A stretch of 64,000 nucleotides of DNA from Patescibacteria group bacterium (GTDB lineage: Bacteria; Patescibacteriota; Minisyncoccia; Phycocordibacterales; Phycocordibacteraceae). The DNA lies in the NCBI GenBank assembly GCA_040384705.1, contig JAZKIU010000001.1, positions 478,053 through 542,052 on the forward strand, read 5' to 3'. Positions 1 through 64,000 of this stretch are shown here, in pieces. Position 1 is the first letter of the stretch. The number at the start of each line of letters is the position of its first letter. The position numbers and the translations under genes are program-made. The notes below the pieces were generated by a model. It did no database searches. It was not told the origin of the DNA and worked only from the letters and a program-made list of their open reading frames with translations.

Positions 1-376
1 CGACGAGGTCGAGCTCGCCAGACAGCACTGCTTTGGATAGCTCCTTCAGCGTCTTCACCTTGGCGTTCGAGAGACCCGCTTTGCGCATGGACGTAGCACG
101 AATGCGCTTAACTGCTTCCGGCGTCACTTCGCCTCCGCACGCCTTCTCGAGACGGTCCCAAATACTATCAGCCGCCTTCGTCGAGAGCTGCTGGCCGGTG
201 ACCGCTCCTGCGAGCGATGCGAAGAGCTTCTGGCTCGAGTACCGCTTCTGGGCAGTGGAGCGCGGCTTGATGTCCTGGTAGTGGGGGAGCGCTGCCTTAT
301 ACAGGACCGGGTCCGCCTTCTTCAGGTGACGCATGGCTTCATCATGCACGTTCTTGGCCGTCGGTTTACCCGTCAT
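1..376 (-). CDS. HhH-GPD DNA glycosylase (AlkA / 3-methyladenine glycosylase-like), 5' part only; gene runs off the window start
   Basis: Reverse-strand translation starts MTGKPTAKNVHDEAMRHLKKADPVLYKAALPHYQDIKPRSTAQKRY..VTGQQLSTKAADSIWDRLE..VTPEAV..SMRKAGLSNAKVKTLKELSKAVLSGELDL. This is the classic HhH-GPD pattern. Absent from the ORF track because it has no stop inside the window. Confidence 0.7.
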   Translation of the reverse strand, partial: MTGKPTAKNVHDEAMRHLKKADPVLYKAALPHYQDIKPRSTAQKRYSSQKLFASLAGAVTGQQLSTKAADSIWDRLEKACGGEVTPEAVKRIRATSMRKAGLSNAKVKTLKELSKAVLSGELDLV

Positions 377-393
377 CTGGCTAGTATATACTT

Positions 394-617
394 ATGGGCA
401 CATGCTCCGCACCATCATACTTATCGTGGTCATCGTGCTCGTACTATCGTTCTTCGGCATTTCCATACAGAGCGTCATTAACTCGCCCACGGGGCAGGAG
501 AACTTCGGGTTCCTCTGGGATCTCATCAAGGACGGATGGGAGGTCATAAAAGAAGGCTGGAACTCGTTCCTCGCTTTCTTCGGCGAGATCTTCAAGCCGC
601 TTTCGTTCGGCCAATAA
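394..617 (+). CDS. Small membrane protein (about 71-74 aa), unknown function
   Basis: Internal start of ORF 333..617. MLRTIILIVVIVLVLSFFGISIQ is hydrophobic, followed by WDLIKDGWEVIKEGW. A TATATA-like -10 lies just upstream. Confidence 0.4.
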
Positions 618-621
618 CCCT

Positions 622-879
622 ATGGACGCTCCGAAGCCCAAGCAGATAACCATTGCGCTCCCTCCGGACGCGCGTGCGATGTTCTCGAACGCGACGCAGG
701 TCATGGTGTCGGACGATTCGGTCATCATCCAATTCGCGTACGTGCGGCCGAACACGAAGGTGGGGCAGCTCATCTCGGAGATATCGCTCTCGCCCAAGCA
801 CGCGATAGAGTTCAGCCGCGCGCTCGACTCCACCATCAAGAAGCACTTCACCAGGCATCTCGAGGAAATCAATCCCTAG
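622..879 (+). CDS. Small protein, probably DUF3467-like
   Basis: 85 aa with protein-like composition. The pattern ..FSNATQVMVSDDSVIIQFAY....LSPKHAIEFSRALDSTIKKH resembles DUF3467 as recalled from memory. Confidence 0.45.
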   Translation: MDAPKPKQITIALPPDARAMFSNATQVMVSDDSVIIQFAYVRPNTKVGQLISEISLSPKHAIEFSRALDSTIKKHFTRHLEEINP

Positions 880-994
880 GCCGTTTCTTTACTGTTCCGA
901 AGGCCCGTGGCCTATTCACTTAAATCTCATCATTGATGAGCTATACCGTAGAGGTTAGTAGCTTAGTACTAACGTTTAACCTTCTACGATTGAT

Positions 995-1231
995 ATGAAA
1001 ACGCTACTCCTCGGTGCGCTCGCGGCTGTAGCCGCTGTCGCTGTGCCAGGCATCTCCTTCGCCGCAACGTACGCCTATGTGAACAATACCGGTGAAGTCA
1101 TGACTGTCGAAGCGGCAACGCCGAACGCAGCCATCACGACCGCACCGGGCATTGATGAACACAGCGGTGTGATACTGGTGGATGATTCAGCAGACACGCA
1201 GCTCGTGGGCGACGACGTTCCCGGCGTGTAA
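995..1231 (+). CDS. Small secreted protein (signal peptide), unknown function
   Basis: MKTLLLGALAAVAAVAVPGISFA is a signal peptide. A perfect hairpin follows at about 1255-1284. Confidence 0.5.
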   Translation: MKTLLLGALAAVAAVAVPGISFAATYAYVNNTGEVMTVEAATPNAAITTAPGIDEHSGVILVDDSADTQLVGDDVPGV

Positions 1232-1253
1232 TTTCCGCTGCGCAGAAACGTCT

Positions 1254-1285
1254 GAACTCCCGAAGCGCTTGCTTCGGGAGTTCGC
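1254..1285 (+). terminator. Hairpin AACTCCCGAAGC-GCTT-GCTTCGGGAGTT downstream of the small secreted gene
   Basis: Perfect 12-bp inverted repeat seen in the sequence. No strong U-tract follows. Confidence 0.4.
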
Positions 1286-1368
1286 TCGTTCATGAAGAGG
1301 AGCGTACTGCTGAGCTCGCTCATAATTCTCCCTGTCGGTATAGTTGTACTACATAACTCCATACACCC

Positions 1369-2181
1369 ATGTCATATTCACGCATCACCACGTTCTCCCT
1401 CGCGCTCATTCTCGCGTTCTCCTTCCTCCCGTTCGCGGCATATGCCGCGGATGTTGAAGCTAGTATCGACGAAAGCAGCCTGACTACGTCCTCGAAGAAA
1501 CCAACCATATCGGGCGAGACCAACGCGACTACGTCGGTATACGTCGTCGTGCGCTCTGAGGCCGGCAAGATTGTGTATAAGAAGATCGCGAAGGTTAAGG
1601 ACGGCGAATGGAAAGCGAAGATGACCCGCACCCTCAAGAGAGGGGACTACGAGGTGAGCGTCTATGAATCGAAGAAGTCCAAGGACGCTCTGGACGAGGA
1701 AACGCTCACACTCACCACCAAGTCCAAGGCAAAGACGGCAGGGAAGTCATCAGCCTCCCTTTCGGTCACTTCGGTGCCGCTTCTGTTCGGCGGGAACGCT
1801 AAGCTCGGCAGCTCCATCCCGGTCGCGTACGTGAAGCTCGTGAACACGACGAACGCAACAACCTCGATAGAAGGATTCACTCTCCGCCAGAACGGGTCGG
1901 CCGCGACCGATATCATAACGACGTTCGCAACGAACGACGATAAGGGCGGGTCGCGCACGGTTGTACCGAGCGTATTCAAGAAAGGGGAGGTATACGTACC
2001 GCTTGCAGCCGAACTCGCCCCAGGCCAGATGCGCATCTTCACACTTAAGGCCGCATTGAACGCGGCTTCGTACACTGCACTCGGCAAGACGCTTGTGCTC
2101 GACGTGGTATCAGTCGACACGAGTGCGAAGCTCGTTGGAACGCTCCCGCTCCGTGGTACCGTTTGGACATTGGCGTTCTAA
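1369..2181 (+). CDS. Secreted protein (signal peptide), unknown function
   Basis: N-terminus MSYSRITTFSLALILAFSFLPFAAYAA. Rich in Thr, Ser and Lys with beta-rich composition. Confidence 0.6.
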   Translation: MSYSRITTFSLALILAFSFLPFAAYAADVEASIDESSLTTSSKKPTISGETNATTSVYVVVRSEAGKIVYKKIAKVKDGEWKAKMTRTLKRGDYEVSVYESKKSKDALDEETLTLTTKSKAKTAGKSSASLSVTSVPLLFGGNAKLGSSIPVAYVKLVNTTNATTSIEGFTLRQNGSAATDIITTFATNDDKGGSRTVVPSVFKKGEVYVPLAAELAPGQMRIFTLKAALNAASYTALGKTLVLDVVSVDTSAKLVGTLPLRGTVWTLAF

Positions 2182-2204
2182 CCTAGCGCCCGCACCTACT
2201 ACCT

Positions 2205-2522
2205 ATGATCTCACTCCTTTTCGGTTTCGTTATCGGCATCGCGTTCGTCATCTTTGCGCTGCAGAATACCGCCATAGTGGCGCTCTCCTTCCTTGGGTGG
2301 AAGTTCGAGAGCCCGCTCGCGCTCGTTGCGCTCCTGGTCTTTGCGGCCGGTATCGCCCTCTCAGCTGCCGTTTCCATCCCGAGCGTCATACGCGACAGCT
2401 TGCGTATCCGACGGCTCGAGAAGGAGAATGGCGTATTGCGGAACGAGCGTGATGAGCTCGCTACGGCTCTCGAGAACTACAATCCGGTGGTGGTAACGAG
2501 CCCTCACCTCGCTCAGCGCTAA
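2205..2522 (+). CDS. LapA-domain (DUF1049) small membrane protein
   Basis: Two transmembrane segments followed by a coiled-coil tail RRLEKENGVLRNERDELATALE, the typical LapA_dom architecture. Confidence 0.55.
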   Translation: MISLLFGFVIGIAFVIFALQNTAIVALSFLGWKFESPLALVALLVFAAGIALSAAVSIPSVIRDSLRIRRLEKENGVLRNERDELATALENYNPVVVTSPHLAQR

Positions 2523-2527
2523 TCCCC

Positions 2528-3199
2528 ATGTACCTTCCTGCACACATTGGCGTTATTGCGCTCGCGCTCATTCTTGTCGCTCCGGTACCGACCCATGCCG
2601 CAACGGTGTACGACAATGATCGGTCCTATTTCTCCCGGGAAGAGTACAGGAGCTCCTCCAGCCGACTCTCTTCAAGCCTACGTAACAAGATAAAGAAGCT
2701 CGATGACGATGCCGTAGAGAACCTTCCTATCCCAATCGCACTTGGCGTTGCGCTTCGCAACCTGAGCAAGAACTTCGGTGACGATAGGGATGGCGGAGCA
2801 CGCTCGCACGAAGGCCTCGATATCATGGCGCCTCGTGGTGCCTATATCGCGTCCCCGACCGAAGCGGTAGTCACGCGCACCGGCAAGGGCTCGAGCGCAG
2901 GAACCTATGTCTATACGATGGGCCCAGGAGGCGAGACGTTTGCGTACATGCACTTGGACGGCATTGCAGACGGCATTAAGTCAGGGAGCGAGCTCAAGGC
3001 CGGTGATCTTATCGGATACGTGGGCGACACAGGTAACGCCAAAGGAGGTGCGACGCACCTCCACTTCGAGATACGCGAAGGCCGCAAGGCGACCGATCCG
3101 TTCCCACGGCTTACGAGAGAATTCACTTCAGCGGAACTCATACGCACACTGACAGATGTCGTGGAGGAGCTTCAGGCAGACCTTAAGAGAAAGGACTGA
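2528..3199 (+). CDS. M23 family metallopeptidase (LytM-like)
   Basis: HEGLDI ... GYVGDTGNAKGGATHLHFEIR motifs, with an N-terminal signal/transmembrane segment. Confidence 0.8.
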   Translation: MYLPAHIGVIALALILVAPVPTHAATVYDNDRSYFSREEYRSSSSRLSSSLRNKIKKLDDDAVENLPIPIALGVALRNLSKNFGDDRDGGARSHEGLDIMAPRGAYIASPTEAVVTRTGKGSSAGTYVYTMGPGGETFAYMHLDGIADGIKSGSELKAGDLIGYVGDTGNAKGGATHLHFEIREGRKATDPFPRLTREFTSAELIRTLTDVVEELQADLKRKD

Positions 3200-3248
3200 T
3201 CAGCTTACGAAGAACAGAGGAGACTACATTCTCTTCCGAAGAGATAGA

Positions 3249-4043
3249 TCAAGCGGTTGATTCTTTCTTCAGGAAACTCGTAAGTACCGGCAGTAGGACT
3301 TTAGTATTCACCATGTGGCTTTGGCCGGGAAGCACGACGAACTCCGAGCCTGGAATGGCCTGTGCTAATTCTTTCCCTACAGCATGAATGCGTTCAGGAT
3401 TCTTCCCTCCAACAGCGATTTGTACCGGCAAGGTGACTTGGGAGGCTCGTTCGATGGGCGGCATATCATCGGTCAAGGCGATATCGTACGCAAGGGTCGG
3501 CGCGAGAGCTACCATAGTCGACCAGCCGGGCATTATCCGAAACAGGAAGACGAATGCTTTCGGAATACCGATGCCTTTCAGGAAACCGGTCATGGCTTCC
3601 GCATTCTTCCCGGCTTCAAGCAGTGAATGCACCTTGCGGCTTAGCTTCTCGTATTCAGCCTTCTCCTCCTCATCGTGCACATAAGGAGGATCGTACATGA
3701 CGACCTTTTGTACTTTGTCAGGCAGACGCAGAGCAGCTTCGAGCGCAAGCACGGCCCCAGAAGAGTGACCGTATAGATAGGCTGTGCCGCCAGCAGCATC
3801 GATCATTGCTTGAATGTCCTCAACCTCACGTTCCACTGCCCACGGGAGCGTATCGGTGCTATCTCCGCGTCCACGACGGTCGTAGTTGTAGACGGTAAAT
3901 TCCTTGGCCAATATCTTGGCGTCATCGACGATCGGCATGAACGAGCGGAAGCAGCTCGCCCCCGTTATGTAGATGAGAGCGGGGCCGCTACCGTACACAT
4001 CGTAGGCTATGTTTGTGCCGTCTTTCGATTGAGTTGTTTTCAT
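3249..4043 (-). CDS. Alpha/beta hydrolase fold protein
   Basis: GHSSGA nucleophile-elbow motif; 264 aa. Confidence 0.75.
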   Translation of the reverse strand: MKTTQSKDGTNIAYDVYGSGPALIYITGASCFRSFMPIVDDAKILAKEFTVYNYDRRGRGDSTDTLPWAVEREVEDIQAMIDAAGGTAYLYGHSSGAVLALEAALRLPDKVQKVVMYDPPYVHDEEEKAEYEKLSRKVHSLLEAGKNAEAMTGFLKGIGIPKAFVFLFRIMPGWSTMVALAPTLAYDIALTDDMPPIERASQVTLPVQIAVGGKNPERIHAVGKELAQAIPGSEFVVLPGQSHMVNTKVLLPVLTSFLKKESTA

Positions 4044-4169
4044 GCTGCGTGTTCTTACTTATTACCCACCGTAGTTGCGTGTAGTCTAACAGGGAAGTCC
4101 CCCACCTGAAATATCCATACAGTGGGCCTTTTTTAATCTCGGCTCGGCCATCTCGGCTTCCCTAGCCTA

Positions 4170-4650
4170 GGAGGAAATAGGGAAGTGGCACTTCCCCGAC
4201 ATTTGAGTGAAATCTTTATATGCTCCAGGACGCCTGAATATGGCGGCTTTGGGGAAGTGGGCGTAGGAATTTATATATGCGGGACCTTATGCACCTCTCT
4301 AGAAGGGATTGGATGCTAGGGAAGTGTGCACTCAAAGAATCCAGACCGCCTGAGCAGCGCCTAGGCTATGGCTACATTACTTAGTCGCAAAAGATATATT
4401 GTGCGACATGCAGAAATACTGAATCCAAGGCTCATCAAGCCCTCCACTAAAATGCCCGCTCTACTCCCCTCCTATGCACCTGCCCTGCACCGACATCGAG
4501 TCAGCCGCCTCGTACATCTACCCGGAGATATAAATAAAAACTATTTGTACCACTTCCCCGAAAACATCCGAAAGGGCGGCGGGGGAGCGATTTAGGAAAA
4601 TAGGAAAGGGACCCCCGAAGAGGTCCCCTCACTTCCCTATTCCCTGCCCC
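4170..4650. repeat. Intergenic repeat cluster: GGGAAGTG / CACTTCCC eight-mer, six copies (three per orientation), including a perfect palindrome GGGAAGTG-GC-CACTTCCC
   Basis: Copies start near 4180, 4252 and 4319 (forward) and near 4190, 4551 and 4630 (reverse). The flanking 12-mer AATAGGGAAGTG appears forward at about 4176 and reverse at about 4630-4641. A GGGACC-N8-GGTCCC hairpin lies at about 4608-4627. Confidence 0.6.
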
Positions 4651-4804
4651 ATGCGGTACCGCTCGGGACAGGCTTCTTCTTTTTTCCGAGATCAGGAGAG
4701 GAGTCGGCTTTCGCTCTCTCGCCCTTCCTGCCATCGCCATGATGATAGTAATGCGCGATGGCCGTTCTCGGATCGTCCCGTCGAAGTACATTCGGATTGC
4801 ACAT
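4637..4804 (-). CDS. Possible 55-aa lysine/arginine-rich small protein
   Basis: Internal ATG of ORF 4637..5089, preceded by the SD-like GGAAGGAGAGAGTC. Sequence MCNPNVLRRDDPRTAIAHYYHHGDGRKGERAK..KKKKPVPSG. Confidence 0.25.
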   Translation of the reverse strand: MCNPNVLRRDDPRTAIAHYYHHGDGRKGERAKADSSPDLGKKKKPVPSGTAWGRE

Positions 4805-4839
4805 GACTCTCTCCTTCCATGTGCGTGCTACAAGCTGTT

Positions 4840-5055
4840 CTAGAAGAGCCTGGCGACCTCCGACGCCGCGTAATAGATGCTGGTCGGAATGACGATGAGA
4901 CCGGCACCGAGGAACGCAGTGAACCGCAGACGCGATATGTACATGTGGCAGTCGGGCTCCTCCTCCTGAAGGATTTCCTTCGCGATAGCGGAGCGCTCGG
5001 GGGCGGTAGATTTCGCGATAGTCATGGCCAGAGTCTCCCTTTCTAGAAAGGCCAT
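4840..5055 (-). CDS. Small protein with a C-terminal transmembrane segment, unknown function
   Basis: 71 aa; FLGAGLIVIPTSIYYAASEVARLF is hydrophobic. Upstream TTGACG-N17-TTAACT and a TATAAT overlapping the ATG. Confidence 0.35.
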   Translation of the reverse strand: MAFLERETLAMTIAKSTAPERSAIAKEILQEEEPDCHMYISRLRFTAFLGAGLIVIPTSIYYAASEVARLF

Positions 5056-5104
5056 TATAAGCTCTGCTCGAAGTTAAGCACCGCCCCACCCTCGCGTCAA
5101 AGAG

Positions 5105-5905
5105 CTAGCACTTCACATTATGTGTGATGTAATCGAAGGCTTCGTCGACCGAATCCACGAGATGGAAGAGCTTGAGGTCGGCCTCATCGATGGCACGGTA
5201 CTTGCCGTAGAGCTCGTTCGTGAAGAGATCGATGATGGGTGTCCAGAAGGCCTTGCCGTAGAGGACGATAGGTACCGGCTTTATCTTCTTCGTCTGTATG
5301 AGCGTGATAATTTCCGTGAACTCATCGAGCGTACCGAAGCCTCCTGGGAAATAGATGTAGACCTCAGACGCGAATGCGAGCATCACCTTGCGCACGAAGA
5401 AGTGGTCGAACATCATCGAGTCGGTGAGGAACTTATTCAGCGACTGGTTGTCCTCAAGACGGATGTTGAGGCCGATGGAGGCGCCTCCCGCTTCATGCGC
5501 TCCTCGATTAGCCGCCTGCATGACGCCTGAGCTGCCGCCTGTGATGACAGCGAAGCCGGCCTTGGCGAGCTTAGCCGCAAGATCGGTCGCATCCTGGTAT
5601 ACCTTCGAGTCGAAGGAGGCGCGTGCCGAGCCGAAGAAGGTTGCGGTGAGGCCATAGCGCTTGAGGAGCTCGAAGCCGTCCACGAACTCGGCCATTATCT
5701 TGAATATGCGCCAGCTCTCTATCTGGCGAGGCTTGCAAACGAGCGGTGCCGGATTCGCAGGCACCTCGTCCTTCCCGTGCTGTATGGCCTCGGTAAGAAC
5801 GGCCGCCATCGCGCGGTCTCTCTCCTTATCGCGGATATTACTATCCCCTGCCCCGATGGCTTCGGGCGGCACTACTAACTGTTCGCTCATCTGGTTCTCA
5901 TTCAT
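5105..5905 (-). CDS. LOG family protein (cytokinin riboside 5'-monophosphate phosphoribohydrolase-like; TIGR00730)
   Basis: ITGGSSGVMQAANRGAHEAGGASIGLNI and PGGFGTLDE motifs. Confidence 0.8.
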   Translation of the reverse strand: MNENQMSEQLVVPPEAIGAGDSNIRDKERDRAMAAVLTEAIQHGKDEVPANPAPLVCKPRQIESWRIFKIMAEFVDGFELLKRYGLTATFFGSARASFDSKVYQDATDLAAKLAKAGFAVITGGSSGVMQAANRGAHEAGGASIGLNIRLEDNQSLNKFLTDSMMFDHFFVRKVMLAFASEVYIYFPGGFGTLDEFTEIITLIQTKKIKPVPIVLYGKAFWTPIIDLFTNELYGKYRAIDEADLKLFHLVDSVDEAFDYITHNVKC

Positions 5906-6494
5906 GGTGCCAAGGTATGTCGTACTCGCTGAATTCCGGGAATATCTTTCGATTATACGCTATGCGTGCGATGACCTCCGCATGGCATAACGCTCCGGTG
6001 AGCCCGTTGTGCGGGCGCGGCTCTTCGGGGATGCCGACATAGCGGAGCGCGAAATCGAGATTGATAGCCGAGTGATGATTGAGGAGCGGTGGCGTTAGTC
6101 CTTTCTGGACCATGTGCAGCCACGTGAGCGTATGCACATCGAGCGTACGCTTGCCGAACGGGCATTCTATCCCCGCGCGCTTGCAGGCTTGCTGCACGAA
6201 CTCCAGGTCGAATGATACGTTCTGCGCGGCAAGCGTCCTATCCTCGGGCCTATCGGTCGCCCATGCGACAAAAGAAGCGATGAGATCCGCTTCGCCCTTC
6301 TTGCTCCCGTCCGTTATCTCTTCCCTCGTGAACCCATTTATGGAAAGCGCCTCGTCCGTGACATGCGCTCCTTCCCAGGCGGCGCATTCCTCGTAGAACT
6401 GGTTGGTGGGGTCATGTAAGTCCACCGCGCCTAGAGAAAGGATGGAGCAGCGTTCCGGGGAAAGCCCGCTCGCTTCAACATCGAGTACTATCAT
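5898..6494 (-). CDS. 3'-5' exonuclease, DnaQ-like (DEDD family)
   Basis: MIVLDVEASGL..., H-x4-D near the C-terminus; length matches an epsilon-like exonuclease domain. Overlaps the LOG gene by 8 nt, suggesting an operon. Confidence 0.7.
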   Translation of the reverse strand: MIVLDVEASGLSPERCSILSLGAVDLHDPTNQFYEECAAWEGAHVTDEALSINGFTREEITDGSKKGEADLIASFVAWATDRPEDRTLAAQNVSFDLEFVQQACKRAGIECPFGKRTLDVHTLTWLHMVQKGLTPPLLNHHSAINLDFALRYVGIPEEPRPHNGLTGALCHAEVIARIAYNRKIFPEFSEYDIPWHHE

Positions 6495-6503
6495 GCCTCC
6501 ATT

Positions 6504-6914
6504 CTACAGGCCCGGGCAATTCGACGCAGGGCCGTACCCGGCCGCTGCTGCCTGTTCCTTCGTATCGAACCACACCTTGTTCTCCTCCTTGATACGCTTG
6601 GCCCCGCTACAGGTTGGAAGATGGTACTTCGAGCCGCTCTTGGACGCGACGTATTTCCCCGCTGCTTGAGCCGCTAGTTCGGTAGCCGCGGCTGCAGGAG
6701 CACTCGCTACGGCTGCAGGAAGCCCTTCCGACTTCGATAGCTGCTCTATCCAGACCTTATCTCCCCCGCTCCCTTGCTCCATCTCCTTGCCGGCGAGTAC
6801 GCCGAGCGCGAACGCGGCCGTGCACGAGAGCACGAGTATCAGGATGACCAGCATATCCGCCGGAATACGGCGAACCCCTTCCTTGCCCGCCTCTTGTAGG
6901 TCTGGTATACTCAT
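6504..6914 (-). CDS. Membrane-anchored protein with an Ala-rich linker and a C-terminal domain resembling the Ada metal-binding domain
   Basis: N-terminal transmembrane segment, then KYHLPTCSGAKRIKEENKVWFDTKEQAAAAGYGPASNCP. Ada-N has the pattern YHxPxC....N..F....EA..AGYRPC. Only 2 Cys residues are present. Confidence 0.45.
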   Translation of the reverse strand: MSIPDLQEAGKEGVRRIPADMLVILILVLSCTAAFALGVLAGKEMEQGSGGDKVWIEQLSKSEGLPAAVASAPAAAATELAAQAAGKYVASKSGSKYHLPTCSGAKRIKEENKVWFDTKEQAAAAGYGPASNCPGL

Positions 6915-6936
6915 CGCTACCTAAAGAATAGCATTT

Positions 6937-7218
6937 ATGGCAAGTACAAAGGCCGGAGGATCAGCAAAGAACCTAAATACATCGAACCCGAAATACCTCG
7001 GGGTTAAGCTCGCGGATGGCCAGGCAGCGCGCCCTGGAATGGTCATCGTACGCCAGCGCGGCACCAAGATTGAGGCCGGAAAGAACGTGAAGGTCGGCAA
7101 GGACCACACCCTCTACTCCATGATTACGGGTAAGGTCGCCTTCCGTGACCGCCGCAAGACCAACTTCGATGGCCGCGTGGTCAAGAAGAAGGTCGTCGAC
7201 GTCCTCGTCGCTGCCTAA
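6937..7218 (+). CDS. rpmA: 50S ribosomal protein L27
   Basis: GGSAKN..PKYLGVK..DGQ.A..G.VIVRQRGTK...G.NV..GKDHTLY...G.V.F. Confidence 0.93.
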   Translation: MASTKAGGSAKNLNTSNPKYLGVKLADGQAARPGMVIVRQRGTKIEAGKNVKVGKDHTLYSMITGKVAFRDRRKTNFDGRVVKKKVVDVLVAA

Positions 7219-7237
7219 CTAGGCCTCGAACGCTCCT

Positions 7238-7283
7238 AAATAGCCCGGCTTCAGAACGAAGCCGGGCTATTGCTTTTATATAG
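7238..7283 (+). terminator. Rho-independent terminator after rpmA
   Basis: AATAGCCCGGCTTC-AGAAC-GAAGCCGGGCTATT followed by GCTTTTAT. Confidence 0.75.
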
Positions 7284-7346
7284 AAAAGTGATATGGTTGT
7301 GCTTAGAGCGAGGAATATCCTTGCTAAAGAAACTTCCAGCCCTAGA

Positions 7347-8481
7347 GAGGTGTGTCATGCCCTTCATTCGTCAGTTCCTGACCCTGATGGCCTTCGTCAT
7401 CAGCTTCGCGCTTATCGCCTCCCCGGCGTCCGCCGAGGGGATGAACGGCGTGATCAACGCCTGCAAGACCCAGAACATGGAACGGCTCTCCGTGGACGAG
7501 GAAGGTGCGCGTCGGCTTTCTGCCGGCGTCACCATCACGTACAACGGGAAGAACGTTCCCATGGGACGCAACATCTGGAGCTCGTGCGAGGAAATCGTCC
7601 AGTCCAGCGCGCCCATCGTTCGCTCGGATGCTCCGATCGCGCGTCCGCAACCCGCGGCTAAGGTCGATCCTGCTCCGGTCGTCGCCCAGAAGGCGCCGCC
7701 CGCCGTCAAGACCGACCCGGCCGTGAAGGTGCCCTCCGTGGCCGTCACCGAACCGGTGGTGCCCACGGAGACCATCAATGCCTACGCCCGTGCGGCCCAC
7801 AGGGGCCAGCACACCGGCGGGACCGGTCTCATCCGTCACGCTGACGAGATGGTCCGCAACACGAACCGACCCAGCTACTACGACCCGCCGACAGCGCCCG
7901 CATCCGTGTTCATGGAGAGCCTGAAGGGCTCTGTCGCGAGCACGACGGCCTGGCTGTCGAGCCGGAACGACGATGCGCATCGCATCAAGGCTTGGATCGC
8001 GGAGATCCTGCAGCCGTTGCTGACCGACACCAAGCGCGCGGACAAGACCGCGAGCTGGATGACGAAACAGCAAGACGGCGTGCAGAACGCCGCAGCATGG
8101 GTGACTAGCGCCCTGCCGTCCCTACCCGACATCAAAGGCTACGCCAAGCGCGCGCTCGCTTGGACGATTAGCCCGCTCTGGCACCTCGCCATCGTCGTCG
8201 TGGGCGCCATCATCGCCGCGATCGGCATCAGGTTCATCCTGGTGGAACGCGACTACCGGCTGCACCCCGAGAAGTACGAGGAGCTCCCGGAACCCGCGAT
8301 TGACCCTGATACGCTTTGGTCCGCTGTCGAGCTCGAGCTCGAGGAGACCGGCGCCATAAGGCCCGCGGAAGCGCAGCTCGAGGAGACGGAAGAAGTGGAG
8401 GGGCCGGCCATCTTGGCCGCGACCAACTGCAACGACCCCGACTCCCACCCCATCTCCCGTAGGGAACGGATGCTGGGCTGA
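7347..8481 (+). CDS. Secreted/membrane protein: signal peptide, proline-rich linker, C-terminal transmembrane segment and acidic tail; unknown function; high GC3
   Basis: Internal start MPFIRQFLTLMAFVISFALIASPASAEG of ORF 7270..8481. Contains PAAKVDPAPVVAQKAPPAVKTDPAVKVP and a C-terminal LWHLAIVVVGAIIAAIGIRFILV. Codon third positions are almost all G or C. Overlapping shadow ORFs appear in all frames. Confidence 0.55.
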
Positions 8482-8551
8482 AACGCCTCTCATCCTCAGT
8501 CCTTTCTACAGAAAGCACCTTAAGCAAGGCGACGCCCCACCCGGGTCGTCG

Positions 8552-8581
8552 CCTTCTTCATATATATGCGAAAAGCCGCGC
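8552..8581. terminator. Bidirectional terminator hairpin between convergent genes
   Basis: AAAAGCCGCGCATCGCTGCACGGCTTTT. Confidence 0.55.
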
Positions 8582-8619
8582 ATCGCTGCACGGCTTTTCT
8601 TATATGCCCGACGACCGTC

Positions 8620-9045
8620 TTACTCAGCGACGATCTCTACGGAGAACTTACCGAAATTGGCGCCATAGGCGACTGGGACATCGAAGGTGCCAAGTTCCTT
8701 GATGGACTTCTCGAGCTTGATGACCTCTTCGGGAAGCTGCGCCGCCTCCGCGAGCTCTTTCGCATCAACACCGTCGTATAGATGGCCCTGCTCGTTCGCC
8801 TTCTTGATGATGGTGACCTTCTCCTCGGCAAGGACGGCAAGACGGTCCTCCACGAGCTTCACATCGAGCTCCTTGCGGTCAACGACCTGCTGCACACGGA
8901 GTCCTGCCTGCTTGAGGGCGCCCGCGGTCGCGGGAACCGCCATCTTACGAGGGATAAGGAAGTTAAGGGCGTGGCCGGCCGATACCTCGACTTCGGTGTG
9001 CGCACGGCCCATATCCTTCACGTCTTTCAGTAGTACGACTTTCAT
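8620..9045 (-). CDS. rplI: 50S ribosomal protein L9
   Basis: MKVVLLKDVKDMGRAHTEVEVSAGHALNFLIPRKMA. Confidence 0.9.
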   Translation of the reverse strand: MKVVLLKDVKDMGRAHTEVEVSAGHALNFLIPRKMAVPATAGALKQAGLRVQQVVDRKELDVKLVEDRLAVLAEEKVTIIKKANEQGHLYDGVDAKELAEAAQLPEEVIKLEKSIKELGTFDVPVAYGANFGKFSVEIVAE

Positions 9046-9084
9046 AGTAGAGCCATCCTACCCTTTCGCATTCCCTTCCGCAAC

Positions 9085-9525
9085 TTACCGCGTACCTTCC
9101 TGCTGTTTCAGCTTGTCGGTGAGCCACGAGCTCGATTGCACCTTCCCTCCCCTGCCGACATTGAAGACCATTTCTATATCGTGCTCCCTGCAGACAGCCG
9201 ATTCCGGTATCTCATCCTCATTCCTTCTATCCCCGCCGTTGGCGAATATGTGCGGTTTAAGGAATGCGAGCTCCTTGCGGATCGATCTATCCTCGCTTCC
9301 TTCCTCATGGAACGTGAACACTACCTCATCCACGAATGGGAACGCAGCGATTATCTCCGCCCGTTCCTCCTGCGGCATGAAAACGAAGCCTTTCTTCTTG
9401 GTGAGCCAGTGGTCGTTATTGAGGATGACTACAAGCCGGTCGCCGAGCGCTCGTGCCTCTTGGAACATCCGGAGATGCCCGATGTGGATGGGATCGAAGC
9501 CGCCCGAGACCGCGACGACTTTCAT
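9085..9525 (-). CDS. Cytidylyltransferase-like nucleotidyltransferase (HxGH motif; RfaE domain II / TagD-like)
   Basis: VAVSGGFDPIHIGHLRMFQEARALGDRLVVILNND. Confidence 0.7.
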   Translation of the reverse strand: MKVVAVSGGFDPIHIGHLRMFQEARALGDRLVVILNNDHWLTKKKGFVFMPQEERAEIIAAFPFVDEVVFTFHEEGSEDRSIRKELAFLKPHIFANGGDRRNEDEIPESAVCREHDIEMVFNVGRGGKVQSSSWLTDKLKQQEGTR

Positions 9526-9533
9526 ACGAGAGA

Positions 9534-10802
9534 TTACTTCCCGGTCGTAAGGAACTGTATAGCCCGCTCCTTCTGCGGATCCTCCCCTGCGAGCGCCTGC
9601 TCGCGCGTTCGCTCGACTTCTATATCAGGCATGAGCCCGCCGTCCGAAATGGAGCGGCCTCCTGGCGTGAGCCAGCGAGCGACGGTGACTTTCAGTGCTC
9701 CTCCGTTTATCTTCACGAGCTCCTGCACCGAACCCTTACCGAACGAGCGGGTACCGATGAGCGTCGCCTTCTTCTCGTCCTGGAGTGCACCTGCGAGAAT
9801 CTCGGACGCCGATGCCGAACCCTGGTTTATCAAAATGACTACCTTCGTGCTGGCCGGCACACCTCCCTTCCCCGTGCTCCGGTGCACGATGTTCTCCCGC
9901 TTGCCCTTATAGTCCTCGGTGACGACTGCGGCGCCGTCGGGCAGGAAGTGGCTCGCCATAGCGACCGCGGCCTCGAGGTATCCGCCGGGGTTCCCGCGCA
10001 GGTCGATGAGGAGCTTGTCCGAGCCCGACGTACGGAAGCCGGTGATGGCCTTGGAGAAGAGCTGCGCGGAGTTCGCCGTGAAGCTATAGAGCGAGATGCT
10101 GTACACGCCGGTCTTCTGATCGAGGGAGTGCTCGATGGTGGGGACGGTGATGGTGTCGCGGGTGACCGTGATGTCGATGACCTCGCCTTCGCGGAGTATC
10201 TTGAACACTACCTGGCTACCCTTAGGCCCGCGTATAAGCTTCACCGCCTGGTCGGACGAGAGGCCCTCCGTCGATGTGTCGTTTATGGAAAGTATGGCAT
10301 CGCCCGCGAGAATACCCGCGCGCTCCGCAGGCGTGCCCTTGAGCGGCGATATGACGGTGAGCTGCCCATCCTTCACTCCTATCTCCATGCCCACGCCCTC
10401 GAAGTTGCCGGCGATATCGTCCGCGAACAGCTTCGCTTCCTCAGGCGGCATGAATACGGTGTATGGGTCGCCATATGAGTTGGCGAGGCCTTGGATAGCG
10501 CCCCAGAGCTTGGCTTTTGCGGCCGGCATGCTCGAAGAGGCATGAGTCTCGACGAACTTCGCATCGAGCGCGTTCCAGGCCTTCCAGAAATCCGTAAGCT
10601 CGACCGATTCGTCCGGGGTCGCGTCGAGCCCGTCACCGATGAGCGGGAGGTTCGAGAACGCTTTCCCGCTCCCGGCCGCTCCTACCGATATGCCGCCCGC
10701 GAACCCGATAGCGAGCATCACGGCGAACGCGACGCCAAGCTTGGTCGCTTGCGCGAATGTCTGCGCTTTCTTCGGTGGTTTCACCTCGTCCATTAGAGCC
10801 AT
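9534..10802 (-). CDS. ctpA: Carboxyl-terminal processing protease (S41 family, PDZ domain)
   Basis: LIDLRGNPGG, GSASASEILAGALQD and GKGSVQ motifs, with an N-terminal transmembrane segment. Start chosen at an internal Met (MALMDEV / MDEV) to avoid overlap with corA. Confidence 0.85.
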   Translation of the reverse strand: MALMDEVKPPKKAQTFAQATKLGVAFAVMLAIGFAGGISVGAAGSGKAFSNLPLIGDGLDATPDESVELTDFWKAWNALDAKFVETHASSSMPAAKAKLWGAIQGLANSYGDPYTVFMPPEEAKLFADDIAGNFEGVGMEIGVKDGQLTVISPLKGTPAERAGILAGDAILSINDTSTEGLSSDQAVKLIRGPKGSQVVFKILREGEVIDITVTRDTITVPTIEHSLDQKTGVYSISLYSFTANSAQLFSKAITGFRTSGSDKLLIDLRGNPGGYLEAAVAMASHFLPDGAAVVTEDYKGKRENIVHRSTGKGGVPASTKVVILINQGSASASEILAGALQDEKKATLIGTRSFGKGSVQELVKINGGALKVTVARWLTPGGRSISDGGLMPDIEVERTREQALAGEDPQKERAIQFLTTGK

Positions 10803-10870
10803 TATATCACGCGTGCATATACCCATCAGTGGACTTCCCGCCTCGTGCACCACGGTATACTGGAAACCAC

Positions 10871-11785
10871 ATGATAAATCGACACGTCCGCGGCCCCGTC
10901 ACCTGGGTCGACCTCGAGGCCCCTACGAGCGAAGAGCTTTCTGCGGTGATGACCGAGTTCGGTATCGATAACCGCATCGAGGAGGAGATAGCGAGCCCGA
11001 CGCCCTACCCGCTCACGCTCGCTACCCCTGACTACCACTACCTCATCCTGCACTTCCCTGCGGCTGAAGCGACGGAGGGCACCAAGAACCAGGAGGTGGA
11101 CTTCATCGTCGGCAAGAACTTCGTCATCACAGCCCGCTATGAAGTCATCGATTCCATCCTTGCCTTGCACCGGGTGTTCGAGGCGGAAGAGCTCGTGAGC
11201 ACCCCGACCGCGACCCATGCGGATGTCCTCCTTGAACAGGTCATGACCCGCCTCTATGGCGCCATACACGACGAGATAGAACGCGCGGGGCGTGCGCTCG
11301 ACCGTATAGAGCACGACATATTCGCCGGAAAAGAACGCCAGACGGTGCGCACCATCTCGCATGCGGGACGCGCCCTGCTTCGCTTCGAGACCGCGCTCGC
11401 TCGCCATGAGGAACCGCTCGATGAATTCCTTGCGGGACTCGCCTCAGGCGATTTCTTTAGTAAGCGGTTCACGGTGCGCGCCGCGCGCATCCGCGCCGCC
11501 CACGATCATGCCACCGCGCTCGTTGCGTCATACCGCGCCGTCACCCGTGAGCTTCGTATAACGAACGATTCGCTCCTCTCCTCGTCCCAGAACGAGGTCA
11601 TGAAGACTCTCACCCTCATCGCGGTCGCCGCCATGCCTATGACCCTCATCGCCTCCGTGTTCGGTATGAATGTCGTGCATATGCCGCTTGCGAACGACCC
11701 GGCAGGGTTCTGGGTCATACTCGGCATCATGCTCGGGGCCGCGCTCGTGCTCTACCTCTTCTTCCGCTTGAAACGCTGGTTCTAG
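10871..11785 (+). CDS. corA: Magnesium/cobalt transporter CorA
   Basis: C-terminal transmembrane helices with the FGMNVVHMP (GMN) motif. Start at MINRHVRGPV. Confidence 0.85.
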   Translation: MINRHVRGPVTWVDLEAPTSEELSAVMTEFGIDNRIEEEIASPTPYPLTLATPDYHYLILHFPAAEATEGTKNQEVDFIVGKNFVITARYEVIDSILALHRVFEAEELVSTPTATHADVLLEQVMTRLYGAIHDEIERAGRALDRIEHDIFAGKERQTVRTISHAGRALLRFETALARHEEPLDEFLAGLASGDFFSKRFTVRAARIRAAHDHATALVASYRAVTRELRITNDSLLSSSQNEVMKTLTLIAVAAMPMTLIASVFGMNVVHMPLANDPAGFWVILGIMLGAALVLYLFFRLKRWF

Positions 11786-11806
11786 TAATGCGATAGAATA
11801 AGCCGC

Positions 11807-13294
11807 ATGTCCTGGCTTACCCGCCTACTCAAGAAGAAAAGCGTCCCGACCGTCTCGAACGCTCCGGTCTTCTTCACTAATACCGCTTCCGGCAAGAAAG
11901 AGGTGTTCTCATCGCAACGAGCCGGGAAGGTCTCGATGTATTCGTGCGGGCCGACCGTGTACAGCAAGCAGCATATCGGGAACCTCAAGGCGCCCTTGTT
12001 CGCGGACCTCGTTGCGCGCGTGCTCGCGAGCGCGGGATACCGCGTCCATCGCGTCATAAACATCACGGATGTGGGCCACCTTGTGGGAGACGGGGACGAA
12101 GGAGAGGACAAGATGGATAAGGGAGCGCGTCGCGAGGGCAAGAGCGCACGCGAGATAGCCGAGCGCTACGCTTCCCTTTTCATGGATGACCTCCATACAC
12201 TGGGTGTCGATATCTCGACCATCACCTTCCCGCGCGCGACCGAATATATAAAGGAGCAGATAGAAATGATAAAGACGCTTGAGACGAAGGGCGTGACGTA
12301 TAGGACCTCTGACGGTATCTATTTCGATGTCACCCGCTTCCCTGACTATGGAAGGCTGGGCGGTGTCGCTGATTTGATGCGCAAGGAAGCGGCGCTTGCG
12401 GGACTTTCAAGCCGTATCGGAGAGAACAAGGAGAAAAAACATCCAGCGGACTTCGCGCTCTGGAAGTTCTCGACCAAGGACGGTAATCGTCTCCAGGAAT
12501 GGGGCTCGCCCTGGGGCGCAGGGTTCCCCGGCTGGCACATAGAGTGCTCCGCTATGGCGAAGAGCCTGCTCGGGACTACGCTCGATATACATACGGGCGG
12601 CATGGACCACATCCCGGTCCATCACAATAACGAGATAGCGCAGTCGGAAGTCGTGAACGAACGACCGCTCTCCCGCTTCTGGATGCACGAAGCGTTCGTC
12701 ACCATACAGGAGGAGAAGATATCGAAGTCGCTCGGCAATGATATCTATCTCTCCGATATCATCGAGCGCGGGTGCCATCCTCTCTCGCTGCGTTACTTCT
12801 TCCTCCAGGCCCACTACCGTTCCCCTATCAATTTCACGTGGGATGCGCTCACCGCATCGAACGAGGCGCTCCATCGCCTCTGGAAGCTGACGGCCGAGGC
12901 GAAGACTGCGGCCAAGGGGCGTACACAACCGACCGATGAGAGCCGGAAGATGGTCGCGCTCCTGCGTGACGACCTTGCGACCCCTGCGGCGCTCGCGCTC
13001 CTCTGGGAGTGCATCAAGGACGAGGACTTGGACCCGGCTGAGGTCTGGGGCGTGATAGCGGCTGCCGAGCCCGTGCTCGGGCTTTCGCTCCTTAATCCGC
13101 CCGCGAGCGCTCCAAGGGCACTGGCCGCCACTGATGTGCCCGATGAGATACAGGGACTGCTGACTGAGCGCGAGCTTGCGCGCCAAGCACGCAATTTCGC
13201 TGCTGCGGACGCGCTCCGTATCCACATAGAGAACAGTGGATATCATGTGGAAGACTCCGCGAGCGGGGCCATAGTCACCCGCCGTCCCGGTTGA
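11807..13294 (+). CDS. cysS: Cysteinyl-tRNA synthetase
   Basis: MYSCGPTVY..HIGN (HIGH motif), KISKSLGN (KMSKS motif), WHIECSAM. Confidence 0.92.
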   Translation: MSWLTRLLKKKSVPTVSNAPVFFTNTASGKKEVFSSQRAGKVSMYSCGPTVYSKQHIGNLKAPLFADLVARVLASAGYRVHRVINITDVGHLVGDGDEGEDKMDKGARREGKSAREIAERYASLFMDDLHTLGVDISTITFPRATEYIKEQIEMIKTLETKGVTYRTSDGIYFDVTRFPDYGRLGGVADLMRKEAALAGLSSRIGENKEKKHPADFALWKFSTKDGNRLQEWGSPWGAGFPGWHIECSAMAKSLLGTTLDIHTGGMDHIPVHHNNEIAQSEVVNERPLSRFWMHEAFVTIQEEKISKSLGNDIYLSDIIERGCHPLSLRYFFLQAHYRSPINFTWDALTASNEALHRLWKLTAEAKTAAKGRTQPTDESRKMVALLRDDLATPAALALLWECIKDEDLDPAEVWGVIAAAEPVLGLSLLNPPASAPRALAATDVPDEIQGLLTERELARQARNFAAADALRIHIENSGYHVEDSASGAIVTRRPG

Positions 13295-13307
13295 TACAAT
13301 CGAAGGA

Positions 13308-14675
13308 ATGGCTACCACCGAGAAGGCGCTCCGAGTACCACCGCAAAGCCTGGAATCGGAACGCGCGCTCCTTGGTGCCCTTCTCCTGAAGCCCGACGCC
13401 ATCCACGACGTCGCTGACACTGTCCGCTCCGAATCCTTCTATGCGGAGAAGCACCGGCTCATATACGAGGCGATGCGCGAGCTGGTGGAACGGAGCGAGC
13501 CTATAGATATCCTCTCCCTCTCGGAGCGCTTACAGGCCAACGGTGCGCTCGAGCGCATAGGCGGCCGTGCCTATATCGCGGAGCTTGCCAACGAAGCGCC
13601 TGCTCCCGGCAATTTCAACCACTACGCCGACCTCGTCGCGAGGAAGCATGTCATGCGCGCACTCATAGACACCGCGTACGAGATAACGGAGTCCGCGTAC
13701 CATGAAGGCACCGATACCGCCGAAGTGCTCGACATGGCGGAGAAGCAGATATACGCCATCGGCAATGGCTCGTCGTCGCATAAGTTCACCGCTATCGCCG
13801 ACAAGATGGCAGATGCCTGGGACCGCATCGAGAGCCTCTCGAAGAACAAGGGCGGGATCCGTGGGATCCCGACCGGCTTCCCGGACCTCGATAATCTGCT
13901 CTCGGGCCTCCATCCCTCCGACCTCATCATCCTCGCCGCGCGCCCATCGGTCGGTAAGTCGTCGCTCGCCTTCGATATCGCTAGGAACGCGGCCATCCGC
14001 CATGACGTCCCTGTCGGTATCTTCTCGCTCGAGATGAGCTCCGAGCAGATAGTGGACCGCATGCTCTCCTCCGAGAGCTATGTGGACTCCTGGAAGATGC
14101 GCACCGGCGCCATTCATGCCGAGGAGGATTTCTCCCGCATACGCGATGCGCTCGAGATACTCTCCAAGGCGCCTATCTACATAGACGATACGCCGGGCAA
14201 CAACATCCTCGCCATGCGCGCGGTCGCCCGTAGGCTGAAGCGCGAGCGCGGTATCGGCCTCATCATCGTTGACTACCTCCAGCTCATGGCGCCTACCAAC
14301 ACCAAGCAGTCCGATTCCATGGTGCAGCAGGTCACCGAGATATCCCGGTCCCTCAAGCATCTCGCCCGCGAACTCCAGGTGCCGGTCCTCGCCCTCTCCC
14401 AGCTCTCGCGTGCCGTGGAGCAGCGCGGCGGCAGGCCCCGTCTTTCGGACCTTCGCGATTCCGGCTCCATCGAGCAGGACGCAGACGTCGTTATGTTCAT
14501 CCACCGCGAGGACAAGAACAATAAGGAAAGCGACCGGCAGAACATCGCCGAGATACTCATCGAGAAGCACCGCAACGGCCCCACCGGCCAGTGCGAGCTC
14601 TTCTTCGACTCAAAGCGCGCCACCTATATGCCGGTAGATAAATCGGGGTATGGTGATTTAGCAACTGAATTCTAG
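13308..14675 (+). CDS. dnaB: Replicative DNA helicase DnaB
   Basis: Walker A ARPSVGKSSLA, IIVDYLQLM and a RecA-like C-terminal domain; 455 aa. Confidence 0.92.
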   Translation: MATTEKALRVPPQSLESERALLGALLLKPDAIHDVADTVRSESFYAEKHRLIYEAMRELVERSEPIDILSLSERLQANGALERIGGRAYIAELANEAPAPGNFNHYADLVARKHVMRALIDTAYEITESAYHEGTDTAEVLDMAEKQIYAIGNGSSSHKFTAIADKMADAWDRIESLSKNKGGIRGIPTGFPDLDNLLSGLHPSDLIILAARPSVGKSSLAFDIARNAAIRHDVPVGIFSLEMSSEQIVDRMLSSESYVDSWKMRTGAIHAEEDFSRIRDALEILSKAPIYIDDTPGNNILAMRAVARRLKRERGIGLIIVDYLQLMAPTNTKQSDSMVQQVTEISRSLKHLARELQVPVLALSQLSRAVEQRGGRPRLSDLRDSGSIEQDADVVMFIHREDKNNKESDRQNIAEILIEKHRNGPTGQCELFFDSKRATYMPVDKSGYGDLATEF

Positions 14676-14727
14676 ATGTATGCGTAAACGAACCACGTAT
14701 TCCCTTCCAAGCCCCTGCGCCCTCGTG

Positions 14728-14783
14728 CGGCGGATGCCGCACGCGCGCGAGGCATCCGTATGCGCTGATGCGCATACTCCAGG
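14728..14783 (+). other. Two adjacent perfect hairpins in the dnaB-recR gap (CGTGCGGC-GGAT-GCCGCACG and GTATGCGC-TGAT-GCGCATAC)
   Basis: Seen directly in the sequence. Nested within a larger GCCTCG...CGAGGC pairing. GGGTGCCG is repeated twice downstream. Confidence 0.5.
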
Positions 14784-14859
14784 GAAGATAGTGGGGTGCC
14801 GGAAGGAGCTTGGGAACGCACACGGGTGCCGTCGCATGCCGCGCGATTCTGCCTAGCCT

Positions 14860-15465
14860 ATGTCGGATCGGATAGAGGAGCTCTCGCGTGCCTTCGAGCG
14901 ATTCCCGGGAATCGGGCCCCGTCAGGCGAAACGTTTCGTATATCACCTTCTATCGGTGCCGCCGTCTGACCGTGCGCGGCTTGCAGACCTTTTGATAAAC
15001 CTGGGACAGGACATACGCCAGTGCGTTATGTGCATGCGCTTTTCGCCCACGAACAGTGAGAACCTCTGCAATCAATGCGCGGACAGCCATCGGGACGATA
15101 CGCTCCTCATGCTCGTGGAGAAGGACCAGGACCTTGCGGCGGTCGAGCGCGCGAACGCGTACCGTGGCCGCTATTTCGTGCTGGGCGGCGTGCTCACGCT
15201 TTCGGGCAAGGGACAGATCCGTGAGCGCGACCTCATCCGGGTCGTCGAGGAGCGCGCCAAGCAGGGGCTAGCGGAGATAGTGCTCGCGCTTTCGGCGACG
15301 AGCGAGGGAGAGCACACGGCTGATAGGGTTCGCGAGCTCCTCTCCCCTCTTCGAGGACCCATCCGCCTCTCTCAGCTCGGTCGGGGTCTCTCTACGGGTT
15401 CCGAGCTTGAGTACTCGGACGCAGAGACGCTGTCGGGCGCGCTTCAGAACAGGAAGGAAACGTAG
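14860..15465 (+). CDS. recR: Recombination protein RecR
   Basis: HhH FPGIGPRQAKRF, zinc finger CVMC..CNQC, Toprim domain. Confidence 0.92.
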   Translation: MSDRIEELSRAFERFPGIGPRQAKRFVYHLLSVPPSDRARLADLLINLGQDIRQCVMCMRFSPTNSENLCNQCADSHRDDTLLMLVEKDQDLAAVERANAYRGRYFVLGGVLTLSGKGQIRERDLIRVVEERAKQGLAEIVLALSATSEGEHTADRVRELLSPLRGPIRLSQLGRGLSTGSELEYSDAETLSGALQNRKET

Positions 15466-15487
15466 AAAGCCCCTTTCGGGGCTTTTC

Positions 15488-15820
15488 TTACGCTATCGAA
15501 TCTATCTTCACCTTCACGTACGGCTGGCGGTGGCCACGGCGCTTGAGGTAGCGGCTCTTAGCCTTGTACTTAACGACCTCCACCTTCTTGGCGCGGCCTA
15601 CCATCTGGACGGTGCCGGTGACTTTCACGCCTGCGACTGCCGGGGTACCGATGACGGTAGCCTTCCCGTCGTCGGTCATGAGCACCTCATCGAAGGTGAC
15701 AGTATCACCCTTCTTGAGATCCTGGGTTGCTGCTCCGCGGCCGAGTTTCTCAACCGTCACTGAGGTGCCGGGAGAAACCACGTACTGCTTGCCGCCTGTC
15801 TTTATAACTGCGAGTTCCAT
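15488..15820 (-). CDS. rplU: 50S ribosomal protein L21
   Basis: MELAVIKTGGKQYVVSPG...KYKAKSRYLKRRGHRQPYVKVKI. Confidence 0.9.
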   Translation of the reverse strand: MELAVIKTGGKQYVVSPGTSVTVEKLGRGAATQDLKKGDTVTFDEVLMTDDGKATVIGTPAVAGVKVTGTVQMVGRAKKVEVVKYKAKSRYLKRRGHRQPYVKVKIDSIA

Positions 15821-15889
15821 AATCCCCGTATCTTATAGGTTTTGGGGGAAAAGGCAAGCCGCCGGGGAGATGCCCCAGCGGCCCAAGTC

Positions 15890-16165
15890 CTATATGTAGT
15901 CGCACGAGATGTCGAAGCATCCCTTGGGCGCAGGCTCGGTCTGGATTTCCCATACCGCTTGGCGCAGCTGACCTACGCCCGGACCCGTGGCGAGCATGGT
16001 GGCGGTGGCGATTCCGGCGGTCAAGATACCGAGCACGGAGAAAAACACCGCCCCCGCCCTCTTCTTACTCATCACTATGCCGACGAGACCGCCGGTCAAT
16101 AGGATGAATGAACAGCCGGTCAACGGTAATAGATACGGGCGAAGCAATTCAAGCACAGATTCCAT
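15890..16165 (-). CDS. Small membrane protein, unknown function
   Basis: 91 aa with a strong SD (GGGAGGGG). Hydrophobic core and a C-terminal CFDISCDYI. Confidence 0.5.
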   Translation of the reverse strand: MESVLELLRPYLLPLTGCSFILLTGGLVGIVMSKKRAGAVFFSVLGILTAGIATATMLATGPGVGQLRQAVWEIQTEPAPKGCFDISCDYI

Positions 16166-16211
16166 TATCCCCTCCCTGGTTTCTATCGATGAATAGAGAA
16201 TCCTTAACTGG

Positions 16212-16478
16212 TTACTGCCTTGCGACGCACATTTTACCGATACGCTTGAGCTTGGACATCCCTACGAAGCATCCCTGCACGGGCTTTATCCTCTCACGTC
16301 CTTCGATACGCTTAGAACCGGTCAAACGTATGGAATCCGGCATCTGCTGTTTCTGTTTCCGTTCCACAATCAGGAACTTCCCGTACCCGGGCGGCGGAGA
16401 TGAGTCTCCGACCGCTCCGGTAGTGAAGGCCCCCAACACGAACCACCAAAGGACCAGTAAGGTGGTGTTACTCATGAC
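16212..16478 (-). CDS. Small membrane protein with a basic C-terminal tail, unknown function
   Basis: Internal start MSNTTLLVLWWFVLGAFTTGAV preceded by the SD GGGGAGGAA. Confidence 0.5.
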   Translation of the reverse strand, partial: VMSNTTLLVLWWFVLGAFTTGAVGDSSPPPGYGKFLIVERKQKQQMPDSIRLTGSKRIEGRERIKPVQGCFVGMSKLKRIGKMCVARQ

Positions 16479-16553
16479 TATTCCTCCCCGACTGAAGTGG
16501 TACAAAAGTCCCTACATCGACTCTACACCCGCCTTCCTAATGAAGGTAGTGGA

Positions 16554-17606
16554 TTACTCGAATCCAGCCCCCGGCTTCTCGAGGAGCTCGGGCTCTATAC
16601 CCGCTTTCGATTCCGCGATGCGGTATACGTCCTTATCTATCTTCCCGAGCTCCTTATACCCGCTGTTGTAGTGGGAGACCGCGGTACCGAGCGCGTTCCC
16701 CAGCTTCTTGTAGTAGTCCTCGTAGGCGCCCACATGCTTACCGAGCTCGCCCACCCGCTTCTGTATCTCCACCGCCTTCTGCTCTATCTGGAGCGCCTTG
16801 AGGCCCTGCATGACCGTCTGGAGGTATGCCAGGAAGGAGGTCGGGGAAACGATGATGACCTTATGCTTGGAGGCCGCCCTATGGATGAGATTCTCGTCCT
16901 CCCCTGCCCCGACCTGGTTGGTGAGGAGGTCGTAGTAGATGCCTTCCGAGGGAATGAACATGAAGGCGAAGTCCATGGTGTTCTCCTCGGGGCGGATGTA
17001 TTTCGCGGTCTCGGTGATGCGGAGCTTGAGGTCGTTCACGAACAGCTTCTCGAGCGCGATGCGCTCGGCGCCTTCCGCGTGCACGTACCGGTTGTAGTTA
17101 TCGAGCGAGAACTTGGAGTCTATCGGCACTATCTTCTCGCTTATGAACACGACGGCGTCCACTATCTCCCCGTTCTCGAAGCCGTACTGCATCTGGAACT
17201 GGCCGGGAGGCAGCACGTTCTTGAGGACGGTCTCGAGGTAGTACTCGCCGAGTATGCCGCGCTGCTTCGGGTTCTTGAGGATGTCCTGGAGGTTCTTCAG
17301 CTGCTCCGCGAACTTGCCGGTCTCGCGCCCTATTTCCTTCACCGAGGTTATCTCCTGCGTTATCTCCTTGATGAGCCGTGAGGACTCACCGAGCTGACTG
17401 CGCATCGTCTCGTGCATCTGCTTGGAGCTCTCCGCCATGCGGGAGTCGAGCGAGCGCTCGAGCCCTTCCATGCGCTGCAGGAGGAGCGGGGTGGTCTGAT
17501 CATCCTTCGGAGCCTCGTTCTCTTTCCGACGGAGTATGAGCCAGAGGCCAATGCCCTGGAACAAGAGGAGTACTGCTACGACAATGACGACGGTCATGAT
17601 ATCCAT
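16554..17606 (-). CDS. rmuC: DNA recombination protein RmuC
   Basis: N-terminal transmembrane segment, coiled coil, then the RmuC nuclease-like region (ILGEYYLE, IVPIDSKF). Confidence 0.85.
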   Translation of the reverse strand: MDIMTVVIVVAVLLLFQGIGLWLILRRKENEAPKDDQTTPLLLQRMEGLERSLDSRMAESSKQMHETMRSQLGESSRLIKEITQEITSVKEIGRETGKFAEQLKNLQDILKNPKQRGILGEYYLETVLKNVLPPGQFQMQYGFENGEIVDAVVFISEKIVPIDSKFSLDNYNRYVHAEGAERIALEKLFVNDLKLRITETAKYIRPEENTMDFAFMFIPSEGIYYDLLTNQVGAGEDENLIHRAASKHKVIIVSPTSFLAYLQTVMQGLKALQIEQKAVEIQKRVGELGKHVGAYEDYYKKLGNALGTAVSHYNSGYKELGKIDKDVYRIAESKAGIEPELLEKPGAGFE

Positions 17607-17705
17607 CCGTTGATTATACCCGCGGGAAAGATATGAAGAAATCCTGGATTTATATGTTGATTGCTTCTCTACCGCTACGCGCGGTCTTGGCTTATTCTTA
17701 TACGA

Positions 17706-18452
17706 ATGGAAACCGTTCGTTCGCCCTACATGCTTACCGAGAACTCCTTAACTCTTACCGAGTCGGAGCGCACCTATACGCTCACCATCCGTGACTTGCC
17801 GAGCGAGGAGAAGCCGCGCGAGCGCCTGCTTGAGCTGGGTCCCCGCGCCCTTTCCGCACCGGAGCTTCTCGCGGTCGTGCTTTCGAGCGGGACGAAGAAG
17901 GAAGAGGTTCTCACCATGGCGACCCGCATCATGCAGGACTACGGGGAGCGGAGCATCATGCGGCAGACCAGCGCGAAGCGGCTCTCGGAGGACCTCGACA
18001 TACCGATAGTGAAGGCTATGCAGATAGTCGCGCTTACCGAGCTCGGACGCAGGTTCCACTCCACGAACGCCATGGGCGCTCCTACGCTCCGTACCGCACG
18101 CGACGTGTTCGAGTACGCCGTCGAGATGCGCACGCTCCCCAAAGAGCATCTCCGTGGCCTCTATCTCGATACCCACTACAAGCTCGTGCGTGATGAGGTC
18201 ATTTCGATAGGAACGGTGGACGCGAATATGGTCCATCCCCGTGAGGTGTTCCGTCCTGCGCTTGAATATGCTGCAGTGGCCGTTATTCTCGTCCATAACC
18301 ACCCGTCAGGCGTAGTGAGCGCTTCCAAGCCCGATATCGCGGTCACTGAGCAGCTCATCGCAGCAGGTGCGCTCCTTGGCATCGAGCTCGTCGACCATGT
18401 GATAGTCACGAAGAGCGGGTTCCAAAGCGTTCCTGCGTCATATCGCATCTAA
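17706..18452 (+). CDS. radC: RadC-like JAMM protein (UPF0758)
   Basis: RDLPSEEKPRERLLELGPRALSAPELLAVVL plus the HNHPSG JAMM motif. Confidence 0.88.
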   Translation: METVRSPYMLTENSLTLTESERTYTLTIRDLPSEEKPRERLLELGPRALSAPELLAVVLSSGTKKEEVLTMATRIMQDYGERSIMRQTSAKRLSEDLDIPIVKAMQIVALTELGRRFHSTNAMGAPTLRTARDVFEYAVEMRTLPKEHLRGLYLDTHYKLVRDEVISIGTVDANMVHPREVFRPALEYAAVAVILVHNHPSGVVSASKPDIAVTEQLIAAGALLGIELVDHVIVTKSGFQSVPASYRI

Positions 18453-18455
18453 CCT

Positions 18456-18773
18456 ATGTACGCACGAGCCTACGCACTCCCAACTCCTCTATTCTGGGTC
18501 TTCCGTGACGCGGACGATGACCGTATCGAGCGCCTCCGTTTCCATATAGAGCAGGGCGACTATTTCCCCTTCCTCGCTACCATCGTCGGCATGCTGCGGG
18601 AGACCGCATCGAGCTGCGAGGCAGTCGTTCCCGAAGCAGGGGCGCAATCAACGTTCGCGGAAGATGTCCGCAAGGACCTCATCTATCTCCATGAGAACTA
18701 CACGATAGCGCCCAAGCAGGAACCGACATCGTTCTCGAAGCAGAAAGTAACGCGATTCAAGGGAGAAGGCTGA
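18456..18773 (+). CDS. Hypothetical protein, paralog 1 of a tandem pair
   Basis: ERLRFHIEQGDYFPFLATIVGML..VRKDLIYLHENYTIAPK aligns with the next gene. Confidence 0.5.
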   Translation: MYARAYALPTPLFWVFRDADDDRIERLRFHIEQGDYFPFLATIVGMLRETASSCEAVVPEAGAQSTFAEDVRKDLIYLHENYTIAPKQEPTSFSKQKVTRFKGEG

Positions 18774-18873
18774 TGTCCACAGGGCAAAGGCGCTTCAGTG
18801 CCGTATAATGGACACACGTAGCGGCGCACCAGCGCCGCGAATCGCATTTATGACTTCGTAATCAATTGTATCT

Positions 18874-19143
18874 ATGCTGCACCGTGTCTCAATCTCTCAT
18901 CTTTCCGCCTCAAGCGAGTCCGATAACGAACGGCTTGCGCGCCTCCATTTCCATCTGAAGACCGGCGACTACTTCCCCACGCTCGCGACCATACTCGGCT
19001 TCGTAGAAGAGACGCTCGGGAACTATACGGCGAGCTCTGATGCCCTTCCTCCGCTCGAGCAGGAGCTCATACGGAGCGTCCGGAAGGACCTCCTCCACCT
19101 GCACGAGTACTACCATATAGAGCCGAAACGGCGGTACGTTTGA
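18874..19143 (+). CDS. Hypothetical protein, paralog 2 of a tandem pair
   Basis: ARLHFHLKTGDYFPTLATILGFV..VRKDLLHLHEYYHIEPK. A TATAAT lies about 70 nt upstream. Confidence 0.5.
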   Translation: MLHRVSISHLSASSESDNERLARLHFHLKTGDYFPTLATILGFVEETLGNYTASSDALPPLEQELIRSVRKDLLHLHEYYHIEPKRRYV

Positions 19144-19162
19144 GCGTGATACACTGGCGCAC

Positions 19163-19618
19163 ATGAGCATCCATCAATCCATAAAAGCGGGTATCCCCGA
19201 GGCGCTTAAAGCGCGCGACGAGGTTACGCTCCGTACCTACCGCTCGCTCGCTACCTTGATGACCAACGAAGTCGTCGCGAAGAAGCGCAAGCCTGACGAG
19301 TTCCTTACCGACGAGGAGGCGCTCGTCGTTCTCAAGCGCGGCGCCAACCAGCGCAAGGATTCCATACAGCAGTTCGATGCAGCGGGCCGGAGCGAGCTTT
19401 CCATACCTGAGAAAGAGGAGCTCGCCGTTATAGAAGCGTTGCTTCCGGCACTGATGAGCCGCGAAGATATAGAAGTTATTGCTAAAGCGAAGATGGCCGC
19501 TATGGGAATCACCGACAAGAAGGACGCCGGACGCTTCACGGGCGCGCTGATGCAGGAGCTCAAGGGCCAGGCGGACGGAGGTGATGTGAAGGCGGTCGTG
19601 GATTCCCTGCTTGCCTAA
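19163..19618 (+). CDS. yqeY: GatB/YqeY domain protein
   Basis: LK..D......R.L....NE...K.....LTDEE...VL.R...QRKDSI..F..AGR.EL...E..E...IEA.LP — the YqeY family pattern. Confidence 0.8.
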   Translation: MSIHQSIKAGIPEALKARDEVTLRTYRSLATLMTNEVVAKKRKPDEFLTDEEALVVLKRGANQRKDSIQQFDAAGRSELSIPEKEELAVIEALLPALMSREDIEVIAKAKMAAMGITDKKDAGRFTGALMQELKGQADGGDVKAVVDSLLA

Positions 19619-19673
19619 CGGCGCGGGAGGGGTAGGATTTGCATAGAAGAAGCCATTCATATGGAGGTGTTCG

Positions 19674-19874
19674 ATGGCGAAGGCCTCACGACTGAGGTGG
19701 TACCGCGGATTCAAGGTCCGCGAGAAGAACAAGAGAGCCCGCGAGGAGGCGAAGAAAGCCACGACGCAGGCGGATCTGATCGAAACCGTGCGTGCGCAGG
19801 CACGGGAGGCGGACTTTGACGAGCAGAGGCGTGAGCTCATGCTCGCACAGGAGCTCGGACTCAATTTGGATTAG
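19674..19874 (+). CDS. Small basic protein (66 aa), unknown function
   Basis: SD GGAGGTG sits 6 nt upstream of the ATG. Sequence MAKASRLRWYRGFKVREKNKRAREEAKK.... A terminator follows at about 19891-19925. Confidence 0.4.
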   Translation: MAKASRLRWYRGFKVREKNKRAREEAKKATTQADLIETVRAQAREADFDEQRRELMLAQELGLNLD

Positions 19875-19890
19875 CGGGCACTAGGGTGGG

Positions 19891-19926
19891 ACGTCCGGTC
19901 CCACCCATTCCTTTTTCTACGGGTCG
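19891..19926 (+). terminator. Rho-independent terminator
   Basis: GGGTGGGACGTCCGGTCCCACCC followed by ATTCCTTTTTCT. A TATAAT follows at about 19938. Confidence 0.7.
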
Positions 19927-20025
19927 TGCTATAATCTCATCAGCATCGCAATGTTATAAGCGGTGAAAGTGATGGTGGGGTGTCTTCTTGTGGAGAGGTA
20001 AAACTCAAGCAAGGGGCTTCCCGAA

Positions 20026-20346
20026 ATGATCAATTTCGAATTCGACGTGTCCATCGTCATCGGACCGCGCGACGGAAAGCGGCAGCAGATACGGATTCAC
20101 TTCTCGGAAAGCGGGTTGCGCAAGCTCAGCAAGCGCTCCAAGGCATTCGAAGAAGGCCTTCGGCTCATCGAAGGCGAACTCGCCAAAGAACTGAGCCACG
20201 AGGAAGGATTCACCTGCGCCGGCCTTTCCTTCGACGCCGACGACCCCGATCTCGCGGATTGCGAGGCTCGCGATATCGCCGACCTCTTCCTTTCGAGGCT
20301 GAAGTTAAGCGCGTCCATCGTGGACATGAACAAGATGGCTGCGTAA
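20026..20346 (+). CDS. Hypothetical protein (106 aa)
   Basis: Protein-like composition; sits between a terminator/promoter and truB. Confidence 0.4.
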   Translation: MINFEFDVSIVIGPRDGKRQQIRIHFSESGLRKLSKRSKAFEEGLRLIEGELAKELSHEEGFTCAGLSFDADDPDLADCEARDIADLFLSRLKLSASIVDMNKMAA

Positions 20347-20424
20347 GATACGCACCGCCTAGAGCGCCCCGGACCCCCATCCGAGGCGCTTTTCTTTTAT
20401 CCTCGAGCATGGGATACCGGATAC

Positions 20425-21228
20425 ATGAAGCGCTATATCGTTCTTGAAAAATGCATAGGTCAGACCCCTCTCGAGACGCTTCAGGAGTGGAAGCGTGCCC
20501 ATCCGGAATACGCGAACGTTCCTGCGAGCTATGCAGGACGCCTCGACCCGATGGCTTCCGGGAAGCTCCTGATACTGCTCGGCGATGAGTGCAAGAAGCA
20601 GGAGGAGTACACGGGTTTGGACAAGGAGTATGAGATAGAGGTGCTGCTGGACCTCTCGACCGATACTGGGGACGTGCTCGGTCTACCCGCCCATACCGAG
20701 AAAGCAGCTTCCCTTGATGCCTCTACTATCGATAATGCCCTACGTTCCGTCACTGGTTCGCATACTGTTCCCTACCCCGCGTTTTCATCGAAGACCGTGA
20801 ACGGCAAACCCCTCTTCCTATACACCCTCGAGGGTACGCTCGACACCATCACCATTCCCGAGCACGAAGAAACCATATATCGCATCAAGCTTCTCGAACG
20901 AAGCGAGGTTGAGAAAGCAGATCTCGCGCGCCGCATCGATAGCCTCGTTTCGCTCGCCCCAAGGAGCGATGAGCCATCGAAGAAGCTCGGAGCGGACTTC
21001 AGGCAGTACGAGATACGCGCGGCATGGAAGGAGATATTCAATGCCATGCCCGAGCGCTCGTTCATGATCCTTCGTCTGCGCGTTACCTGCGTATCCGGGA
21101 CCTATATGCGCACTCTCGCCTCGCGCATAGCGACTGAGCTTGATACTACCGCGCTCGCCCTTTCGATTCATCGGACGAGGATAGGCAGATGCCACCTGCC
21201 TTTTGGTTTCTGGTTGCCAACGTACTAG
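20425..21228 (+). CDS. truB: tRNA pseudouridine(55) synthase TruB
   Basis: AGRLDPMASGKLLIL (catalytic Asp motif) and CVSGTYMRTLA. Confidence 0.8.
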   Translation: MKRYIVLEKCIGQTPLETLQEWKRAHPEYANVPASYAGRLDPMASGKLLILLGDECKKQEEYTGLDKEYEIEVLLDLSTDTGDVLGLPAHTEKAASLDASTIDNALRSVTGSHTVPYPAFSSKTVNGKPLFLYTLEGTLDTITIPEHEETIYRIKLLERSEVEKADLARRIDSLVSLAPRSDEPSKKLGADFRQYEIRAAWKEIFNAMPERSFMILRLRVTCVSGTYMRTLASRIATELDTTALALSIHRTRIGRCHLPFGFWLPTY

Positions 21229-21295
21229 ACCATAATTGACGCACGATGCTTCAAGGACTATCATCCGCCGAGCTGAACCATTGGGGAGATGACGG

Positions 21296-21484
21296 ATGCA
21301 GTACGTGGTACCTTTCGTGACTCGGGAATTCGTTGATTTGCACGTCCGCTTGCACGCACGGGACGCGATTCGTTTTTCCCGCATGTCTCGCGACTTCCGC
21401 AACCGAGGCGAGCATGATAAGGCTGAGCATTGCCTTGGCCTTGCGAAGGTATACCTTCGCAGTGCGAAGCAGCCCTGCCGCTAG
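21296..21484 (+). CDS. Possible small Arg-rich protein (62 aa)
   Basis: TTGACG-N17-TATCAT promoter-like sequence at about 21238-21266. Weak protein-like character. Confidence 0.2.
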   Translation: MQYVVPFVTREFVDLHVRLHARDAIRFSRMSRDFRNRGEHDKAEHCLGLAKVYLRSAKQPCR

Positions 21485-21542
21485 CGTCTACCGACCGGAT
21501 TATGGAGCGGCACTCTTCCGATGACCATCAAGGAGACGTGTT

Positions 21543-21680
21543 ATGTGTACCTTTAGCGAGCAACCAGTGTCGATCGGAGAATCGGGGATCGAGGCGCTGC
21601 GGGCGTTCGATCCGTATCCTCCAGAAACAGAGGAGTGCGGCCAACTGATACGGCCGCCTACTACCCCACCGGAGCGGTAG
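21543..21680 (+). CDS. Possible 45-aa peptide with a strong SD
   Basis: AAGGAGACGTGTT then ATG. Sequence MCTFSEQPVSIGESGIEALRAFDPYPPETEECGQLIRPPTTPPER. An intrinsic terminator follows. Confidence 0.3.
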   Translation: MCTFSEQPVSIGESGIEALRAFDPYPPETEECGQLIRPPTTPPER

Positions 21681-21687
21681 GACCTGA

Positions 21688-21717
21688 TCGAAGAATTGAG
21701 GCCGCCCAGCTCCGGGC
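21688..21717 (+). terminator. Rho-independent terminator
   Basis: GGCCGCCC-AGCTCC-GGGCGGCC followed by TTTTCG. Confidence 0.7.
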
Positions 21718-21798
21718 GGCCTTTTCGATTGGCCCCTCGCTTCTTCCATGGTATAAAACCACCTAAGACCTATCGCGCATCAGTGAAGGTTTTGCATT

Positions 21799-21870
21799 GG
21801 CTCCATCGTCTAACGGTTAGGACAGATCCCTCTCACGGATCAAATCGGGGTTCGATTCCCCGTGGAGTCA
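21799..21870 (+). tRNA. tRNA-Glu (anticodon CTC)
   Basis: Cloverleaf folded by hand. Acceptor GGCTCCA/TGGAGTC, D-stem GTCT/GGAC, anticodon stem GATCC/GGATC with loop CTCTCAC, T-arm CGGGG-TTCGATT-CCCCG. CCA is not encoded. Confidence 0.8.
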
Positions 21871-21963
21871 CAATTTGCTTATAATAGCTTCTGTGTTAAT
21901 ATGAAATTGCGTAGGTCACCCCTGACCTGCGCGATTTCATTTTGTTTCAAAGGAGAGTCGCGA

Positions 21964-22302
21964 ATGGCTTATCAAAGCGAGAAGTGGAAGCTGCTGTGTT
22001 CCGGTGTCGTGAACGATGGTGCGCCCGGCAATCGCCTGGCCGCCGTCTACCAGAAAGGCAGTGAGCTCAAGCGCGTGGCCACGGCCGTCGACGGCCCGCT
22101 CATCGTGAGCGAGGCCACGTTCGACCTGGACTCGATCAGCGGCCCCAATGACTACTGGGAGCTGGTCGCGAGCGGCGTCGTGGACTCTAACGCCAACGGC
22201 GTGAACCTGGTCATGCTCTTCCAGAACGACGGGAAGGTCGCCACGCTGCGCACGGCCGCGAACACCGGCTTCAAGCTCGGCGCCGAGGAGCTCGTTCTTT
22301 AG
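21964..22302 (+). CDS. Hypothetical 112-aa protein (high GC3) immediately 3' of tRNA-Glu
   Basis: SD AAAGGAGAG before the ATG at 21964. The ORF-track N-terminal extension runs into the tRNA. A terminator follows. Confidence 0.55.
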   Translation: MAYQSEKWKLLCSGVVNDGAPGNRLAAVYQKGSELKRVATAVDGPLIVSEATFDLDSISGPNDYWELVASGVVDSNANGVNLVMLFQNDGKVATLRTAANTGFKLGAEELVL

Positions 22303-22326
22303 GTTCTTTCTGAACAGCCCCTCAAA

Positions 22327-22358
22327 CGGGAACCCCAGGCCATTGGCCTGGGGTTTTG
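22327..22358 (+). terminator. Rho-independent terminator
   Basis: CCCCAGGCC-ATT-GGCCTGGGG followed by TTTTGTTATTT. Confidence 0.75.
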
Positions 22359-22377
22359 TTATTTCAAATAAATGCAC

Positions 22378-23661
22378 CTATCTCTTCTTCCACTCCCCCT
22401 CCTGCCTCGCCAACTTCCCCGCATCCTTCTCATCCGCAAGCAGTGCCTCCACTATCCGCTCCATCCGCACGCTCTGCGAGCCTTTTATTAAAACGATGTC
22501 TCCTTCCTTTATCGTATTCGCGATGGAAGCCGCCGCTACGACTGAATTCTCATATCCTTCTACCGTCCCCTCGTCCCTTCCCGCATTCAAGAATGCGGTC
22601 GCGATAGCCTGCGCACGCGTGCCCACCGTTATCAGAACATCTACGTGCTCAGCTGCGAACGCGCCGATACGCTCATGCTGCGCAGCGGAGTAGCGACCGA
22701 GCTCGAGCATGTCGCCCAAGATAGCTACCCTACGCCTCTCCGTCTTTACGAGCTCGAGCGACTTTATCGCTTCCTCTACCGCAGCAGGCGAGGAGTTATA
22801 CGTATCATCGATGAGGATTGAGTCATGCTTACCACGCAGCAACCGTGCGCGTCCTGGTGGAGGCGTGTATGACTTCAGGCCCTTGAGCGCATCAGCAATG
22901 CTCGAGTCGAGCGCGTCGGCAACCGCAAGCGCTGCCGCGGGCGCATAGAGCTGCTGCTCACCGAGCACGCCCGGCGCTTGCACGTTGTAACTCTTGCCTT
23001 CAAGAAGCACGGTGGCCTTCATTCCTGGTTCCTCACCTAAGACGTCGCAGCTTACATCCTGTATGCACACCGTTGCGTCCTCACCGTATCCGTAGGTGCT
23101 TATCGAGGCATGGATGCCGCGCGCCATCTCGCGCGCGTACACGTCTTCTGACGAGAGGATGAGCGGGGCGCCGTGAGCGAGCGCGTATGCCGGCGCGAAC
23201 TCTTCCGCGCGCACCTCCGCCGGTCCCTCGTACGCCTCCACATGCACCGGCACTTCCGGAAGCCTCGTCACCACCACCACGTCAGGCGACGTTATCTTCA
23301 GTATCTTCTTCATGTCGCCTGGCTTATCCGCCCCCACCTCGAGCACGAGGAGCTTCGGGTAGTGGTTCGGGAAAAGAAGGAGCGCGAAGCCTTCGATGAT
23401 GACCCTTCCCCAGGCCACCGCATCGTTCCAAGGGGTCGATGCACCGATGATGGTGAGCGGCACGCCGAACTCGCTGTTATAGCTCTTTTCGCTCGCTCGC
23501 AGGTAGAAGCGCTCGGAGAGGGCTGCAGCGATGGCGTCCTTGGTAGATGTCTTCCCCACGCTCCCGGTTATCATCACGATGAGCGGCTTGTACTTGCGCA
23601 AGATAGTGCGCGACAGGACGACGAGCAGCGTAACGACCATCCATCGCAGAAGGGCTTTCAT
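22378..23661 (-). CDS. murF: UDP-N-acetylmuramoyl-tripeptide--D-alanyl-D-alanine ligase MurF
   Basis: ITGSVGKTSTK (Mur ligase P-loop), YNSEFGVPLT, DDTYNSSP, GDMLELG. Confidence 0.85.
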   Translation of the reverse strand: MKALLRWMVVTLLVVLSRTILRKYKPLIVMITGSVGKTSTKDAIAAALSERFYLRASEKSYNSEFGVPLTIIGASTPWNDAVAWGRVIIEGFALLLFPNHYPKLLVLEVGADKPGDMKKILKITSPDVVVVTRLPEVPVHVEAYEGPAEVRAEEFAPAYALAHGAPLILSSEDVYAREMARGIHASISTYGYGEDATVCIQDVSCDVLGEEPGMKATVLLEGKSYNVQAPGVLGEQQLYAPAAALAVADALDSSIADALKGLKSYTPPPGRARLLRGKHDSILIDDTYNSSPAAVEEAIKSLELVKTERRRVAILGDMLELGRYSAAQHERIGAFAAEHVDVLITVGTRAQAIATAFLNAGRDEGTVEGYENSVVAAASIANTIKEGDIVLIKGSQSVRMERIVEALLADEKDAGKLARQEGEWKKR

Positions 23662-23663
23662 AC

Positions 23664-25388
23664 CTAGGAGACCTCCGCCCTATCCGGCGGTATGGCGTAA
23701 TAGTTGATGAGGAAGTGGGTCAGGTCCATGAATGGCTGGGTGAGCGTCTCGGACGCGTATTGTACGCCCTGCGGCTGCCTCGTATAGAGGAGGATGATAT
23801 ACCGCGGCTCGTAGGCTGGGAAGTAGCCGAAGAACGAGTGGAGGTATAGATTCTCGTAGTACTTCCCGCCCGGGCCCGCTATCTGCGCGGTACCGGTCTT
23901 AGCGGCGACCGACATCTCGGGAATCTTGAGCGTTCCGTCCGCGAGCTTGGTATCCACCACCTTCACGAGCATGCGGGTGGTCTCCTCCGCTGCCTTCGCA
24001 CTGAACACCCGCTCGCTCCCGCCCCACGATAGCTTCTTCTCTATGCCGCTCTCGAGCTTCACCGCGCGCACCAGGTGCGGCGTCACGACCTGCCCGCCGT
24101 TCGCGAGGCTGCCCATCGCCTTCACCATCTCCATTGGCGTCTGCGCGACGCCCTGGCCGAAGGACGCTGTCGCGTATTCAACATCGCGCGGGCTCTTGAG
24201 GATGTTATTGATATTGCCCGGTATCTCGCTCGGGAGATCCACGCCCGTCTCCTCGCCCATGCCGAGCTTCTTGAAGTATTCACGGAACTTCTCATGGCCC
24301 ACCCGGAGCGAGATGAAGGTCGCCCCCATGTTGAGCGACTGGGAGAGTATCTCCTGCATAGGGACGGTGCCGCGGGCCTTGAGGTCATAGTTGCAGAACT
24401 TCTTGTTGTTGAGCGTCATGCAGCCCACATCGTTGTATGTAGAGTCAGCGGCGATGACGCCCGCATCGAGCCCCGCTGCCATGGTGAGCGCCTTCACGAT
24501 GGAACCGAATTCGTACTGGTGCTCGACGAGCGGATTACCGAAGTGCGCCGGGTCGCCGTTCGCGAAGTCGTTGGCATCGAACGAGGGCACCGTATCGAGC
24601 GCGATTATCTCCCCCGTCTTAGGGTCCATGATGATGCCGCCGGTCTCGATGCTGCCGTACTGCGCGTTTATCTGGAGAAGCACCTGGTCTAACTTCTCCT
24701 GCACCATGGGCTCTATAGAGGTCACGAGGTCGCCTTCGCGGGCTGCGCGGGCGTCCACCACCACGCTATCGAGGTTGGCGAACAATTCCGCGAAGAAGTT
24801 CCCGAAGAGTCCCTCGTTCTCTCGGGAGAGGACATCTTCGTAGTACCGCTCGAGGCCGAAGCGGCCCGCGAGGTCGTTATCGTTATCGAACGCGACGAAG
24901 CCTATGGATTGGGCGGCCTGTGTCCCGGCTGGGTAGCTCCTCCAGCGCTCGCGCTCGACACGTATACCCTTGAGGCCGAGTTTCTCTATCTTCTCCCCTG
25001 CGGCTTCCGGAACGCGCTTCGCGATCACCTCGTACGGGTCATCGGTGCGTGCGACTGACGTCATGAACGCTTCGCGCTCGATGGGGACGAGCGCTGCAAG
25101 CGCGGCGTACGTCGCTTCCGCATCCACTACCTGCTCCGGATTCATCGCGATGGTAAAGCCGGTCGTAAGGGTGGCTGCAGAAAGGAGAGAGCCGTCCTTA
25201 CGAGTGAAGTATATGGAGCCGCGACTGAAGAGCTCCTGGCTTGCGGAGATGTACTGCTTTTCGGCTCGCAGCGCATAGTCAGCGCCGTGGACTACCTGTA
25301 CGAAATAGAGGCGGAGGCAGATGAGCGCGGCGAATACGAACAATATGCCGGCGAGGACTCGGAGTCGTATGCGTATTCCGCGGCGCAT
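23664..25388 (-). CDS. ftsI: Penicillin-binding protein (FtsI-type class B transpeptidase)
   Basis: SIVK (SxxK), SxN and KTGTAQ motifs, with an N-terminal transmembrane segment. Confidence 0.85.
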   Translation of the reverse strand: MRRGIRIRLRVLAGILFVFAALICLRLYFVQVVHGADYALRAEKQYISASQELFSRGSIYFTRKDGSLLSAATLTTGFTIAMNPEQVVDAEATYAALAALVPIEREAFMTSVARTDDPYEVIAKRVPEAAGEKIEKLGLKGIRVERERWRSYPAGTQAAQSIGFVAFDNDNDLAGRFGLERYYEDVLSRENEGLFGNFFAELFANLDSVVVDARAAREGDLVTSIEPMVQEKLDQVLLQINAQYGSIETGGIIMDPKTGEIIALDTVPSFDANDFANGDPAHFGNPLVEHQYEFGSIVKALTMAAGLDAGVIAADSTYNDVGCMTLNNKKFCNYDLKARGTVPMQEILSQSLNMGATFISLRVGHEKFREYFKKLGMGEETGVDLPSEIPGNINNILKSPRDVEYATASFGQGVAQTPMEMVKAMGSLANGGQVVTPHLVRAVKLESGIEKKLSWGGSERVFSAKAAEETTRMLVKVVDTKLADGTLKIPEMSVAAKTGTAQIAGPGGKYYENLYLHSFFGYFPAYEPRYIILLYTRQPQGVQYASETLTQPFMDLTHFLINYYAIPPDRAEVS

Positions 25389-25397
25389 ATCCCGGTA

Positions 25398-25676
25398 TTA
25401 GCGCCTGGTGACGGTCGGTCCTGCGACCATAGCGGCATAGGTGACGCCGGCTGGCTTGCCGAGCCCGAGCGATGCCGGATTCGTACGTCCGATGCGTTCT
25501 ATCGCCTCGTAGTAGTCATTTTCAAGGAGCGCTATAGCGTTCTCCGCATCGCGCACTTCCGACGCGAGGTCGGTCCTCCATGCGGCAAGCGAGACCGTGA
25601 ACACCATGAGAGCGAGGTACGAAAATATGAGGGCGGAGAGCGTGGCTCCAAGGATGGAAATGGTGCGGTCAGGCAT
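25398..25676 (-). CDS. ftsL: Cell division protein FtsL-like
   Basis: Internal start MPDRTISILGATLSALIFSYLALMVF (transmembrane) followed by a coiled coil. Sits between rsmH and ftsI. Confidence 0.6.
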   Translation of the reverse strand: MPDRTISILGATLSALIFSYLALMVFTVSLAAWRTDLASEVRDAENAIALLENDYYEAIERIGRTNPASLGLGKPAGVTYAAMVAGPTVTRR

Positions 25677-26607
25677 AGAGGGCGAGTGAGCTGCTGGTAA
25701 TAAGGGCTGCGGCGCGAGCGGAGCGTTCGAACACCCGGAGCTTCGCGCTGCGGGCTCGTGGGTTGCGGGTCGATTCTGCGGACGACGGCACGATGGGCTT
25801 CCGGGTGATGACGGTCCCCTGCCCCGCATGCGCCGCATCGCGGAGCATGCTCTTCACGATGCGATCCTCGATGCTATGGAACGTGATGACTGCGACGCGG
25901 CCACCGTCCGAAAGCTTCGCTATCGCGGCCGCGAGGCCCTCACGCAGCGCGCCGAGTTCATCGTTCACCGCGATACGGAGCGCCTGGAAGGTCTTCGTGG
26001 CCGCATGGATGCGGCGCTTCTTGTACCAGCCAGGCACCCCCGCCTCGATTGCAGCGACGAGCTGGCCAGTGGTTTGGATGGGAGCCTCGGCGCGTGCCGC
26101 TACTATCGAGCGCGCGATGCCGCGGGAGAAGTGCTCCTCACCGAGCGTGTAGATGAGGTCGGCAAGAGAGGTTTCCGAGAGGTCGTTCACCATGTCTGCG
26201 GCAGTGGTGCCTTCTTCAGGGGAACCGTAGGTCATATGGAGCGGCTCTTCGGCACGAAATGAGAAGCCGCGGCCAGCTGTGAGGTGGAAGCTCGACCACC
26301 CAAGGTCGAAGAGTGCCTTGTCTATGGTTTCTACTCCTGCGTTCTGGAGGATGGCCTCCAGGTTGCGGAAGTTGTCATGCACGAGCAGCACATTCGCCTT
26401 GGCTCCCTTCCCGGCTTCGGTTGCGCGCTGGATGGCGTCCGCGTCCGCATCGATGCCGATGAGGGTGCCGGAGGCGTCGAGCTTCTCGAGAAGCGATGCG
26501 AAGTGCCCTGCCCCACCGATGGTAGCGTCGACCACGACGTCGCTCGGAGACACTTCGAGCGCCTCGACGGCTTCAGACAATAGGACGCTCTCGTGCTTGT
26601 TCTCCAT
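25669..26607 (-). CDS. rsmH: 16S rRNA (cytosine1402-N4)-methyltransferase RsmH (MraW)
   Basis: HESVLLSEAVEAL...DATIGGAGH... Confidence 0.9.
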   Translation of the reverse strand: MENKHESVLLSEAVEALEVSPSDVVVDATIGGAGHFASLLEKLDASGTLIGIDADADAIQRATEAGKGAKANVLLVHDNFRNLEAILQNAGVETIDKALFDLGWSSFHLTAGRGFSFRAEEPLHMTYGSPEEGTTAADMVNDLSETSLADLIYTLGEEHFSRGIARSIVAARAEAPIQTTGQLVAAIEAGVPGWYKKRRIHAATKTFQALRIAVNDELGALREGLAAAIAKLSDGGRVAVITFHSIEDRIVKSMLRDAAHAGQGTVITRKPIVPSSAESTRNPRARSAKLRVFERSARAAALITSSSLALYA

Positions 26608-26612
26608 ATCGC

Positions 26613-27047
26613 TTAAAGAGCTCCCTGATTACCTAGCTTCTCGGCGAAATCGTCGGCGTCACGCTCGATTGAGCGTGTGTACGTCTCCCACGCCTTCTCG
26701 TCCCAGATCTCCACGCGGTCGGCGACGCCTGCGACCACGTTCTTCACCGATAGTTTCGCGAACGACTTCAAGTAATCCGGAAGGAGGATGCGGCCCGCGC
26801 TATCCACGTCGGCTTCTGACGCACCGGCGAGCATAAGGCGCGAAAGCCCGCGTCCGGCAGCGCTCCCCGTCGAGTATGCGGCGAATCCCTCCGCGTGCTT
26901 CTTCCATGCCGACTTCGGGTATACGAAGAGGCAGTGGTCGAGGCCGCGAGTCACGATGACGCTTGCACCGAGCTCCTTCCGGAACTTCGCCGGAAGAGAG
27001 ATGCGATTCTTTGCATCAAGGGTGTGACGGTATTCGCCGATGAACAT
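26613..27047 (-). CDS. mraZ: Transcriptional regulator MraZ
   Basis: MFIGEYRHTLDAKNRISLPAKFR, duplicated MraZ fold. Confidence 0.9.
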   Translation of the reverse strand: MFIGEYRHTLDAKNRISLPAKFRKELGASVIVTRGLDHCLFVYPKSAWKKHAEGFAAYSTGSAAGRGLSRLMLAGASEADVDSAGRILLPDYLKSFAKLSVKNVVAGVADRVEIWDEKAWETYTRSIERDADDFAEKLGNQGAL

Positions 27048-27190
27048 GTAAGTAAATGGGTCCGTGGGTGAAATTGAGGAGGTCGGAAGAGGAGGAAAAA
27101 CCGCCTTCCCACTTCATCCCACTAGTAGCCAATTATATGACACTTCGCCCCACTAGGCAGGCTGTTATCCCCACTGCGCAGCTGATGAGT

Positions 27191-27222
27191 TTGACAGCTT
27201 AAACCATAGCGCTATCATGATT
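27191..27222 (+). promoter_or_regulatory. Sigma70-like promoter TTGACA-N16-TATCAT
   Basis: Seen directly in the sequence. The ATG of a 29-codon ORF begins 9 nt after the -10 box, giving a near-leaderless transcript. Confidence 0.5.
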
Positions 27223-27227
27223 ACTAC

Positions 27228-27317
27228 ATGAATTACCTCAATCGTTGGATTCTCGGAATTCTCGTCTACTTCGGCCTCCTTACACCGGTCGGGGTCTCGC
27301 TTGAGGTTTCTAAGTAA
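27228..27317 (+). CDS. Candidate leader peptide (29 aa, MNYLNRWILGILVYFGLLTPVGVSLEVSK) overlapping segment A of an attenuator-like element
   Basis: The ORF begins at the predicted transcription start. Its 3' end covers the GGTCGGGGTCT copy at about 27288-27298. Confidence 0.3.
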   Translation: MNYLNRWILGILVYFGLLTPVGVSLEVSK

Positions 27318-27336
27318 GAAGAATTAGAAACTTGAA

Positions 27337-27368
27337 GGAAGACCCCGACCGCAAGGTCGGGGTCTTCC
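27337..27368 (+). promoter_or_regulatory. Perfect 14-bp-stem hairpin GGAAGACCCCGACC-GCAA-GGTCGGGGTCTTCC (terminator/attenuator candidate)
   Basis: Its 5' arm is also perfectly complementary to an upstream direct copy of the 3' arm (GGTCGGGGTCT at about 27288), which allows alternative pairing. Confidence 0.5.
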
Positions 27369-27448
27369 TCGTTATAGGCAAACGAGCTTTTGATCTTTCA
27401 CGGGCGCTCATGCCTAAAGAGCGCCATTCAGGATTTAGGGAGATGCAT

Positions 27449-27883
27449 ATGACGAGCCAAGCGAAGTCCAAGTTCTTCGTGGCCTACGACAACGACCAGG
27501 TCGCGCTGCAGGCGTTGAAGATCCTCCATCGACTCGGATTCCAAGCTCATCAACTTGATGAGGGGGTTCCGCCGCCGAAGGACGCGGTGTTCATCTTCTC
27601 GAGCGACGGCAGGTTCGCGAGCAAGTTCATCGCGACGAAGCCGGAGCAATACGAGAAGCGCGGCATCATGCCGCCGGCTACTGCGGCGAAGGCTCTCCAA
27701 CTCCTTCCCATCAGGAAGGCGGAGCGCGGGTTGCCCTATGGGGCGCCCCGGGAAGAAAATCTCGCCCGGGCTCTCGAGATCTTCGTCGGCTACGAACGCG
27801 AGCGGACTCCGAAGCCCAAGCGCAACCGGCGCGAGGAAAGCAAGCGGCGCAGACGAGAGAATCTCGAATACGCGTGTCGCTGA
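27449..27883 (+). CDS. Hypothetical protein (145 aa) with a basic C-terminal tail
   Basis: SD GGGAG 7 nt upstream of the ATG. The ORF-track N-terminal extension covers the hairpin and is unlikely to be coding. Confidence 0.5.
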   Translation: MTSQAKSKFFVAYDNDQVALQALKILHRLGFQAHQLDEGVPPPKDAVFIFSSDGRFASKFIATKPEQYEKRGIMPPATAAKALQLLPIRKAERGLPYGAPREENLARALEIFVGYERERTPKPKRNRREESKRRRRENLEYACR

Positions 27884-27899
27884 GCAGAATCGGCGGACG

Positions 27900-27931
27900 G
27901 AAGGGCGGCTCGCGGGCCGCCCTTTTCTTGG
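27900..27931 (+). terminator. Rho-independent terminator
   Basis: GGGCGGC-TCGCG-GGCCGCCC followed by TTTTCTT. Confidence 0.7.
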
Positions 27932-27957
27932 GCGTCTACTAATTAGAGGAGGTTCTC

Positions 27958-28128
27958 GTGCTTGGTTGGGCTCTTGTGTTCGCAGTGTTCGCTCTCATCG
28001 CCGGCGGCCTCGGCTTCACGGGTATAGGGGGTGAAGCGGCGAGTATCGCGCGAATTCTTTCCTTTGCGTTCTTGGTGTTCTTTGTGGTGGCGGTGCTGAT
28101 ACAGATGTGGCGCGACCGCCCCACCTAG
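27958..28128 (+). CDS. UPF0391 / DUF1328 small membrane protein (56 aa, GTG start)
   Basis: VLGWALVFAVFALIAGGLGFTGIGGEAASIARILSFAFLVFFVVAVL matches the DUF1328 pattern. SD AGAGGAGG lies upstream. Absent from the ORF track because it is under 60 aa. Confidence 0.65.
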   Translation: MLGWALVFAVFALIAGGLGFTGIGGEAASIARILSFAFLVFFVVAVLIQMWRDRPT

Positions 28129-28147
28129 CTCGACTGAGCCACAAAGA

Positions 28148-28179
28148 GAAACGCCCCGTCTCGCGACGGGGCGTTTTCC
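28148..28179. terminator. Bidirectional terminator between the DUF1328 gene and greA
   Basis: AACGCCCCGTC-TCGC-GACGGGGCGTT followed by TTCC. Confidence 0.65.
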
Positions 28180-28192
28180 AATGAATGTGTCG

Positions 28193-28663
28193 TTACGCTA
28201 CCTTCTCTACCGAATACGTCTGCTTCCCTCCTGGGGTCTCAAAGGTGAAGATGTCTCCCTTCTTCTTGCCCATGAGCGCCGCCCCGAGCGGAGAGACGTG
28301 CGAGAGTTTGCGTGCGCGCATGTCGGCCTCTTCGGAACCCACGATGGTGTACTCGTGCGCTTCGGGGCTTCCCTCCTTCTTGATGACCACGAGCGAGCTG
28401 AAGCCGACGACGTCCTTCTTCTTATGCTCGGTCGTTATCTTGGCGCGCTTCACCAACTCCTCGAGCTTGCGGATACGCTCCTCGGTCGCTGCCTGGAGCT
28501 CGCGCGCTTCCTGGTACTCAGCGTTCTCCGAAAGGTCACCGAGGCTGCGTGCGTACTCGAGATTCTTCGCAATCTCCGAACGCCTCACTGTCTTGAGGGT
28601 ATCGAGCTCCTGGAGGAGTTCATCGAACTTCTCTTGACTCACGACTGTTTCTTGCTCGATCAT
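28193..28663 (-). CDS. greA: Transcription elongation factor GreA
   Basis: N-terminal coiled coil plus C-terminal FKBP-like domain; ...RSLGDLSENAEYQEARE... Confidence 0.92.
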   Translation of the reverse strand: MIEQETVVSQEKFDELLQELDTLKTVRRSEIAKNLEYARSLGDLSENAEYQEARELQAATEERIRKLEELVKRAKITTEHKKKDVVGFSSLVVIKKEGSPEAHEYTIVGSEEADMRARKLSHVSPLGAALMGKKKGDIFTFETPGGKQTYSVEKVA

Positions 28664-28714
28664 GATGAATCACTGATGAATAGTAGAGGTATTGTACGTG
28701 GATAGGTGGGGGCG

Positions 28715-30394
28715 TCAATCGAAGTATTCCGGGGCCGTTTGATGGAGCGCCGAGAGGGCCCGGTGCGTCGCATATATACCGCCGATGAGGTTGGTGGACG
28801 GCCCCTTTTCCATGAGTACTACGTATACGTATTTGGGCTTCTCGTACGGGAAGAACCCGACCGCCCAGGCGTGGTGGTATTCGTTATTCGCCCCGAGCTG
28901 GGCCGTACCGGTCTTCCCCGCTAGGCGCGCGAACGAGAGGTCGGAGAGTCCGACCGAGGTGCCCTCGATAACGCCCATGCGCATGCCCTCGCGCGCCACC
29001 TGGAGCGCGTATGCGCTTATGGGAATGGTCTGCCCTGCCGGCGTCATGGAGCTCTTAAGAAGCGTCGGGGTGACGAGCTTCCCGCCGTTCGCTACTGCCG
29101 CTACCGCGCGCGCCACCTCGATAGGGGTGGTCTGCATGGAGTACTGGCCGATAGCGGTGTGATACGTGTTGCCGATGCGCCATGGCTCGTCGTATGTCTT
29201 CTCCTTCCAGGCGGGTGTGGGGATGAATCCCTTCGTTTCGCCCTCAAGCTCGATGCCGGTCGGGGTGTCGAAGCCGAAGGAGTGGAACCAGTGCGCGAGT
29301 CGCTCTATCCCGAGCCCCTTCTGGTCTCCGAACCCGCCGCCGACCGTATAGAAATAGACGTCGGAGGAGTAGGCGATGGCGCTCCGCATATTCATGGCAC
29401 CAAGCGCCTTCCAATCCTTGAACACCGTCGGTTTGCTGGGATCGTACGGGTTCGGCACCACGAGCGCGCCCGTCGAGACGATTATCTTCTCTGGCGAGAT
29501 AATTCCGTCGGAGAGCGCGCCTGCGGCTTCCATGGGCTTCACCACCGAACCAGGGGCGTAGAGGCCGGCGATGGCGCGGTCGAGGTATGGCTGACGAGAA
29601 TCGCTCTGGTAGCCCGCGATGACATCGCTCGGTCCTCCGCTCGAGAGCACGTTCGGGTTGTACTCGGGATACGACACGAGTGCGTGGAGCTCCCCGGTCT
29701 CGACATCCATGAGGATGGCGGAGCCGCCCACGAATGGTACGCGCTCGACGAGTTCGGCAACTGAATGAGCGAACGCCCTCTGCGCCCGTGCGTCTATCGA
29801 GAGCGTTACAGTCGCACCGTCTTTTGCAGCTGCAACAGAGCCTGAGGACTGCACTTCCCCGAGCGCGTTCTCCTCGATGAGGAGCGTGCCGTTCTTTCCC
29901 GAGAGCTGTTCATCGAATGCGCTCTCCACTCCTGCAAGTCCTGTTATCTCCGTGTCGTAGTAGTTGCCGGAGGAGTCTTTCTTCGGGTACGAGACGTAGC
30001 CAAGGAGATGCGCGAACCCAGGAGCTTCATACACGCGCATAGCCGAGCCATCTTCTCGCGCTTCGTTGGTGACAAGTGCAACGCCATTGCGATCCACGAT
30101 GGCGCCGCGTTTCGCGAATAGGACTTCCGGTCGCACGCGGTTCCGCTCGCTCTGGAGCGCGTACTTCTCCCCCTCCCGTATCTGGAGGTTCGCCGCCTGC
30201 GCCATGAGCCCGAAGAATGCGAGCGCCATGACGGAGAGGATGCCGACATATGTCGTGCGGGAGACGGGACGCTCGAGGCGTCCTTCGAGGCGTCCTTGGT
30301 TGAAATCAGGAAGGTTCGATGAGTCAAGGAATATCTCGTCCGGCGCTATCTCGCGGACCTTGGGCCGTCTCCTCCCCAGCATTTTCCTCATCAT
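28715..30394 (-). CDS. mrdA: Penicillin-binding protein 2 (elongasome class B transpeptidase)
   Basis: SVVKP (SxxK), SSD (SxD) and KTGTAQ motifs; lies downstream of mreBCD. Confidence 0.85.
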   Translation of the reverse strand: MMRKMLGRRRPKVREIAPDEIFLDSSNLPDFNQGRLEGRLERPVSRTTYVGILSVMALAFFGLMAQAANLQIREGEKYALQSERNRVRPEVLFAKRGAIVDRNGVALVTNEAREDGSAMRVYEAPGFAHLLGYVSYPKKDSSGNYYDTEITGLAGVESAFDEQLSGKNGTLLIEENALGEVQSSGSVAAAKDGATVTLSIDARAQRAFAHSVAELVERVPFVGGSAILMDVETGELHALVSYPEYNPNVLSSGGPSDVIAGYQSDSRQPYLDRAIAGLYAPGSVVKPMEAAGALSDGIISPEKIIVSTGALVVPNPYDPSKPTVFKDWKALGAMNMRSAIAYSSDVYFYTVGGGFGDQKGLGIERLAHWFHSFGFDTPTGIELEGETKGFIPTPAWKEKTYDEPWRIGNTYHTAIGQYSMQTTPIEVARAVAAVANGGKLVTPTLLKSSMTPAGQTIPISAYALQVAREGMRMGVIEGTSVGLSDLSFARLAGKTGTAQLGANNEYHHAWAVGFFPYEKPKYVYVVLMEKGPSTNLIGGIYATHRALSALHQTAPEYFD

Positions 30395-30651
30395 CCCCCT
30401 ATGATACGTGTCTTCACGAAGTCATGCACCACGAGCGCGACGCCCCACCCCAGGAGGCCAAGAACCGTTCCGAGCGGCGCAGCGCCCGCTCCCGGTACGA
30501 AATACAGAACGTCGAATAGCACGCCATACAGGAGTGCGAGCGGCGGTATGAAAAGCGAGGAGATGGCGGCGAAGATAATGCCGAATGGGTACGGATAGCT
30601 GACGATAGCGATGAGCGCAAGAACAGCAGGAACGAAGCGGTACGCTGCCAT
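30391..30651 (-). CDS. mreD: Rod shape-determining protein MreD
   Basis: 86 aa, polytopic hydrophobic, positioned between mreC and mrdA. Confidence 0.65.
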   Translation of the reverse strand: MAAYRFVPAVLALIAIVSYPYPFGIIFAAISSLFIPPLALLYGVLFDVLYFVPGAGAAPLGTVLGLLGWGVALVVHDFVKTRIIGG

Positions 30652-30652
30652 G

Positions 30653-31444
30653 CTATTCGCTTACCGTTACCCACGTGGTGGAGAATAGATGCGCGACGGG
30701 CTTGATGTGGACGACCGCGCGCGGCGACGAGGGATCGGTCTCCACCCGCACGACCGTCCCTATCGGAAGGGCTCCGGGACCTGCGACATATACCGATTCG
30801 CCCACCACGACCGCGTTCTCGCGCGGTACACTCGTGCGGAATGCGCCGGCTCCCGCTCCTTCAAGAGATATCGGCGCACGGTTCTCTCCGACCCATCCCT
30901 GCGTCACCCGACCGGGAGCCGAATACAGAAGCACGCGCGAGCTGTTATCTGCGAGACTCTCTATCGTGCCGAGCGGTATCCCGCCTGCGCCTTGCACACT
31001 CGCACCTATACGGACGCCAGCACGTTCGCCTGCATCGAGCACGAGGGTGTCGTACGGAGAGACCGGTGGACGCGCCATCACGCCTGCAAGGATGGAGTTC
31101 GAAGCTTCAGGCCTTCCGCCTAGAAGCTGAGTGAGGTCGGCGACACGTGCGGTGAGTACCGCATTCTGCTCGCGCAGTGACGCGTTCTCACGCGCGAGCG
31201 TATCGCGCTCCTGTGTAAGTATCGCCTTGTCGCCGAATATGGAAGCGAAGTCTCCTGCGCCACCGGTTAGCGCATTGCCTGCGCTCCAGAACGGAGCCGC
31301 GAGTGCGGTGAGCACGCCCGGGAATACCGTACGCAGTATGAAAAGGAGCACGACGACACCGAGCACAATGCCGATAGTGAGCGCGCTGCCGCGCTTCAGG
31401 AGCGCGGTCTGGCTCCTACGCGTGCGTGAGAATGGCATCTTCAT
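30653..31444 (-). CDS. mreC: Rod shape-determining protein MreC
   Basis: Transmembrane segment, coiled coil LTQERDTLARENASLREQNAVL, and C-terminal beta domains. Confidence 0.8.
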   Translation of the reverse strand: MKMPFSRTRRSQTALLKRGSALTIGIVLGVVVLLFILRTVFPGVLTALAAPFWSAGNALTGGAGDFASIFGDKAILTQERDTLARENASLREQNAVLTARVADLTQLLGGRPEASNSILAGVMARPPVSPYDTLVLDAGERAGVRIGASVQGAGGIPLGTIESLADNSSRVLLYSAPGRVTQGWVGENRAPISLEGAGAGAFRTSVPRENAVVVGESVYVAGPGALPIGTVVRVETDPSSPRAVVHIKPVAHLFSTTWVTVSE

Positions 31445-32471
31445 GCAAGAAAGTATCGCGCCACGGCTCCGGGTCTTCCGTGACAATGCCCGTGCCGCGC
31501 ACGACGCAGGTCAATGGGTCCGACGCCACATGCACCGGTACGCCGAGCATGCGCGATAGGAGTTCCGGAAGGCCGCGGAGCAGGGCTCCGCCTCCGAACA
31601 CTGTAACGCCACGCTCGAGCACGTCGGAGAGGAGCTCGGGCGGCGTCTTCTCGATGACTTCCTTCATGGACTCCATGAGCGCGTCCATGGAAGGAGCGAG
31701 TGCCTCGCGCACATGTGTGTCGGTCAGGAGTATCTCGCGCGGAAGCCCCGTCGCAAGATCGCGTCCGCGCACCGCACGCGTGAGCTGCTCAGGAAGCGGG
31801 AGCACCGCACCAATCGCTATCTTCGTGTCCTCAGCGGTCTTCTCCCCTATCGCGAGCTGGAACTCGCTCCGGATGAAGTCGGTGATGTTCTCGTTGAAGC
31901 GGTCGCCAGCGACGTGCGACGACTTGGACGATACGGTGCCGCCAAGCGCGATTACCGCGATGTCGCAGGATCCACCCCCGATATCGAGCACCATAGTGCC
32001 GATGGCTTCGGTGACCGGGAGCTTCGCACCGATAGCGCCTGCCATCGGTTCTTCAAGTATGTATACCTCGCGCGCGCCTGCGGTGAGTGCAGCATCACGC
32101 ACCGCACGGCTCTCGACGTTGGTCACGCCCGTGGGCACACCGATGACGACACGAGGACCAAGGAGACGCGAACGACCTCCCTGCGCTTTCCTAATCAGGT
32201 ACGCGAGGAACTCCTCCGTTATCTCGAAGTCGGAGATGACACCGTGGGCGAGCGGACGCACGGTACGGACATGGGGTGGCGTCTTCCCGAGCATGAGCTT
32301 CGCTTCCTTGCCGACCGCGACCATCTGCCCCGTCTTATCGTTCACTGTCACCACGGACGGCTCGTTCAGCACGATGCCGCGGCCACGCACGTACACGAGC
32401 GTGTTGGCGGTGCCGAGGTCGATGCCGATATCGCTCGAGAAGAAGGAGTTCCGTGAGAATCGCTTAGCCAT
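31416..32471 (-). CDS. mreB: Rod shape-determining protein MreB
   Basis: IGIDLGTANTLVYV, DIGGGS; actin fold. Confidence 0.92.
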   Translation of the reverse strand: MAKRFSRNSFFSSDIGIDLGTANTLVYVRGRGIVLNEPSVVTVNDKTGQMVAVGKEAKLMLGKTPPHVRTVRPLAHGVISDFEITEEFLAYLIRKAQGGRSRLLGPRVVIGVPTGVTNVESRAVRDAALTAGAREVYILEEPMAGAIGAKLPVTEAIGTMVLDIGGGSCDIAVIALGGTVSSKSSHVAGDRFNENITDFIRSEFQLAIGEKTAEDTKIAIGAVLPLPEQLTRAVRGRDLATGLPREILLTDTHVREALAPSMDALMESMKEVIEKTPPELLSDVLERGVTVFGGGALLRGLPELLSRMLGVPVHVASDPLTCVVRGTGIVTEDPEPWRDTFLHEDAILTHA

Positions 32472-33729
32472 GATGCTCCGTGGCCGCAGATGCGAACGCG
32501 ATGAGCTCGTCACGTGAGATGAGCTTTACTTCGCCGTTCCTGCGGTACGTCGACTCTATCTTCCCGCTCTCGAGCGTGTTCTTGCCTATGACGACGCGGC
32601 ACGGGATGCCGATGAGGTCGGCGTCCGCGAGCTTCTCGCCCGCGCGCGCATCGCGATCATCATAGAGGACGGAGACGCCTGCTTTCTTGAGGTCGTCATA
32701 CAGCGCATCCGCATACGCCACGGTCGTGGCATCGTTGGGTACCACCGACACGATGTGCACCATGAACGGCGCGACGGCTTCCGGCCATACGATGCCTTTA
32801 TCATCCGCGAGCGCTTCCACGATGACGCCCATGAGGCGGGTCGTCCCGAGGCCGTAGCAGCCCATGATCGGATACTGCTCCTTACCTTCCGCGTCCTTGT
32901 ACGTGAAGTTGAAGGCTTTGGCGTATTTGAGGCCGAGATCGAACACGTTGCCGACTTCCGACGCCTTCGCTGCAGCGAGCGTACCCTTCCCGCACTTCGG
33001 GCAGGTGTCGCCCTCCTTCTCCTTCGCCACCTCGACATTCGCGCAGTGCGTGCATTGATCACAGTAGACGATGTCGTCCTCGCCAGCATCGGTAAGCACC
33101 ATGAACTCGTACGAGAGCTTATCCGAGAAGCTACCGCCTGATGCCTCGGTTACTTTCGCTACGAGTCCTGCCTTCGTGTAGAGCTCGAGGTACGTGTCCT
33201 TCACTATCTGATAGAAACGCTCGAAGTCCTCCTGCGTCGCATGGAAGCTGTACATGTCCTTCATGCCGAACTCGCGGCCGCGCATGATGCCGGACTTCGC
33301 GCGCAGCTCATCACGATACTTCTGCCCTATCTGGTACACCGCGAGCGGCAGGTCCTTGTACGACATCGCGTACTCGGACGCGATTGGCGTGACTATCTCC
33401 TCCTCGCTCTGTCCGAGCGCATATTCCTTCTCGGTGCGGCTCTGGACCTTGAAGAGCACGTCTACATTGTCCCAACCGCCCGACGTCTTCCAGGGTTCTG
33501 CAGGATGGAGCGTGGCCATGCGAAGCTCCTGGCCGCCGATGGAGTCCATCGCCTCTCGTACCATCTTCTCGATGTTCTGGAGCACGCGTACGCCAAGCGG
33601 GAGGTATGAATACACCCCCGCCATCTCCTTATGCACGTATCCCGCACGGATGAGGAGCTGGGCATTCTTCGCCTCCTCGTCTTTCGGCGCGTCGCGCCTC
33701 GTTTTAGTGAAAAGCTGGCTCTGCCGCAT
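32464..33729 (-). CDS. proS: Prolyl-tRNA synthetase (short form, no INS editing domain; Cys4 zinc-ribbon insertion)
   Basis: Class II motifs and a ProRS anticodon-binding C-terminus. Insertion sequence CDQCTHC...CPKCGKG. Confidence 0.85.
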   Translation of the reverse strand: MRQSQLFTKTRRDAPKDEEAKNAQLLIRAGYVHKEMAGVYSYLPLGVRVLQNIEKMVREAMDSIGGQELRMATLHPAEPWKTSGGWDNVDVLFKVQSRTEKEYALGQSEEEIVTPIASEYAMSYKDLPLAVYQIGQKYRDELRAKSGIMRGREFGMKDMYSFHATQEDFERFYQIVKDTYLELYTKAGLVAKVTEASGGSFSDKLSYEFMVLTDAGEDDIVYCDQCTHCANVEVAKEKEGDTCPKCGKGTLAAAKASEVGNVFDLGLKYAKAFNFTYKDAEGKEQYPIMGCYGLGTTRLMGVIVEALADDKGIVWPEAVAPFMVHIVSVVPNDATTVAYADALYDDLKKAGVSVLYDDRDARAGEKLADADLIGIPCRVVIGKNTLESGKIESTYRRNGEVKLISRDELIAFASAATEHHG

Positions 33730-33776
33730 AGTAGAGACAGTATACGGCTCCCCCGTATGAAGGGCAAAAGCCCCGC

Positions 33777-34877
33777 CTAACCGACGATCTTGAAGATATC
33801 GGAGGCCGTCACCACGAGCATGAGCAGCACCAGGAGCGCGAACCCTATCCCATTAACCGCGTTCGAGAATGCTGGATTGAGGGGTCGGCGTATGACTGAC
33901 TCTATAGCGACGAAGAGAAGGCGTCCGCCATCGAGCGCGGGGATTGGAAGGAGATTGATGAGTGCGAGGTTTATGGAAATGAGCGCTGTTATCGTCATGA
34001 GCGCAGTGAGCCCACTCGCCGACGCATCCCCTACCGCGCCTGCGATACCGACGGGCCCTGCCACCTGAGAAAGGTCAGCGGTGAGCGTGAAGAGTCCGCC
34101 GAAGAATGCGAGGAGTGCGAGAGCAATCTCCTTCGTTATCTCCCAGGTAAGTACGGCGCCCTCGATGGGCGCTTTCCACCATACGACTTTCGCGGTGCCC
34201 ACCGGTGCGACCGATACCCCGAGCGCAGCCCGGGACGGGTCTGCTGCTACGACCCCTGCGCGCGACGCCACTACGACGGTGCGCGCTTCCCCGTTAAGGT
34301 TCTTGACCGAGAGCGTAAGCGGGAGACCGGCTTCATGCTCGCCAACGAATGCGGTGAACAGTTCAGCATCAGCGCCGGTATATGAGCCACCCTCTCCTTC
34401 TATGGAAATGATGGTGTCGCCAGGAGCGAGACCTGCCTCCGCAGCTGGAGAGCCCGGAAGCACGCCCGCTACCGCAAGCACGGCGTCGGGCGTCTTCGCT
34501 ACCTCCTCAGAGGTAAGCGCACGCTGCGTACCGAGCGCGAGCGTACCGGAGATGAGTACCCACGCGAACAAGAGGTTCATCGCGATACCCGCGAAGAGCA
34601 CGAGCGCTTGGATAGGACGAGGCTTCGAGTTGAAGGCGCGCGGCGCAGGTGGGACTCCTGGCTCCGGGTCTTCACCGAATATCTTCACGAAGCCGCCGAA
34701 CGGAAGCCAGTTGAAGGTGTACTCCGTCTCCCCTATCCTCTTCCCCCACGCCTTGGGAGGGTATCCGATACCGAACTCATCGACGCGCATGCCCGACCAC
34801 TTCGCAGCAAGGAAATGCCCGAACTCATGGACGAGTATCAGGGCGATAAGAACGAGTATGAAAACCAGGATCGACAT
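33777..34877 (-). CDS. rseP: Site-2 protease RseP (M50 zinc metalloprotease with PDZ domain)
   Basis: HEFGH at the N-terminus, a PDZ domain in the middle, and a C-terminal LDGG motif. Confidence 0.88.
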   Translation of the reverse strand: MSILVFILVLIALILVHEFGHFLAAKWSGMRVDEFGIGYPPKAWGKRIGETEYTFNWLPFGGFVKIFGEDPEPGVPPAPRAFNSKPRPIQALVLFAGIAMNLLFAWVLISGTLALGTQRALTSEEVAKTPDAVLAVAGVLPGSPAAEAGLAPGDTIISIEGEGGSYTGADAELFTAFVGEHEAGLPLTLSVKNLNGEARTVVVASRAGVVAADPSRAALGVSVAPVGTAKVVWWKAPIEGAVLTWEITKEIALALLAFFGGLFTLTADLSQVAGPVGIAGAVGDASASGLTALMTITALISINLALINLLPIPALDGGRLLFVAIESVIRRPLNPAFSNAVNGIGFALLVLLMLVVTASDIFKIVG

Positions 34878-34961
34878 CGTTGATTGAGTGTAACCTCTCG
34901 TTGGATGAATATAAAGGAAGCCGCCGCATTGCTGCGGCGACCCTCACGAGCGTTGCGCACC

Positions 34962-35267
34962 TCACGACCCCGGATAGGTGATAGCATCCAGCTCATCATC
35001 GTAGATGAAGACCGTGCTGTCTTCGAGCATGTCAGCGAAGACATGCTCGTCGGGAATCTCCACTTCGAGCGGTCCTTCTTCATCAGCTTCGCTCTCTTCG
35101 TCCTCTTCTTTGACCTCCCGAATGGTCGCGTCGAGCTGAGACTGATCCCTACTGATGGACCTCATATGCCCCTTCCCGGCGATATTCCACTCTTGTAGCA
35201 GGACTTTCATGGCCTCATCCTCCAGTCGTTCCGGGGATACTGTACGCTCAAACCTATCTTTGTCCAT
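34962..35267 (-). CDS. Acidic hypothetical protein (101 aa)
   Basis: Highly acidic (EEDEESEADEEGPLEVEIPDE). No clear SD. Confidence 0.35.
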   Translation of the reverse strand: MDKDRFERTVSPERLEDEAMKVLLQEWNIAGKGHMRSISRDQSQLDATIREVKEEDEESEADEEGPLEVEIPDEHVFADMLEDSTVFIYDDELDAITYPGS

Positions 35268-35292
35268 TTAGACAAAGCTATGCCACGCCGAG

Positions 35293-35844
35293 TTATAGAG
35301 TAATTTCCTCGAGCTTCCGCTTCAGTTGCGCATCAAGCGTCTCGTTCGTCTTATCAATACGCTTCTGCACCTCTTCCTTGTATCGCTTCACATCATCCTG
35401 ACCCATACCGCCCTCCTTCTCTGCGGCATCTATCTCCTTGAGCGTGTCGGTACGATGGCCACGGAGCGTCACGCGCGCCTGCTCCGTCTTCTCTCCTGCG
35501 AGCTTGCCGAGCATGGTGCGGCGCTCTGCGGTGAGTTCTGGGAACGTTACCCGGAGACCGAGGTCATCGACTGAAGTGCCCACACCGAGGTCAGCGTCTA
35601 CGACTGCCTTCTCGATGTTCTTCGTGAGGGTCTTGTCCCACGGAACGATACGGAGAGTGCGGGCGTCCTCGATGGTGACGGAGGCCATCTGGGTGATGGG
35701 AGTGCGGGTGCCGTATGCCTCGGGCTTCACGCCGTCGAGAAGCGTCGGGGTTGCGCGCCCAGTGCGCACACCAGAAAGCTCACGGGAGAGCCATTCCTCC
35801 GTTTCCTTGATGCTGCTGTCCAGTTTCGAGAAGTCGTACGCCAT
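35293..35844 (-). CDS. frr: Ribosome recycling factor
   Basis: 183 aa with the typical Frr coiled-coil composition. Confidence 0.9.
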   Translation of the reverse strand: MAYDFSKLDSSIKETEEWLSRELSGVRTGRATPTLLDGVKPEAYGTRTPITQMASVTIEDARTLRIVPWDKTLTKNIEKAVVDADLGVGTSVDDLGLRVTFPELTAERRTMLGKLAGEKTEQARVTLRGHRTDTLKEIDAAEKEGGMGQDDVKRYKEEVQKRIDKTNETLDAQLKRKLEEITL

Positions 35845-35852
35845 ATGTCGCC

Positions 35853-36554
35853 TTATCTTACCAAATTAACCGGAGTAACGAGTAATAGGTGCTCGAATAT
35901 GAGCTTGAGGGGTGCCGAGCGCTCATGGAGGATAGGGGTGAACGTATCGAGCTCATGGAGGAGTCGGGTGAGCTCCTCATCATTTCCCTTCCCTCGGGCG
36001 CCATACGCCGCACGCGTAAGATCCTCGACGATGTGGAGCGCTTCGGCACGAGCCGCCTGCTTCTCCTCATCCTTGTCCGACTTAGCTCTATCAAGAAGTT
36101 TCGATACCATCTTCGCTCGTGCGTCGGCATCCGCTTCGATGAACGGGTGGAGCGCCGGTACTTCCGATTTCTGACCGGGGAGCGCGAGGAGGCGCGAGCG
36201 CATCGTGGGAAGGAGCACCCCTTCGGTAGGTACGACAAGAATGAGTGTCGTCTCTTCGGGCGGTTCCTCGAATACTTTCAGGAGCGCGTTCTGCGACTCG
36301 TGGAAAAGACGCTCCGCTGCGATGACGATGAGCTTGCGATCGCCGAGCGCTTTGCGGGATGCGGACTCCACGACACGTCGAGCGTCCTCTACGGGGAAGA
36401 GGCCATAGCGGTAGAGGACGACGTCCGGATTCCCGACTGGATTAAGCCCGAGCTCCTGCGCTCCCCAGGCAAAAGCAGACTCTATCCCTCGGTCGATATC
36501 GCCAGTCACCAGGTATGCATGATGGGCCATACGGCTAGTGTACACTTTATCCAT
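35853..36554 (-). CDS. holB: DNA polymerase III delta' subunit-like (HolB; AAA+ clamp-loader subunit)
   Basis: Internal start MDKVYTSRMAHHAYLVTG.... The N-terminal extension of the ORF track (to 37199) overlaps a convincing + strand gene and is rejected. Confidence 0.7.
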   Translation of the reverse strand: MDKVYTSRMAHHAYLVTGDIDRGIESAFAWGAQELGLNPVGNPDVVLYRYGLFPVEDARRVVESASRKALGDRKLIVIAAERLFHESQNALLKVFEEPPEETTLILVVPTEGVLLPTMRSRLLALPGQKSEVPALHPFIEADADARAKMVSKLLDRAKSDKDEEKQAARAEALHIVEDLTRAAYGARGKGNDEELTRLLHELDTFTPILHERSAPLKLIFEHLLLVTPVNLVR

Positions 36555-36572
36555 AGCCCTAACCTCTTTCGT

Positions 36573-37043
36573 ATGAATCAGAAAGTAGCTATCGGGATAG
36601 TCGTCGTGCTCGCGCTGCTTGCGGGCGGGTACCTGTGGTACACGAACCAATCCGGCGCATTCATGAGTGCGGATGATACAGGCTACATGGCCTCGACTAC
36701 CGACGGGACGCAGCGTACCGCGACCCCTGCCGAGATCCAGAACGGGGTCGAAGGCAACTGGAGGAGCGCTGACGATGCGCGCTTCACCCGCACGTTCAAT
36801 GCGGACGGTACCATTACCGATCGGTATGAAGGCATGGAAGATGCAACGGTGAGCGGGCACTGGGAGCTTAACTCCGATCATATGCCGGGCCAGGTGCGCG
36901 AGCTCGCGAACGGCATGCCCGTCCTGAGCATCGAATTCCCCGAAGAAGCGCTTTTCTTCGTCGTCACTAAGCTGGGCGCGACTGAGTTGGAAATGTCGTA
37001 TGTAGGTGGTGCGGGTAAGACGCTTCGTTTCGAGCGTATCTAA
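36573..37043 (+). CDS. Membrane-anchored or secreted hypothetical protein (156 aa)
   Basis: Internal start MNQKVAIGIVVVLALLAGGYLWY (transmembrane/signal) within ORF 35889..37043. Confidence 0.5.
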   Translation: MNQKVAIGIVVVLALLAGGYLWYTNQSGAFMSADDTGYMASTTDGTQRTATPAEIQNGVEGNWRSADDARFTRTFNADGTITDRYEGMEDATVSGHWELNSDHMPGQVRELANGMPVLSIEFPEEALFFVVTKLGATELEMSYVGGAGKTLRFERI

Positions 37044-37180
37044 CCCCACTGCTGCACGAAAGAGCCGGGAATCCGGCCCCTTTCTTTGCGCACCCTTGAC
37101 ACTTGACAATTTCTGTCCTAGAGGGATACTCACTCCAGACGAGACCGTAGTGGTTCTCGCATATACCCGAGGAGGGTTCC

Positions 37181-37675
37181 ATGCGCTTCCTGTATGCACT
37201 TTTCATCCCCGCCCTCCTCTGCGCCACCAATGTTGACGCCGAGGAGCAGAAGGATCCGTCGTTCTACGCCACGCCGAGCGTCTCGGGCGAGCCGTGGAAA
37301 CCGCTCGACTTCTCGAGCGCTTCCCAAGCGCCCGTGACCAGCCCGCTCTACGTGCCGCCGCTCGCGATAAACGACGCGAAGGCGACCGGGCCGGTCAGCG
37401 TCCGCATCATGCCGTATCGGCATCTGCAGGACCGCCTGTACGAGGCGCGCGACTCGTACGACGAGGGCCAGGAAATCTTCATCGAGTACCGGCCCTACCC
37501 GCAATCCGCCTTCGCCCGCATCGGCCTTAAGCTGTGGGACGATGTGTGGGACGGGAAACGGATCCGGGAAGAAGTTCGGGGCGGCGCTCGCTCACCGCTG
37601 CTCCGGACGCCGGACGAGAAGTCCGGGAAGCTGGAGTTCGTCTTCCCGCTCTGCTACGGCCGCGTGAAATGCTGA
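37181..37675 (+). CDS. Secreted hypothetical protein (signal peptide; high GC3)
   Basis: MRFLYALFIPALLCATNVDA signal peptide. A terminator follows at about 37696-37724. Confidence 0.5.
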   Translation: MRFLYALFIPALLCATNVDAEEQKDPSFYATPSVSGEPWKPLDFSSASQAPVTSPLYVPPLAINDAKATGPVSVRIMPYRHLQDRLYEARDSYDEGQEIFIEYRPYPQSAFARIGLKLWDDVWDGKRIREEVRGGARSPLLRTPDEKSGKLEFVFPLCYGRVKC

Positions 37676-37695
37676 ACGCTCAGGCGTTCAGATAT

Positions 37696-37725
37696 ATAGA
37701 AGGCCCGCCCTCACCGGCGGGCCTT
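37696..37725. terminator. Rho-independent terminator (bidirectional)
   Basis: GGCCCGCC-CTCACC-GGCGGGCC followed by TTTTTC. Confidence 0.7.
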
Positions 37726-37738
37726 TTTCAATACCTCT

Positions 37739-38752
37739 CTATCGCTTGCTGATGATGCTCTTCTTATATGTATCCAAATGCTTGAGCGCGACCCCGGTGC
37801 CGCGCGCGACGCAGAAGTACGCTTCGTCGGCGAGCTTCGCTTGCACTCCCGTGCGACGGAACACGAGCTCGGGGAGGTGACGGAGCTGGCTGGTCCCGCC
37901 GGTGAGTATGATGCCGTTGTCGATGATGTCGCTCGCAAGCTCGGGCGGCGTCTCCTGCAGGACCTTGCGGATGGCGTTCATCATCTCGCGCAGTTCCCTA
38001 TTCATCGCTTGCACTATCTCGTTAGTGCGTAGCTCTATCGTGCGCGGAAGGCCTGACACGAGGTCGCGGCCCTTCACCTGCATGGAGAGCTCCTCGGAGA
38101 CCGGGACTGCGGACCCTATATGTATCTTTATCTCCTCCGCCGTCTTATCCCCTATCGCAAGGTTGTACTGCTTCTTCACATAGTCGATGGTGGCGCGGTC
38201 GAGCTTGTTGCCCGCGACCTTCACCGAGGTCGAGGCGACGATGCCGCCGAGCGATATCACCGCCACATCGATGGTGCCGCCGCCGATGTCAGCCACCATA
38301 CGCCCGAGCGCTTCCTGGATGGGGATGCCCGCGCCAATAGCGGCGAGGATGGGTTCCTTCACGACGAACGCATCCTGCGCGCCGGCCTTTACCGCAGCCT
38401 CGATGACGGCGCGCTTCTCGGTGGAAGTGACGCCTGCAGGAACTGACACGAGCACGATGGGCTTGAGGATGTTCCAGTGTCCGAGCGCCTTGCGTATGAA
38501 ATAGCGGAGCATGGCTTCGGTGACGCGGTAGTCGGCAATGACGCCGTCCTTCATAGGGCGATACGCCGTGATGGAGTCCGGGGTGCGCCCTATCATCGCC
38601 TTGGCTTCGGCACCAATCGCAAGCACCTTGTTGGTTTCGGTCGAGACAGCCACCACCGATGGCTCGTTCAGCACCACCCCCTTCCCGGGCACGAACACGA
38701 GCACGTTGGTCGTACCGAGGTCGATGCCGAGACGGGGTGAGAAGGAAGCCAT
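37739..38752 (-). CDS. Second MreB-family actin homolog (Mbl-like paralog)
   Basis: LGIDLGTTNVLVFV, DIGGGT; 337 aa. Confidence 0.88.
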   Translation of the reverse strand: MASFSPRLGIDLGTTNVLVFVPGKGVVLNEPSVVAVSTETNKVLAIGAEAKAMIGRTPDSITAYRPMKDGVIADYRVTEAMLRYFIRKALGHWNILKPIVLVSVPAGVTSTEKRAVIEAAVKAGAQDAFVVKEPILAAIGAGIPIQEALGRMVADIGGGTIDVAVISLGGIVASTSVKVAGNKLDRATIDYVKKQYNLAIGDKTAEEIKIHIGSAVPVSEELSMQVKGRDLVSGLPRTIELRTNEIVQAMNRELREMMNAIRKVLQETPPELASDIIDNGIILTGGTSQLRHLPELVFRRTGVQAKLADEAYFCVARGTGVALKHLDTYKKSIISKR

Positions 38753-38829
38753 AAAGCTTGGGTATCATACCGCGCAGGGCCGGAACCCACCAAACCTTCC
38801 GTATATAGGTCTGATACAATACCCGGAAC

Positions 38830-40140
38830 ATGGCAGCTACCGAGGGCACTAATTTCATCGTCGAGGGCGGCATTCCCCTTTCAGGCTCCATCGAGACCAA
38901 CCGCTCGAAGAATGGTGCGGTCGCGCTCCTAGCCGCGTCGCTCTTGAACAAGGGCACGACGACACTTAGGAATGTGCCGAAGATAGAAGAAGTGAACCGG
39001 CTCGTGGAGGTGCTCGTCTCGCTCGGCGTGTCCTGCGTGTGGGAGGGCCGCTCGCTCATCATCATGCCGCCCGAGGTCATATCGCTCTCCACCATCGACA
39101 AGGTGGCGGCCGCGAGAACGCGCAGCATTCTCATGTTCATCGGTCCCCTGCTCCATCACTTCCCTTCGTTCGACTTGCCGCAGTCCGGCGGCTGCACGCT
39201 CGGCCTCCGGTCGGTGCGTCCGCACCTCTGGGCGCTTGAACGATTCGGTGTATCTATAGAAGCGCTCTCGGATAGGTTCCAGATAACGCATGATGGGCTC
39301 TCGCCTACCGAGGTCATCCTGTACGAATCGAGCGACACCGCGACCATCAATTCCCTACTTGCGGCCGCTCGCATAGAGGGCACGTCCGTCATCAAGTACG
39401 CATCCGCTAACTACCAGGTGCAGGAGGTCTGCGGGTACCTGCGTGATCTTGGAGTGGGCATCGAAGGCATCAGCTCGACCACCCTCACCATCCACGGCAA
39501 GCCCGATATCGCGATGGACATCACCTATACCGTCGCCGAGGATCCGACGGACGCCATGTTCTTCCTGGCCGCAGCTGTCACGACCAATTCAGCGCTCACC
39601 ATACGCCGTGCCCCTATCGAGTTCCTCGAGGTCGAGCTCGCCGTGCTCGAGAAGATGGGGCTCACGTTCACGCTCACCGACCCCGCAGTGTCCGAGAACG
39701 GCATCACCAAGCTCGTGGATATCCATATAGAGCCGTCTCACCTCATCGCGTTCCCCGAGAAGATTCATGCGCGTCCGTACCCGGGCCTCAATATCGATAA
39801 CCTCCCGTTCTTCGCGGTCATCGCGACGAGAGCCGAAGGCACGACGCTCATACACGATTGGGTCTACGAGAAGCGCGCCATCTACTACACTGAGCTCGAC
39901 CGGCTCGGCGCCGACACCGTCCTCATGGACCCGCACCGTATCCAGATACATGGGCCGTCGCACTTGCGCGGGGCCGAGCTCGTGTGCCCTCCAGCACTCC
40001 GTCCTTCCACCATCCTTCTTATAGGCATGCTCGCCGCTGAAGGCCGTTCCATACTGCGCAACGTATACAGCATCAACCGCGGATACGAGGACCTCGTCGA
40101 GCGGCTCCAGTCCATCGGGGCCAAGATCGAGCGTTCTTGA
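38830..40140 (+). CDS. murA: UDP-N-acetylglucosamine 1-carboxyvinyltransferase MurA
   Basis: EPT-fold, KNGAVALLAASLL; 436 aa. Confidence 0.85.
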   Translation: MAATEGTNFIVEGGIPLSGSIETNRSKNGAVALLAASLLNKGTTTLRNVPKIEEVNRLVEVLVSLGVSCVWEGRSLIIMPPEVISLSTIDKVAAARTRSILMFIGPLLHHFPSFDLPQSGGCTLGLRSVRPHLWALERFGVSIEALSDRFQITHDGLSPTEVILYESSDTATINSLLAAARIEGTSVIKYASANYQVQEVCGYLRDLGVGIEGISSTTLTIHGKPDIAMDITYTVAEDPTDAMFFLAAAVTTNSALTIRRAPIEFLEVELAVLEKMGLTFTLTDPAVSENGITKLVDIHIEPSHLIAFPEKIHARPYPGLNIDNLPFFAVIATRAEGTTLIHDWVYEKRAIYYTELDRLGADTVLMDPHRIQIHGPSHLRGAELVCPPALRPSTILLIGMLAAEGRSILRNVYSINRGYEDLVERLQSIGAKIERS

Positions 40141-40159
40141 TTCCTGGTACCATAGGGTC

Positions 40160-40453
40160 ATGAGACCCATCGGCGATTTCCTCCAGAAACCGGACGAGGG
40201 CGAGAGGCCCAAGAAGTCTCGCGCGACCGAGCGGGGCGAGCTCCTGCGGTTCTTCCAGCGCCATTTGAACTACTCCCGGGCCAACGATGGTCTCCCCAAG
40301 CTCACCATGGCGCGCCTCGGCAAGGTGCTCGAAGGCATACCGACAGATGACCTCTACTACCTAAAGTCGGTGTGCAGCCGCGCGAAGAACTTCAGCAAGA
40401 AGTTCTGGTGGGAGGTAGACCCGAAGAAGCACGAGGAGAAGCAGCCGTTCTAG
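40160..40453 (+). CDS. Hypothetical protein (97 aa)
   Basis: Protein-like composition; no recognisable domain. Confidence 0.35.
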   Translation: MRPIGDFLQKPDEGERPKKSRATERGELLRFFQRHLNYSRANDGLPKLTMARLGKVLEGIPTDDLYYLKSVCSRAKNFSKKFWWEVDPKKHEEKQPF

Positions 40454-40791
40454 AGGGATTGACTATCCTTTGGGATAGGTTATGATTACCTTGTTCCGGA
40501 ATTAAACAGCCGGAGCAAGCGCGGGGCTGCGCGCGGACTCCTCTCAAAAGACGTTCGTGCTGCCGGCCTCGCGCCCCTGTTCTTCTTAGAATCGAAAAGC
40601 TCTTCGTGCACGGAATAATGACCTGAATAAAATAGGGTCCGTGCCGTGGAGAGCCTGGTACGTGGATGAGTAAATTCACGGACAGCATGTCCCGCTGGGT
40701 ATCGAGCGCACTTGGGATTGACCCCCAGTCCCAACGAGGAACCAGGTCCCTGGGTCCCTCCGCTGCTCTACCTGGCGGGCATGTACCCGCC

Positions 40792-40836
40792 CCGACGTCC
40801 CCCTCCCTGCGAGGCGGACGTTTTCTTTTTATCCCC
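40792..40836 (+). terminator. Strong intrinsic terminator-like hairpin about 20 nt upstream of the def start codon
   Basis: ACGTCCCCCTC-CCTGC-GAGGCGGACGT (11-bp stem, one mismatch) followed by TTTTCTTTTT. Confidence 0.65.
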
Positions 40837-40856
40837 ATACTTGCTACCGTATTTTC

Positions 40857-41390
40857 ATGAACCCCATCGTCCAGAACGGCGACCCGGTATTGCGCGCGAA
40901 AGCAGCGCCGGTGCCCGAAGATATGTTCGGCACTCCCGAACTCGAGCGGATGCTCGAGGACATGGCGCATGCGCTCGATGCGGAACAGGACGGCGTCGCG
41001 CTCGCCGCGCCCCAGATATCCATTCCGTACCGCATATTCATCGCGCGCCTCGATCGCACGGTGCCGCCGCCCGAAGACGGGTCAAAGCACACGCCTGAGC
41101 TCCTCGTATGCATAAATCCTGAGTTCATCCGGAGCTCGCAGCGTCGCATAGAGATGGATGAGGGGTGCCTTTCGGTGCGGAGCGTATACGGGAAGACCAA
41201 ACGACACGAGCGCGCCACCATACGGGCGCGCGGCAAGGACGGATCCACGTTCGAGCGTGGCGGGGGCGGCCTCATCGCGCAGATATACCAGCATGAGATA
41301 GACCATCTCAATGGCATCCTCTTCATCGACCATGCCACCGAGCTCGTGGAGGTGAAGCGGAGCGAGGACGCCGAGGGAGAAGCGCTATGA
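40857..41390 (+). CDS. def: Peptide deformylase
   Basis: GVALAAPQ, EGCLS and HEIDHL motifs. Confidence 0.92.
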   Translation: MNPIVQNGDPVLRAKAAPVPEDMFGTPELERMLEDMAHALDAEQDGVALAAPQISIPYRIFIARLDRTVPPPEDGSKHTPELLVCINPEFIRSSQRRIEMDEGCLSVRSVYGKTKRHERATIRARGKDGSTFERGGGGLIAQIYQHEIDHLNGILFIDHATELVEVKRSEDAEGEAL

Positions 41391-42229
41391 GCAGGTTCAT
41401 ATACTTCGGAACGCCGTACGTCGCGCGCGATACGCTCGCGACGCTCGTTGAACGCGGGTTCGTGCCCGAAGTCGTCGTATCGTCCCCGGACGCTGCCCGG
41501 GGCCGCGGGCTCATGCTCGCGCCGTCCGAAACAAAAGAATGGGCACTCGCGAACGGACTTCCCGTGCTCACCCCCGAGAAGCTCACGCCGGAAGTTATTG
41601 AGGAGCTCAAGGCGTACGGGTGCGACTACGCGATCGTGGTCGCATACGGGAAGATACTCCCTCAGGCGCTCATCGATGCATTCCCGCTCGGCATACTCAA
41701 CATCCACTACTCTCTTCTCCCGAAATACCGCGGGGCTTCCCCGGTAGAGGCCGCGCTCTTGAACGGAGAGACGGTGACGGGCGTTTCCATACAGCAGATG
41801 GTCTACAAGCTCGATGCCGGTGACGTGCTGGCGCAAAGAGAGGTGACGATAGAGCCCGAGGAGACCACGAGGGAGCTGCGCCCACGCTTGGTGGCTCTTG
41901 GAGCGGAACTACTCGCCGACACCCTTCCTGCGTTCGTTCAAGGAAGTCTCACCCCGATGCCGCAGGACGAGAGCGCCGCGACCTTCTCGAAGAAGATAGA
42001 GAAGAGCGAGGGCGAGCTCGATCTGGCGGGCGATGCGCGTATGAATTGGAACAAGTACCGTGCATACGCTGAATCACCTGGCACGTACTTCTTCATGGAG
42101 CGGAACGGGAAACGTCTCCGGGTGAGGATAGTCACCGCTACGCTCTCGGACGGGATATTCACGCCCGACCGTATCGTTCCTGAAGGCAAGAAGGAGATGG
42201 CGTACGTCGATTTCGTACGCGCGCACTAA
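41387..42229 (+). CDS. fmt: Methionyl-tRNA formyltransferase
   Basis: Overlaps def (ATGA). Formyltransferase N-terminus with the SLLP motif; 280 aa. Confidence 0.88.
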   Translation: MSRFIYFGTPYVARDTLATLVERGFVPEVVVSSPDAARGRGLMLAPSETKEWALANGLPVLTPEKLTPEVIEELKAYGCDYAIVVAYGKILPQALIDAFPLGILNIHYSLLPKYRGASPVEAALLNGETVTGVSIQQMVYKLDAGDVLAQREVTIEPEETTRELRPRLVALGAELLADTLPAFVQGSLTPMPQDESAATFSKKIEKSEGELDLAGDARMNWNKYRAYAESPGTYFFMERNGKRLRVRIVTATLSDGIFTPDRIVPEGKKEMAYVDFVRAH

Positions 42230-42509
42230 ATGGTGGAGGCCCGCGGGTGCGGGCCTCGTACGCCACTAGATGACGATTGGGTATATATCGCCGGTATCCT
42301 GGCGTTTCGCGAAGATAAGATCGCCGCGCTCCAAATCGCCCCTTCCATACGGGAGGAAGTAGATTGGATTCTCCTCCGGAAGGGATTTCTGTTGCGGCCG
42401 GCATACCTGCCATGTGTCGCCTGACAGCGAAGTGTTGGGTATATACATGGAATTCCCCATTACTATCCTGCGAGCAAGAGTACACCCACCCCCCTTCTAT
42501 GCAACTACG

Positions 42510-42875
42510 TCACGCATGGAATCCCCGCATGATTGATTTGAACATTCCGCCGCCCCTGCGTACCAAGCTTATCTCCTTCTTGCGCGCAGTATGCAGCTCG
42601 CTCGCGAGCTCCCTCACGGCGGTATCGAGCGCCGTCTCGATGGATTCGTCCACCGCCTTCGCGTAGAAGCGGCGGCCATCCGCATCGAAGTTGATATCGA
42701 CGTACCAGATCCTGCCGGCCTGATGCGCCTCGGTCTCCTTCCCCATGTCCACGTACGCGCGCACGTGCCCGTCGCTCTTCCCTAGATACTTCCTCAATCC
42801 CTCGATCTTCCGGCTCGCGAGCGCGCTTACCTCAGGAGCGAGCTCATAGTTAGTTCCTTTGAAGTGTATCTGCAT
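42510..42875 (-). CDS. hpf: Ribosome hibernation promoting factor (short HPF / RaiA type)
   Basis: Internal start MQIHFKGTNYELAPEVSALASRKIEGLRKY. Confidence 0.85.
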   Translation of the reverse strand: MQIHFKGTNYELAPEVSALASRKIEGLRKYLGKSDGHVRAYVDMGKETEAHQAGRIWYVDINFDADGRRFYAKAVDESIETALDTAVRELASELHTARKKEISLVRRGGGMFKSIMRGFHA

Positions 42876-43051
42876 ATGAATGCTATGGATTAACTCTAGT
42901 AAGTATACGGGAGCGCGAGCGGTGGCCTGCGTCGATACTATGCATACCTGATGCATGCCGTAGTTCCCGTGAAGATGCATCCACTCCGGATTGCTGATTT
43001 CCCATTTTCAGCTAGAATGCGGAAGTCCTCCTCGGAGGACATGTGCGTATA

Positions 43052-43126
43052 TTCCGCGGTAGCTCAGCGGTAGAGCAGTCGACTGTTAATCGATCGGTCG
43101 CAGGTTCGAATCCTGCCCGCGGAGCC
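43052..43126 (+). tRNA. tRNA-Asn (anticodon GTT), CCA encoded
   Basis: Acceptor TCCGCGG/CCGCGGA, anticodon loop CTGTTAA, T-arm GCAGG-TTCGAAT-CCTGC, then G and CCA. Confidence 0.8.
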
Positions 43127-43130
43127 AAAT

Positions 43131-43161
43131 GAAAACACCCCTTTCGGGGTGTTTTCATTTC
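43131..43161 (+). terminator. Rho-independent terminator after tRNA-Asn
   Basis: AAAACACCCC-TTTC-GGGGTGTTTT followed by CATTTCC. Confidence 0.7.
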
Positions 43162-43228
43162 CGAACGAAGCGACACGGGGAAGCCACTTATCTGCATAGC
43201 CCTGGTACCCAAATGGTATACTGCCGTC

Positions 43229-43459
43229 ATGAGCTTCTTGGATTTCTTCCGAAAGAAAGAGGGGAAGGAAAATGCCGCCGCAGACTCAAGCGCGAGCTTC
43301 GTTCCAATGACGGCCGCATCAGATTCTGACTCTCCCGATACCGCTGCCCCGCTGCCCGGCGTGAATGATGCAGGGAACGCTACAACTACAGATAGTAGCG
43401 GGAGCTTTTTCGGTGGTGACGGAGGTGGTGGCGGCGGAGGCGATGGCGGCGGGAGCTAG
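43229..43459 (+). CDS. Possible small Gly/Ser/Asp-rich protein (76 aa)
   Basis: A TATACT -10 box lies 6 nt before the ATG (near-leaderless). Low-complexity tail GGDGGGGGGGDGGGS. Confidence 0.25.
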   Translation: MSFLDFFRKKEGKENAAADSSASFVPMTAASDSDSPDTAAPLPGVNDAGNATTTDSSGSFFGGDGGGGGGGDGGGS

Positions 43460-43642
43460 GGCGCTTTCGATACTATTTACCGGATACAAAGGCTCTAACG
43501 CCTTCGGCTGGAAGAACACAGGAGCCCTCGCGGGCTCGTCTGCCTTTTAACCGCCCTTCTTTGACATGCCTGTTTTTAGGAGTATAAGAACCAGCAGACG
43601 GTGCCAGGTATTCCTACCTATTCTTCTGAAAAGGGGTTCACC

Positions 43643-44620
43643 ATGTACAAGAAGACCGTTGCGTTCCTGCTTTCTTTGATGGCAGTGACTTACCTCTATG
43701 CCGCTCCCGCGTTGGCGGAGGAAGCGCTCGACGTGCCCATCGCTACCGCGCCCCTGGAGAATGAGGTCGCGGAGGGCGATATCCAGCACGAAGAGCCCAT
43801 CCTCCTATCCTCCGCTCCGGGCTTCAGTGGGCCCTGGCTTCGAAAGCTCGATCCCCCGACCTGTTCCGGTACGGCCGCCCTCGGCGTCCAGGCCGGTTAC
43901 TTCTACCCCAACTATGGGATGGACGTCGCCAACAACAAGCCGACATCGCAGGGCGCGGTGACGGGCACCTGCGAGGACTTCACGGCGGAGGTGGGCGGCT
44001 CCAAGCTCCTTTCCTCCAAGGAAGGGAGCTATAGCGAGCGGCTCGCGAACGAGTGGTGGGTGCGCGCGACCTATCACCCGGAGTTCAAGACGCGTATCGG
44101 GAGGTTCCGCTTCGAAGCCACGGTCGTGTACCGCGGTCTCGACCACGGCCAAGGCCTGGGAGCGACCCGGGACGACTCCACTGAACTTGTCGGCGGAGTC
44201 GGGTATCTCATGACGTTCGGCTCCTTCGAGGTCATGCCCTGCATCCGCTCGGTCAAGTCCAATCCGGTCGGGTACAACAACTCGCTGTACTGGGCCGGCG
44301 AATGCCTCGGGATCAGGGGGCCGCTCCCCGGCGACGGCACGTTCCGCATGAATTTCAACTACATGCATAACGTGAACTCCGTTACGGCGGTCATCCACCG
44401 GAACGTGCTCTATGGCTCCATTGAGGGAAGCAAGCAGCTTCCCGGCCAGGCCTGGACCATCACGGCCGGCTTCTGGTTCTCGCAGTACGGGGAGCAGGAC
44501 AGCCGTTTCGGTATCCTCATCGATCGCGACGGCCGGATGAACCGCATCAAGACGGATGTCGGCCCCTCGAGCCAGAAGATGGTGATCAACCAATATGTGC
44601 GCATTTCGCGCACGTTCTAG
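43643..44620 (+). CDS. Secreted hypothetical protein (signal peptide; high GC3), 326 aa
   Basis: MYKKTVAFLLSLMAVTYLYAAPALA signal peptide. Upstream TTGACA-N17-TATAAG promoter and an SD. A terminator follows. Confidence 0.6.
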   Translation: MYKKTVAFLLSLMAVTYLYAAPALAEEALDVPIATAPLENEVAEGDIQHEEPILLSSAPGFSGPWLRKLDPPTCSGTAALGVQAGYFYPNYGMDVANNKPTSQGAVTGTCEDFTAEVGGSKLLSSKEGSYSERLANEWWVRATYHPEFKTRIGRFRFEATVVYRGLDHGQGLGATRDDSTELVGGVGYLMTFGSFEVMPCIRSVKSNPVGYNNSLYWAGECLGIRGPLPGDGTFRMNFNYMHNVNSVTAVIHRNVLYGSIEGSKQLPGQAWTITAGFWFSQYGEQDSRFGILIDRDGRMNRIKTDVGPSSQKMVINQYVRISRTF

Positions 44621-44639
44621 ATAAAGACGAATAGCACTG

Positions 44640-44669
44640 GCCGCCCCACCGGGCGGCCATTCTTTTCAT
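44640..44669 (+). terminator. Rho-independent terminator
   Basis: GGCCGCCCC-ACC-GGGCGGCC followed by ATTCTTTT. Confidence 0.7.
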
Positions 44670-44729
44670 GCATACCTCAGTTCCCCGCTGTATACTGCTG
44701 CCTATACAAGCCGCTTACCGCATATACCT

Positions 44730-45074
44730 ATGAACAAATTCCTCGTACTCTACCTCGCTCCTGTATCCGTCCTCGATGAATGGATGAATAAGGATCCGGA
44801 GGAACGGAAGGCCGAAGAAGACAGGATGAAGGATGAGTGGGATGCATGGATGGAGAAGCACGGGAGCATGGTCAAGGAGACCAATGGCGCCGGCAAGACG
44901 AAGCGGGCCACTCCGGACGGCGTTGCCGACGCACGGAACGACGTGATGATGTACTCGATAGTGGAAGCCGATGACCATGCAGCTGCGGCAGCTATCTTCG
45001 AGGACCATCCGCATCTCCAGATCCCGCAGGCCACGATAGATATCATGGCCGTGAACGACCTTTCGGGGATGTAG
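44730..45074 (+). CDS. Hypothetical protein (114 aa); possibly a small alpha+beta-barrel (YciI/Dabb-like)
   Basis: Good protein-like composition; family assignment is uncertain. Confidence 0.4.
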   Translation: MNKFLVLYLAPVSVLDEWMNKDPEERKAEEDRMKDEWDAWMEKHGSMVKETNGAGKTKRATPDGVADARNDVMMYSIVEADDHAAAAAIFEDHPHLQIPQATIDIMAVNDLSGM

Positions 45075-45135
45075 GGTTCGGGCTATTTATCCCATTACGT
45101 AGTATGGTGTATGCAACACTAATACATACGAACCC

Positions 45136-45240
45136 ATGGGAACGAACAGTCACGGCGTAAGCCCCAAGAAAATACGGAAGAGCCCGCCCAAGACCAAGAA
45201 GCGGTTGGCGATAAAGCTCGCGAAGAAGAACGCTCGTTAG
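45136..45240 (+). CDS. Possible 34-aa lysine-rich peptide (MGTNSHGVSPKKIRKSPPKTKKRLAIKLAKKNAR)
   Basis: Short ORF ending 3 nt before a 15-bp perfect-stem hairpin. Resembles very small basic ribosome-associated proteins (e.g. bS22) only in composition. Confidence 0.2.
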   Translation: MGTNSHGVSPKKIRKSPPKTKKRLAIKLAKKNAR

Positions 45241-45243
45241 CGA

Positions 45244-45277
45244 CATGATGAAGGCCCCGAAAGGGGCCTTCATCATG
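45244..45277. terminator. 15-bp perfect-stem hairpin CATGATGAAGGCCCC-GAAA-GGGGCCTTCATCATG
   Basis: Seen directly in the sequence. No U-tract follows. Confidence 0.5.
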
Positions 45278-45373
45278 TAATGGGGATAGTGGGGCTGACG
45301 GTAACGGAAGAAGGTACCATATTGATATACCAGCGAACGTTCGCGACTCTCCTTTTCCCCTGGTACCACCACG

Positions 45374-46078
45374 ATGGGATTCAACGAAACGATACTCCTC
45401 ATTCTCGGCATCATCAGCCCCGCGCTCGTGCTTGCCGCATGGAAGTTCGATAAGGAGCGGCTCCATAGCGTCATCCTCGTGTTCCTTATCCTCATCTCCA
45501 TCGCGGGAAGCAAGATAGTGGAGTTCTTCGGCTACGCCACGAACACCGGCAACATCTTCTATGCCTCCATCTTCCTCGCGACCTACTTCCTCATCGAGCG
45601 GTACGGCAAGCGGGAGGGCATCCGCTCCCTATGGATAGGAGTGGTCGGCATCGTCTTCTTCTCGATGCTCCTGCAGCTAGCCGCTGCGCTCATCAGCACC
45701 GAAGGTACCGCTTCGCTCAGCAATGCGCTGATGCTCGCGTTCGCACCGGCATCGAAGGTGGCGCTTGCGAGCCTGCTCGGATACGCCGCGAGCCAAAGCC
45801 TGAACGTGTATCTTTATATCCGTCTCAAGAACCGGTTCGGCCACAGGCTGTTGTGGCTCCGGGCGAATGCCTGCAATGTCCTGGCCCAGGTAGTCGATAG
45901 CGCCATCTTCTTCACCGTGGCCTTCTGGGCGGTCGTTCCTCCCGCTAATATCTGGGAAATCATGCTCGTCGGCTTCGTCATCAAGGTCCTGTATATGATG
46001 CTCGTTTCCCCGCTTCTCTACCTCAACCGTGTCGAGGAGGACGAGGGAAAGGAGTATGCGCAGCTGACGTTGCGGTAG
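45374..46078 (+). CDS. yhhQ: Queuosine-precursor transporter, YhhQ / DUF165 family
   Basis: Polytopic membrane protein with the family-typical N-terminus and conserved R/N positions; 234 aa. Confidence 0.75.
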   Translation: MGFNETILLILGIISPALVLAAWKFDKERLHSVILVFLILISIAGSKIVEFFGYATNTGNIFYASIFLATYFLIERYGKREGIRSLWIGVVGIVFFSMLLQLAAALISTEGTASLSNALMLAFAPASKVALASLLGYAASQSLNVYLYIRLKNRFGHRLLWLRANACNVLAQVVDSAIFFTVAFWAVVPPANIWEIMLVGFVIKVLYMMLVSPLLYLNRVEEDEGKEYAQLTLR

Positions 46079-46149
46079 ATACGGCCTATATTTGCATATA
46101 TCAGCGAGTGTGTTAGAGTGCGAGCTCAAGTTCTTTTCAGTTAAATGTT

Positions 46150-46201
46150 GGTGTGCCGCACTTAAAAGCGCTTATTTCAGGGCTTTTAAGTGCGGTACAC
46201 C
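46150..46201 (+). other. 20-bp stem-loop (one G.U pair) immediately upstream of the first PEP-CTERM gene
   Basis: GGTGTGCCGCACTTAAAAGC - 12-nt loop - GCTTTTAAGTGCGGTACACC. Confidence 0.55.
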
Positions 46202-46243
46202 AGAATAGTTTTGGAGCCGCGCATTCTGAAGGGGCTTTCTTCA

Positions 46244-46915
46244 ATGAAGCTTTCGACTATTTTCGCGGCTACGGTCGCCGCTACCTGCCTGTTCGCCGGG
46301 TCCGCTAGCGCGGACGTGGTGACCTACAACACGGCGCCGACGGATCCCTATGACTACGGCTCCGGCAACAACTACGCGCCGTCGAACTCCGGAGTGCTCA
46401 GGACCACGGCCGGCGACGAGCTCGCCCTGCGCTTCCACGAGACCTTCCAGACGGCGCCGGCTTCGGTCGGGAAGAACTACTACTTCACCCTCGGCGCCGG
46501 CAAGCAGCTCAGCTTCGACTGGCTGATCGACACCACCGGCACCGGCGGGTTCGACGACGTGACGGCGGTTCTGACCCTCACCAACATCAACACCGGCGGC
46601 GTCTTCAGCTACAATCCGCTGGGGACGCCCGACAACCGGCCGGTCCAGTTCGACAGCCTGAGCAACAGCGCGCGGGTGAACTGGTTCGCCGTTCCGCTAC
46701 TGGGCTTCGATACGGCGATCGACGGCACCTACAACGCCAAGCTGGAGGTCAACGGTCTGATCGGCGGGCCGAAGTCGTTCGACATCAACGCGGTGTTCGG
46801 CGCCGGCTCCGCGGTCCCGGAACCCGCCACCTGGGCGATGATGATCATCGGCTTCGGCGGCGTGGGCTCCATGGTGCGCGCCAATCGGCGGCGCCAGGTC
46901 CTCGTCTTGGCGTAA
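46244..46915 (+). CDS. PEP-CTERM sorting-domain protein (PEPxxWA variant) with N-terminal signal peptide
   Basis: C-terminus VPEPATWAMMIIGFGGVGSMVRANRRRQ: PEP motif, transmembrane helix, then an Arg cluster. High GC3. Confidence 0.75.
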   Translation: MKLSTIFAATVAATCLFAGSASADVVTYNTAPTDPYDYGSGNNYAPSNSGVLRTTAGDELALRFHETFQTAPASVGKNYYFTLGAGKQLSFDWLIDTTGTGGFDDVTAVLTLTNINTGGVFSYNPLGTPDNRPVQFDSLSNSARVNWFAVPLLGFDTAIDGTYNAKLEVNGLIGGPKSFDINAVFGAGSAVPEPATWAMMIIGFGGVGSMVRANRRRQVLVLA

Positions 46916-47094
46916 GCCACGGCAACCAATCAAGCACCTTTCGCTTCGGCGATACATCGGCGGGTCCCACGGACCCGCCGATTCTTTTTATCCCACCACC
47001 GCCCAGCTATTGCCTCATTTGATTTAGAGTGGTAAAGTCACGCCAGTTCCATAACCAGTACATTCCGTAATCAGGCACTCGAAAGGAGCCCGAA

Positions 47095-47709
47095 ATGAAG
47101 CGTTTCTCTTGCGTTGCAGCCGCGATTGCGGCCCTCTGCCTCTCGGCCACCGCCGCCAACGCGGCTAACCGAGTCACCTTCGAAGGCATCATCGACCGTG
47201 GCGTCGACGCCGACGAGATCTTCGGTAAGGGTCTTGATCTGGATGGCCTTTCGTTCACGGCCAGCTACGTCTTCGACGCCGACCTCGGCGTTCGCGTGAC
47301 CGAGCCCGGGTCCGACACCCTCACGACCGGCGTGACCTCGCCGTTCACCACGGTCAGGTTCACCATCGGCGGAGTGACCCGCTATCTGGACATGATCGCC
47401 GGCGGCACGAGCATCACGGGCACGACGATTACGTTCAACGCCTTCCCGGATCCCGACGACGCCCTGACCATGCACATGACGTCGGCCGCGATTCCCCCAC
47501 TGCTCACCACGCCGTTCGGCCGCACGGCCGGCTCCGGCTCCGGCAACGTCGAGTTCCCCAACGGCTACGGGTACTTCAGCACCTACTACGTGACGAACGA
47601 GTCGCTCTCGGCCATCCCGGAACCCGCCACCTGGGCCATGATGATCGTCGGCTTCGGCCTGGCCGGCTCCGCGCTTCGGCGCAGCCGGAACATCCCGGTC
47701 GCCGCCTAA
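47095..47709 (+). CDS. PEP-CTERM sorting-domain protein (PEPxxWA variant), second copy
   Basis: C-terminus IPEPATWAMMIVGFGLAGSALRRSR. Signal peptide MKRFSCVAAAIAALCLSATAANA. Strong SD AAAGGAG. Confidence 0.75.
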   Translation: MKRFSCVAAAIAALCLSATAANAANRVTFEGIIDRGVDADEIFGKGLDLDGLSFTASYVFDADLGVRVTEPGSDTLTTGVTSPFTTVRFTIGGVTRYLDMIAGGTSITGTTITFNAFPDPDDALTMHMTSAAIPPLLTTPFGRTAGSGSGNVEFPNGYGYFSTYYVTNESLSAIPEPATWAMMIVGFGLAGSALRRSRNIPVAA

Positions 47710-47824
47710 GTCAGGCACGGGCAAATACTAGGGCCGCCACCTCCTTTCGGAGCTGGCGGCCTTTCTCATTACATACGAAAACAGCTCCGCATATAGCGGA
47801 GCTGTTTTCAGCTTACATTCCCTG

Positions 47825-50800
47825 CTATTGCGCTGCCGCCGTCGCGTTCAGGAGTCCTTGGGTCTTTGGACCCACTTCCCCTACTGCTTCAAGCGCGCTG
47901 GCTGCCTGGAACTTCATGACCGCTTCTTTCGTAGCTGGTCCGTAGTATCCGGTGATTTCCGGATAGGTGTAGTGCCCGAGCTTCCGGAGGAGCTCCTGGA
48001 GCGCTATCACTTCGGCGCCGGTCGCGCCCTGCATGAGCCGCTTCGTGAAGACATAGGCACGTACCGCCCCTGCGACCGAACCGCCGTTGCCCTGAGCGAA
48101 CGATCCTGCTGCGAGGCTCGCTACTTCGCCTGCCGAGAGCGCACGGTTGTAGATGCGGAAGTCGTCGATGAGGCCCTGGAAGGCATAGTCGGCACGGGAA
48201 GAATCGAATCCTATACCCATCTTGAGCAGCTTCTGGTTGAGCAACCCGAAGTTAGCCTTGGTTCCAGACCCTACCAGCACTCCGTCCACATAGAAGGCGG
48301 AGTTATCGCCATCGAGGGTGCCGGCGAGGTGATACCACCGGTTGAGCGCCATCGGAGCGGTCTTAGGGGCCCCCGCTCCGGCAGTGGTCGTTGCGTCGCT
48401 CCACACTACTCCAGGACCGCCGCCGTAGTTGCCCGCGGCGAAGTGCGCGCTGTAATCGACGGTGTTGCTCGAAGCGGTGCGGCCGTGCACGAATGCGTAG
48501 TTGAGGGAGCCTGAGAGGTCACGAGCGTTGACCCACATAGCGACCGTTGCGCGGTCCGTAATATTGAGGTCGGAGAGCGGGATGGTACCGATGACGGCAC
48601 CCTGTTTCCGCGTGTTCATCGAGAGCGCTTCTCCCGACTTTCCCGCCACGATGGTCGCACCGTTCGTGAGCGTCGCGATGTGGTTGTTACCGGAGATGTC
48701 GCGGACAACGCTGCTGAAGACGGTCGCATTGTCGAAGCTGAACCGTATGACCGGACCGACTGAATTTACTGCCGGTATCTTCGGCTTCGAAGAGGTCACG
48801 AGCACTTTCACCTGGCAGGTGTTGGTGCCGCCGGCTCCCGTCACCGTTGCGGTGTAGCCGGTGGAATCGAACGGCGTGACCGAGACCGTGCCGTTCACGG
48901 CGATGGAGCCGACCCCGTTATTGATGCTTGCTGATGTCGCGCCCGTGCTTGCAAGCGTAAGCGTCGCCGACGTATCGCGTTCGATGGATATCGCGCTGGT
49001 GCTGAGCGTACAGGTCGGCGGGTTGGTACCGGTCGCGCCTGCGGTCGGTGCCGAGCCCGTCGGGAACGAGCCCGCACCCTTCCCGTCGATTATGGATCCT
49101 GCCTTAGGACGGAGGTCGAAGGTGGCGGTCGTCTTGTCGAATACCCGGAACACGCTCGTCGGGTCGCTTATCGAGAAGTTGTTCTCGGAAAGCACGACTG
49201 GAATGGTCCGGATGGTGACCGCGATGTTGTTACGGAGGATGGTGTTCGTCGGCACGATGGTCGATGACTTCCCCTCGTCAACGGTTATCCAGCTGTTCGC
49301 GCCGTTGTTGGTGTAGTTCACGACGGTGTTGTTCGCGATGAGCGAATCGCGCGCAGCGGTCGTGATGCCGTGCCATACCGACGTGATGATGGTGTTGTTC
49401 GTTACCTTGAAGTTGGTGAGTGGTCCATCGAAGTGCCCGATGCCCTGCATGCCGCCGATGTATGCGCGGTTAGGGTTCGTGGTCTCCTGTATCCAGTTCT
49501 TATCCAGCACGATGTTGTCCTGCGCGAAGCCTTCGAGAGCGAACATCTGGATGCCGTCATCGTGGTTCGCGTCACCATCCTTGCTGCCCAGGTACTGGTC
49601 ATACATGAAGTTGCCGCGCATGGTGATGTCGGAACCGATAGGGCGCATGCCGTCGGCGGAGAAGTTACGTATCTCGTTCCCTTCCACCAGGATCTTCTGG
49701 CGGCTATCGGCGACGTTCGTAGCATCGCTGAGGAATGTCATGCCGGCGCGGATATTCGAGAGCTTGTTGCGGAGTACCGCCACGCACTTCGCGTTACGCG
49801 TCGAGATACCCGAGGACGCCGCGAGCCACTCAGTAGGGCCCCAACCTGATGTGTTGCGCGTGGTGTACATCTCGGAGTCGGCAAGGACCATTTGCCCGCC
49901 ATTGCCGAATGAGACGAATCGCACGCCCGTACCGGTGAATTCACCGTTCGTAATGAGCCAGCGGTTCATGTCCTTCAGGTCCATGCTCTTCATCACCGCG
50001 CCTTCCCTGAAGTCGATCCAGATCCACTGCGTCGTACCCACGAGGTATGAGGTGGTGTATCGGTTCACGACGAGAGAGCCGTGGTCGCCAGGAAGGAGCA
50101 CGACGCGGTCCCCTCCTTGGGTCTTCCTTCCGTTCACGAAGAGCTGCAATGTCTTGTACGGCTTCGCGAGCGAACCATCACCGGTCGTGTCGTTACCCAG
50201 CACCGGATCGATGTAGATGGTGCGGAGGTACGACGTCGCTGGCGCTTCGCAGCCTGGGTACACCTGGTAGGTACCGGGCGAGGTCGAAGGCGTCGGGGTC
50301 GGCTGGGTCACGCTTGTCACTCCGACCGACACTGATTTGCTGACCGTACCTCCCGCTCCGGTGCAAGCGAGGGTATAGGTCGAAGGGGCGGTTATGTTAG
50401 TGACGGCCTTCGAACCGCTCGTTGCGAGCGTGCCGGTCCAGTTGCCGCTTGCTATACAGCTTGTAGCGTTCACGGCGGCCCAGGTAAGGGTCGCGCTCCC
50501 GCCCGAGGTGACGGACGAAACGTTTGAAGTAAGCGTGAGCGTCGGTGCTGAGGCCGGGCTGACGACGGTCACGACGACTTCTTTCGCAACGCTTCCTCCT
50601 GCACCCGTACACGTGAGTGCATAGGTCGAAGGCACCGTTATGCCGGAGACCACCTTCGAGCCGCTTGCTGCGAGGGCACCGGTCCAGCTACCGGATGCGG
50701 TACAGCTCGTTGCATTCGTTGCGGCCCAGGTAAGGGTCGCGCTTCCGCCGGACACCACCGACGCGGCGCTCGAAGTGAGCGTAAGCGTTGGAACTGCTAC

Positions 50801-52006
50801 CGGCACCGGGCTGATGACGGTGACGGAGATGGACTTCGCCGCGGTACCGCCCGCTCCGCTACAGGTGAGGGTATAAGTAGTGTTGTTTAGTATCCCAAGG
50901 ATGCTCTTCGTGCCTGAAGTGGTCTGTGTTCCGCTCCATCCACCGCTCGCTATGCAGCTTGTGGCGTTGGTCGTTGCCCAGGTGAGGACCACTTTGCCGT
51001 CACGGGTGATCGTCGCGAGATCGCTCGAGAGCGTAACGGTCGGTGCAGGAGTCGGGACCGGGACAGGAGGAGTCACGGGATTCGAGACCGCGACCTTCAC
51101 GGACTTCGTTATGCTGCCGCCCTCGCCGGTGCAGGTGAGTATGAATGTCTGATCCAAGGAGAGGTTCGTGAAATCCTTCGTACCCTTCACTGCCTGGGTA
51201 CCGGTCCATGAGCCGCTTGCGGTACAGCTCGTTACGTTCGTACCCGACCATTGCAGTACCACCGTGCTGCCGGAGGTGACGTCAGTATCGTTCACCGAAA
51301 GCGTGAGGCGTGGTCGGTTCCGCATCTGCTTCTCTATGCGCTCGCGGATGCTGTTCACGTCTGAAGCAACGCTGCCGCCGGTAGTGCTGGTATTAGTGCC
51401 GGTGCTGCTTACGAGCGTAAGCGCCTTCTCCGCGAGATGCGTGACGGTGCGCGGCCCGACGTACCCGACAGGTTCGAGATTATTAGCTGCCTGGAACGCA
51501 GCGACCGCTGCCTTGGTGAGCGTTCCGAAATAACCGGTCGGTTCGACCGTGAGGTATCCCAATCGCTTCAGAATGTCCTGCACCGCGTGCACTGCGGCAC
51601 CGCTTGACCCTATCGCAAGCGGAGCAAGAGGGGTGGTGGCTGGAGCTGAATAGGCAGGAGTCGTCGCTGCAGCCGGTGCAGAAGACGTGTTTCCCCCGAG
51701 ACGTGCTACGAGCGCGAGGCGCGTGGAGCGATCGAAGGCGCCGCTCGCGTAGAGACCGCTCGCAGCCTGGAACTTCATGACTGCCTCCTTCGTAGCCGGG
51801 CCATACACGCCAGTCGGCGCTGCGTTCAGATAGCCGAACCGCGCAAGCGCTTGCTGGAGCTCGGTGACCTGGCTTCCCTGGCTGCCCTCGCCAAGAACGG
51901 CGGTGAGCTCGGCTGAAGAAGTTCGAGGGAGCACGAAGGCCGCTGCGGCCACGAACGTTATCATGAAGAAAACAAGAACGAGGGTGGCACGTAGTGAATG
52001 GGACAT
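47825..52006 (-). CDS. Giant secreted surface protein (1393 aa): three peptidoglycan-binding domains, four tandem Ig-like repeats, a right-handed beta-helix region, and a LamG/ConA-like lectin domain
   Basis: Peptidoglycan-binding (PG_binding_1-like) repeats (..GSQGSQVTELQQALARFGYL..YGPATKEAVMKFQAAS..) occur twice at the N-terminus and once at the C-terminus. TLTWAATNATSC.ASGSWTG....TCTGAGG occurs four times. NNTI/NNTV beta-helix rungs. LNRWYHLAGTLDG...GLIDDFRIYNRALSAGEV is LamG_3-like. Confidence 0.8.
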   Translation of the reverse strand: MSHSLRATLVLVFFMITFVAAAAFVLPRTSSAELTAVLGEGSQGSQVTELQQALARFGYLNAAPTGVYGPATKEAVMKFQAASGLYASGAFDRSTRLALVARLGGNTSSAPAAATTPAYSAPATTPLAPLAIGSSGAAVHAVQDILKRLGYLTVEPTGYFGTLTKAAVAAFQAANNLEPVGYVGPRTVTHLAEKALTLVSSTGTNTSTTGGSVASDVNSIRERIEKQMRNRPRLTLSVNDTDVTSGSTVVLQWSGTNVTSCTASGSWTGTQAVKGTKDFTNLSLDQTFILTCTGEGGSITKSVKVAVSNPVTPPVPVPTPAPTVTLSSDLATITRDGKVVLTWATTNATSCIASGGWSGTQTTSGTKSILGILNNTTYTLTCSGAGGTAAKSISVTVISPVPVAVPTLTLTSSAASVVSGGSATLTWAATNATSCTASGSWTGALAASGSKVVSGITVPSTYALTCTGAGGSVAKEVVVTVVSPASAPTLTLTSNVSSVTSGGSATLTWAAVNATSCIASGNWTGTLATSGSKAVTNITAPSTYTLACTGAGGTVSKSVSVGVTSVTQPTPTPSTSPGTYQVYPGCEAPATSYLRTIYIDPVLGNDTTGDGSLAKPYKTLQLFVNGRKTQGGDRVVLLPGDHGSLVVNRYTTSYLVGTTQWIWIDFREGAVMKSMDLKDMNRWLITNGEFTGTGVRFVSFGNGGQMVLADSEMYTTRNTSGWGPTEWLAASSGISTRNAKCVAVLRNKLSNIRAGMTFLSDATNVADSRQKILVEGNEIRNFSADGMRPIGSDITMRGNFMYDQYLGSKDGDANHDDGIQMFALEGFAQDNIVLDKNWIQETTNPNRAYIGGMQGIGHFDGPLTNFKVTNNTIITSVWHGITTAARDSLIANNTVVNYTNNGANSWITVDEGKSSTIVPTNTILRNNIAVTIRTIPVVLSENNFSISDPTSVFRVFDKTTATFDLRPKAGSIIDGKGAGSFPTGSAPTAGATGTNPPTCTLSTSAISIERDTSATLTLASTGATSASINNGVGSIAVNGTVSVTPFDSTGYTATVTGAGGTNTCQVKVLVTSSKPKIPAVNSVGPVIRFSFDNATVFSSVVRDISGNNHIATLTNGATIVAGKSGEALSMNTRKQGAVIGTIPLSDLNITDRATVAMWVNARDLSGSLNYAFVHGRTASSNTVDYSAHFAAGNYGGGPGVVWSDATTTAGAGAPKTAPMALNRWYHLAGTLDGDNSAFYVDGVLVGSGTKANFGLLNQKLLKMGIGFDSSRADYAFQGLIDDFRIYNRALSAGEVASLAAGSFAQGNGGSVAGAVRAYVFTKRLMQGATGAEVIALQELLRKLGHYTYPEITGYYGPATKEAVMKFQAASALEAVGEVGPKTQGLLNATAAAQ
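50370..51335 (-). repeat. Four tandem in-frame repeats of about 285 bp (each about 95 aa) encoding Ig-like domains inside the giant gene
   Basis: Near-identical peptide blocks. Shadow ORFs 50394..50624, 50640..50876 and 50880..51152 are visibly similar to each other. Confidence 0.7.
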
Positions 52007-52315
52007 GGAATAGGTGTTACCTCCCCATCATAGCAAGCAGGAGCAGGAAAATAGGGTTACCCACATCTTCATGAAGGAGCTCGGGTGGCCTACCTGTGGG
52101 CTATACTGGACGTATGAAAACCATACTCTCTATCCTCATAGCCCTAGGGCTCGCCTACCTCCTGTTCGTCGCCGCTAATACCTATATCTATACGCAGGAG
52201 CAGGACGAAGCGACGCAGAAGGCGGGCGTTTCCATCCAGTGGGGCTTCTAGTTCACCTGGGGTTCACGGCGCACCCGGTATAGTCGTGGCTTAGGAGCCA
52301 TAAGACCACACGAGT

Positions 52316-52507
52316 ATGCCCGACAACAGCACCATTACCGGGCAGCGGAAACGGGGATTCGCTGCCATGGACGAGGAGACGCAGCGCGAGATAGCGCGCA
52401 AGGGCGGAAGGGCCGCGCACGCGAAAGGTACGGCCCACCAGTTCAACTCCGACGAAGCGCGTGCGGCCGGCCGCAAAGGCGGCCAAGCGAGCCGACAGAC
52501 GAGCTAG
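52316..52507 (+). CDS. KGG-repeat general stress protein (YciG/Con-6-like)
   Basis: KRGFAAMDEETQREIARKGGRAAH..GTAHQFNSDEARAAGRKGGQA. Confidence 0.7.
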   Translation: MPDNSTITGQRKRGFAAMDEETQREIARKGGRAAHAKGTAHQFNSDEARAAGRKGGQASRQTS

Positions 52508-52554
52508 TCTTCGTTCCCCCAAACGCAGAGCGCCGCGCAATTGCGCGGCGTCGC

Positions 52555-52968
52555 CTATTTCTTTCCTGCGTGCTTCTCGCACCTGCACCCGAACGGCTTG
52601 ATGTGCTCATCGAAGTATTCCTTCCCGTAATCATAGGTGAGCTCCTCGCCTGGCTTGATGTTCCGCGTCGCGAGTATGAATACGCGCCCCTTGTGTATCT
52701 CGCTCTCCGCATTCCATCTGCAGGAGTGATTGATATATCCCGCCTTGTTCCACTTCGGTTTCCCGTCGAGCGTCTTGTTCTTGTTCACCTGGAAAAGGTA
52801 CTTGCTCTTGCTTGTGTCCTCTTCCTCCTTCGATATCACGCGGCCGACGTACTCGATGATGCACGCGCCCTTGGGTATCGCGGATTCCGTAAAGAGTCCG
52901 AGCCCGGCGCTTGAGCGGCGGACTCGGAGATCGAATGCTCCCGGTTCGAACTTGCTTGTCTTTGGCAT
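52555..52968 (-). CDS. SET-domain protein (putative protein-lysine methyltransferase)
   Basis: GLGLFTESAIPKGACIIEYVGRVI..., NHSCRWNAE, ELTYDYG and a C-terminal CRCEKH. Confidence 0.75.
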   Translation of the reverse strand: MPKTSKFEPGAFDLRVRRSSAGLGLFTESAIPKGACIIEYVGRVISKEEEDTSKSKYLFQVNKNKTLDGKPKWNKAGYINHSCRWNAESEIHKGRVFILATRNIKPGEELTYDYGKEYFDEHIKPFGCRCEKHAGKK

Positions 52969-53083
52969 AGTTTCCCTATCCTAGCGCAAACCCGCGCGCT
53001 CCACAAAAGAATAGAAGCCCGGCATGATTAGCCGGGCCTCGATGTCGCACGAATGAGCAGTTCAAATGAGAGGATGGTGCGGG

Positions 53084-53368
53084 TCAGGCCGCGTCGAGGA
53101 GCGCTTCTTGCGCATCCGCCCCGTTCTGGGGCTTCGACAGGCCGTCGTAGAAGTAGGTGATCGGAACCTCGAGTGCGTCAGCGAGGAGCCATAGCATGGC
53201 CGCTGTTATGCGATTGGCGCCGCACTCGTATTTCTGGACCTGCTGGAACGTGACGCCAGCCAGTTCGCCGACCCGCCTTTGCGTGAGGCATAATTCCTTC
53301 CTTCGGAAATAGAGCCGTTTCGCCAACTGCAGGTCGATGGATTGAGTAACGTGTGTTTTCCCGCCCAT
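53084..53368 (-). CDS. XRE-family helix-turn-helix transcriptional regulator
   Basis: LTQRRVGELAGVTFQQVQKYECGANRITAAML.. HTH_3 pattern. Divergent from the VanY-like gene. Confidence 0.7.
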   Translation of the reverse strand: MGGKTHVTQSIDLQLAKRLYFRRKELCLTQRRVGELAGVTFQQVQKYECGANRITAAMLWLLADALEVPITYFYDGLSKPQNGADAQEALLDAA

Positions 53369-53460
53369 GGATATCTCCCGTTTTGATCCAATATGCACTC
53401 TAACATGATTAGGTGAAATGTAAATGAATGGTGGTTACACGCTATGGTACACTCGCCTCC

Positions 53461-54342
53461 ATGCAGAATCATCAGCTCCAGCTCATCATCGCAAGCGTCG
53501 CGTGCCTCATACTCCTTGGCGCGCTCTTCTTCGGGGTGTACCAGTATATGGAGCTCGATACCGAGGCGAATGCGCTCGCGAAAGCGAAAGTGGAGAGCGA
53601 TGCATATATCGAGGAGCTGACGGACAAGGTAGCGATGCTTGGTGCGGAGAACGCGCAGCTTGTGAGTGCGCTTCGATACGAGCAAGCGAAGGCCGGCGGG
53701 TTTGAGCGCCAGATACAGGACATCTCCGGGACCGTGGGCACGCTTGCGAAGCTCGCGGCGACGGACCCTGAGCTGCTCGCGAAGTATTCGAAGATCTATT
53801 TCCTCAACGAGAACTACGTGCCGTCAGCGCTCGGGACTATAGATAAGGAGGACCTGAGCGATCCCGCGAAGACCCTTGAGTTCCATGCGGAGGCGCTTCC
53901 CCACCTTGAAGACCTCCTGGAGGAGGCTAGCGAGGACAAGATAGAAATACGCGTCGTGTCCGCATTCCGCTCGTTCGGCACGCAAGCCGCGCTCAAGGGG
54001 AATTACCTCGTGACCTATGGCGCGGGCGCGAACCGCTTCTCCGCCGACCAGGGCTATTCCGAGCACCAGCTCGGCACTACGGTCGACTTAACTACGCCTG
54101 CGCTCGGGAGCGTATTCACGAGCTTCGCCGCGACCGATGCGTACGGTTGGCTCACGGAGAACGCCCACCGCTACGGCTTCATCCTCTCGTACCCTGCAGG
54201 CAACGTGCATTACCAGTACGAACCCTGGCACTGGCGGTATGTGGGCATCGAGCTCGCGACCAAGCTCCATAAGGAGGGCAAGAATTTCTATGACCTCGAT
54301 CAGAGGGAGATAGACACCTATCTCGTTTCCCTATTCGATTGA
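53461..54342 (+). CDS. D-alanyl-D-alanine carboxypeptidase, VanY / peptidase M15B family (N-terminal transmembrane anchor)
   Basis: SAFRSFGTQAAL, SEHQLGTTVDL, YGFILSYP..EPWHWRYVG. Confidence 0.8.
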   Translation: MQNHQLQLIIASVACLILLGALFFGVYQYMELDTEANALAKAKVESDAYIEELTDKVAMLGAENAQLVSALRYEQAKAGGFERQIQDISGTVGTLAKLAATDPELLAKYSKIYFLNENYVPSALGTIDKEDLSDPAKTLEFHAEALPHLEDLLEEASEDKIEIRVVSAFRSFGTQAALKGNYLVTYGAGANRFSADQGYSEHQLGTTVDLTTPALGSVFTSFAATDAYGWLTENAHRYGFILSYPAGNVHYQYEPWHWRYVGIELATKLHKEGKNFYDLDQREIDTYLVSLFD

Positions 54343-54354
54343 TATACTAGTCGT

Positions 54355-54666
54355 ATGGCAGAGATGTACGATTTCAGAAAGGAGCGCGCCATGCGCCAAC
54401 CCGTAGCGGAGACCACGAAAGAAGACGTGGCGCTCGACATCAACCACCGTCAGACCATGCTGGCAGAGCTCCGTCGCCTTCACGAGGAGCATCCTACCCA
54501 ATGGAGCGAACGGGCCTTGGCACGAGCGGAGGAAATCACCGAGAAGTACACGGAAACGGAGATGGTGCAGCTCATCAATGACAGCACGCCGCAGCAATGG
54601 AACGACAATCCCGTCTTCTACGATACGCTGGTACGGAAACTATCGACTCCCCTGCCTCCGCGCTGA
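54355..54666 (+). CDS. Hypothetical protein (103 aa)
   Basis: Helical composition; no recognisable domain. Confidence 0.35.
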   Translation: MAEMYDFRKERAMRQPVAETTKEDVALDINHRQTMLAELRRLHEEHPTQWSERALARAEEITEKYTETEMVQLINDSTPQQWNDNPVFYDTLVRKLSTPLPPR

Positions 54667-54716
54667 GTTCTAGGGATCCAGGTTGAGGAAACGGCCGCAT
54701 GCATGCGGCCGTTCTT

Positions 54717-55952
54717 TTACTTCATCGCTGCCCAGGTTCCCTTATCCTCCCCCCCATCTATCTTGAATATCGCGATGCCGCGTACGCCGAGCTTCTTTGC
54801 GAGCGCGACGTGCCCTTCGAGCGCTCCTGCATCGCTCCAGGAGAGCATGCGGAAGGTTACTGGCACGTTGTTCTTGAGCGCATAGGCTTTCGCGCCCTGA
54901 GCGACGAGCTCGCCTGAAGCGGTCCCCGCAGGCGCAAGCGCGATGAGTTCCTTCTGCGACGGTCCTTTCGCTTTCTTATCTATATACGTGATGACGGCTT
55001 CCCCGGCGGCGTTACGGCTCTGCTTCACCTTGAACTTCTTCTCTATCTCGCTGCCGTATCCATGATTGAAGGACCAGAGGTTCTTGTACGTGAACTTGCC
55101 CGCAGGGCTCACCGTCACCTCGAGCTCACGGCCGTATGTCGCAACGCCGATGAATATCTTCTCTTTCGGTATGTCACGGGCAGTTAGGTTCACTACCTTC
55201 TCCGTCCAGAGCGTGTCGGCCACGGGGAAGTACGGGCCAGGGCGTAACGCATTGAGCTTCTGGTCGGCAGTCTGCTGGTCGTAGGTCATGAGCCGCACAG
55301 TGTCGCAGGCCTTCCCTATCGAGGGATAGTCGTTCGCGAACTCGTACGCAGTTGCAGGCGGGGTGCCGGTATAGCGGTCAGGGACCGGGGTGCGCGCCTC
55401 TATCGTGCAGGAGAGCTGCTTGCTGCCGAGCGCGATATTGAGCTCCGCGAGGAAAAGGGAGAAATAGGTGCGGGTCTCGGCGAGTTTGCCTTCATAATCG
55501 ATGTCTATGCCGTCATAGCCGTTATCCTCCACGAGCTCGACGATGTTCTCTATATGGTCGGCGCGGAGCGATGCGTCCGAGAGGACGCGATGGGTGCTCT
55601 GCCCATCGTTCCACATGAGGGTGGGTACGTAGCGTGTTCCCTCCTTATCCGCGGCCTTCGCGAGCTTCTTCCAGTGCGAGGCGGTCATCTTGCCGTTATC
55701 GCTCAGGCTGCCGTCCTTCTTCACGATATAGGTGAAGGGGTTCACTTCATCGAGCTGCTTGATGTGCTTGCGGGCGTCGTCCGCCCCTTTCTTGGCGGTC
55801 CAGTACGGTACCCAGCCCGAATACTCGAGCGAAGCGGTCTGCGCATGGGCGGCTGACGCGAACATGGGAGCGAAGGATCCGGCGATGAGCCCGATACCCG
55901 CGAGGATAGCGAAGAATGCGAACAGGCGATGCATGAAGGTCTTCATTGCCAC
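54717..55952 (-). CDS. Glycoside hydrolase family 18 (chitinase-like), secreted
   Basis: Signal peptide. YDGIDIDYE catalytic motif (DxxDxDxE). Confidence 0.8.
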   Translation of the reverse strand: MAMKTFMHRLFAFFAILAGIGLIAGSFAPMFASAAHAQTASLEYSGWVPYWTAKKGADDARKHIKQLDEVNPFTYIVKKDGSLSDNGKMTASHWKKLAKAADKEGTRYVPTLMWNDGQSTHRVLSDASLRADHIENIVELVEDNGYDGIDIDYEGKLAETRTYFSLFLAELNIALGSKQLSCTIEARTPVPDRYTGTPPATAYEFANDYPSIGKACDTVRLMTYDQQTADQKLNALRPGPYFPVADTLWTEKVVNLTARDIPKEKIFIGVATYGRELEVTVSPAGKFTYKNLWSFNHGYGSEIEKKFKVKQSRNAAGEAVITYIDKKAKGPSQKELIALAPAGTASGELVAQGAKAYALKNNVPVTFRMLSWSDAGALEGHVALAKKLGVRGIAIFKIDGGEDKGTWAAMK

Positions 55953-56026
55953 AGTATAACAAAAGACGAACAGCCCCGCGGAAAGTTTCCGCGGGGCTGT
56001 TCTAAGGTCGTATGTGATTTTGCTGA

Positions 56027-56644
56027 TTAGCGCATCGCGAGCGTAGGCTCGGCGAACATCGCCTCGAGTTCCGCCTGGGTCTTGGGAATATCCTTGATGT
56101 CGATATGTCCCACGACCGTTATCGTGACTCCGCCGCAGACACCGAACACGCGACCGGGGTTCATCTCAATGCCGTTCACCTGCACGGTATCCGCCTGGTC
56201 GAGCAAGATATCTATCTTGTCCGTCCAACGGCTGTGCATAGTGTCCGCGATGACGCGGTAGCCAATGAGGTGATCCACCTTGCCGAACTGGCAGCGAGGC
56301 GTGTCCGCAGCTGTACGCTCTACCTTGATGACAGTACCGAACGGAAGTTCAGCAGCGAGATCCTGGGAGCGGGCAGCGACGACTTCCGGGTTCGTCCACG
56401 CGCCTGAGGCGGTGATGAACGGGTCCGAGTCGGTCTGTGCGGGGACGGCATTGTATGCCGTCATGCTTACCGTATAGCTTTGGGTCGCTTCCTTGGCGGA
56501 CGCGACCTTCACGGGGGAAGGCTCATCGTCCGCAGGAGTGGCGACGTCAGATGCGCTGGTTACTTGCGCATGTGCCGGGGCCCCAACGCTAGCGGGCAAA
56601 AAGAAAATGGCCATAACAGCCAGTACGTAGAATTGCATATTCAC
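56027..56644 (-). CDS. 3D-domain protein (MltA/YuiC-like lytic transglycosylase fold), secreted
   Basis: Signal peptide; TAYNAVPAQTDSDPFITASG...GTVIKVE...YRVIADTM. Confidence 0.7.
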   Translation of the reverse strand: MNMQFYVLAVMAIFFLPASVGAPAHAQVTSASDVATPADDEPSPVKVASAKEATQSYTVSMTAYNAVPAQTDSDPFITASGAWTNPEVVAARSQDLAAELPFGTVIKVERTAADTPRCQFGKVDHLIGYRVIADTMHSRWTDKIDILLDQADTVQVNGIEMNPGRVFGVCGGVTITVVGHIDIKDIPKTQAELEAMFAEPTLAMR

Positions 56645-56817
56645 CAGGTCGTCTCAGTTCCCTGAAAACGGCCTGATGAGGCCATAGTAGCAGACTTGAC
56701 AGGTATTGTCAAGTGCTGTGAAGCGATTTTGCCCTTTCAAGCTCATGTGGTCCGGGAGGCGTCAAGGCCTGGTATCCACTAGCCATTTCTGCTATTATAC
56801 GGCGTAATTACGCCATT

Positions 56818-57096
56818 ATGAGAACGAAAAGGAAGCTTTGGTTCCGTGCGAAACGCTTCGGCTGGGGGTGGTACCCGAGTAGCTGGCAGGGGTGGGCGGT
56901 GACCGCGCTTTTCTCCCTTCTCTATGCCCTTTCGGCGGTCGTTTTCGGTGCATTCGCCCCTGCGGTGGTCCAGGCGGGCGGTTCGGTCGTGGAGGGCACG
57001 ATTCTCTTCATCTCCGTGATTATCCTCCTTTCCGCTGGGCTTTTGGCCATCTGTTACCGGTATGGGGAGAAGCCGGGGTGGCGTTGGGGTAAATGA
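56818..57096 (+). CDS. Small membrane protein with N-terminal KRFGWGWYP motif
   Basis: 92 aa; two transmembrane segments. A terminator-like hairpin follows at about 57196-57223. Confidence 0.5.
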   Translation: MRTKRKLWFRAKRFGWGWYPSSWQGWAVTALFSLLYALSAVVFGAFAPAVVQAGGSVVEGTILFISVIILLSAGLLAICYRYGEKPGWRWGK

Positions 57097-57284
57097 TGAT
57101 ATCCCCATTTTCTTGAAAACTTCATCTTGGGGAAGTATAATTCCCGCATAGCGCAAGCTATCCTCGCCTATAGGATAATAGGATTGTATTTTTTCCCAAT
57201 CCCGGCTTAACCGCCGGGATTGGTCGTCTTTACATATTCCAATATGCTCTTAAGTGGGTCGGCAGGTATAAAGAGATCGGAGTT

Positions 57285-57803
57285 TTGGTGAAGCTCCTGG
57301 CTAACATAATTTCTCGCACAAACTGTAATTATCTTTTTCTTCTTGCGGTCGTTATGGGCATGCTTGCATTGCTCGCCACCATCGTGCTCGTCGCTATTAA
57401 CCCGCTTCGTCAATTCGCACAGGCGCGTAATTCGCAACGTGAGGCAAATGTTACCGCCGTTCTTGATGCTGTGGGGCACCGTCTCGCTGATAACCGCGGT
57501 ATATTCGAGGACGCTACGGGCGATTGTTCATCGACGCTCCCAGGAACTGCCACTCAGATAAATGACACTACTGGTTACGACCTTCGTCCCTGCCTCGTTC
57601 CCACCTATATTGCGGAGCTTCCATTCGACCCAAGCAAAGGAACCAACACTTGTGTCTCGACCGGTTGCAGTGGAGCAGGAGAAGGCTACGATACCGCGTA
57701 TACACTTCTCCAGAACGCCTCTACCTCCCGCATCACCGTCTGTGCGCCTTTTCATCAAGAATCTGATCTTCCTGGATCCGTTCCCTTCTGTCTCACACGA
57801 TAG
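57285..57803 (+). CDS. Type IV pilin-like protein with a degenerate prepilin N-terminus
   Basis: After the transmembrane helix, ...IVLVAINPLRQFAQARNSQREANVTAVLDAVGHRLADNRGIF matches the pilin pattern AR...R..DL......AL..Y..DNG.YP. C-terminal Cys pairs are present, but the G-F-T-L-I-E cleavage motif is absent (..NCNYLFLL..). Confidence 0.45.
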   Translation: MVKLLANIISRTNCNYLFLLAVVMGMLALLATIVLVAINPLRQFAQARNSQREANVTAVLDAVGHRLADNRGIFEDATGDCSSTLPGTATQINDTTGYDLRPCLVPTYIAELPFDPSKGTNTCVSTGCSGAGEGYDTAYTLLQNASTSRITVCAPFHQESDLPGSVPFCLTR

Positions 57804-57930
57804 ATTCTTGCACTTGTTCACCTTAGACCCCTTATCTAGCACATACTATGAATTACCTTGATCAAATTCCGGTCCTTTTCTCGAAAACAGGGGTTCCAGC
57901 AAGAAAGAACTTCTTTGTTATAATCTAGAT

Positions 57931-58458
57931 ATGGAGCCCCTGCTCATACAGGTTGGTTGGGAATACTTTCTTGGCGTCATGCTCGCTCTCATAACGGTTG
58001 CGTGGTATTCAAGTGGTCGCTTCACGAAACTCGAGACCTCAATGGAATGGGTACGGGAGACTCTCGGCGAGCTCAAGGTGAATGCGGATAATGCCCGCAC
58101 GCCAGTATTCGCTGCCCACTCTCCAGTGAATCTAAACGCACTCGGCGAGACATGGCTGGTTGAGAGCGGTCTCAAAGAGTATATAGATGCCAGAACCACT
58201 GACTTCGTCGGCTTCTGCAAGGAAAAAAGAGATACAAATCCCTACGAAGTCCAGAAACACGTCTTTCAACTGATGGACACGTACCTATTTGATCAAGCCT
58301 TTGATGACAAGCTAAAAAAGTTTGCGTATGAGAAAGGAACATCAATGGCAGTCATACGTCGGATGGCTGGAATCTATATACGGAATCTTTGCCTGGAGGA
58401 CTTCGGTATGAACCGAGACGATATAGACATTCACGACCCTGAAAGAGTAAATGAGTAA
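57931..58458 (+). CDS. Hypothetical protein with an N-terminal transmembrane segment (175 aa)
   Basis: Lies in a patch of lower GC; no recognisable domain. Confidence 0.4.
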   Translation: MEPLLIQVGWEYFLGVMLALITVAWYSSGRFTKLETSMEWVRETLGELKVNADNARTPVFAAHSPVNLNALGETWLVESGLKEYIDARTTDFVGFCKEKRDTNPYEVQKHVFQLMDTYLFDQAFDDKLKKFAYEKGTSMAVIRRMAGIYIRNLCLEDFGMNRDDIDIHDPERVNE

Positions 58459-58535
58459 CTGCTCTATGTTACCCGCTTGAGTACGTTAACTAAACACTCA
58501 GCATATGAGGCCGAGTGTTTAGTGCCATAAAATTC

Positions 58536-59570
58536 CTACCAATTCAGCTGACCACCCGTCTTGTACTCCGTAACGCGGGTCTCGAAGAAGTTCTTCTCCT
58601 TGTTGAGATCCACCGCTTCGCTCATCCATGGGAACGGATTCTCCACATTGAACTGGGTCGGGAGTCCCACGGTCGTGAGGCGGCGATCCGCGATGTGCTC
58701 GATGTACTGCTTGAAGCCGGCTGCATTCATGCCGAAGATGCCGTTCGGGAAGACTTCCTTTGCGAAGGTGTATTCCAATACAACTGCGCGCTTCACGAGG
58801 TCAACGATGCGCTGCTGGAATTCCGGCGTCCAAAGCTCTGGCTGCTCCTCCTTGATGGCGTTAATCATGTTGATGCCGAAGTTGAGGTGCTGGGACTCAT
58901 CACGCATGATGTACTGGATCTGCTCAGCGGAACCGGTTAGCTTGTTCTGGCGCTGGAAGCCGAACATGACGGCGAAGGAAGAGTAGAAGAAGATACCTTC
59001 CATGATGAGGGAGAAGACGCAGAGGTTCTCGAGGAAGAGCTGATCGTTCTCGAACGTACCGGTCTTGAAGTCGTCCGCGAAGATGCCTTCGTTAAGGCGA
59101 AGGATCATGTTGTCCTTGTTGTATATGGACTCCACCTCCCGATACATATTGAATATCTTCGACTCGTCCATGCCGAGCGACTCCACGATGTACTGGTACG
59201 CGTGGGTATGGATGGCCTCCTCGTATCCCTGACGAAGGAGATACATGCGGCACTCTGGGCTCGTTACGTGCTTGTACAGCGCAAGCACCACGTTGTTGGC
59301 TGCGATTGAGTCGGCGGTCGTGAAGAAGCCAAGCACGGTCTCGAATGCCTTGCGCTCGTCAGCGGTGAGCGCGGTCGGGCTCCTCCACTGCTCGATATCG
59401 CGCTGCATGGATATCTCGGTCGGGAGCCAGTGGTTGCTGTTCCCCACCATGTACGCATCCCATGCGAACGTGTGGCGCATGGGATAGAGCTGCATGACGT
59501 CGGCGTCCGCGCCGTTTATTATCTTGCGCTTGTTGATGTCGACTGCTGCTGCTCCTTTGTTGATTGGCAT
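58536..59570 (-). CDS. nrdB: Ribonucleotide reductase class I beta subunit (R2)
   Basis: Ferritin-like di-iron and radical site: EEAIHTHAY, ESQHLNFG, FYSSFA; C-terminal tail. Confidence 0.9.
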   Translation of the reverse strand: MPINKGAAAVDINKRKIINGADADVMQLYPMRHTFAWDAYMVGNSNHWLPTEISMQRDIEQWRSPTALTADERKAFETVLGFFTTADSIAANNVVLALYKHVTSPECRMYLLRQGYEEAIHTHAYQYIVESLGMDESKIFNMYREVESIYNKDNMILRLNEGIFADDFKTGTFENDQLFLENLCVFSLIMEGIFFYSSFAVMFGFQRQNKLTGSAEQIQYIMRDESQHLNFGINMINAIKEEQPELWTPEFQQRIVDLVKRAVVLEYTFAKEVFPNGIFGMNAAGFKQYIEHIADRRLTTVGLPTQFNVENPFPWMSEAVDLNKEKNFFETRVTEYKTGGQLNW

Positions 59571-59657
59571 ACGATGATGGTGGTTACCGATAATCCGGAA
59601 TCGTAGTGTTCCGAGTAAGTCCTGCTATTCTCCTCTCCTTCACTCCTCCCTGCAACC

Positions 59658-62528
59658 TTATGATTCGCAGCTCTCGCACACGCCCGCCTCCTCGCCTGCG
59701 GCCACCCGCGCCATCTTGGCCTTCCACTCGTCCGGCGTGAATCCGCTCGGGACGCTTGGTGCTACGGGCGCGAGCTCCATCTGGGCGATAGGCGAAACGA
59801 TGGCTTCGGTGGCGACTGCGGCAGTCATCGGCCCTGACGCGGTGCGGTTGTGGGTCGAACCGTATTCCGCGGTCGAGACGGTCGACTTCTCCACCTGGGA
59901 CGCGCCGAGAGAACGGAGGTAATACGTGGTCTTGAGGCCCATCTGCCATGCGAGGAAGTAGATATCGGAGAGTTCGCGACCGCTCGTTCCATTGAAGAAG
60001 ATGTTGAGGGACTGGGACTGGTCCATCCACTTGCCGCGCTGGGCAGCCGCCTCGATGAGCCACCTTCCTTCTATCTCGAACACCTCGCGGTACTTGTCCT
60101 TCAGGTTCTGCGGGATCTCGTCTATGTCCTGGATGCTGCCATCGGCGTACTTGATTCGGTTGAGCATCGCAGTGCTCCAGAGATTGTGCTTCTTGAGATC
60201 CTCGACAAGGTTCTTGTTCACCACGACGAAGTCGCCTTCCTTGTTCGACTTCACGTAGATGTTCTTGTAGATAGGCTCGACGCACGGGATGCAACCGACG
60301 AGGTTCGCGGTCGACGCGGTAGGCGCGATGGCCATCGTGTTCGAGTTACGCATACCGTGCTGCTTCACATGCGCACGTACCGGCGCCCAATCGAGCTTGC
60401 CGCCGCGCTTGAGCACGATCGCTTCGCCGCGCTCCTTCTCAAGAAGATCGATGGTGTCCTGCGGGAAGATATCGCGATCCCATTTCGATCCCTTATAAGT
60501 TTCGTAGGTACCGCGCTCCTTCGCGAGCTCGGATGAGGCGAGGATAGTGTAATACGCGACGACTTCCATGCTCTCGTCAGCGAACTCCACCGCTTCAGGT
60601 GTGTCGAAGTTGATGTCGAGCGCGTAGAGCGCGTCATGGTATCCACGGATGCCGAGGCCCACCGGGCGATGGCGCATGTTGCCGCGTCGCGCGTCCTCGG
60701 TCGGATAGAAGTTGAGATCGATGACGTTGTCGAGCATGCGTATCGCGGTGCGCGTCACTTTCGCGACGAGCTCGTGGTCGAACTTCCCGTCCACGATGAA
60801 CTTCGCGAAGTTGAGGGAGCCGATGGTGCAGACCGCGGTCTCATCGTCCGAGGTGTTGAGGGTTATCTCCGTGCAGAGATTCGAGTTGTGGATGACGCCG
60901 GCGTGGTCCTGCGGGGAACGGATGTTCGATGGGTCCTTCCACGTTATCCATGGGTGACCCGTCTCGAACAGCATGCCGATCATCTTCTTCCAGAGGTCCG
61001 CTGCAGAAATAGTACGGAACGTCTCTATCTCGCCACGCGCGGCCATTGCCTCGTACTCCTCATAACGCTTCTCGAACGCTGCACCATAGATCTCATGGAG
61101 GTCGGGTACGTCGGACGGAGAGAACAAGGTCCACTCTCCCCCATCGCGCACGCGTTTCATAAAGAGGTCAGGGATCCAGTTGGCGGTATTGATGTCGTGG
61201 GTACGCCTTCGCTCATCTCCTGTGTTCTTACGGAGCTCGAGGAAGTCCTCGATGTCCATGTGCCAGGTCTCAAGATACACGCAGCCAGCACCACGGCGCT
61301 TACCTGAGCGGTTTATGGCGAGGTTCACATCGTTCGCGATCTTGAGGAACGGCACGATACCCTGCGAAGGCACGCCCGTACCCTTGATGAAGGAGCCAGT
61401 GGCGCGAACACGTGTCCAGTCGGTTCCGGTGCCGCCCGACCACTTCAAATACTGCGCGTTATCGGAAACGGACTTGAAGATACCGTCGAGCGAGTCCGGA
61501 ACGGTGTTGAGGAAGCAGTTGGAGAGCTGTGCCTTCTTCGCTCCTGCCTGGAAGAGCGTGCGACCGCCCGGGGTGTAATAGAAATTGGAGAGGACATCGT
61601 AGAACTCGAGCGCGACACGCTCGCGGTCGACTGGCTTCTCCGCTATCGCAAGGCCCATGGCGATGCGCATCCAGAGCATCTGTGGAGCCTCGAGCGTGAC
61701 CTTTAATTTCGGATCCTCCATGCAGTACCGAGAGCTCAAGATCTCGAGTCCCATGTACTCGAAGAAGTGGTCGTTCTCGATGATGAGTGAGCGGCCGAGC
61801 TTATCAAGGTCGAATTCGCTCATACGCGTATCGAGGTTCCCTTCTTCGACGAAACGATTGATGTTGCGAGCGAACACGCGCGCGTGCTCCTCGACGAGAT
61901 TGTCAGACTTGTAGTCAGGACCGAACACGTCGCCATAGATGCGATGGAGGAGGAGCTTCGCGGCGACCTTCGAATACGCTGGGTCGCGCTCGATCATCGA
62001 GCGCACGACCATAGTGAGCGCCTTGTGCACCTCGTCGGTCGTCATGCCTTCGTACACTTCGTACTTGAGCTGCGAGAGTATGTACTCGACATCGACGTCG
62101 TTCTCGTATCCCTTCACGAACCGCATCAAGTTCTTGCGGACGCTGTCTTCCGAGAACGCGACCTCACGACCAGAGCGGGTCTTTATCTTGAGCGCGTTCT
62201 CCTCTATCTTCTCGAGCACCTCCTGCTGCTTCTCCTCGCGTATCTTGGTGTGCTCGTAACGATAGACGATGTAGTGCTTGGCGACGGTGAGATACCCCTC
62301 TTTCATGAGGATCATCTCGACGTAGTCCTGCACGTGCTCGACCGATGGGGTGGCGGTCGGGAAGTTGGTCTCAAGCTGCGCAACGACCGTAGCGGTCATC
62401 TCTTCGAGCTTCTCATCGCTCGTCGGAACGTACGTAGCCTCGAAGGCTTTGCGCATCGCTTCCGTTATCTTGTGCTCCTCGAAATCGGCGATGCTCCCAT
62501 TGCGCTTTTTGACCTGCTTCATATGCAA
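59658..62528 (-). CDS. nrdA: Ribonucleotide reductase class I alpha subunit (R1) with N-terminal ATP-cone(s)
   Basis: 956 aa; ATP-cone at the N-terminus (VKKRNGSIADFEEHKI...), the catalytic ten-stranded barrel region, and a C-terminal CESCES tail. Confidence 0.9.
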   Translation of the reverse strand: MHMKQVKKRNGSIADFEEHKITEAMRKAFEATYVPTSDEKLEEMTATVVAQLETNFPTATPSVEHVQDYVEMILMKEGYLTVAKHYIVYRYEHTKIREEKQQEVLEKIEENALKIKTRSGREVAFSEDSVRKNLMRFVKGYENDVDVEYILSQLKYEVYEGMTTDEVHKALTMVVRSMIERDPAYSKVAAKLLLHRIYGDVFGPDYKSDNLVEEHARVFARNINRFVEEGNLDTRMSEFDLDKLGRSLIIENDHFFEYMGLEILSSRYCMEDPKLKVTLEAPQMLWMRIAMGLAIAEKPVDRERVALEFYDVLSNFYYTPGGRTLFQAGAKKAQLSNCFLNTVPDSLDGIFKSVSDNAQYLKWSGGTGTDWTRVRATGSFIKGTGVPSQGIVPFLKIANDVNLAINRSGKRRGAGCVYLETWHMDIEDFLELRKNTGDERRRTHDINTANWIPDLFMKRVRDGGEWTLFSPSDVPDLHEIYGAAFEKRYEEYEAMAARGEIETFRTISAADLWKKMIGMLFETGHPWITWKDPSNIRSPQDHAGVIHNSNLCTEITLNTSDDETAVCTIGSLNFAKFIVDGKFDHELVAKVTRTAIRMLDNVIDLNFYPTEDARRGNMRHRPVGLGIRGYHDALYALDINFDTPEAVEFADESMEVVAYYTILASSELAKERGTYETYKGSKWDRDIFPQDTIDLLEKERGEAIVLKRGGKLDWAPVRAHVKQHGMRNSNTMAIAPTASTANLVGCIPCVEPIYKNIYVKSNKEGDFVVVNKNLVEDLKKHNLWSTAMLNRIKYADGSIQDIDEIPQNLKDKYREVFEIEGRWLIEAAAQRGKWMDQSQSLNIFFNGTSGRELSDIYFLAWQMGLKTTYYLRSLGASQVEKSTVSTAEYGSTHNRTASGPMTAAVATEAIVSPIAQMELAPVAPSVPSGFTPDEWKAKMARVAAGEEAGVCESCES

Positions 62529-62841
62529 CGTATTGCTTATTACTCAATTAATCTCCCCGCCCGCACCGTGGTGCATCTCCCTATTACCTTGAGCTCAATT
62601 TTACCTCGGACCGACCGAAACTCGTCCTGGGGATAGCGTTCACTGCGACAGGAAAACGCTTGCTCGTATAGGGTTCAGGGCACAAATTATTCCCTCTGTA
62701 AATACACGCTCAGCGAGGAGTGCTCTTGGGCCGTATTAATCAAAACCTCATGAATACAGCCTATGATGGAAAGTAATCTTCATGAAGACCGTCTTCTTTA
62801 GTGTACGAAGACTTATCCGCTAGCCCACCCAACACACCTAT

Positions 62842-63516
62842 ATGCGTATCCTAATCGTAGAAGACGAAGCGAAGCTGGCCGAAGGCCTCAAGCGGGGCCT
62901 CGAGGCCAAGGGGTTCGCCGTGGACTGGCTTGAGGACAGCGAGAAGGCACGCACCCGCATACTCCTTTATCGTAACGAATACGACCTCATCCTCCTCGAC
63001 CTCATGCTTCCCGGGATCGGTGGCGCGGAAATCACTAAAGAGGCGCGTGCCGAGGGCGTTACAACCCCCATCATCATCCTCACGGCCCGTGATGAGACGG
63101 AATATAAGGTGGAACTCCTTAATTGTGGCGCCGATGACTACATATCGAAGCCTTTCTCCTTCGACGAGCTCGTCGCCCGCATGAACGCGGTGCTGCGCCG
63201 TCCCGAGCAGAGCGTCGCCTCCACCCTTACAGTGCGCGACATCGAGCTTGATCCGGGCAAGCGTACTGTCGTGAAGGCAGGCAGCGAAGTGCCGCTCACC
63301 CTCAAGGAGTACTCCCTGCTCGAGTTCTTCATGCGCCACCCCAACGAGGCGTTATCCCGGGAGACTATAATGGATCATGTCTGGAGCTTCGACTTCCCTG
63401 GCTTCTCGAACGTGCTTGATGTACATATGAAGAACCTTCGCAAGAAGCTCGATACCTATGGAGACGATTCCCTTTTTGAAACAGTTCGCGGCGTGGGCTA
63501 CCGGCTTAACGGATAA
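62842..63516 (+). CDS. OmpR/PhoB-family response regulator
   Basis: MRILIVEDE, the DLILLDLMLPG phosphoacceptor region, and a winged-helix C-terminus GVGYRL. Confidence 0.9.
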   Translation: MRILIVEDEAKLAEGLKRGLEAKGFAVDWLEDSEKARTRILLYRNEYDLILLDLMLPGIGGAEITKEARAEGVTTPIIILTARDETEYKVELLNCGADDYISKPFSFDELVARMNAVLRRPEQSVASTLTVRDIELDPGKRTVVKAGSEVPLTLKEYSLLEFFMRHPNEALSRETIMDHVWSFDFPGFSNVLDVHMKNLRKKLDTYGDDSLFETVRGVGYRLNG

Positions 63517-64000
63517 GTACCGATTCAATCCGTTCGTCCGCACCGCGGTCCATATCACCCTCCTGCAGATCGCGCTCGCGGCAGTGATGATCGGTATCTT
63601 CACGTGGGGCGTCGATTACGCGCAGGACCGCACCATTACCTCCATCAGCGAGCACCTCTCGTCGGTGATCGCGAGCGGCACCACCACGGTCTCCAGCCTT
63701 CCGGACTCAATAGCGGAAGTGCGCGAGAATGCGTATAGCCTCATAGCAGTCCTCATCATCGCGCTGAACGGGCTCTTCGGGTATTTCATGGCCCGTTTCG
63801 CGCTCAGGCCTACCCGCCAGTCGCTCCGTGCCCAGAAGCAGTTCATCGGCAACATCGCGCATGAGGTGCGCACCCCGCTCGCCATCATAAAGACGAATAC
63901 GGAGGTGGCGCTATTCGACCCTAAGCTCGACCCGGTCGTTAAGCAGACATTCGAGGATACGCTCATCGAGCTCGACCGCATCTCGGAGATAATCAACAAT
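63476..64000 (+). CDS. Sensor histidine kinase, 5' part only (runs off the window end)
   Basis: Transmembrane segments followed by the H-box FIGNIAHEVRTPLAIIKTN. The start is uncertain (TTG at about 63476, or GTG/ATG at about 63584-63587). Confidence 0.7.
   Translation, partial: MKQFAAWATGLTDKYRFNPFVRTAVHITLLQIALAAVMIGIFTWGVDYAQDRTITSISEHLSSVIASGTTTVSSLPDSIAEVRENAYSLIAVLIIALNGLFGYFMARFALRPTRQSLRAQKQFIGNIAHEVRTPLAIIKTNTEVALFDPKLDPVVKQTFEDTLIELDRISEIINN

Follow-up and report, generated by a model that had tools for sequence, protein, structure and literature searches.

Between an alpha/beta hydrolase gene and an operon encoding an exonuclease and a LOG protein lies a gene-poor island of about 1 kb (positions 4044-5104 of the window, i.e. 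of the whole 64-kb stretch of DNA that was analysed). An exact-protein look-up returned no record for the LOG protein and matched the hydrolase to the same genome only. As reported in a first-pass annotation of this DNA, the 8-mer GGGAAGTG occurs in the island in both orientations, three times on each strand (Table 1), and six of the ten copies present in the window fall within positions 4180-4637. When this count was checked against shuffled sequences, 1.7 ± 1.2 copies were expected in the window and ten were reached in none of 100 shuffles; outside the island the 8-mer is present at only about twice the chance level (four copies in this window, compared with about two). One further sequence, GGGAAGTC at position 4092, is GGGAAGTG with a single mismatch. 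The inverted 12-mer AATAGGGAAGTG was also recovered, at 4176-4187 and 4630-4641, and the match between its two copies grows to 16 nt with 94% identity. The perfect palindrome GGGAAGTGGCCACTTCCC that had been quoted does not exist in this sequence; the actual string, at 4180-4196, is GGGAAGTG-G-CACTTCCC. The centre of the 8-mer arrangement is occupied by a 28-bp palindrome (4382-4409), which had escaped the first-pass annotation.

The GGGACC/GGTCCC hairpin described earlier is present. It folds at -30 kcal/mol and ends the exonuclease-LOG-small-ORF transcription unit; in the related locus L002 the terminator module is present twice downstream of LOG. Two minus-strand mini-ORFs had been pointed out as well, and both exist: on an identical Logan contig an independent gene caller predicted them, with lengths of 61 aa and 55 aa. 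The codon statistics are gene-like for only one of them. The 61/71-aa ORF has a GC3 of 0.75 and a codon log-odds of 0.16-0.25, the best of the six frames, and, judging from these figures, probably represents a genuine lineage-specific gene. The 55-aa ORF (GC3 0.58, codon log-odds -0.40, no standout frame) is probably non-coding. Neither ORF matched Pfam, and no homologue of either was found by tblastn among 226 loci. Matches to a 75-aa ORF of the plus strand overlap the conserved 28-bp site and most likely represent no more than its translation.

Table 1. Features of the island and its central site (positions in the window)
Feature	Position	Strand	Remarks
KOPS-like GGGAAGTC (AGGGAAG at 4091-4097)	4092-4099	+	Toward the site
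ATCTCGG heptamers	4136-4142, 4150-4156	+	Third copy inverted at 4686-4692; convergent
KOPS-like GGGAAGTG	4180-4187	+	Toward the site; left half of a 17-nt palindrome
GGGAAGTG copy	4189-4196	-	Away from the site; with 4180-4187 forms a hairpin-capable palindrome
KOPS-like GGGAAGTG	4252-4259	+	Toward the site
KOPS-like GGGAAGTG	4319-4326	+	Toward the site
Putative dif site	4382-4409	-	11-bp arm, 6-bp centre, 11-bp arm; imperfect 28-bp palindrome
Right arm, TTTTGCGACTA	4382-4392	-	Putatively XerD-type, by analogy; replaced by divergent sequence in prophage hybrids
Left arm, ATGTCGCACAA	4399-4409	-	Putatively XerC-type, by analogy; retained with the centre in prophage hybrid sites
KOPS-like AGGGGAG	4464-4470	-	Toward the site
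KOPS-like GGGAAGTG	4551-4558	-	Toward the site; block TTCGGGGAAGTGGT conserved in L002 and L004
Intrinsic terminator GAGGGGACC-TCTTCG-GGGGTCCC with T-rich tail	4605-4630	-	Scored as an intrinsic terminator
KOPS-like GGGAAGTG	4630-4637	-	Toward the site; doubles as the base of the extended terminator stem
55-aa ORF	4637-4803	-	3' end composed of overlapping polar motifs
GGGCAGGG, canonical E. coli KOPS	4642-4649	-	Toward the site
Small ORF, 71 aa (61 aa from the ATG at 5025)	4840-5055	-	C-terminal hydrophobic segment

The 28-bp palindrome, a putative dif site, reads ATGTCGCACAA-TATATC-TTTTGCGACTA on the minus strand (TAGTCGCAAAA GATATA TTGTGCGACAT on the plus strand). In the 69.6 kb of this genome that were covered it occurs once, and no near-copy turned up at three mismatches or fewer. 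Its core, CGCACAATATAYCTTTTRCG, recurs in 25 IMG/VR contigs and 120 metagenome contigs, each of which has it once, and also in the genome relatives L003-L007; the contigs that carry this 20-bp core span 30-59% GC, and some of them are 345-830 kb long. Across about 150 Patescibacteria loci the core is nearly invariant over 20-24 bp, and the consensus of the site, derived from 146 loci, is GTCGCACAATATAYCTTTTRCGAC(at). The conservation of the core is partly by construction, because the pattern used for the scan fixed 18 bases and limited two more to Y or R. The number of matches, the one-per-contig rule and the conservation of the flanks were not built into that pattern, and the GT..AC flanking the core is at least 85% conserved. 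Across the lineage the site is kept between LOG/exonuclease and M23-peptidase/FtsQ/MurG genes.

Five loci (L152, L125, L132, L178 and L205) have a full-length XerC/D-like gene at a distance of 0.3-1.4 kb from the site. In L152 it is 290 bp away, and the protein that it encodes scores equally as XerC, XerD and XerA, below every curated cut-off. In the 64-kb window, neither xer nor ftsK was detected by Pfam searches of ten large ORFs or by tblastn, for which the queries were XerD and the C-terminal part of FtsK from E. coli; the cultured CPR strain TM7x has an annotated ftsK (PMC10768705). Filamentous prophages that encode Zot and G2P-Rep and no integrase are inserted at the site in L104 and in six other loci (L091, L096, L098, L102, L105 and L106). 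Each of them is flanked by one intact site and by one hybrid that has the left arm and the centre only, and the junctions show site-specific recombination of double-stranded DNA at the margin of the central region. In related hosts these prophages adjoin the site on the side of its left arm; no prophage was found in this window, where the interval from LOG to the site contains only an unconserved small-ORF segment. As the XerD arm is the degenerate one in phage pseudo-dif sites (PMC3025954), we infer by analogy that the left arm of the CPR site is of the XerC type and the right arm of the XerD type.

The clustered 8-mer is one member of a lineage-wide polar family (GGGAAGTG, AGGGRAG, GGGAAGKG and GGGCAGGG), oriented toward the site on both sides. 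Counts were pooled from 148 non-redundant loci. AGGGRAG is found forward and reverse in a ratio of 265:17 to the left of the site and of 18:175 to its right, out to 8 kb, and its orientation switches within 100 bp of the site. In the same loci the pooled GC skew changes sign at the site, left-hand values being +0.01 to +0.12 and right-hand values -0.05 to -0.13; in this genome alone no such change was seen, and the hydrolase-side 10 kb are not skewed in the expected direction. The polarity of the motif does not depend on the strand of the genes, as opposite-strand genes in the pooled loci gave ratios of 61:4 on the left side and 13:2 on the right. No 7-mer of their base composition is commoner than AGGGAAG and AGGGGAG, and by strand skew the two hold ranks one and two (0.96 and 0.92-0.93 in the direction of the site, compared with composition medians of 0.65-0.75). 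Similarly, GGGCAGGG points toward the site in a ratio of 59:2 across CPR loci.

The same polarity was observed in this window taken by itself. In its 59.6-kb right arm the two orientations occur in ratios of 25:2 for AGGGRAG, 23:1 for GGGAAGNG and 9:0 for GGGAAGGG. Half of the motif matches in the window are on the template strand of plus-strand genes, and 12 of the 13 matches within plus-strand genes are on the minus strand. The orientation switch at the site gave a Fisher p of 2e-6, and of 1e-4 when the island was left out. Within 300 bp of the site the window has eight inward copies, which makes it the densest of 112 loci; the mean for these loci is 0.97, compared with 0.32 expected from the distal density. 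The near-site cluster is 25-fold denser than the distal motifs, and this dense form is specific to the clade. The near-site copies are shared by the closest relatives, and copies lie at similar distances from the site (about 150-250 bp) in this window, L002, L004 and L005. Two wrong-way copies are present near the site, at 4157 and 4189. The palindrome made of one away-pointing and one toward-pointing copy recurs in L128. The ATCTCGG heptamer was considered as a second genome-wide polar motif and was found to be enriched locally only.

A chromosome-arm polarity that is independent of gene strand and inverts at the site is the behaviour of FtsK-orienting (KOPS-like) sequences that converge on dif. 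We conclude that the gene-poor island most probably serves a Patescibacteria (CPR) genome as its locus of chromosome dimer resolution, composed of dif and of converging guide motifs. A system of the Xer/dif and KOPS type is of a known kind; a description for this large lineage of uncultured bacteria was not found. The sequence of the site is absent from the literature searched, KOPS and chromosome dimers go unmentioned in the CPR papers listed, and a broad survey of dif sites covers 16 phyla, among which CPR is not listed (PMC3025954).

The CPR site shares with XerCD/dif its length of 28 bp, the 11-6-11 layout, the AT-rich centre and the occurrence of one copy per chromosome-sized contig; it also sits, in the pooled loci, at an inversion of strand composition and is hijacked by integrase-less filamentous phages, which leave intact and hybrid copies. 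Counted by eye against published reference sequences (PMC3025954), it is identical to E. coli dif (GGTGCGCATAA-TGTATA-TTATGTTAAAT) at 16 of 28 positions, and a high-GC CPR variant is identical to B. subtilis dif (ACTTCCTAGAA-TATATA-TTATGTAAACT) at 20 of 28. In contrast with XerCD/dif, the arms of the CPR site are far more symmetric (ATGTCGCACAA compared with the reverse complement ATGTCGYAAAA), CACAA/TTTT is present instead of the inner ATAA/TTAT of classical dif, and the core of 20-24 bp is almost invariant superphylum-wide, over 30-59% GC. The near-palindromic site, and the xer gene that adjoins it in some CPR genomes, recall XerH/difH, XerS/difSL and archaeal XerA/dif; unlike in these single-recombinase systems, no xer gene is adjacent to the site in most CPR loci, this window included.

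The polar motifs resemble KOPS of E. coli (GGGNAGGG) and SRS of B. subtilis (GAGAAGGG) in being G-rich 7-8-mers that are more than 90% skewed and invert at dif, independently of gene orientation. The CPR sequences GGGAAGGG and GGGCAGGG literally match KOPS GGGNAGGG, whereas the forms preferred in CPR, AGGGRAG and GGGAAGTG, differ from both KOPS and SRS. This clade differs further by the pile-up beside dif (eight inward copies in ±300 bp); we know of no report of a KOPS pile-up beside dif in model bacteria. The Zot/G2P prophages, which have no integrase and for which the right arm of the hybrid copy is degenerate, resemble IMEX (integrative mobile elements exploiting Xer) such as the inoviruses CTX-phi and VGJ-phi.

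In a rival reading the dif assignment is right, but the dense local array of GGGAAGTG copies, CCGAGAT heptamers and AT-rich boxes is more than KOPS and binds another terminus protein, for example as a polar fork trap of the Tus-Ter or RTP-Ter kind or as Xer accessory sequences of the plasmid cer/psi kind. The 25-fold, clade-specific enrichment and the spacing shared with L002, L004 and L005 would fit such an array, as would the resemblance of the outer copies over 15 of 16 nt, beyond the bare 8-mer, the presence of a convergent second motif, CCGAGAT, that is local only, and a composite of the 8-mer with an AT-rich box on both sides of the site in this window and in L004. We nevertheless consider this reading unlikely, as the 7-8-mers keep their polarity for 8 kb or more in 148 loci and for 60 kb in this window, which is the KOPS pattern, and a candidate terminator protein did not come to light. 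The Ter sites known so far greatly exceed 8 bp in length, and the known Xer accessory sequences flank the core on a single side. The first-pass annotation, which had read the repeats as a clustered binding-site array for a regulator, came close as far as the array is concerned, but a transcription regulator is unsupported, the motif being the polar motif of the chromosome arms. That the palindrome and repeats constitute an operator array for the hydrolase or LOG genes, or a structured RNA (an sRNA, as had also been suggested, or a hairpin with a conserved loop), is very improbable. The outer positions of the palindrome do co-vary in part (GTGCGCA..TGCGCAC in L005, CTTCGCA..TGCGAAG in L003) and TATA-like boxes adjoin motif copies, but arm complementarity is broken in many loci (e.g. 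L115, L116, L128 and L139), the neighbouring genes change among relatives while the site persists, and no sigma-70-like promoter was found. Searches with Rfam at gathering score (the window and 16 related loci) and with ARAGORN yielded two unrelated tRNAs and nothing else, and Rfam at E <= 10 over positions 3900-5200 only a chance-level match to RsmY (E = 3.3). Moreover, operators do not have a polarity that extends over the arms, prophage recombination at the site takes place at the DNA level, and what is conserved is a DNA palindrome.

Two more specific RNA or hairpin structures were rejected. For an RNA of 400 nt closed by GGGGAAGTGG/CCACTTCCC, similar to tmRNA or RNase P, no conserved T-loop or P4-like element was seen on reading the sequence and there is no Rfam match, and the motif concerned is polar on a genome scale; an RNA or single-stranded DNA hairpin with a conserved loop, as in a rolling-circle origin, conflicts with the frequently broken complementarity and with junctions that result from double-strand recombination. 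The first-pass annotation had also envisaged a degenerate miniature mobile element. The chance that positions 4172-4645 are such an element, a MITE or one of another type, with 16-nt terminal inverted repeats is practically negligible. Such repeats exist, with arms 442 nt apart, but they are copies of the genome-wide polar motif, and no flanking direct repeat or target-site duplication was seen on reading the sequence. The island is single-copy in 69.6 kb, a BLAST search against its own genome (the window and L001) giving the self-match only, and it had no match in the phage collection. In relatives with 62-77% LOG identity the corresponding position holds homologous motif copies, and not an empty site.

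For the dimer-resolution locus we propose the following mechanism. The 28-bp palindrome would be dif: after replication, one or more Xer-family tyrosine recombinases would bind both of its 11-bp arms and carry out strand exchange over the 6-bp centre, so that a chromosome dimer is converted to monomers. GGGAAGTG, AGGGRAG, GGGAAGGG and GGGCAGGG would be the equivalent of KOPS in this lineage, placed on the strand of each arm that reads toward dif; an FtsK-type translocase that loads on them would therefore be steered to dif from either side. Both the action of Xer on the 28-bp site and the reading of AGGGRAG-type motifs by FtsK are assumed here by analogy with the known systems. In this clade, the dense convergent cluster within about 300 bp may act as a last, redundant pad for loading and orienting the translocase. 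We also propose that the region is poor in ORFs because two convergent gene sets meet there and because the variable flank on the LOG side takes insertions that exploit Xer.

A bolder proposal, which we find doubtful although it deserves some credit, concerns this clade of CPR bacteria, which are high in GC and Parcubacteria-like. In it, dif would lie within a two-fold-symmetric 'dif island' of about 550 bp, with at least four inward KOPS-like copies, inward CCGAGAT and AT-rich boxes per side, and this island would be a dedicated machine beyond KOPS steering, for example a platform for FtsK loading and stalling, or a polar fork trap to which some further terminus protein binds. The near-invariance of the 24-bp core throughout the superphylum would, on the same proposal, be due to a Xer system of an uncommon type that perhaps employs one recombinase only.

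Patescibacteria (CPR) represent a large share of bacterial diversity and are almost wholly uncultured; to our knowledge, their chromosome biology is essentially unstudied. A searchable 24-bp dif consensus, combined with AGGGRAG, would mark the replication terminus from sequence alone, and such a landmark could be of help when metagenome-assembled CPR genomes are closed, oriented and checked for quality. The site also marks the attachment point of CPR filamentous prophages, and it offers a well-defined target in the few CPR strains that are genetically tractable. Finally, these results suggest that KOPS-like steering of FtsK reaches the deep-branching CPR lineage.

Comparison of the gene-poor island with the sequences that follow LOG in relatives revealed a 22-nt block, GTCGCACAATATATCTTTTGCG (window 4385-4406, minus strand), that is nearly unchanged in the related loci L003-L008. 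The pattern GCACAATATAYCTTTTRCG matched 25 viral-collection contigs and CGCACAATATAYCTTTTRCG at least 120 metagenome contigs, from hosts of 30-59% GC (58.6% for the window genome, a member of the Patescibacteria, CPR), with one match per contig among the matches listed, contigs of 345-830 kb included. Beyond the bases fixed by the pattern, the flanking GT and AC are at least 85% conserved. The resulting consensus is GTCGCACAATATAYCTTTTRCGAC(at). In the window the full site has a 6-bp AT-rich centre between two 11-bp inverted arms and occurs only once (see table). In locus L105 an extra core match (GCACAATAT at 3758, opposite strand) has unrelated flanks and is probably due to chance.

Layout and size of the site agree with those of dif; by manual count, the site shares up to 20 of its 28 positions with B. 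subtilis dif and 16 with E. coli dif (both reference sequences confirmed in PMC3025954). The position of the site is syntenic across the lineage (148 loci, +/-5 kb): genes for LOG, an RNase T-like exonuclease or an S41 peptidase lie on one side, those for a coiled-coil M23 peptidase, FtsQ, MurG, GltX, FtsW and MraY on the other, and the majority of genes on both sides are transcribed toward the site. From this conserved gene order, the end of a division and cell-wall gene cluster abuts the putative terminus. Non-redundant loci (148) were oriented on the site and pooled for skew and motif counts; pooled GC skew changed from positive values left of the site to negative values right of it, a terminus-type switch. 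In the window genome alone, GC skew showed no flip there. Within the window, neither xer nor ftsK was found; the annotation of cultured TM7x includes ftsK (PMC10768705). In a subset of CPR genomes, represented by five loci (L152, L125, L132, L178 and L205), a gene for a full-length recombinase of the XerC/D family is located 0.3-1.4 kb from the site. The L152 recombinase (gene at L152 1469-2704) carries Pfam Phage_integrase and SAM_1 domains and scores about 240 bits with the NCBIfam models of XerC and XerD alike. In L152, L125, L132 and L178, for which orientation was worked out, the gene lies to the right-arm side and is transcribed away from the site, which recalls the xerS/xerH arrangement.

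KOPS (GGGNAGGG) and SRS (GAGAAGGG) orient FtsK/SpoIIIE toward dif. The same polar behaviour was observed for AGGG[AG]AG, which faces the site on either side (forward:reverse counts in the 148 loci: left, 265:17; right, 18:175). This polarity extends over the whole 8 kb of flanking sequence, switches within 100 bp of the site and is independent of gene orientation, as it holds in opposite-strand genes (61:4 left, 13:2 right). Generic purine skew was ruled out as its source by comparison with every word of equal composition: AGGGAAG and AGGGGAG occur most often, and their skew (0.92-0.96, against medians of 0.65-0.75) ranks top or next to top. AGGGAAGT (78:7), AAGGGAAG (76:2), GCAGGGGA (82:8) and GGGCAGGG (59:2) are among the most skewed 8-mers lineage-wide. 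Along the 59.6-kb right arm of the window, AGGGAA is the 6-mer with the strongest skew, AGGGRAG stands at 25:2, GGGAAGNG at 23:1, GGGAAGGG at 9:0 and GGGAAGTG at 6:0, and 12 of the 13 motif matches in + strand genes are on the - strand. The orientation flip at the site is significant in the window (Fisher p = 2e-6; 1e-4 without the island). Because the motif behaves like KOPS and SRS, we regard GGGAAGTG as the local form of a KOPS-like family that is CPR-wide.

Features around the putative dif site (window coordinates)
Feature	Position	Strand	Remark
Full site	4382-4409	-	ATGTCGCACAA-TATATC-TTTTGCGACTA
LOG gene	5905-5105	-	after exonuclease
61/71-aa ORF	5055 or 5025 to 4840	-	codon statistics favourable
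55-aa ORF	4803-4637	-	codon statistics unfavourable
Strong terminator hairpin	4630-4605	-	after 55-aa ORF
Inward motif copies	4091, 4180, 4252, 4319	+	
Inward motif copies	4464, 4551, 4630, 4642	-	
Outward motif copies	4157, 4189		

The clustering of this 8-mer reported in the first-pass annotation was borne out: 10 copies of GGGAAGTG are present in 64 kb where 1.7 are expected, six of them within 4180-4637 (three per strand), with a one-mismatch copy at 4092. Among the inward motif copies of the table, the one at 4642 is literally GGGCAGGG. The inverted 12-mer is also real, its match extending to 16 nt, and a palindrome is indeed present, but its sequence had been quoted slightly wrongly and reads GGGAAGTG-G-CACTTCCC (4180-4196). 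Near-site enrichment is general but modest, with a mean of 0.97 inward copies within 300 bp of the site versus 0.32 expected from distal density. The window has the highest number among 112 loci (8), followed by L003, L004 and L128 (6 each), and the block TTCGGGGAAGTGGT is equally far from the site in L002, L004 and the window.

Three readings proposed earlier for the island are not supported. A MITE does not fit an island that is single-copy in the 69.6 kb compared, in which no target duplication was seen and for which relatives carry homologous copies, not empty sites; an sRNA or structured RNA is disfavoured, as there is no Rfam match and no promoter-like site and complementarity between the arms breaks down in many loci; and an array of binding sites for a transcriptional regulator agrees poorly with motif polarity that is arm-wide. 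A minority reading is that the local array consists of terminus-protein sites, a fork trap or Xer accessory sites, since several elements go beyond dif and KOPS alone. CCGAGAT heptamers (ATCTCGG) at 4136-4142, 4150-4156 and, inverted, 4686-4692 converge on the site and recur within 300 bp of the sites of L003, L004, L128, L210 and L139; they are enriched only locally, and the polarity seen within 300 bp (13:4 and 4:0) is absent at greater distances. On either side of the site, AT-rich TTTATATATGC-like boxes (4211-4223, 4268-4280, 4521-4535) are placed 8-35 nt inward of GGGAAGTG copies. L128 has a counterpart of the 4180-4196 palindrome, which is made of one outward and one inward copy, and the outer motif copies have 15 of 16 nt in common. 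The boxes and GGGAAGTG copies form a larger interrupted inverted repeat (4248-4283 versus 4521-4562), and the same composite is present in the L004 flanks.

The viral-collection matches represent filamentous (inovirus-like) prophages, and the shared site and MurG/FtsQ neighbours suggest that their low-GC hosts are CPR; inoviruses were previously reported in CPR hosts (PMC6813254). Integrase-less prophages with Zot, a G2P-type Rep and DUF2726 lie at the site in L104 (2612-8510, encoding Zot and the G2P-type replication protein), L091, L096, L098, L102, L105 and L106. In these seven contigs the prophage ends comprise one intact site and one hybrid, made of the left arm and centre (GTCGCACAATATATC) and divergent beyond. 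Such junctions are the footprint left by elements exploiting host Xer; the pseudo-dif sites of these elements have a degenerate XerD arm (PMC3025954). In the closest relative, L002, only a hybrid-type site was found (7689-7716, ACTTCGCACAATAT then divergent TGTGTTGTACG), and a ParB-like gene (8113-8937, ParB_N and HTH_ParB) follows it in place of the window's hydrolase; an element may have integrated at dif there, the intact site lying past the contig end.

A Logan contig (L001) is 100% identical across window 1-9045 and adds 5.6 kb; judged by the LOG protein, the nearest genomes are MAGs of Patescibacteria/Parcubacteria (L002, 77% identity; L004, 63%; L003, 62%). The minus-strand order is exonuclease, LOG, 61/71-aa ORF, 55-aa ORF and terminator hairpin. 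Both mini-ORFs described earlier exist, but codon statistics support coding status for the 61/71-aa ORF only (GC3 0.75, best of six frames), not for the 55-aa ORF (GC3 0.58, negative codon score). A Pfam search of both gave zero matches, and neither has homologs among the related loci compared. The LOG-to-dif segment contains these two mini-ORFs in the window, two other small tail-anchored ORFs in L002, and in L004 (3115-3611) a DUF4258/DUF2283 pair, likely a toxin-antitoxin module, with a 92-aa ORF; the LOG-side flank is a variable spot. A terminator module, ATAGGGAAG-[A/T]G-GGGGNCC-loop-GGGGTCCC-TTTCCTATT, comes after the small-ORF region in the window (4598-4645) and after each of two unrelated small ORFs in L002 (7138-7185, 7450-7495), and is a reused or duplicated cassette with the polar motif embedded. 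The alpha/beta hydrolase gene (3249-4043) adjoins the site, carries two polar-motif copies facing the 'wrong' way (3402, 3834), and is missing at the corresponding place in relatives, where M23 peptidase, FtsQ and MurG are usual. Perhaps recently inserted or inverted, the gene may account for the non-flipping local GC skew.

The site sequence was not found in the literature searched, nor was any mention of KOPS or chromosome dimers in the CPR literature searched. In conclusion, we consider it quite probable that the site is a dif and the motif KOPS-like, with higher confidence for dif than for recognition by FtsK. The system would functionally match XerCD/dif-FtsK/KOPS: the dif-type layout and the converging polar motifs were observed in the window, the terminus-type skew switch in the pooled loci, and the integrase-less prophages at the site in related hosts. 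It differs in that the CPR core is unusually symmetric and invariant, AGGGRAG and GGGAAGTG are the preferred motif forms, and a dense convergent array is present in the window's clade.

Follow-up and report, generated by a model that had tools for sequence, protein, structure and literature searches.

A codon-atypical gene between rpmA and rplI of a Patescibacterial genome is probably a resident, hypervariable surface-protein gene

The gene in the rpmA/rplI gap and its predicted product

The focal gene lies in a 64-kb window (the whole stretch of 64,000 nucleotides analysed here, GC content 58.6%), where it occupies the convergent gap between rpmA (L27) and rplI (L9) as a monocistronic unit with its own terminator. 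The features of this locus are as follows:

7239..7271, + strand: intrinsic terminator of rpmA (L27); 14-bp stem, 5-nt loop, then GCTTTTAT; dG -26.3
7357..8481, + strand: focal gene; 374-aa product, stop at 8481, GC3 0.85
7357..7434, + strand: signal peptide, aa 1-26, MPFIRQFLTLMAFVISFALIASPASA/EG, ending in ...ASPASA/EG; read from the translation
7435..7611, + strand: N-terminal head domain, aa 27-85 (alignment A2, AF2)
7612..7767, + strand: Pro/Ala/Val-rich stalk, aa 86-137; predicted disordered, pLDDT < 50
7768..8175, + strand: helical middle ectodomain, aa 138-273; pLDDT 65-75
8176..8244, + strand: single TM helix, aa ~274-296, LWHLAIVVVGAIIAAIGIRFILV; hydropathy scan
8245..8478, + strand: charged, acidic, predicted cytoplasmic tail (alignment)
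8528..8553, + strand: terminator hairpin of the focal gene, GGCGACG...CGTCGCC, then TTCTTCAT; dG -18.7
8571..8598, no strand assigned: weaker hairpin GCCG...CGGC flanked by AAAA and TTTT; below the scan thresholds and found by reading

The first-pass annotation had placed the gene at 7347-8481; its end was correct, while 7347 is out of frame and ATG 7357, with GAGAGG 7 nt upstream, is the best choice of start codon. The signal peptide, proline-rich linker, TM segment and acidic tail that it had described were all recognised in the translation and in alignment A1. The frame is kept across three aligned genomes, in which indels are in-frame, the signal peptide is conserved in the orthologues and throughout the wider family, and the TM helix is found in nearly all family members.

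Alignment A2 showed that Cys36, Ala51, Trp74 and Cys77 of the head domain are invariant; the head also carries an EEGAR motif, and the two cysteines may form a disulphide. AF2 run on three sequences gave an unusable model (mean pLDDT 35.7), while 16 sequences resolved the head domain alone (pLDDT ~94 at aa 30-85; helix, short helix, beta-hairpin, helix) and left the rest of the protein poorly predicted. Foldseek found no PDB match to this fold at E < 2 (best E = 2.4), and the protein matched no family in Pfam-A (E up to 5) or NCBIfam. A PEP-CTERM motif is missing, and the protein bears no relation to the PEP-CTERM family. Its sequence points to a type-I membrane-anchored protein, presumably located at the cell surface, of a Paceibacteria-restricted family that has no characterised member.

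Two terminators had been said to bracket the gene, and both were found, the upstream one being that of rpmA. This hairpin is the strongest in the 1-20 kb part of the window and delimits the focal unit on its upstream side, while the weaker hairpin at 8571-8598 probably serves rplI, which is convergent and on the - strand. Sigma-70-like promoter matches were no more frequent in the window than in shuffled sequence and none lay upstream of 7357, which leaves the idea of one promoter per cassette without support. Direct repeats flanking the gene, as att sites would, were limited to chance-level matches of 12-19 nt; no tRNA or mobility gene lies nearby, and the 64-kb window holds no integrase or transposase.

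A codon dialect common to six genes

The first-pass annotation had grouped the focal gene with five further genes as single-gene cassettes of high GC3 that encode secreted proteins and carry their own terminators. GC3 calculated gene by gene, as it had proposed, was far from uniform over the 79 genes of the window (0.51-0.92), and the six genes stood out with ranks 8, 3, 5, 9, 1 and 2 of 79 (the focal gene being 8). The focal gene has a higher GC3 than its neighbours, as had been claimed (0.85 vs 0.73 for both rpmA and rplI); the ATA and AGA codons that had been ascribed to these neighbours occur in neither. Its GC3s of 0.843 (rank 8/79; window mean 0.740, sd 0.069) remained 0.10 higher than its amino-acid content would predict (z = 4.6), and amino-acid composition was consequently rejected as the source of the excess.

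In all six genes ATA, GTA and GCA are nearly absent and CTG is about as frequent as CTC. ATA accounts for 2/69 isoleucine codons vs 336/1007 in the other 73 genes (p = 2e-9), and for 2/11 of ATA+ATT vs 80% (p = 3e-5), CTG makes up 41/87 of CTG+CTC vs 16% (p = 1e-10), and GTA is used for 0/105 valines. The focal gene alone (ATA 1/26, CTG:CTC 10:9, GTA 0/28; A3 = 0.06) differs from the rest at p < 1e-3 in each case. Native genes of equally high GC3 retain the native dialect, with ATA at 13/27 in RmuC, 15/33 in PBP and 10/31 in MreB, and a leave-one-out test of the codon model placed the six genes among the top seven (focal LLR +31). A strand effect was rejected as the source of the dialect, as other + strand genes use the native one. 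The compositional class is thus real and coherent, and the focal dialect is essentially that of the PEP-CTERM genes described below and of a donor-type contig of 67% GC.

The other marks that had been proposed for the class did not distinguish it. Of the 45 window genes whose 3' gap measures 50 nt or more, 26 are followed by a terminator of their own, and no upstream motif common to the six genes was found. Secretion is not defining either, because other secreted proteins in the window (995, 1369, 2528, 47825, 54717 and 56027) have average or low GC3, and the products of 21964 and of the similar gene 27449 have no signal peptide. Several fast-evolving or accessory genes (1369, 16212, 2528 and 3249) are without high GC3, and fast evolution alone is therefore insufficient for a GC3 excess.

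Other genes of the compositional class

Apart from the focal gene, the class and a seventh, dialect-like gene comprise:

21964..22302, + strand: 112-aa orphan without signal peptide, directly 3' of tRNA-Glu(CTC)
27449..27883, + strand: seventh, dialect-like accessory gene; 144 aa, without signal peptide, between mraZ and greA
37181..37675, + strand: 164-aa secreted orphan between mreB and a holB-like gene; terminator 37695-37724
43643..44620, + strand: 325-aa secreted orphan ending in ...RISRTF; terminator 44638-44659
46244..46915, + strand: PEPxxWA-CTERM protein 1; GC3 0.92, terminator 46956-46982
47095..47709, + strand: PEPxxWA-CTERM protein 2; GC3 0.88, terminator 47727-47762

The recurrence of the pattern thus held for high GC3 and dialect in all six genes, but the signal peptide claimed for the product of 21964-22302 is missing. 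This gene lies between hairpins with T-runs at 21901-21940 and 22329-22357. The mraZ and greA genes are adjacent, that is, without the 27449-27883 gene, in a relative (L087). Relatives with an MreB of 70-82% identity lack the 37181-37675 gene, and an exact-match lookup of the window's MreB returned the same sample only. The 43643-44620 gene sits 0.5 kb downstream of tRNA-Asn, and its product is matched by an 85% identical orthologue in the close relative L171 and, outside it, by a single homologue of 43% identity. The three orphans (43643, 37181, 21964) matched nothing in Pfam (E up to 5) or NCBIfam; they were also searched as one joined query, which gave one match and missed the self matches, so that this search carries little weight for 37181 and 21964.

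The PEP-CTERM pair scored well above the cut-offs for PF07589 (29.6 and 29.7 bits; cut-off 20.7) and for NF035944, the PEPxxWA-CTERM family (48.1 and 52.3 bits; cut-off 35). Both proteins have an N-terminal signal peptide, read from the translation, and a C-terminal PEPATWAMMI-GFG-...-RR anchor; this 31-aa anchor, encoded by a 101-nt repeat common to both genes, is all that they share. The homologues number 506; protein 1 matches hundreds of such proteins along its whole length at 40-54% identity, and the four taxon names among the matches listed are all Sphingobium or Sphingomonas. The best match of the pair is encoded next to a Tn3 transposase on a contig of 67% GC and has the same codon dialect, while another close match (P0010) lies in an alphaproteobacterial pckA-chvI-chvG-hprK neighbourhood. 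PEPxxWA-CTERM proteins of the sphingomonad type are also encoded by two or more distant Paceibacterial genomes and, at the same locus, by L171, where the allele of protein 1 keeps the signal peptide and the anchor while its ectodomain is only 48% identical; in an NJ tree the CPR copies did not form a single clade, though this evidence is weak. The pair fits horizontal transfer from Sphingomonas-like bacteria, and an ectodomain swap has taken place between close relatives.

No exosortase-like polytopic ORF was found in the 64-kb window, in which the only proteins with at least five TM segments are 33777 (RseP-like site-2 protease by its HExxH motif) and a queuosine-precursor transporter. A tblastn search of PLSDB plasmids with the PEP-CTERM proteins and the 43643 protein gave no match, and a literature search found nothing on PEP-CTERM proteins in Patescibacteria. 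Neither an outer membrane nor exosortase-dependent sorting would be expected in organisms of the Patescibacteria type. Taken as a whole, the compositional class is heterogeneous and includes alphaproteobacterial imports (the PEPxxWA-CTERM pair) as well as orphans.

Relatives of the focal protein and occupancy of the slot

A word-indexed search of 5.8e9 proteins recovered only the focal protein itself and two orthologues of 77% and 67% identity, which are syntenic between L27 and L9 in two sister genomes (L002-L005). A profile search of 1.84 billion representatives added remote relatives of the same architecture. The named ones belong to Candidatus Paceibacterota and Parcubacteria C7867-007, and best hits within the lineage itself are the outcome that the first-pass annotation had said would speak against import. 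One further match, P0124 (E = 7e-10), a 2910-aa T9SS giant of Bacteroidota type, was dismissed as a weak resemblance over 56 aa amplified by repeats; apart from it, neither search returned a homologue from outside the CPR.

Related genomes were then surveyed by an L9-anchored scan in which family members were called by HMM. L9 and L27 are convergent in about 60 related species, and 13 further species carry a family member in the gap in the same orientation (HMM E 4e-28 to 3e-4; L9 identity 61-99%). At least four additional species have an ORF in the slot with a signal peptide and a Cys pair, while in most others the gap is empty and 70-250 nt long; in the focal lineage it holds either nothing or one family member. 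Several gains rather than many losses could account for the empty slots of most species.

The L27/L9-slot Cys-pair family of Paceibacteria, as defined in the present analysis, is characterised by a signal peptide, a C...EEGAR...W..C head, a Pro/Ala stalk, one TM helix, a charged tail and its rplI-rpmA location, and the focal protein has all of these traits. Its members may represent an uncharacterised, CPR-restricted family of surface proteins, judging by their sequences.

Fast, mosaic evolution with a persistent GC3 excess

The focal gene showed a dN of 0.13-0.20 and a dN/dS of 0.55-0.70 vs 0.011-0.146 for 13 neighbouring genes, and its protein diverges about ten times faster than theirs. By domain, dN/dS reached 0.9-1.3 in head and linker (~0.9 for the head of the window vs L003), and in the stalk dN was at least dS for the window vs L002. 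Synonymous divergence between sister genomes is 0.4-0.8. The N-terminus of the family is only 48-68% identical in pairs whose L9+L27 are 95-99% identical, and yet it is in these pairs that family members resemble each other most (rho 0.30, p 0.004).

The alleles are patchworks of differing ancestry. At 7437-7830 the window resembles L002 and not L003, while at 8131-8615 L002 and L003 agree with each other (92-100%) and the window is 66-81% identical to them, between flanks of 88-98%. The DNA of the tail (8245-8478) and 3' UTR is 66-75% identical between the window and both sisters, which are 92-100% identical to each other. Homologous recombination via the conserved flanks is the process that such patchworks suggest.

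The GC3 of the family gene exceeded that of conserved neighbours in 13/13 species (mean +0.16, Wilcoxon p = 0.0002), throughout a background GC3 of 0.40-0.75 and including the GC-richest species, and the same genes avoid ATA and are shifted towards CTG. The GC3 of the family gene correlated weakly with that of its neighbours (rho 0.41, p 0.14).

Discussion

The focal gene is probably a resident, vertically inherited and hypervariable surface-protein gene of the Paceibacteria (CPR) lineage and not a recent import. The family occupies the same slot in 13 species with a GC3 excess in all of them, its similarity tracks that of the ribosomal proteins, and it evolves fast and as a mosaic, all of which argues for a resident locus and against un-ameliorated host DNA. 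The Sec signal peptide would export the small head domain, which would be carried on the ~50-residue proline-rich stalk and a following helical region, with one TM helix as the anchor and the acidic tail remaining in the cytoplasm. Homologous recombination primed by the conserved flanks may shuffle the alleles. That GC3 is raised and the native codon habits (ATA, GTA, CTC) are lost would most likely be due to recombination-linked, GC-biased gene conversion together with weak codon adaptation. The protein may serve in contact with host cells or be a recognition target of hosts or phages, and selection on it may be diversifying or relaxed.

A possible though unlikely alternative is that the slot is repeatedly overwritten, via the L27 and L9 flanks, by alleles of GC-richer Paceibacteria, so that its composition is that of the donor lineages and no conversion bias is needed. 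This would account for the mosaic structure, with a 3' third only 66% identical in DNA to the sisters between well-conserved flanks, for the weak correlation with neighbour GC3, and it has an analogue in the ectodomain swapping at the PEP-CTERM locus. It predicts a GC3 near the lineage average, however, while GC3 was above that of the neighbours in every species, the GC-richest included, and the closest family pairs belong to the closest organisms.

The first-pass annotation had favoured repeated horizontal acquisition from a higher-GC donor, perhaps the host, with GC3 as an un-ameliorated signature of that donor. Horizontal acquisition as such stands for the PEP-CTERM pair with its Sphingobium and Sphingomonas homologues, but is very unlikely for the focal gene, which is lineage-restricted and syntenic. 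On composition alone the focal gene could be foreign, as its dialect is unlike that of native genes (p < 1e-3) and matches the PEP-CTERM genes and the 67% GC contig. An import would also agree with its being a monocistronic unit with its own terminator amid housekeeping genes, and with a slot that is empty in most relatives. Against an import stand the lack of a non-CPR homologue among 5.8e9 or 1.84e9 proteins, the same slot held in at least 13 species down to 61% L9 identity, the family similarity that tracks organismal relatedness, and the lack of flanking direct repeats and of an integrase. The GC3 excess is found in all 13 species, even where neighbour GC3 is 0.40-0.43; this is more than one donor's retained signature could account for, given that sister genomes already differ by 0.4-0.8 at synonymous sites.

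Translational selection, under which the six would be surface-protein genes of very high expression and their dialect a set of optimal codons, is highly improbable. C-ending codons are indeed enriched (C3 0.47-0.62 vs ~0.40) and ATA is also scarce in L27, L9, Frr, GreA and MraZ, but GTA, GCA, GGA and CTC persist in ribosomal-protein genes and in others of presumably high expression, whose GC3 is average at 0.72-0.73, two class members are small, non-secreted orphans, and a dN/dS of 0.55-0.70 is atypical of a highly expressed gene. An artefact, be it noise from GC3 sampling, a wrongly called frame or chimeric assembly, can practically be dismissed: GC3 varies widely among genes and the focal gene is only +1.5 sd from the mean, but codon contrasts that are neutral for GC are highly significant, all six genes are recovered by the leave-one-out test, the frame is kept with in-frame indels across three genomes, and NCBI, Logan and ENA data yielded this arrangement in independent assemblies.

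If the focal gene is resident, atypical GC3 alone is an unsafe basis for calling horizontal transfer in CPR genomes, as a resident gene looks foreign across at least 13 species. Its fixed, easily located slot and confidently predicted head would also make the L27/L9-slot gene a convenient marker for strain-level diversification. Very little is known of the hosts and surface biology of Paceibacteria and Parcubacteria, and the swapped, sphingomonad-type PEPxxWA-CTERM proteins provide a concrete lead on interaction partners of Paceibacterial cells. A bolder and decidedly doubtful reading is that this Paceibacterial genus lives on Sphingomonadaceae and re-samples the PEPxxWA-CTERM repertoire of its host by ectodomain swaps between conserved signal-peptide and anchor segments, and that these proteins, together with the L27/L9-slot protein, form a fast-turnover coat for attachment or mimicry. 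If so, the GC-rich dialect would mark genes of the symbiont-host interface and could predict the hosts of uncultured CPR from genome sequence alone.

Comparison with known systems

The units of the window resemble integron gene cassettes in being single ORFs that are poor in promoters and have an imperfect inverted repeat downstream. Their hairpins differ in being ordinary GC-rich stems with T-runs and no common core sequence; they are unrelated in sequence and followed by T-runs, and are therefore terminators. The only tandem array consists of the two PEP-CTERM genes, and integron cassette identity was rejected, as the units have no attC core and the window holds no intI or other integrase.

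The 46244/47095 pair is like the PEPxxWA-CTERM (NF035944) and PEP-CTERM (PF07589, TIGR02595) proteins of Sphingomonadaceae and other Gram-negatives in its signal peptide and anchor. It differs from known exosortase substrates in being encoded by a Patescibacteria genome of roughly 0.64 Mb, with no exosortase in the window.

The class shares with acquired genes and genomic islets its atypical dialect, single-gene units with their own terminators, variable slots between conserved genes, and two units beside tRNA genes. The focal gene differs in that phyletic and synteny tests point to long residence, and its compositional offset recurs in 13 species, unlike the prediction of amelioration models.

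Neither repeat-mediated phase-variation machinery nor a silent cassette archive, as found at contingency loci, was seen at the focal locus. It is nevertheless like hypervariable and contingency surface loci in its conserved ends and flanks around a hyper-divergent exposed middle, and in its mosaic alleles, high dN/dS and GC3 above the rest of the genome. Recombination-associated, GC-biased gene conversion reportedly operates in bacteria (Lassalle et al. 2015), and the focal gene may be a case in which recombination and GC3 are linked in this way.

Codon usage across the window

The first-pass annotation had read several genes in the window as single-gene cassettes of high GC3 that encode secreted proteins and were repeatedly acquired from a higher-GC donor. 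The observation was largely confirmed, with corrections, while the interpretation was supported for the PEP-CTERM locus and failed for the gene flagged between rpmA (L27) and rplI (L9), hereafter the focal gene.

GC content was uniformly 52-63 % per kilobase (mean 58.6 % over the whole window), except at 57-59 kb, where it fell to 0.49-0.50. A codon-model ORF picker called 79 genes, among them L27, L9, L21, DnaB, RecR, RmuC, a MraZ-MraW-PBP-MurF block, MreB, GreA and Frr, a content that fits a CPR organism of the Paceibacteria/Parcubacteria type. The native dialect is odd for a genome of 58.6 % GC: ATA accounts for 33 % of Ile codons (80 % of those ending in A or T), CTC is the main Leu codon, and CTG reaches just 16 % of CTC+CTG. 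The lowest-GC stretch (57000-59000) carries gene 57931-58458, the strongest outlier of the window in the AT direction (GC3 0.51, ATA 6/8). Low GC3 also marks 2528-3199 (0.62; secreted, with the look of an M23-type peptidase by eye) and 3249-4043 (0.57; alpha/beta-hydrolase-like by eye). Both are missing from the sister genomes L002 and L003, and 2528-4043 is an AT-leaning accessory insertion, opposite in flavour to the high-GC3 cassettes.

The recurrence of high GC3 was borne out by the GC3s ranks of the named genes among the 79:

7357-8481, focal gene between rpmA and rplI, rank 8
21964, orphan gene between truB and murF, rank 3
37181, accessory gene, rank 5
43643, accessory gene, rank 9
46244-46915, PEP-CTERM protein 1, rank 1
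47095-47709, PEP-CTERM protein 2, rank 2

GC-neutral preferences separated these six from the other 73 genes: ATA/(ATA+ATT) was 2/11 against 80 %, GTA/(GTA+GTT) 0/11 against 60 %, CTG/(CTG+CTC) 47 % against 16 %, and GCC was favoured above GCG, unlike in the other 73. The recurrent pattern is real and more than an effect of GC3. Native genes of similar GC3 (RmuC, a PBP, MreB, DnaB, MurA, RNR) had ~33 % ATA and predominantly CTC, and the six still differed from this high-GC3 native subset (ATA p = 1e-7, CTG p = 6e-10). When each gene was scored by a model of the other five, the six filled six of the top seven places; the seventh went to 27449-27883, itself an accessory gene that separates mraZ from greA, two genes adjacent in a relative.

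Other supposed hallmarks fared less well. Terminators are present but not specific to the class, as strong ones follow 26 of the 45 genes with a real 3' gap, and the claim that each cassette has its own promoter was not supported, promoter-like matches being no commoner than in shuffled sequence. Secretion described the class only in part: the products of 21964 and 27449 have no signal peptide, and clearly secreted proteins with ordinary or low GC3 are encoded at 995, 1369, 2528, 47825, 54717 and 56027. "Accessory genes in variable slots" is thus a better label for it than "secreted proteins". The secreted 1393-aa product of 47825-52006 combines tandem Ig-like repeats and a LamG-like domain with three PG_binding_1 domains; in the close relative L171 the corresponding protein was called at 1023 aa, the difference reflecting either repeat number or repeat collapse in assembly.

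Variable slots and orphan genes

The interval from truB through tRNA-Glu(CTC) to murF is a variable slot (21229-22377 in the window, 6572-11477 in the distant Paceibacterial relative L087), holding the 21964 orphan in the window and five accessory genes, including a PEPxxWA-CTERM protein, in the distant relative. This tRNA is followed at 21901-21940 by an 18-bp hairpin and its T-run. Protein searches gave no informative matches for 21964 and 37181, and 43643 is matched by an orthologue in L171 (85 %) and by a single further homologue (43 %), which lies on a 1.4-kb contig. In relatives with MreB 70-82 % identical, 37181, 43643 and the PEP-CTERM pair are missing and a holB-like gene directly follows mreB. 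The holB-like (DNA polymerase III delta') gene of the window (35853-36530, minus strand) is 43 % identical to that gene. A plus-strand ORF at 35889-37043 (384 aa; a 372-aa gene in a public annotation) is mostly antisense to it; the true plus-strand gene probably spans 36573-37043 and encodes 156 aa, a TM helix coming first.

Synteny with L091, the closest MreB-anchored relative, stops at tRNA-Asn, from 43053 onward, and downstream of it no L091 counterpart exists for anything between 43.1 kb and at least 48 kb, so this tRNA may border a lineage-specific region. A queuosine-precursor transporter gene (TIGR00697; 45374-46078) lies between dialect-class genes (region 45275-46059) and is missing from the otherwise collinear L171.

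The PEP-CTERM pair

Both proteins scored above the cut-offs for PF07589 and NF035944 (PEPxxWA-CTERM), and they have only a 31-aa anchor in common. Homologues of protein 1 number 506 (40-54 % identity), those named in the match table being Sphingobium or Sphingomonas; a cluster look-up traced one homologue, P0006, to another Patescibacteria MAG. The best match lies on a contig of 67 % GC, adjoining a Tn3 transposase and resolvase, and the codon dialect of this contig is that of the six window genes. Another close match sits in a pckA-chvI-chvG-hprK-rapZ neighbourhood, which is typical of Alphaproteobacteria. In the distant Paceibacterial genome, a PEP-CTERM gene lies elsewhere, by tRNA-Glu and murF, in the slot that 21964 fills in the window; the GC3 of this gene is 0.69 against 0.43-0.57 in its neighbours. 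In L171 the cluster of the window recurs with three PEP-CTERM genes. DNA for the signal peptide (80 %) and for the anchor (94 %) is conserved in the L171 allele of protein 1; its ectodomain is 48 % identical in protein and gave no DNA-level match between the window and L171. The pair is best read as the product of repeated exchange with an alphaproteobacterial pool, conceivably that of the host, and so fits the horizontal acquisition first proposed. The three CPR PEP-CTERM sequences did not cluster in an NJ tree, which is star-like and thus weak evidence.

A 101-nt direct repeat (46807-46907 and 47607-47707, 72 % identical) encodes both anchors. A public short-read assembly breaks exactly at this repeat (end of L006), and an extra PEP-CTERM gene in L171 is bounded by it; the repeat therefore resembles a site at which recombination adds and removes genes.

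Structure of the focal gene

The focal gene had been placed from 7347, which is out of frame; ATG 7357 is in frame, with a ribosome-binding site (GAGAGG) 7 nt before it, and the ORF ends at 8481. Its 374-aa product has the parts ascribed to it, namely a signal peptide, a Pro-rich stretch, one TM helix and an acidic tail. The bracketing terminators were also found, the upstream hairpin (7239-7271) being rpmA's own and the downstream one (8528-8553, with a T-run) that of the focal gene. High GC3 stood (0.85 against 0.73 in rpmA and rplI), but the ATA and AGA use attributed to these neighbours did not, as they have zero such codons. Focal GC3 ranks 8th of 79 (+1.5 sd from the mean), and amino-acid composition is not its source, since observed GC3s was 0.843 against 0.739 expected from that composition (z = 4.6).

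Minus-strand ORFs inside the gene (7342-8073, 243 aa; 8122-8493, 123 aa) were not counted as genes; they are expected because TTA, CTA and TCA are avoided at high GC3, and comparable ones are present in family genes of other species. Over the plus-strand corA (10757-11785, best start 10871) lie minus-strand ORFs, one of 193 aa and one of 74 aa, which a naive GC3-based picker chose instead, a warning against taking ORF lists at face value in this GC range.

The focal protein had no Pfam or NCBIfam match. AF2 on 16 family sequences gave a head (aa 30-85, pLDDT about 94) of helix, short helix, beta-hairpin and helix, a disordered stalk, and a helical remainder at lower confidence; Foldseek found no PDB counterpart for the model. 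The predicted layout is type-I anchored, with a stalk bearing a small head that is probably disulphide-bonded, and would suit cell-cell contact or being a recognition target.

Descent of the focal gene

Among 5.8 billion proteins only two relatives were found (77 % and 67 % identity), each encoded by a sister genome in its L27-L9 gap. Searching 1.84 billion representatives with a profile added about a dozen weak matches (E 2e-6 to 8e-4) with the full architecture (signal peptide, head, Pro/Ala stalk, TM helix, charged tail), the head being marked by an EEGAR motif and by the invariant residues C36, A51, W74 and C77; the two that bear a name come from Candidatus Paceibacterota and Parcubacteria bacterium C7867-007. 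Anchoring a scan of GTDB species representatives on L9 yielded about 60 related genomes, in nearly all of which L9 and L27 are convergent and adjacent. An HMM of the family N-terminus matched an ORF exactly in this gap, in the window's orientation, in 13 of them; several more gaps held ORFs with a signal peptide and Cys pair, and most of the remaining gaps were empty. The closest family proteins came from the organisms with the closest L9+L27, and N-terminus identity was just 48-68 % where that of L9+L27 was 95-99 %. All best matches fall within the same lineage, the outcome that the first-pass annotation had itself named as counting against horizontal acquisition. The focal gene thus appears to be resident rather than imported, descending vertically with very fast divergence. 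In a few species (L023, L055, L061, L064) the slot holds unrelated opposite-strand genes, whose products include one of 712 aa (L061) and others of 171-177 aa (L055 and L064), and is therefore a more general insertion point.

Cause of the focal composition

Against the two sister genomes, dN/dS was 0.55 and 0.70 for the focal gene and 0.011-0.146 for 13 neighbouring genes, with focal dN ten-fold above that of the neighbours; by domain, dN/dS reached 0.9-1.3 in head and stalk. At 7437-7830 the window allele groups with L002 against L003, while at 8131-8615 L002 and L003 agree at 92-100 % and the window matches either of them at 66-81 %; identity stays at 88-98 % all along the flanks. These mosaic alleles imply that the locus recombines and that segments of different ancestry coexist. 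GC3 of the slot gene exceeded that of conserved neighbours in 13/13 further species (mean excess +0.16, Wilcoxon p = 0.0002), over a neighbour GC3 of 0.40-0.75, and in these slot genes, too, ATA was avoided and Leu shifted from CTC towards CTG.

A donor signature could not have been retained, because synonymous sites differ by 0.4-0.8 already between sister genomes. A shared allele pool would not exceed every recipient genome in GC3, yet the slot gene does. A locus-intrinsic cause is therefore favoured, in which recombination-linked, GC-biased conversion would act together with a poor fit to native codon use. The instructive point is the persistence with which this gene keeps a foreign-looking codon composition; its product is new and uncharacterised but of a familiar kind, a hypervariable anchored surface protein.

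Follow-up and report, generated by a model that had tools for sequence, protein, structure and literature searches.

Transcripts with the trpL, pheL, hisL and ilvBNC leaders carry a short ORF at their 5' end, a layout that the element described here appears to share. In mycobacteria, leaderless short ORFs serve as attenuators, as exemplified by the polycysteine "Cys ribulon" (bioRxiv 10.1101/834739), and Deinococcus deserti has been noted to have leader peptides of the leaderless type (PMC4007540). Other attenuators sense translation inhibitors through ribosome stalling, among them bmrB-bmrCD (PMC4191407) and the mef/mel leader (PMC4335068). Literature searches retrieved neither the element analyzed here nor any described attenuator from Patescibacteria (CPR). 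Members of this phylum combine very small genomes with a scarcity of recognisable regulators, and little is understood of how they control their genes; should they possess a conserved ribosome-operated switch, this would mean that they rely on transcription-translation coupling for regulation.

Here we analyze such a candidate switch in a 64-kb stretch of patescibacterial DNA (the window, numbered from its first letter). We consider it probable that the element acts as an attenuator that depends on the ribosome and has a leader ORF of the leaderless type, and that it is placed ahead of a protein family of unknown function. A sequence-only reading had already recognised the logic of a ribosome-mediated attenuator at this place, and that logic is now supported by conservation, covariation, folding order and constraint on the A arm.

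Layout of the element in the window

The features of the region, with their coordinates and strand, are as follows.

27107 to 27174, no strand: four phased YCCCAC boxes (27107, 27117, 27148 and 27169) between the divergent mraZ and leader promoters
27191 to 27218, +: sigma-70-type promoter (-35 TTGACA, 27191-27196; 16-nt spacer; -10 TATCAT, 27213-27218)
27228 to 27317, +: leader ORF of 29 codons, MNYLNRWILGILVYFGLLTPVGVSLEVSK (ATG 27228, TAA stop 27315-27317)
27268 to 27276, +: segment 0, ACTTCGGCC, pairing with A or C in alternative minimum-free-energy folds
27286 to 27313, +: 5' arm of the long A:B hairpin, inside the ORF (codons 20-29; inner-helix arm 27304-27313)
27287 to 27297, +: segment A, GGTCGGGGTCT, the outer part of the 5' arm
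27314 to 27323, +: apical loop of the A:B hairpin, containing the leader stop codon
27324 to 27351, +: 3' arm of the long hairpin (inner-helix arm 27324-27333)
27336 to 27350, +: segment B, AGGAAGACCCCGACC, common to A:B and B:C
27355 to 27369, +: segment C, GGTCGGGGTCTTCCT, 3' arm of B:C, the putative terminator stem
27368 to 27398, +: hairpin D (CTCGTT..AACGAG, 27368-27386) followed by the T-rich tail CTTTTGATCTTT, terminator-like
27438 to 27442, +: Shine-Dalgarno sequence GGGAG of the downstream gene, 6 nt ahead of its ATG (27449)
27449 to 27883, +: downstream gene, putatively regulated, encoding 144 aa (alpha/beta domain, basic C-terminal helix)

The TTGACA-N16-TATCAT promoter and the 29-codon ORF that the sequence-only reading had pointed out are both present. 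The promoter matches 11 of 12 consensus positions and was the sole plus-strand promoter-like site that a scan found between 25500 and 28633. The ATG of the leader ORF follows the end of the -10 box by 9 nt and has no Shine-Dalgarno sequence in the window; judged by this promoter geometry, the transcript would begin 0 to 3 nt ahead of the ATG and the ORF would be leaderless. Translation of the ORF is presumed rather than read off the comparison of relatives, and the peptide is already present in NCBI as an unnamed gene call.

Segments A and C share an exact 11-mer, GGTCGGGGTCT, at 27287-27297 and again at 27355-27365, and its complement lies within B at 27340-27350; A and C are thus identical over this stretch and B is complementary to either, as had been claimed. 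The B:C hairpin is perfect and closed by a GCAA loop (27351-27354), also as claimed, except that its stem counts 15 bp (27336-27350 with 27355-27369) and not 14; its predicted free energy is -31.8 kcal/mol. A:B proved to be the base of a longer imperfect hairpin, in which 24 of the 28 positions of the two 28-nt arms (27286-27313 with 27324-27351) are complementary. This longer hairpin, segment 0, hairpin D and the poor U-tract after C go beyond the earlier reading. Folding of the leader region as a whole was compared with shuffled sequences, none of which folded as well (z = -4.6, 0/200).

One other exact copy of the 11-mer occurs in the window, at 15379; it falls within a 201-aa ORF and matches by chance. 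A repeat or mobile element was rejected as an explanation, since the covariance model finds the element once at each locus and a single time in the 64-kb window. An Rfam scan at permissive E-values returned only generic hairpin matches, the best of them scoring 19 to 24 bits against gathering thresholds of 46 to 88.

The downstream gene has no other promoter-like site ahead of it in the window according to the scan, and in every relative the spacer between the element and this gene is shorter than 90 nt, as would fit a gene that depends on readthrough. Its product had no match in Pfam, NCBIfam or PADLOC and matches just 9 representatives among 1.84 billion proteins, a fast-evolving, lineage-specific family; an AlphaFold2 model (pLDDT 82.6) gave only generic fold matches.

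Conservation, covariation and folding order among relatives

Relatives were recovered with a degenerate pattern for the peptide, with a structure-flank pattern and through mraZ neighbourhoods. Genomes and metagenomes of Patescibacteria (Paceibacteria) contributed 12 further variants in this way, which together with the window form the comparative set of 13 variants. The arrangement is conserved in a group of Patescibacteria that live in groundwater and have tiny genomes; L001, L005, L009, L010 and L012 come from the Hainich groundwater wells. In all variants, mraZ is divergently oriented beside the element, and the YCCCAC boxes are kept in all relatives; they are a probable MraZ operator, an assignment based on their likeness to the GTGGG-type repeats of MraZ. 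In one locus, L015, an element close to mraZ was at first a candidate for a diverged orthologue, and a covariance-model search then placed the true orthologue 2 kb away; the mraZ-proximal element is therefore treated as a separate, analogous case, and the orthologue is referred to as the distal copy.

The sequence-only reading had named one outcome that would refute its proposal, namely, relatives that do not conserve the A, B and C segments or the leader ORF; all 12 further variants keep them. The ORF is 27 to 34 codons long in the 13 variants and is preceded in 13/13 by a TANNNT -10 box ending 7 to 10 nt before the ATG, with no Shine-Dalgarno sequence; the promoter hexamers are kept in relatives while the spacer diverges. 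The frame is likewise kept in 13/13, the distance from the ATG to A being 54, 57 or 60 nt with indels of 3 nt only, and the two other frames are closed. In every one of the 13 variants the stop codon falls inside the A:B apical loop, 3 to 14 nt ahead of the 3' arm, and a strong B:C hairpin lies downstream of A:B. On this comparative evidence, promoter-to-ATG geometry, ORF frame and stop position are conserved. In addition, relatives with no more than 32 to 67% identity at mraZ synonymous sites have an A arm that is 85 to 100% identical to that of the window, which indicates constraint beyond coding.

We then considered the two helices. B:C is paired in 90% of cells and shows compensatory changes in 8 pairs (25 cells), with a covariation score of 0.431 compared to 0.164 in shuffles (0/500 reach it); RNAalifold recovers B:C in a consensus fold made of three local hairpins. 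A:B is paired in 88.6% of cells, with compensatory changes in 5 pairs and a covariation of 0.123 compared to 0.091 in shuffles (1/500), and its pairing is 61% or less when the partner columns are slid. The outer helix of A:B taken alone has 4 compensated pairs, and 1/500 shuffles reached its covariation. The A:B signal is drawn mainly from two lineages, L022 and L016, the former with three changes in the A arm that are each matched by a Watson-Crick partner change in B, and single uncompensated A:B mismatches occur in three close variants (L003, L012 and L005). Compensatory changes in the alignment thus support B:C strongly and A:B moderately. Fold prediction on RNA extending up to the end of B gave the A:B hairpin as the minimum-free-energy fold in 13/13 variants, and masking a ribosome footprint at the stop codon led to a predicted B:C fold. 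Comparative evidence shows two helices, predicted to be mutually exclusive, both with covariation and with B as their common strand. Segment 0 is paired in 91% across variants without covariation, and its role is therefore unproven. In the untranslated fold, C is still able to pair with segment 0, forming a long helix that ends just before the U/C-rich stretch, and the A:B state is therefore not guaranteed to block termination.

The sequence after C differs among variants. In the window, the U-tract straight after C is poor (CGTTATAGG), as it is in several relatives, and the tail of hairpin D may supply what is missing. Hairpin D with the tail TTGATCTTT is also present in L001, L005 and L019, while the variants L013, L016, L018 and L022, which have no hairpin D, have a U-tract straight after C. 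Canonical U-tracts follow C in L013, L003, L016, L018 and L022, and three variants (L013, L003 and L018) have textbook terminators there, that of L013 consisting of a 16-bp stem and then TTTTTTGTTCTTT. We infer that B:C terminates transcription; in the window, it may do so only weakly or only with the help of hairpin D.

The leader peptides were also compared. The absence of enrichment in any one amino acid, pointed out by the sequence-only reading, was borne out, since no codon run for any one amino acid was found in the 13 variants. Aromatic residues make up 12 to 21% of the leaders against a background of 7.8%, an approximately twofold excess that is weakly significant per variant. As the distal leader peptide of L015 has no Phe, Trp or Tyr at all, aromatic amino-acid sensing was dropped for the leader family of the window. 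The hydrophobic character that had been ascribed to the leader peptide holds for the clade of the window, where the peptide resembles a single transmembrane helix, and fails for distant variants: the peptides of L016, L019 and L022 and the distal one of L015 carry charged residues through their middle and are not membrane-like. A small membrane protein was therefore rejected as a general reading. The peptides keep a C-terminal motif, V-[GE]-[VI]-S-[LI]-E-[VLI]-S, and a hydrophobic core with conservative substitutions, and the motif ends 1 to 6 codons before the stop; such conservation could mean that the peptide itself is functional.

Homologues of the downstream protein follow the element in L001, L002, L003, L005, L013, L016, L018 and L019, and a family HMM detected none in L008, L012 or L014. 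An early view, based on L012, L008 and L005, took the element for an independent small gene with variable cargo; it was weakened by the family HMM, since L005, L013, L016, L018 and L019 carry homologues.

Proposed mechanism and alternative explanations

Under the attenuator reading, transcription would start at the AUG at 27228 or within about 3 nt of it, and this 5'-terminal start codon would allow a 70S ribosome to load once the 5' end leaves the polymerase. The 3' third of the ORF (arm A) would pair with arm B, generating the long hairpin with the stop codon in its loop. If the region remained free of ribosomes, through slow or absent initiation or an early stall, A:B would keep B, and C, which follows 4 nt later, would be barred from B:C while A:B stands, leading to readthrough into the 144-aa gene. 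A ribosome at the stop codon would melt the hairpin and occupy the space between A and B, so that B:C would form; its 15-bp stem, followed by the U/C-rich stretch and hairpin D with its U-rich tail, would then stop transcription or shut off expression in another way. With A:B forming in the absence of a ribosome and B:C in its presence, downstream expression would rise as leader translation falls, a direction of regulation that we infer only. Our best guess is that the signal sensed would be general translation status rather than one amino acid. More specifically, and only tentatively, the element may be a leaderless-initiation sensor of translation capacity, turning the downstream gene on when 70S loading or elongation lags behind RNA polymerase. 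If so, it could be switched on during dormancy, starvation or host-dependent growth arrest of ultra-small symbionts, and the responding product would be a basic-tailed, lineage-specific protein encoded beside an MraZ-controlled cell-division cluster.

Four other explanations were weighed. The ORF might be an independent gene for a 27- to 34-aa peptide, membrane-associated in the clade of the window, with B:C as its leaky terminator, past which the next gene would be expressed at a lower level, and A:B serving mRNA stability or translation efficiency. The conserved C-terminal motif and core, the transmembrane-like peptide of the window clade and the fact that a gene caller already reports the ORF fit this explanation, as do the RNA data insofar as B:C is far better supported than any other helix and the RNAalifold consensus consists of local hairpins; moreover, L012, L008 and L014 retain ORF and hairpin although their downstream gene has been replaced or can no longer be recognised. 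However, the peptides with a charged mid-region (L016, L019, L022 and distal L015) are not membrane-like, the motif lies at a variable distance from the stop, and the synonymous sites of the A arm are frozen. A plain terminator would need neither the compensatory changes in A:B nor a stop codon that is always in the loop, and we regard this explanation as unlikely. A related peptide-centred idea, in which the ORF encodes a small hydrophobic toxin of a type I toxin-antitoxin system whose structured mRNA is under antisense RNA control, draws on the short, hydrophobic peptide of the window and its highly structured mRNA. We consider it very improbable: no minus-strand promoter-like site was found between 27219 and 28690, many variants are not hydrophobic, PADLOC and Pfam gave no match, and the element occurs as a single, strictly syntenic copy per locus beside mraZ even in distant relatives.

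The remaining two explanations concern the RNA. A protein or small molecule could bind the long hairpin and bias A:B versus B:C, with the ORF being secondary; the downstream basic-tailed protein could, for example, regulate its own synthesis in this way. Both hairpin arms are indeed conserved in sequence as well as in structure, down to a G.G mismatch (27303 with 27334) and flanks that do not vary, and a highly basic helix forms the end of the downstream protein. Stacked constraints, namely, coding and two pairing partners per arm, would nevertheless explain this conservation, and the strict frame, the promoter-locked ATG and the stop placement indicate that translation is part of the mechanism. 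As there is also no match to an Rfam family and the RNA is unchanged in the three variants with no detectable downstream homologue, binding in trans appears unlikely. Alternatively, the folds might govern how accessible the downstream Shine-Dalgarno sequence is or how stable the RNA is, B:C being no terminator. The weak U-tract of the window and of several relatives is compatible with this, and the pyrimidine-rich 3' half of C, UCUUCCU (27363-27369), complements the Shine-Dalgarno region (27436-27442); sequestration of the ribosome-binding site is, moreover, the mycobacterial precedent (10.1101/834739). Yet the predicted unpaired probability of the Shine-Dalgarno sequence showed no consistent difference between the two folds across the 13 variants, for which reason its sequestration was rejected as the output, and the textbook terminators after C in L013, L003 and L018 argue for termination. 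We thus judge a translational output to be quite improbable.

The attenuator reading, if correct, would add a leader type that lacks amino-acid-specific codons and whose ORF opens the transcript, and the element would offer a way to approach the protein family beside the cell-division cluster, the function of which is unknown. For annotation of the element in other Paceibacteria genomes, the analysis provides a covariance model, R1.

Comparison with described leaders

The element resembles trpL-type leaders in its set of alternative helices, 0:A, A:B and B:C corresponding to 1:2, 2:3 and 3:4, and in an ORF that overlaps the first segments. In both, the last hairpin is GC-rich and precedes the structural gene, and the stop codon is positioned such that a terminating ribosome blocks the antiterminator. 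In contrast to trpL-type leaders, the element of the window has no codon run for one amino acid, its ORF is putatively leaderless and lacks a Shine-Dalgarno sequence, and its equivalent of 1:2 (0:A) has no covariation support. Its downstream gene is non-biosynthetic and its U-tract is weak. In addition, the untranslated RNA is predicted to adopt A:B and hence to allow readthrough, and not super-attenuation.

Mycobacterial attenuators have a leaderless short ORF as the first cistron and a remodeling of downstream RNA by the position of the ribosome, both of which the element would share under the proposed model. They differ in having cysteine runs and in freeing a sequestered ribosome-binding site, whereas the element of the window, which belongs to another phylum, Patescibacteria, lacks a codon run and has a terminator-like competing helix, and Shine-Dalgarno accessibility does not track its fold.

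In the bmrB-bmrCD and mef/mel leaders, a ribosome slowed or stalled early reportedly lets the antiterminator form and turns the downstream gene on. This is the same early-stall logic as in the model proposed for the window, and there, too, the peptide needs no amino-acid-specific codons. Those leaders precede resistance genes (ABC transporters and efflux pumps), whereas the gene in the window encodes an uncharacterised alpha/beta protein with a basic tail and no antibiotic link.

A further comparison comes from the same lineage. The mraZ-proximal element of L015 is a leaderless short ORF with 24% Trp, Tyr and Phe, located ahead of an aroFGH-type DAHP synthase gene, and an aromatic amino-acid signal is therefore plausible there, though not for the element of the window. 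Its sequence is entirely different from that of the window element, while its -10 box ends 10 nt before the ATG and the same four mutually complementary segments are present, with the stop codon between A' and B'. If it is indeed a second attenuator of this architecture, leaderless-ORF attenuation would be a general regulatory strategy of Patescibacteria.

The element and its gene context

The element has the divergent, minus-strand dcw cluster (mraZ 26613-27047, rsmH, an ftsL-like ORF and a penicillin-binding protein) on one side and a plus-strand gene at 27449-27883 on the other, with a DUF1328 gene further on. The promoter, the leader ORF, the identical segments A and C and their complement B, as described in the sequence-only reading, are all present in the window.

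27191-27218, plus strand: promoter, TTGACA at 27191, 16-nt spacer, TATCAT 27213-27218 (promoter scan, 11 of 12 consensus matches)
27228-27317, plus strand: putative leader ORF of 29 codons, ATG 27228, TAA 27315-27317, the ATG 9 nt past the -10 box
27287-27297, plus strand: segment A, GGTCGGGGTCT
27340-27350, plus strand: segment B, complement of GGTCGGGGTCT
27355-27365, plus strand: segment C, second occurrence of GGTCGGGGTCT

B and C form a perfect hairpin with a GCAA loop (-31.8 kcal/mol), whose stem measures 15 bp and not the 14 bp first read. A:B is the base of a long imperfect hairpin with 28-nt arms (27286-27313 with 27324-27351), the loop of which holds the leader stop codon. Segment 0 (27268-27276) is able to pair with A or C, and two global folds are nearly isoenergetic, namely, 0:A with the inner hairpin and B:C, or 0:C enclosing A:B. 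Compared with shuffled sequence, a stretch of 156 nt folds much more stably (z = -4.6). The 5' half of B, GAAGGAAG, resembles a Shine-Dalgarno sequence, and the pyrimidine-rich 3' half of C, UCUUCCU (27363-27369), is complementary to UAGGGAG (27436-27442), the Shine-Dalgarno region of the downstream gene. A 7-bp spacer hairpin (27403-27425, GGCGCTC..GAGCGCC), kept in the related locus L001, stands between the small hairpin D downstream of C and the Shine-Dalgarno sequence.

The gene after the element had been read as encoding 145 residues; its Shine-Dalgarno sequence places the start at ATG 27449, giving 144 aa. The NCBI entry P0001 (146 aa) starts at ATG 27443, while GGGAG (27438-27442) is spaced for ATG 27449. 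No match was found in Pfam, NCBIfam or PADLOC, and the AlphaFold2 model (pLDDT 82.6) combines an alpha/beta domain with a basic helix of some length at the C-terminus.

The mraZ promoter (minus-strand TATAAT, 27137-27132) is surrounded by four YCCCAC boxes at 27107, 27117, 27148 and 27169, spaced by 10, 31 and 21 nt. All four are on one strand, read GTGGGR on that of mraZ, and are kept in every relative. We take these boxes (27107-27174) to be the probable MraZ operator. Since the last one is 16 nt from the leader -35, MraZ may also control the leader operon.

Relatives, leader ORF and covariation

The downstream protein gave only three relatives in a word-seeded search and nine representatives among 1.84 billion proteins, and the leader was already visible on two short contigs carrying such relatives. 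Two genomes came from a degenerate, back-translated pattern whose wobble positions were left free. Anchoring a pattern on the inner hairpin yielded five true loci from metagenomes along with three false ones, and mraZ neighbourhoods added six loci with the element and one lineage without it. With a covariance model we recovered a single copy at each locus and saw that 2 kb and an inserted module separate the true L015 orthologue (L015d) from mraZ. In total, we obtained 13 distinct variants, with MraZ identities of 79 to 99%. The sequence-only reading had proposed searching the lineage for the leader and hairpin, and ORF frame, stop position, A:B and B:C proved to be kept in these 13 variants. 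The element is absent from one Paceibacteria lineage (L020/L021 1811-2001, MraZ 79% identical), where mraZ is preceded by a GATase gene on its own strand and by a plain terminator, and the YCCCAC boxes are retained.

A Shine-Dalgarno sequence ahead of the leader ATG was found in none of the 13 variants, the window included, and the end of the TANNNT -10 box lies 7 to 10 nt from the ATG in all 13, the promoter spacers having diverged; the leader ORF is thus predicted to be leaderless or nearly so. It spans 27 to 34 codons, with stops in both other frames and 54, 57 or 60 nt between the ATG and the A core. The long hairpin always has the stop codon of this ORF in its apical loop, 3 to 14 nt ahead of the 3' arm and never past it. 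At the C-terminus the peptide keeps the motif V-[GE]-[VI]-S-[LI]-E-[VLI]-S, while the N-terminal two-thirds vary. The peptide had been called hydrophobic and not rich in one amino acid: a transmembrane-helix look is limited to the window's clade and does not extend to the other variants, and no amino-acid-specific codon pattern was found in the leader ORFs, aromatic residues being about twice background and zero in L015d.

L015 has a further short ORF with leaderless geometry, unrelated to the first, at about 2150-2345 on the locus's minus strand (MKTQLTSWYSFWFSPSFEGSSLLSS, 24% aromatic). Four segments of this second element (CCCTC / GAGGGCTC / GAGCCCTC / GAGGGCTC) are complementary to one another, and it is followed by a 123-aa gene without assigned role and an aroFGH-type DAHP synthase (TIGR00034, 280 bits), at 1779-2150 and 373-1449. 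It resembles a classical attenuator for aromatic amino acids, here in a CPR genome.

The A arm is 85 to 100% identical to that of the window, though synonymous-site identity in the adjacent mraZ, itself highly conserved, is only 32 to 67%; as the search pattern left wobble positions free, this is no search artefact. These identities indicate that the A-arm region is under nucleotide-level constraint on top of coding.

Helix tests on the sequence-based MAFFT alignment (cells paired; pairs with compensatory change; covariation, observed vs shuffled; shuffles reaching the observed covariation; paired when slid)
B:C: 90%; 8 (25 cells); 0.431 vs 0.164; 0/500; 30.5-55%
A:B, whole: 88.6%; 5; 0.123 vs 0.091; 1/500; <=61%
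A:B, outer helix only: 82.6%; 4; 0.154 vs 0.116; 1/500; 25-56%
0:A: 91%; 0; 0.084 vs 0.082; 318/500; 25-53%

Competition with B:C is confined to the outer helix of A:B. Three A-arm changes in L022 are answered by Watson-Crick changes in B, and L016 shows compensation at one outer and one inner A:B pair. An invariant CG in A, opposite an internal loop in the window, pairs with an altered 5' half of B in L013, L016, L018, L019 and L022; in L015d its G alone pairs. L003, L012 and L005 each have one uncompensated A:B mismatch. The alignment of variants contains no covariation for 0:A, a result neither for nor against that helix. The RNAalifold consensus is the three-hairpin fold.

A family HMM detected homologues of the downstream gene after the element in L003, L018, L005, L016, L019 and L013, a marginal one in L022 and none in L008, L012 or L014. 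In L002 (353-787), leader and hairpins are intact and the 144-aa gene homologue has an in-frame TAA at codon 31, which could reflect a pseudogene or an assembly error on this low-coverage contig. Judged by MraZ, L012 (6780-7170) and L004 (the corresponding region, interrupted by 100 Ns) stand nearest to the window, with 99% amino-acid identity. Their gene after the hairpin, 116 to 127 aa long, shows no detectable homology to the 144-aa gene, and resemblance to the window stops immediately past segment C, which suggests that the gene in the downstream slot was replaced.

Predicted folding order and output

We folded 13 sequences, namely, 12 family variants and, L015d being left out, the analogous mraZ-proximal element of L015. 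With the transcript cut off where B ends, the minimum-free-energy structure was the long A:B hairpin in 13/13, and masking C again gave this hairpin. The comparison of A:B and B:C energies suggested by the sequence-only reading thus came out with A:B first and forced B:C 2 to 22 kcal/mol more stable than the C-masked A:B state. With a ribosome footprint masked around the stop codon, B:C formed in all 12 family variants, and a long 0':C' helix in the L015 proximal element. Such predicted folding is what would be expected of a kinetic attenuator, with the antiterminator first and the stabler terminator only when A is unavailable.

The U-tract directly after C is poor in the window and good in L013 (a 16-bp stem, then TTTTTTGTTCTTT), L003, L016, L018 and L022. 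In its place, the window, L001, L005 and L019 have hairpin D and a T-rich tail, TTGATCTTT. A canonical terminator (GGGCGGC..GCCGCCC then TTTTCTT, about 27903-27929) follows the 144-aa gene. A 12-bp hairpin (28149-28176) between the convergent DUF1328 gene (27958-28128, plus) and greA (28193-28663, minus) is scored by the scan as terminator-like only on the minus strand, where CTCTTTGTGG is the tail; the plus-strand tail, TCCAATG, is much weaker. Judged by sequence, these two represent the genome's usual style, and the window's B:C tail is weak beside them.

The leader promoter is the sole plus-strand promoter-like site that the scan found between 25500 and 28633, with none between hairpin and downstream gene, and in relatives 1 to about 85 nt separate the hairpin from the first start codon that begins a long ORF; the downstream gene thus appears to depend on readthrough.

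Interpretation and known systems

A leaderless-ORF, ribosome-dependent attenuator, close to what the sequence-only reading proposed, is the explanation best supported by conservation, covariation and folding order, and we consider it probable. On nascent RNA that is untranslated or slowly translated, A:B would form and polymerase would read through, while a ribosome at the stop codon would part A from B, so that B:C would form and end the transcript. As the leader has no amino-acid-specific codon pattern, what the switch would sense is most likely how leaderless initiation and elongation are timed against polymerase. In a possible alternative, trp-like reading, 0:A would also cause termination on untranslated RNA, but this helix has no covariation support.

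An independent small gene with its own terminator is an unlikely account of the same layout, and operation of the switch by a trans factor is somewhat less likely again. A translational output seems improbable: Shine-Dalgarno accessibility showed no consistent difference between the two folds in the 13 variants folded, leaving a purely translational output unsupported. A type I toxin is the most far-fetched of these readings.

No Rfam family matches the element, and our literature search found no description of it or of any attenuator in Patescibacteria. It exposes what would be ribosome-coupled regulation in CPR bacteria and gives a testable handle on an uncharacterised protein family next to the cell-division cluster. 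The element shares its layout with classical leader-peptide attenuators and its predicted mode of translation start with mycobacterial leaderless short-ORF attenuators (10.1101/834739). It differs from both in having no regulatory codon run, in that its untranslated RNA is predicted to read through, in its phylum and in a target gene of no assigned function.
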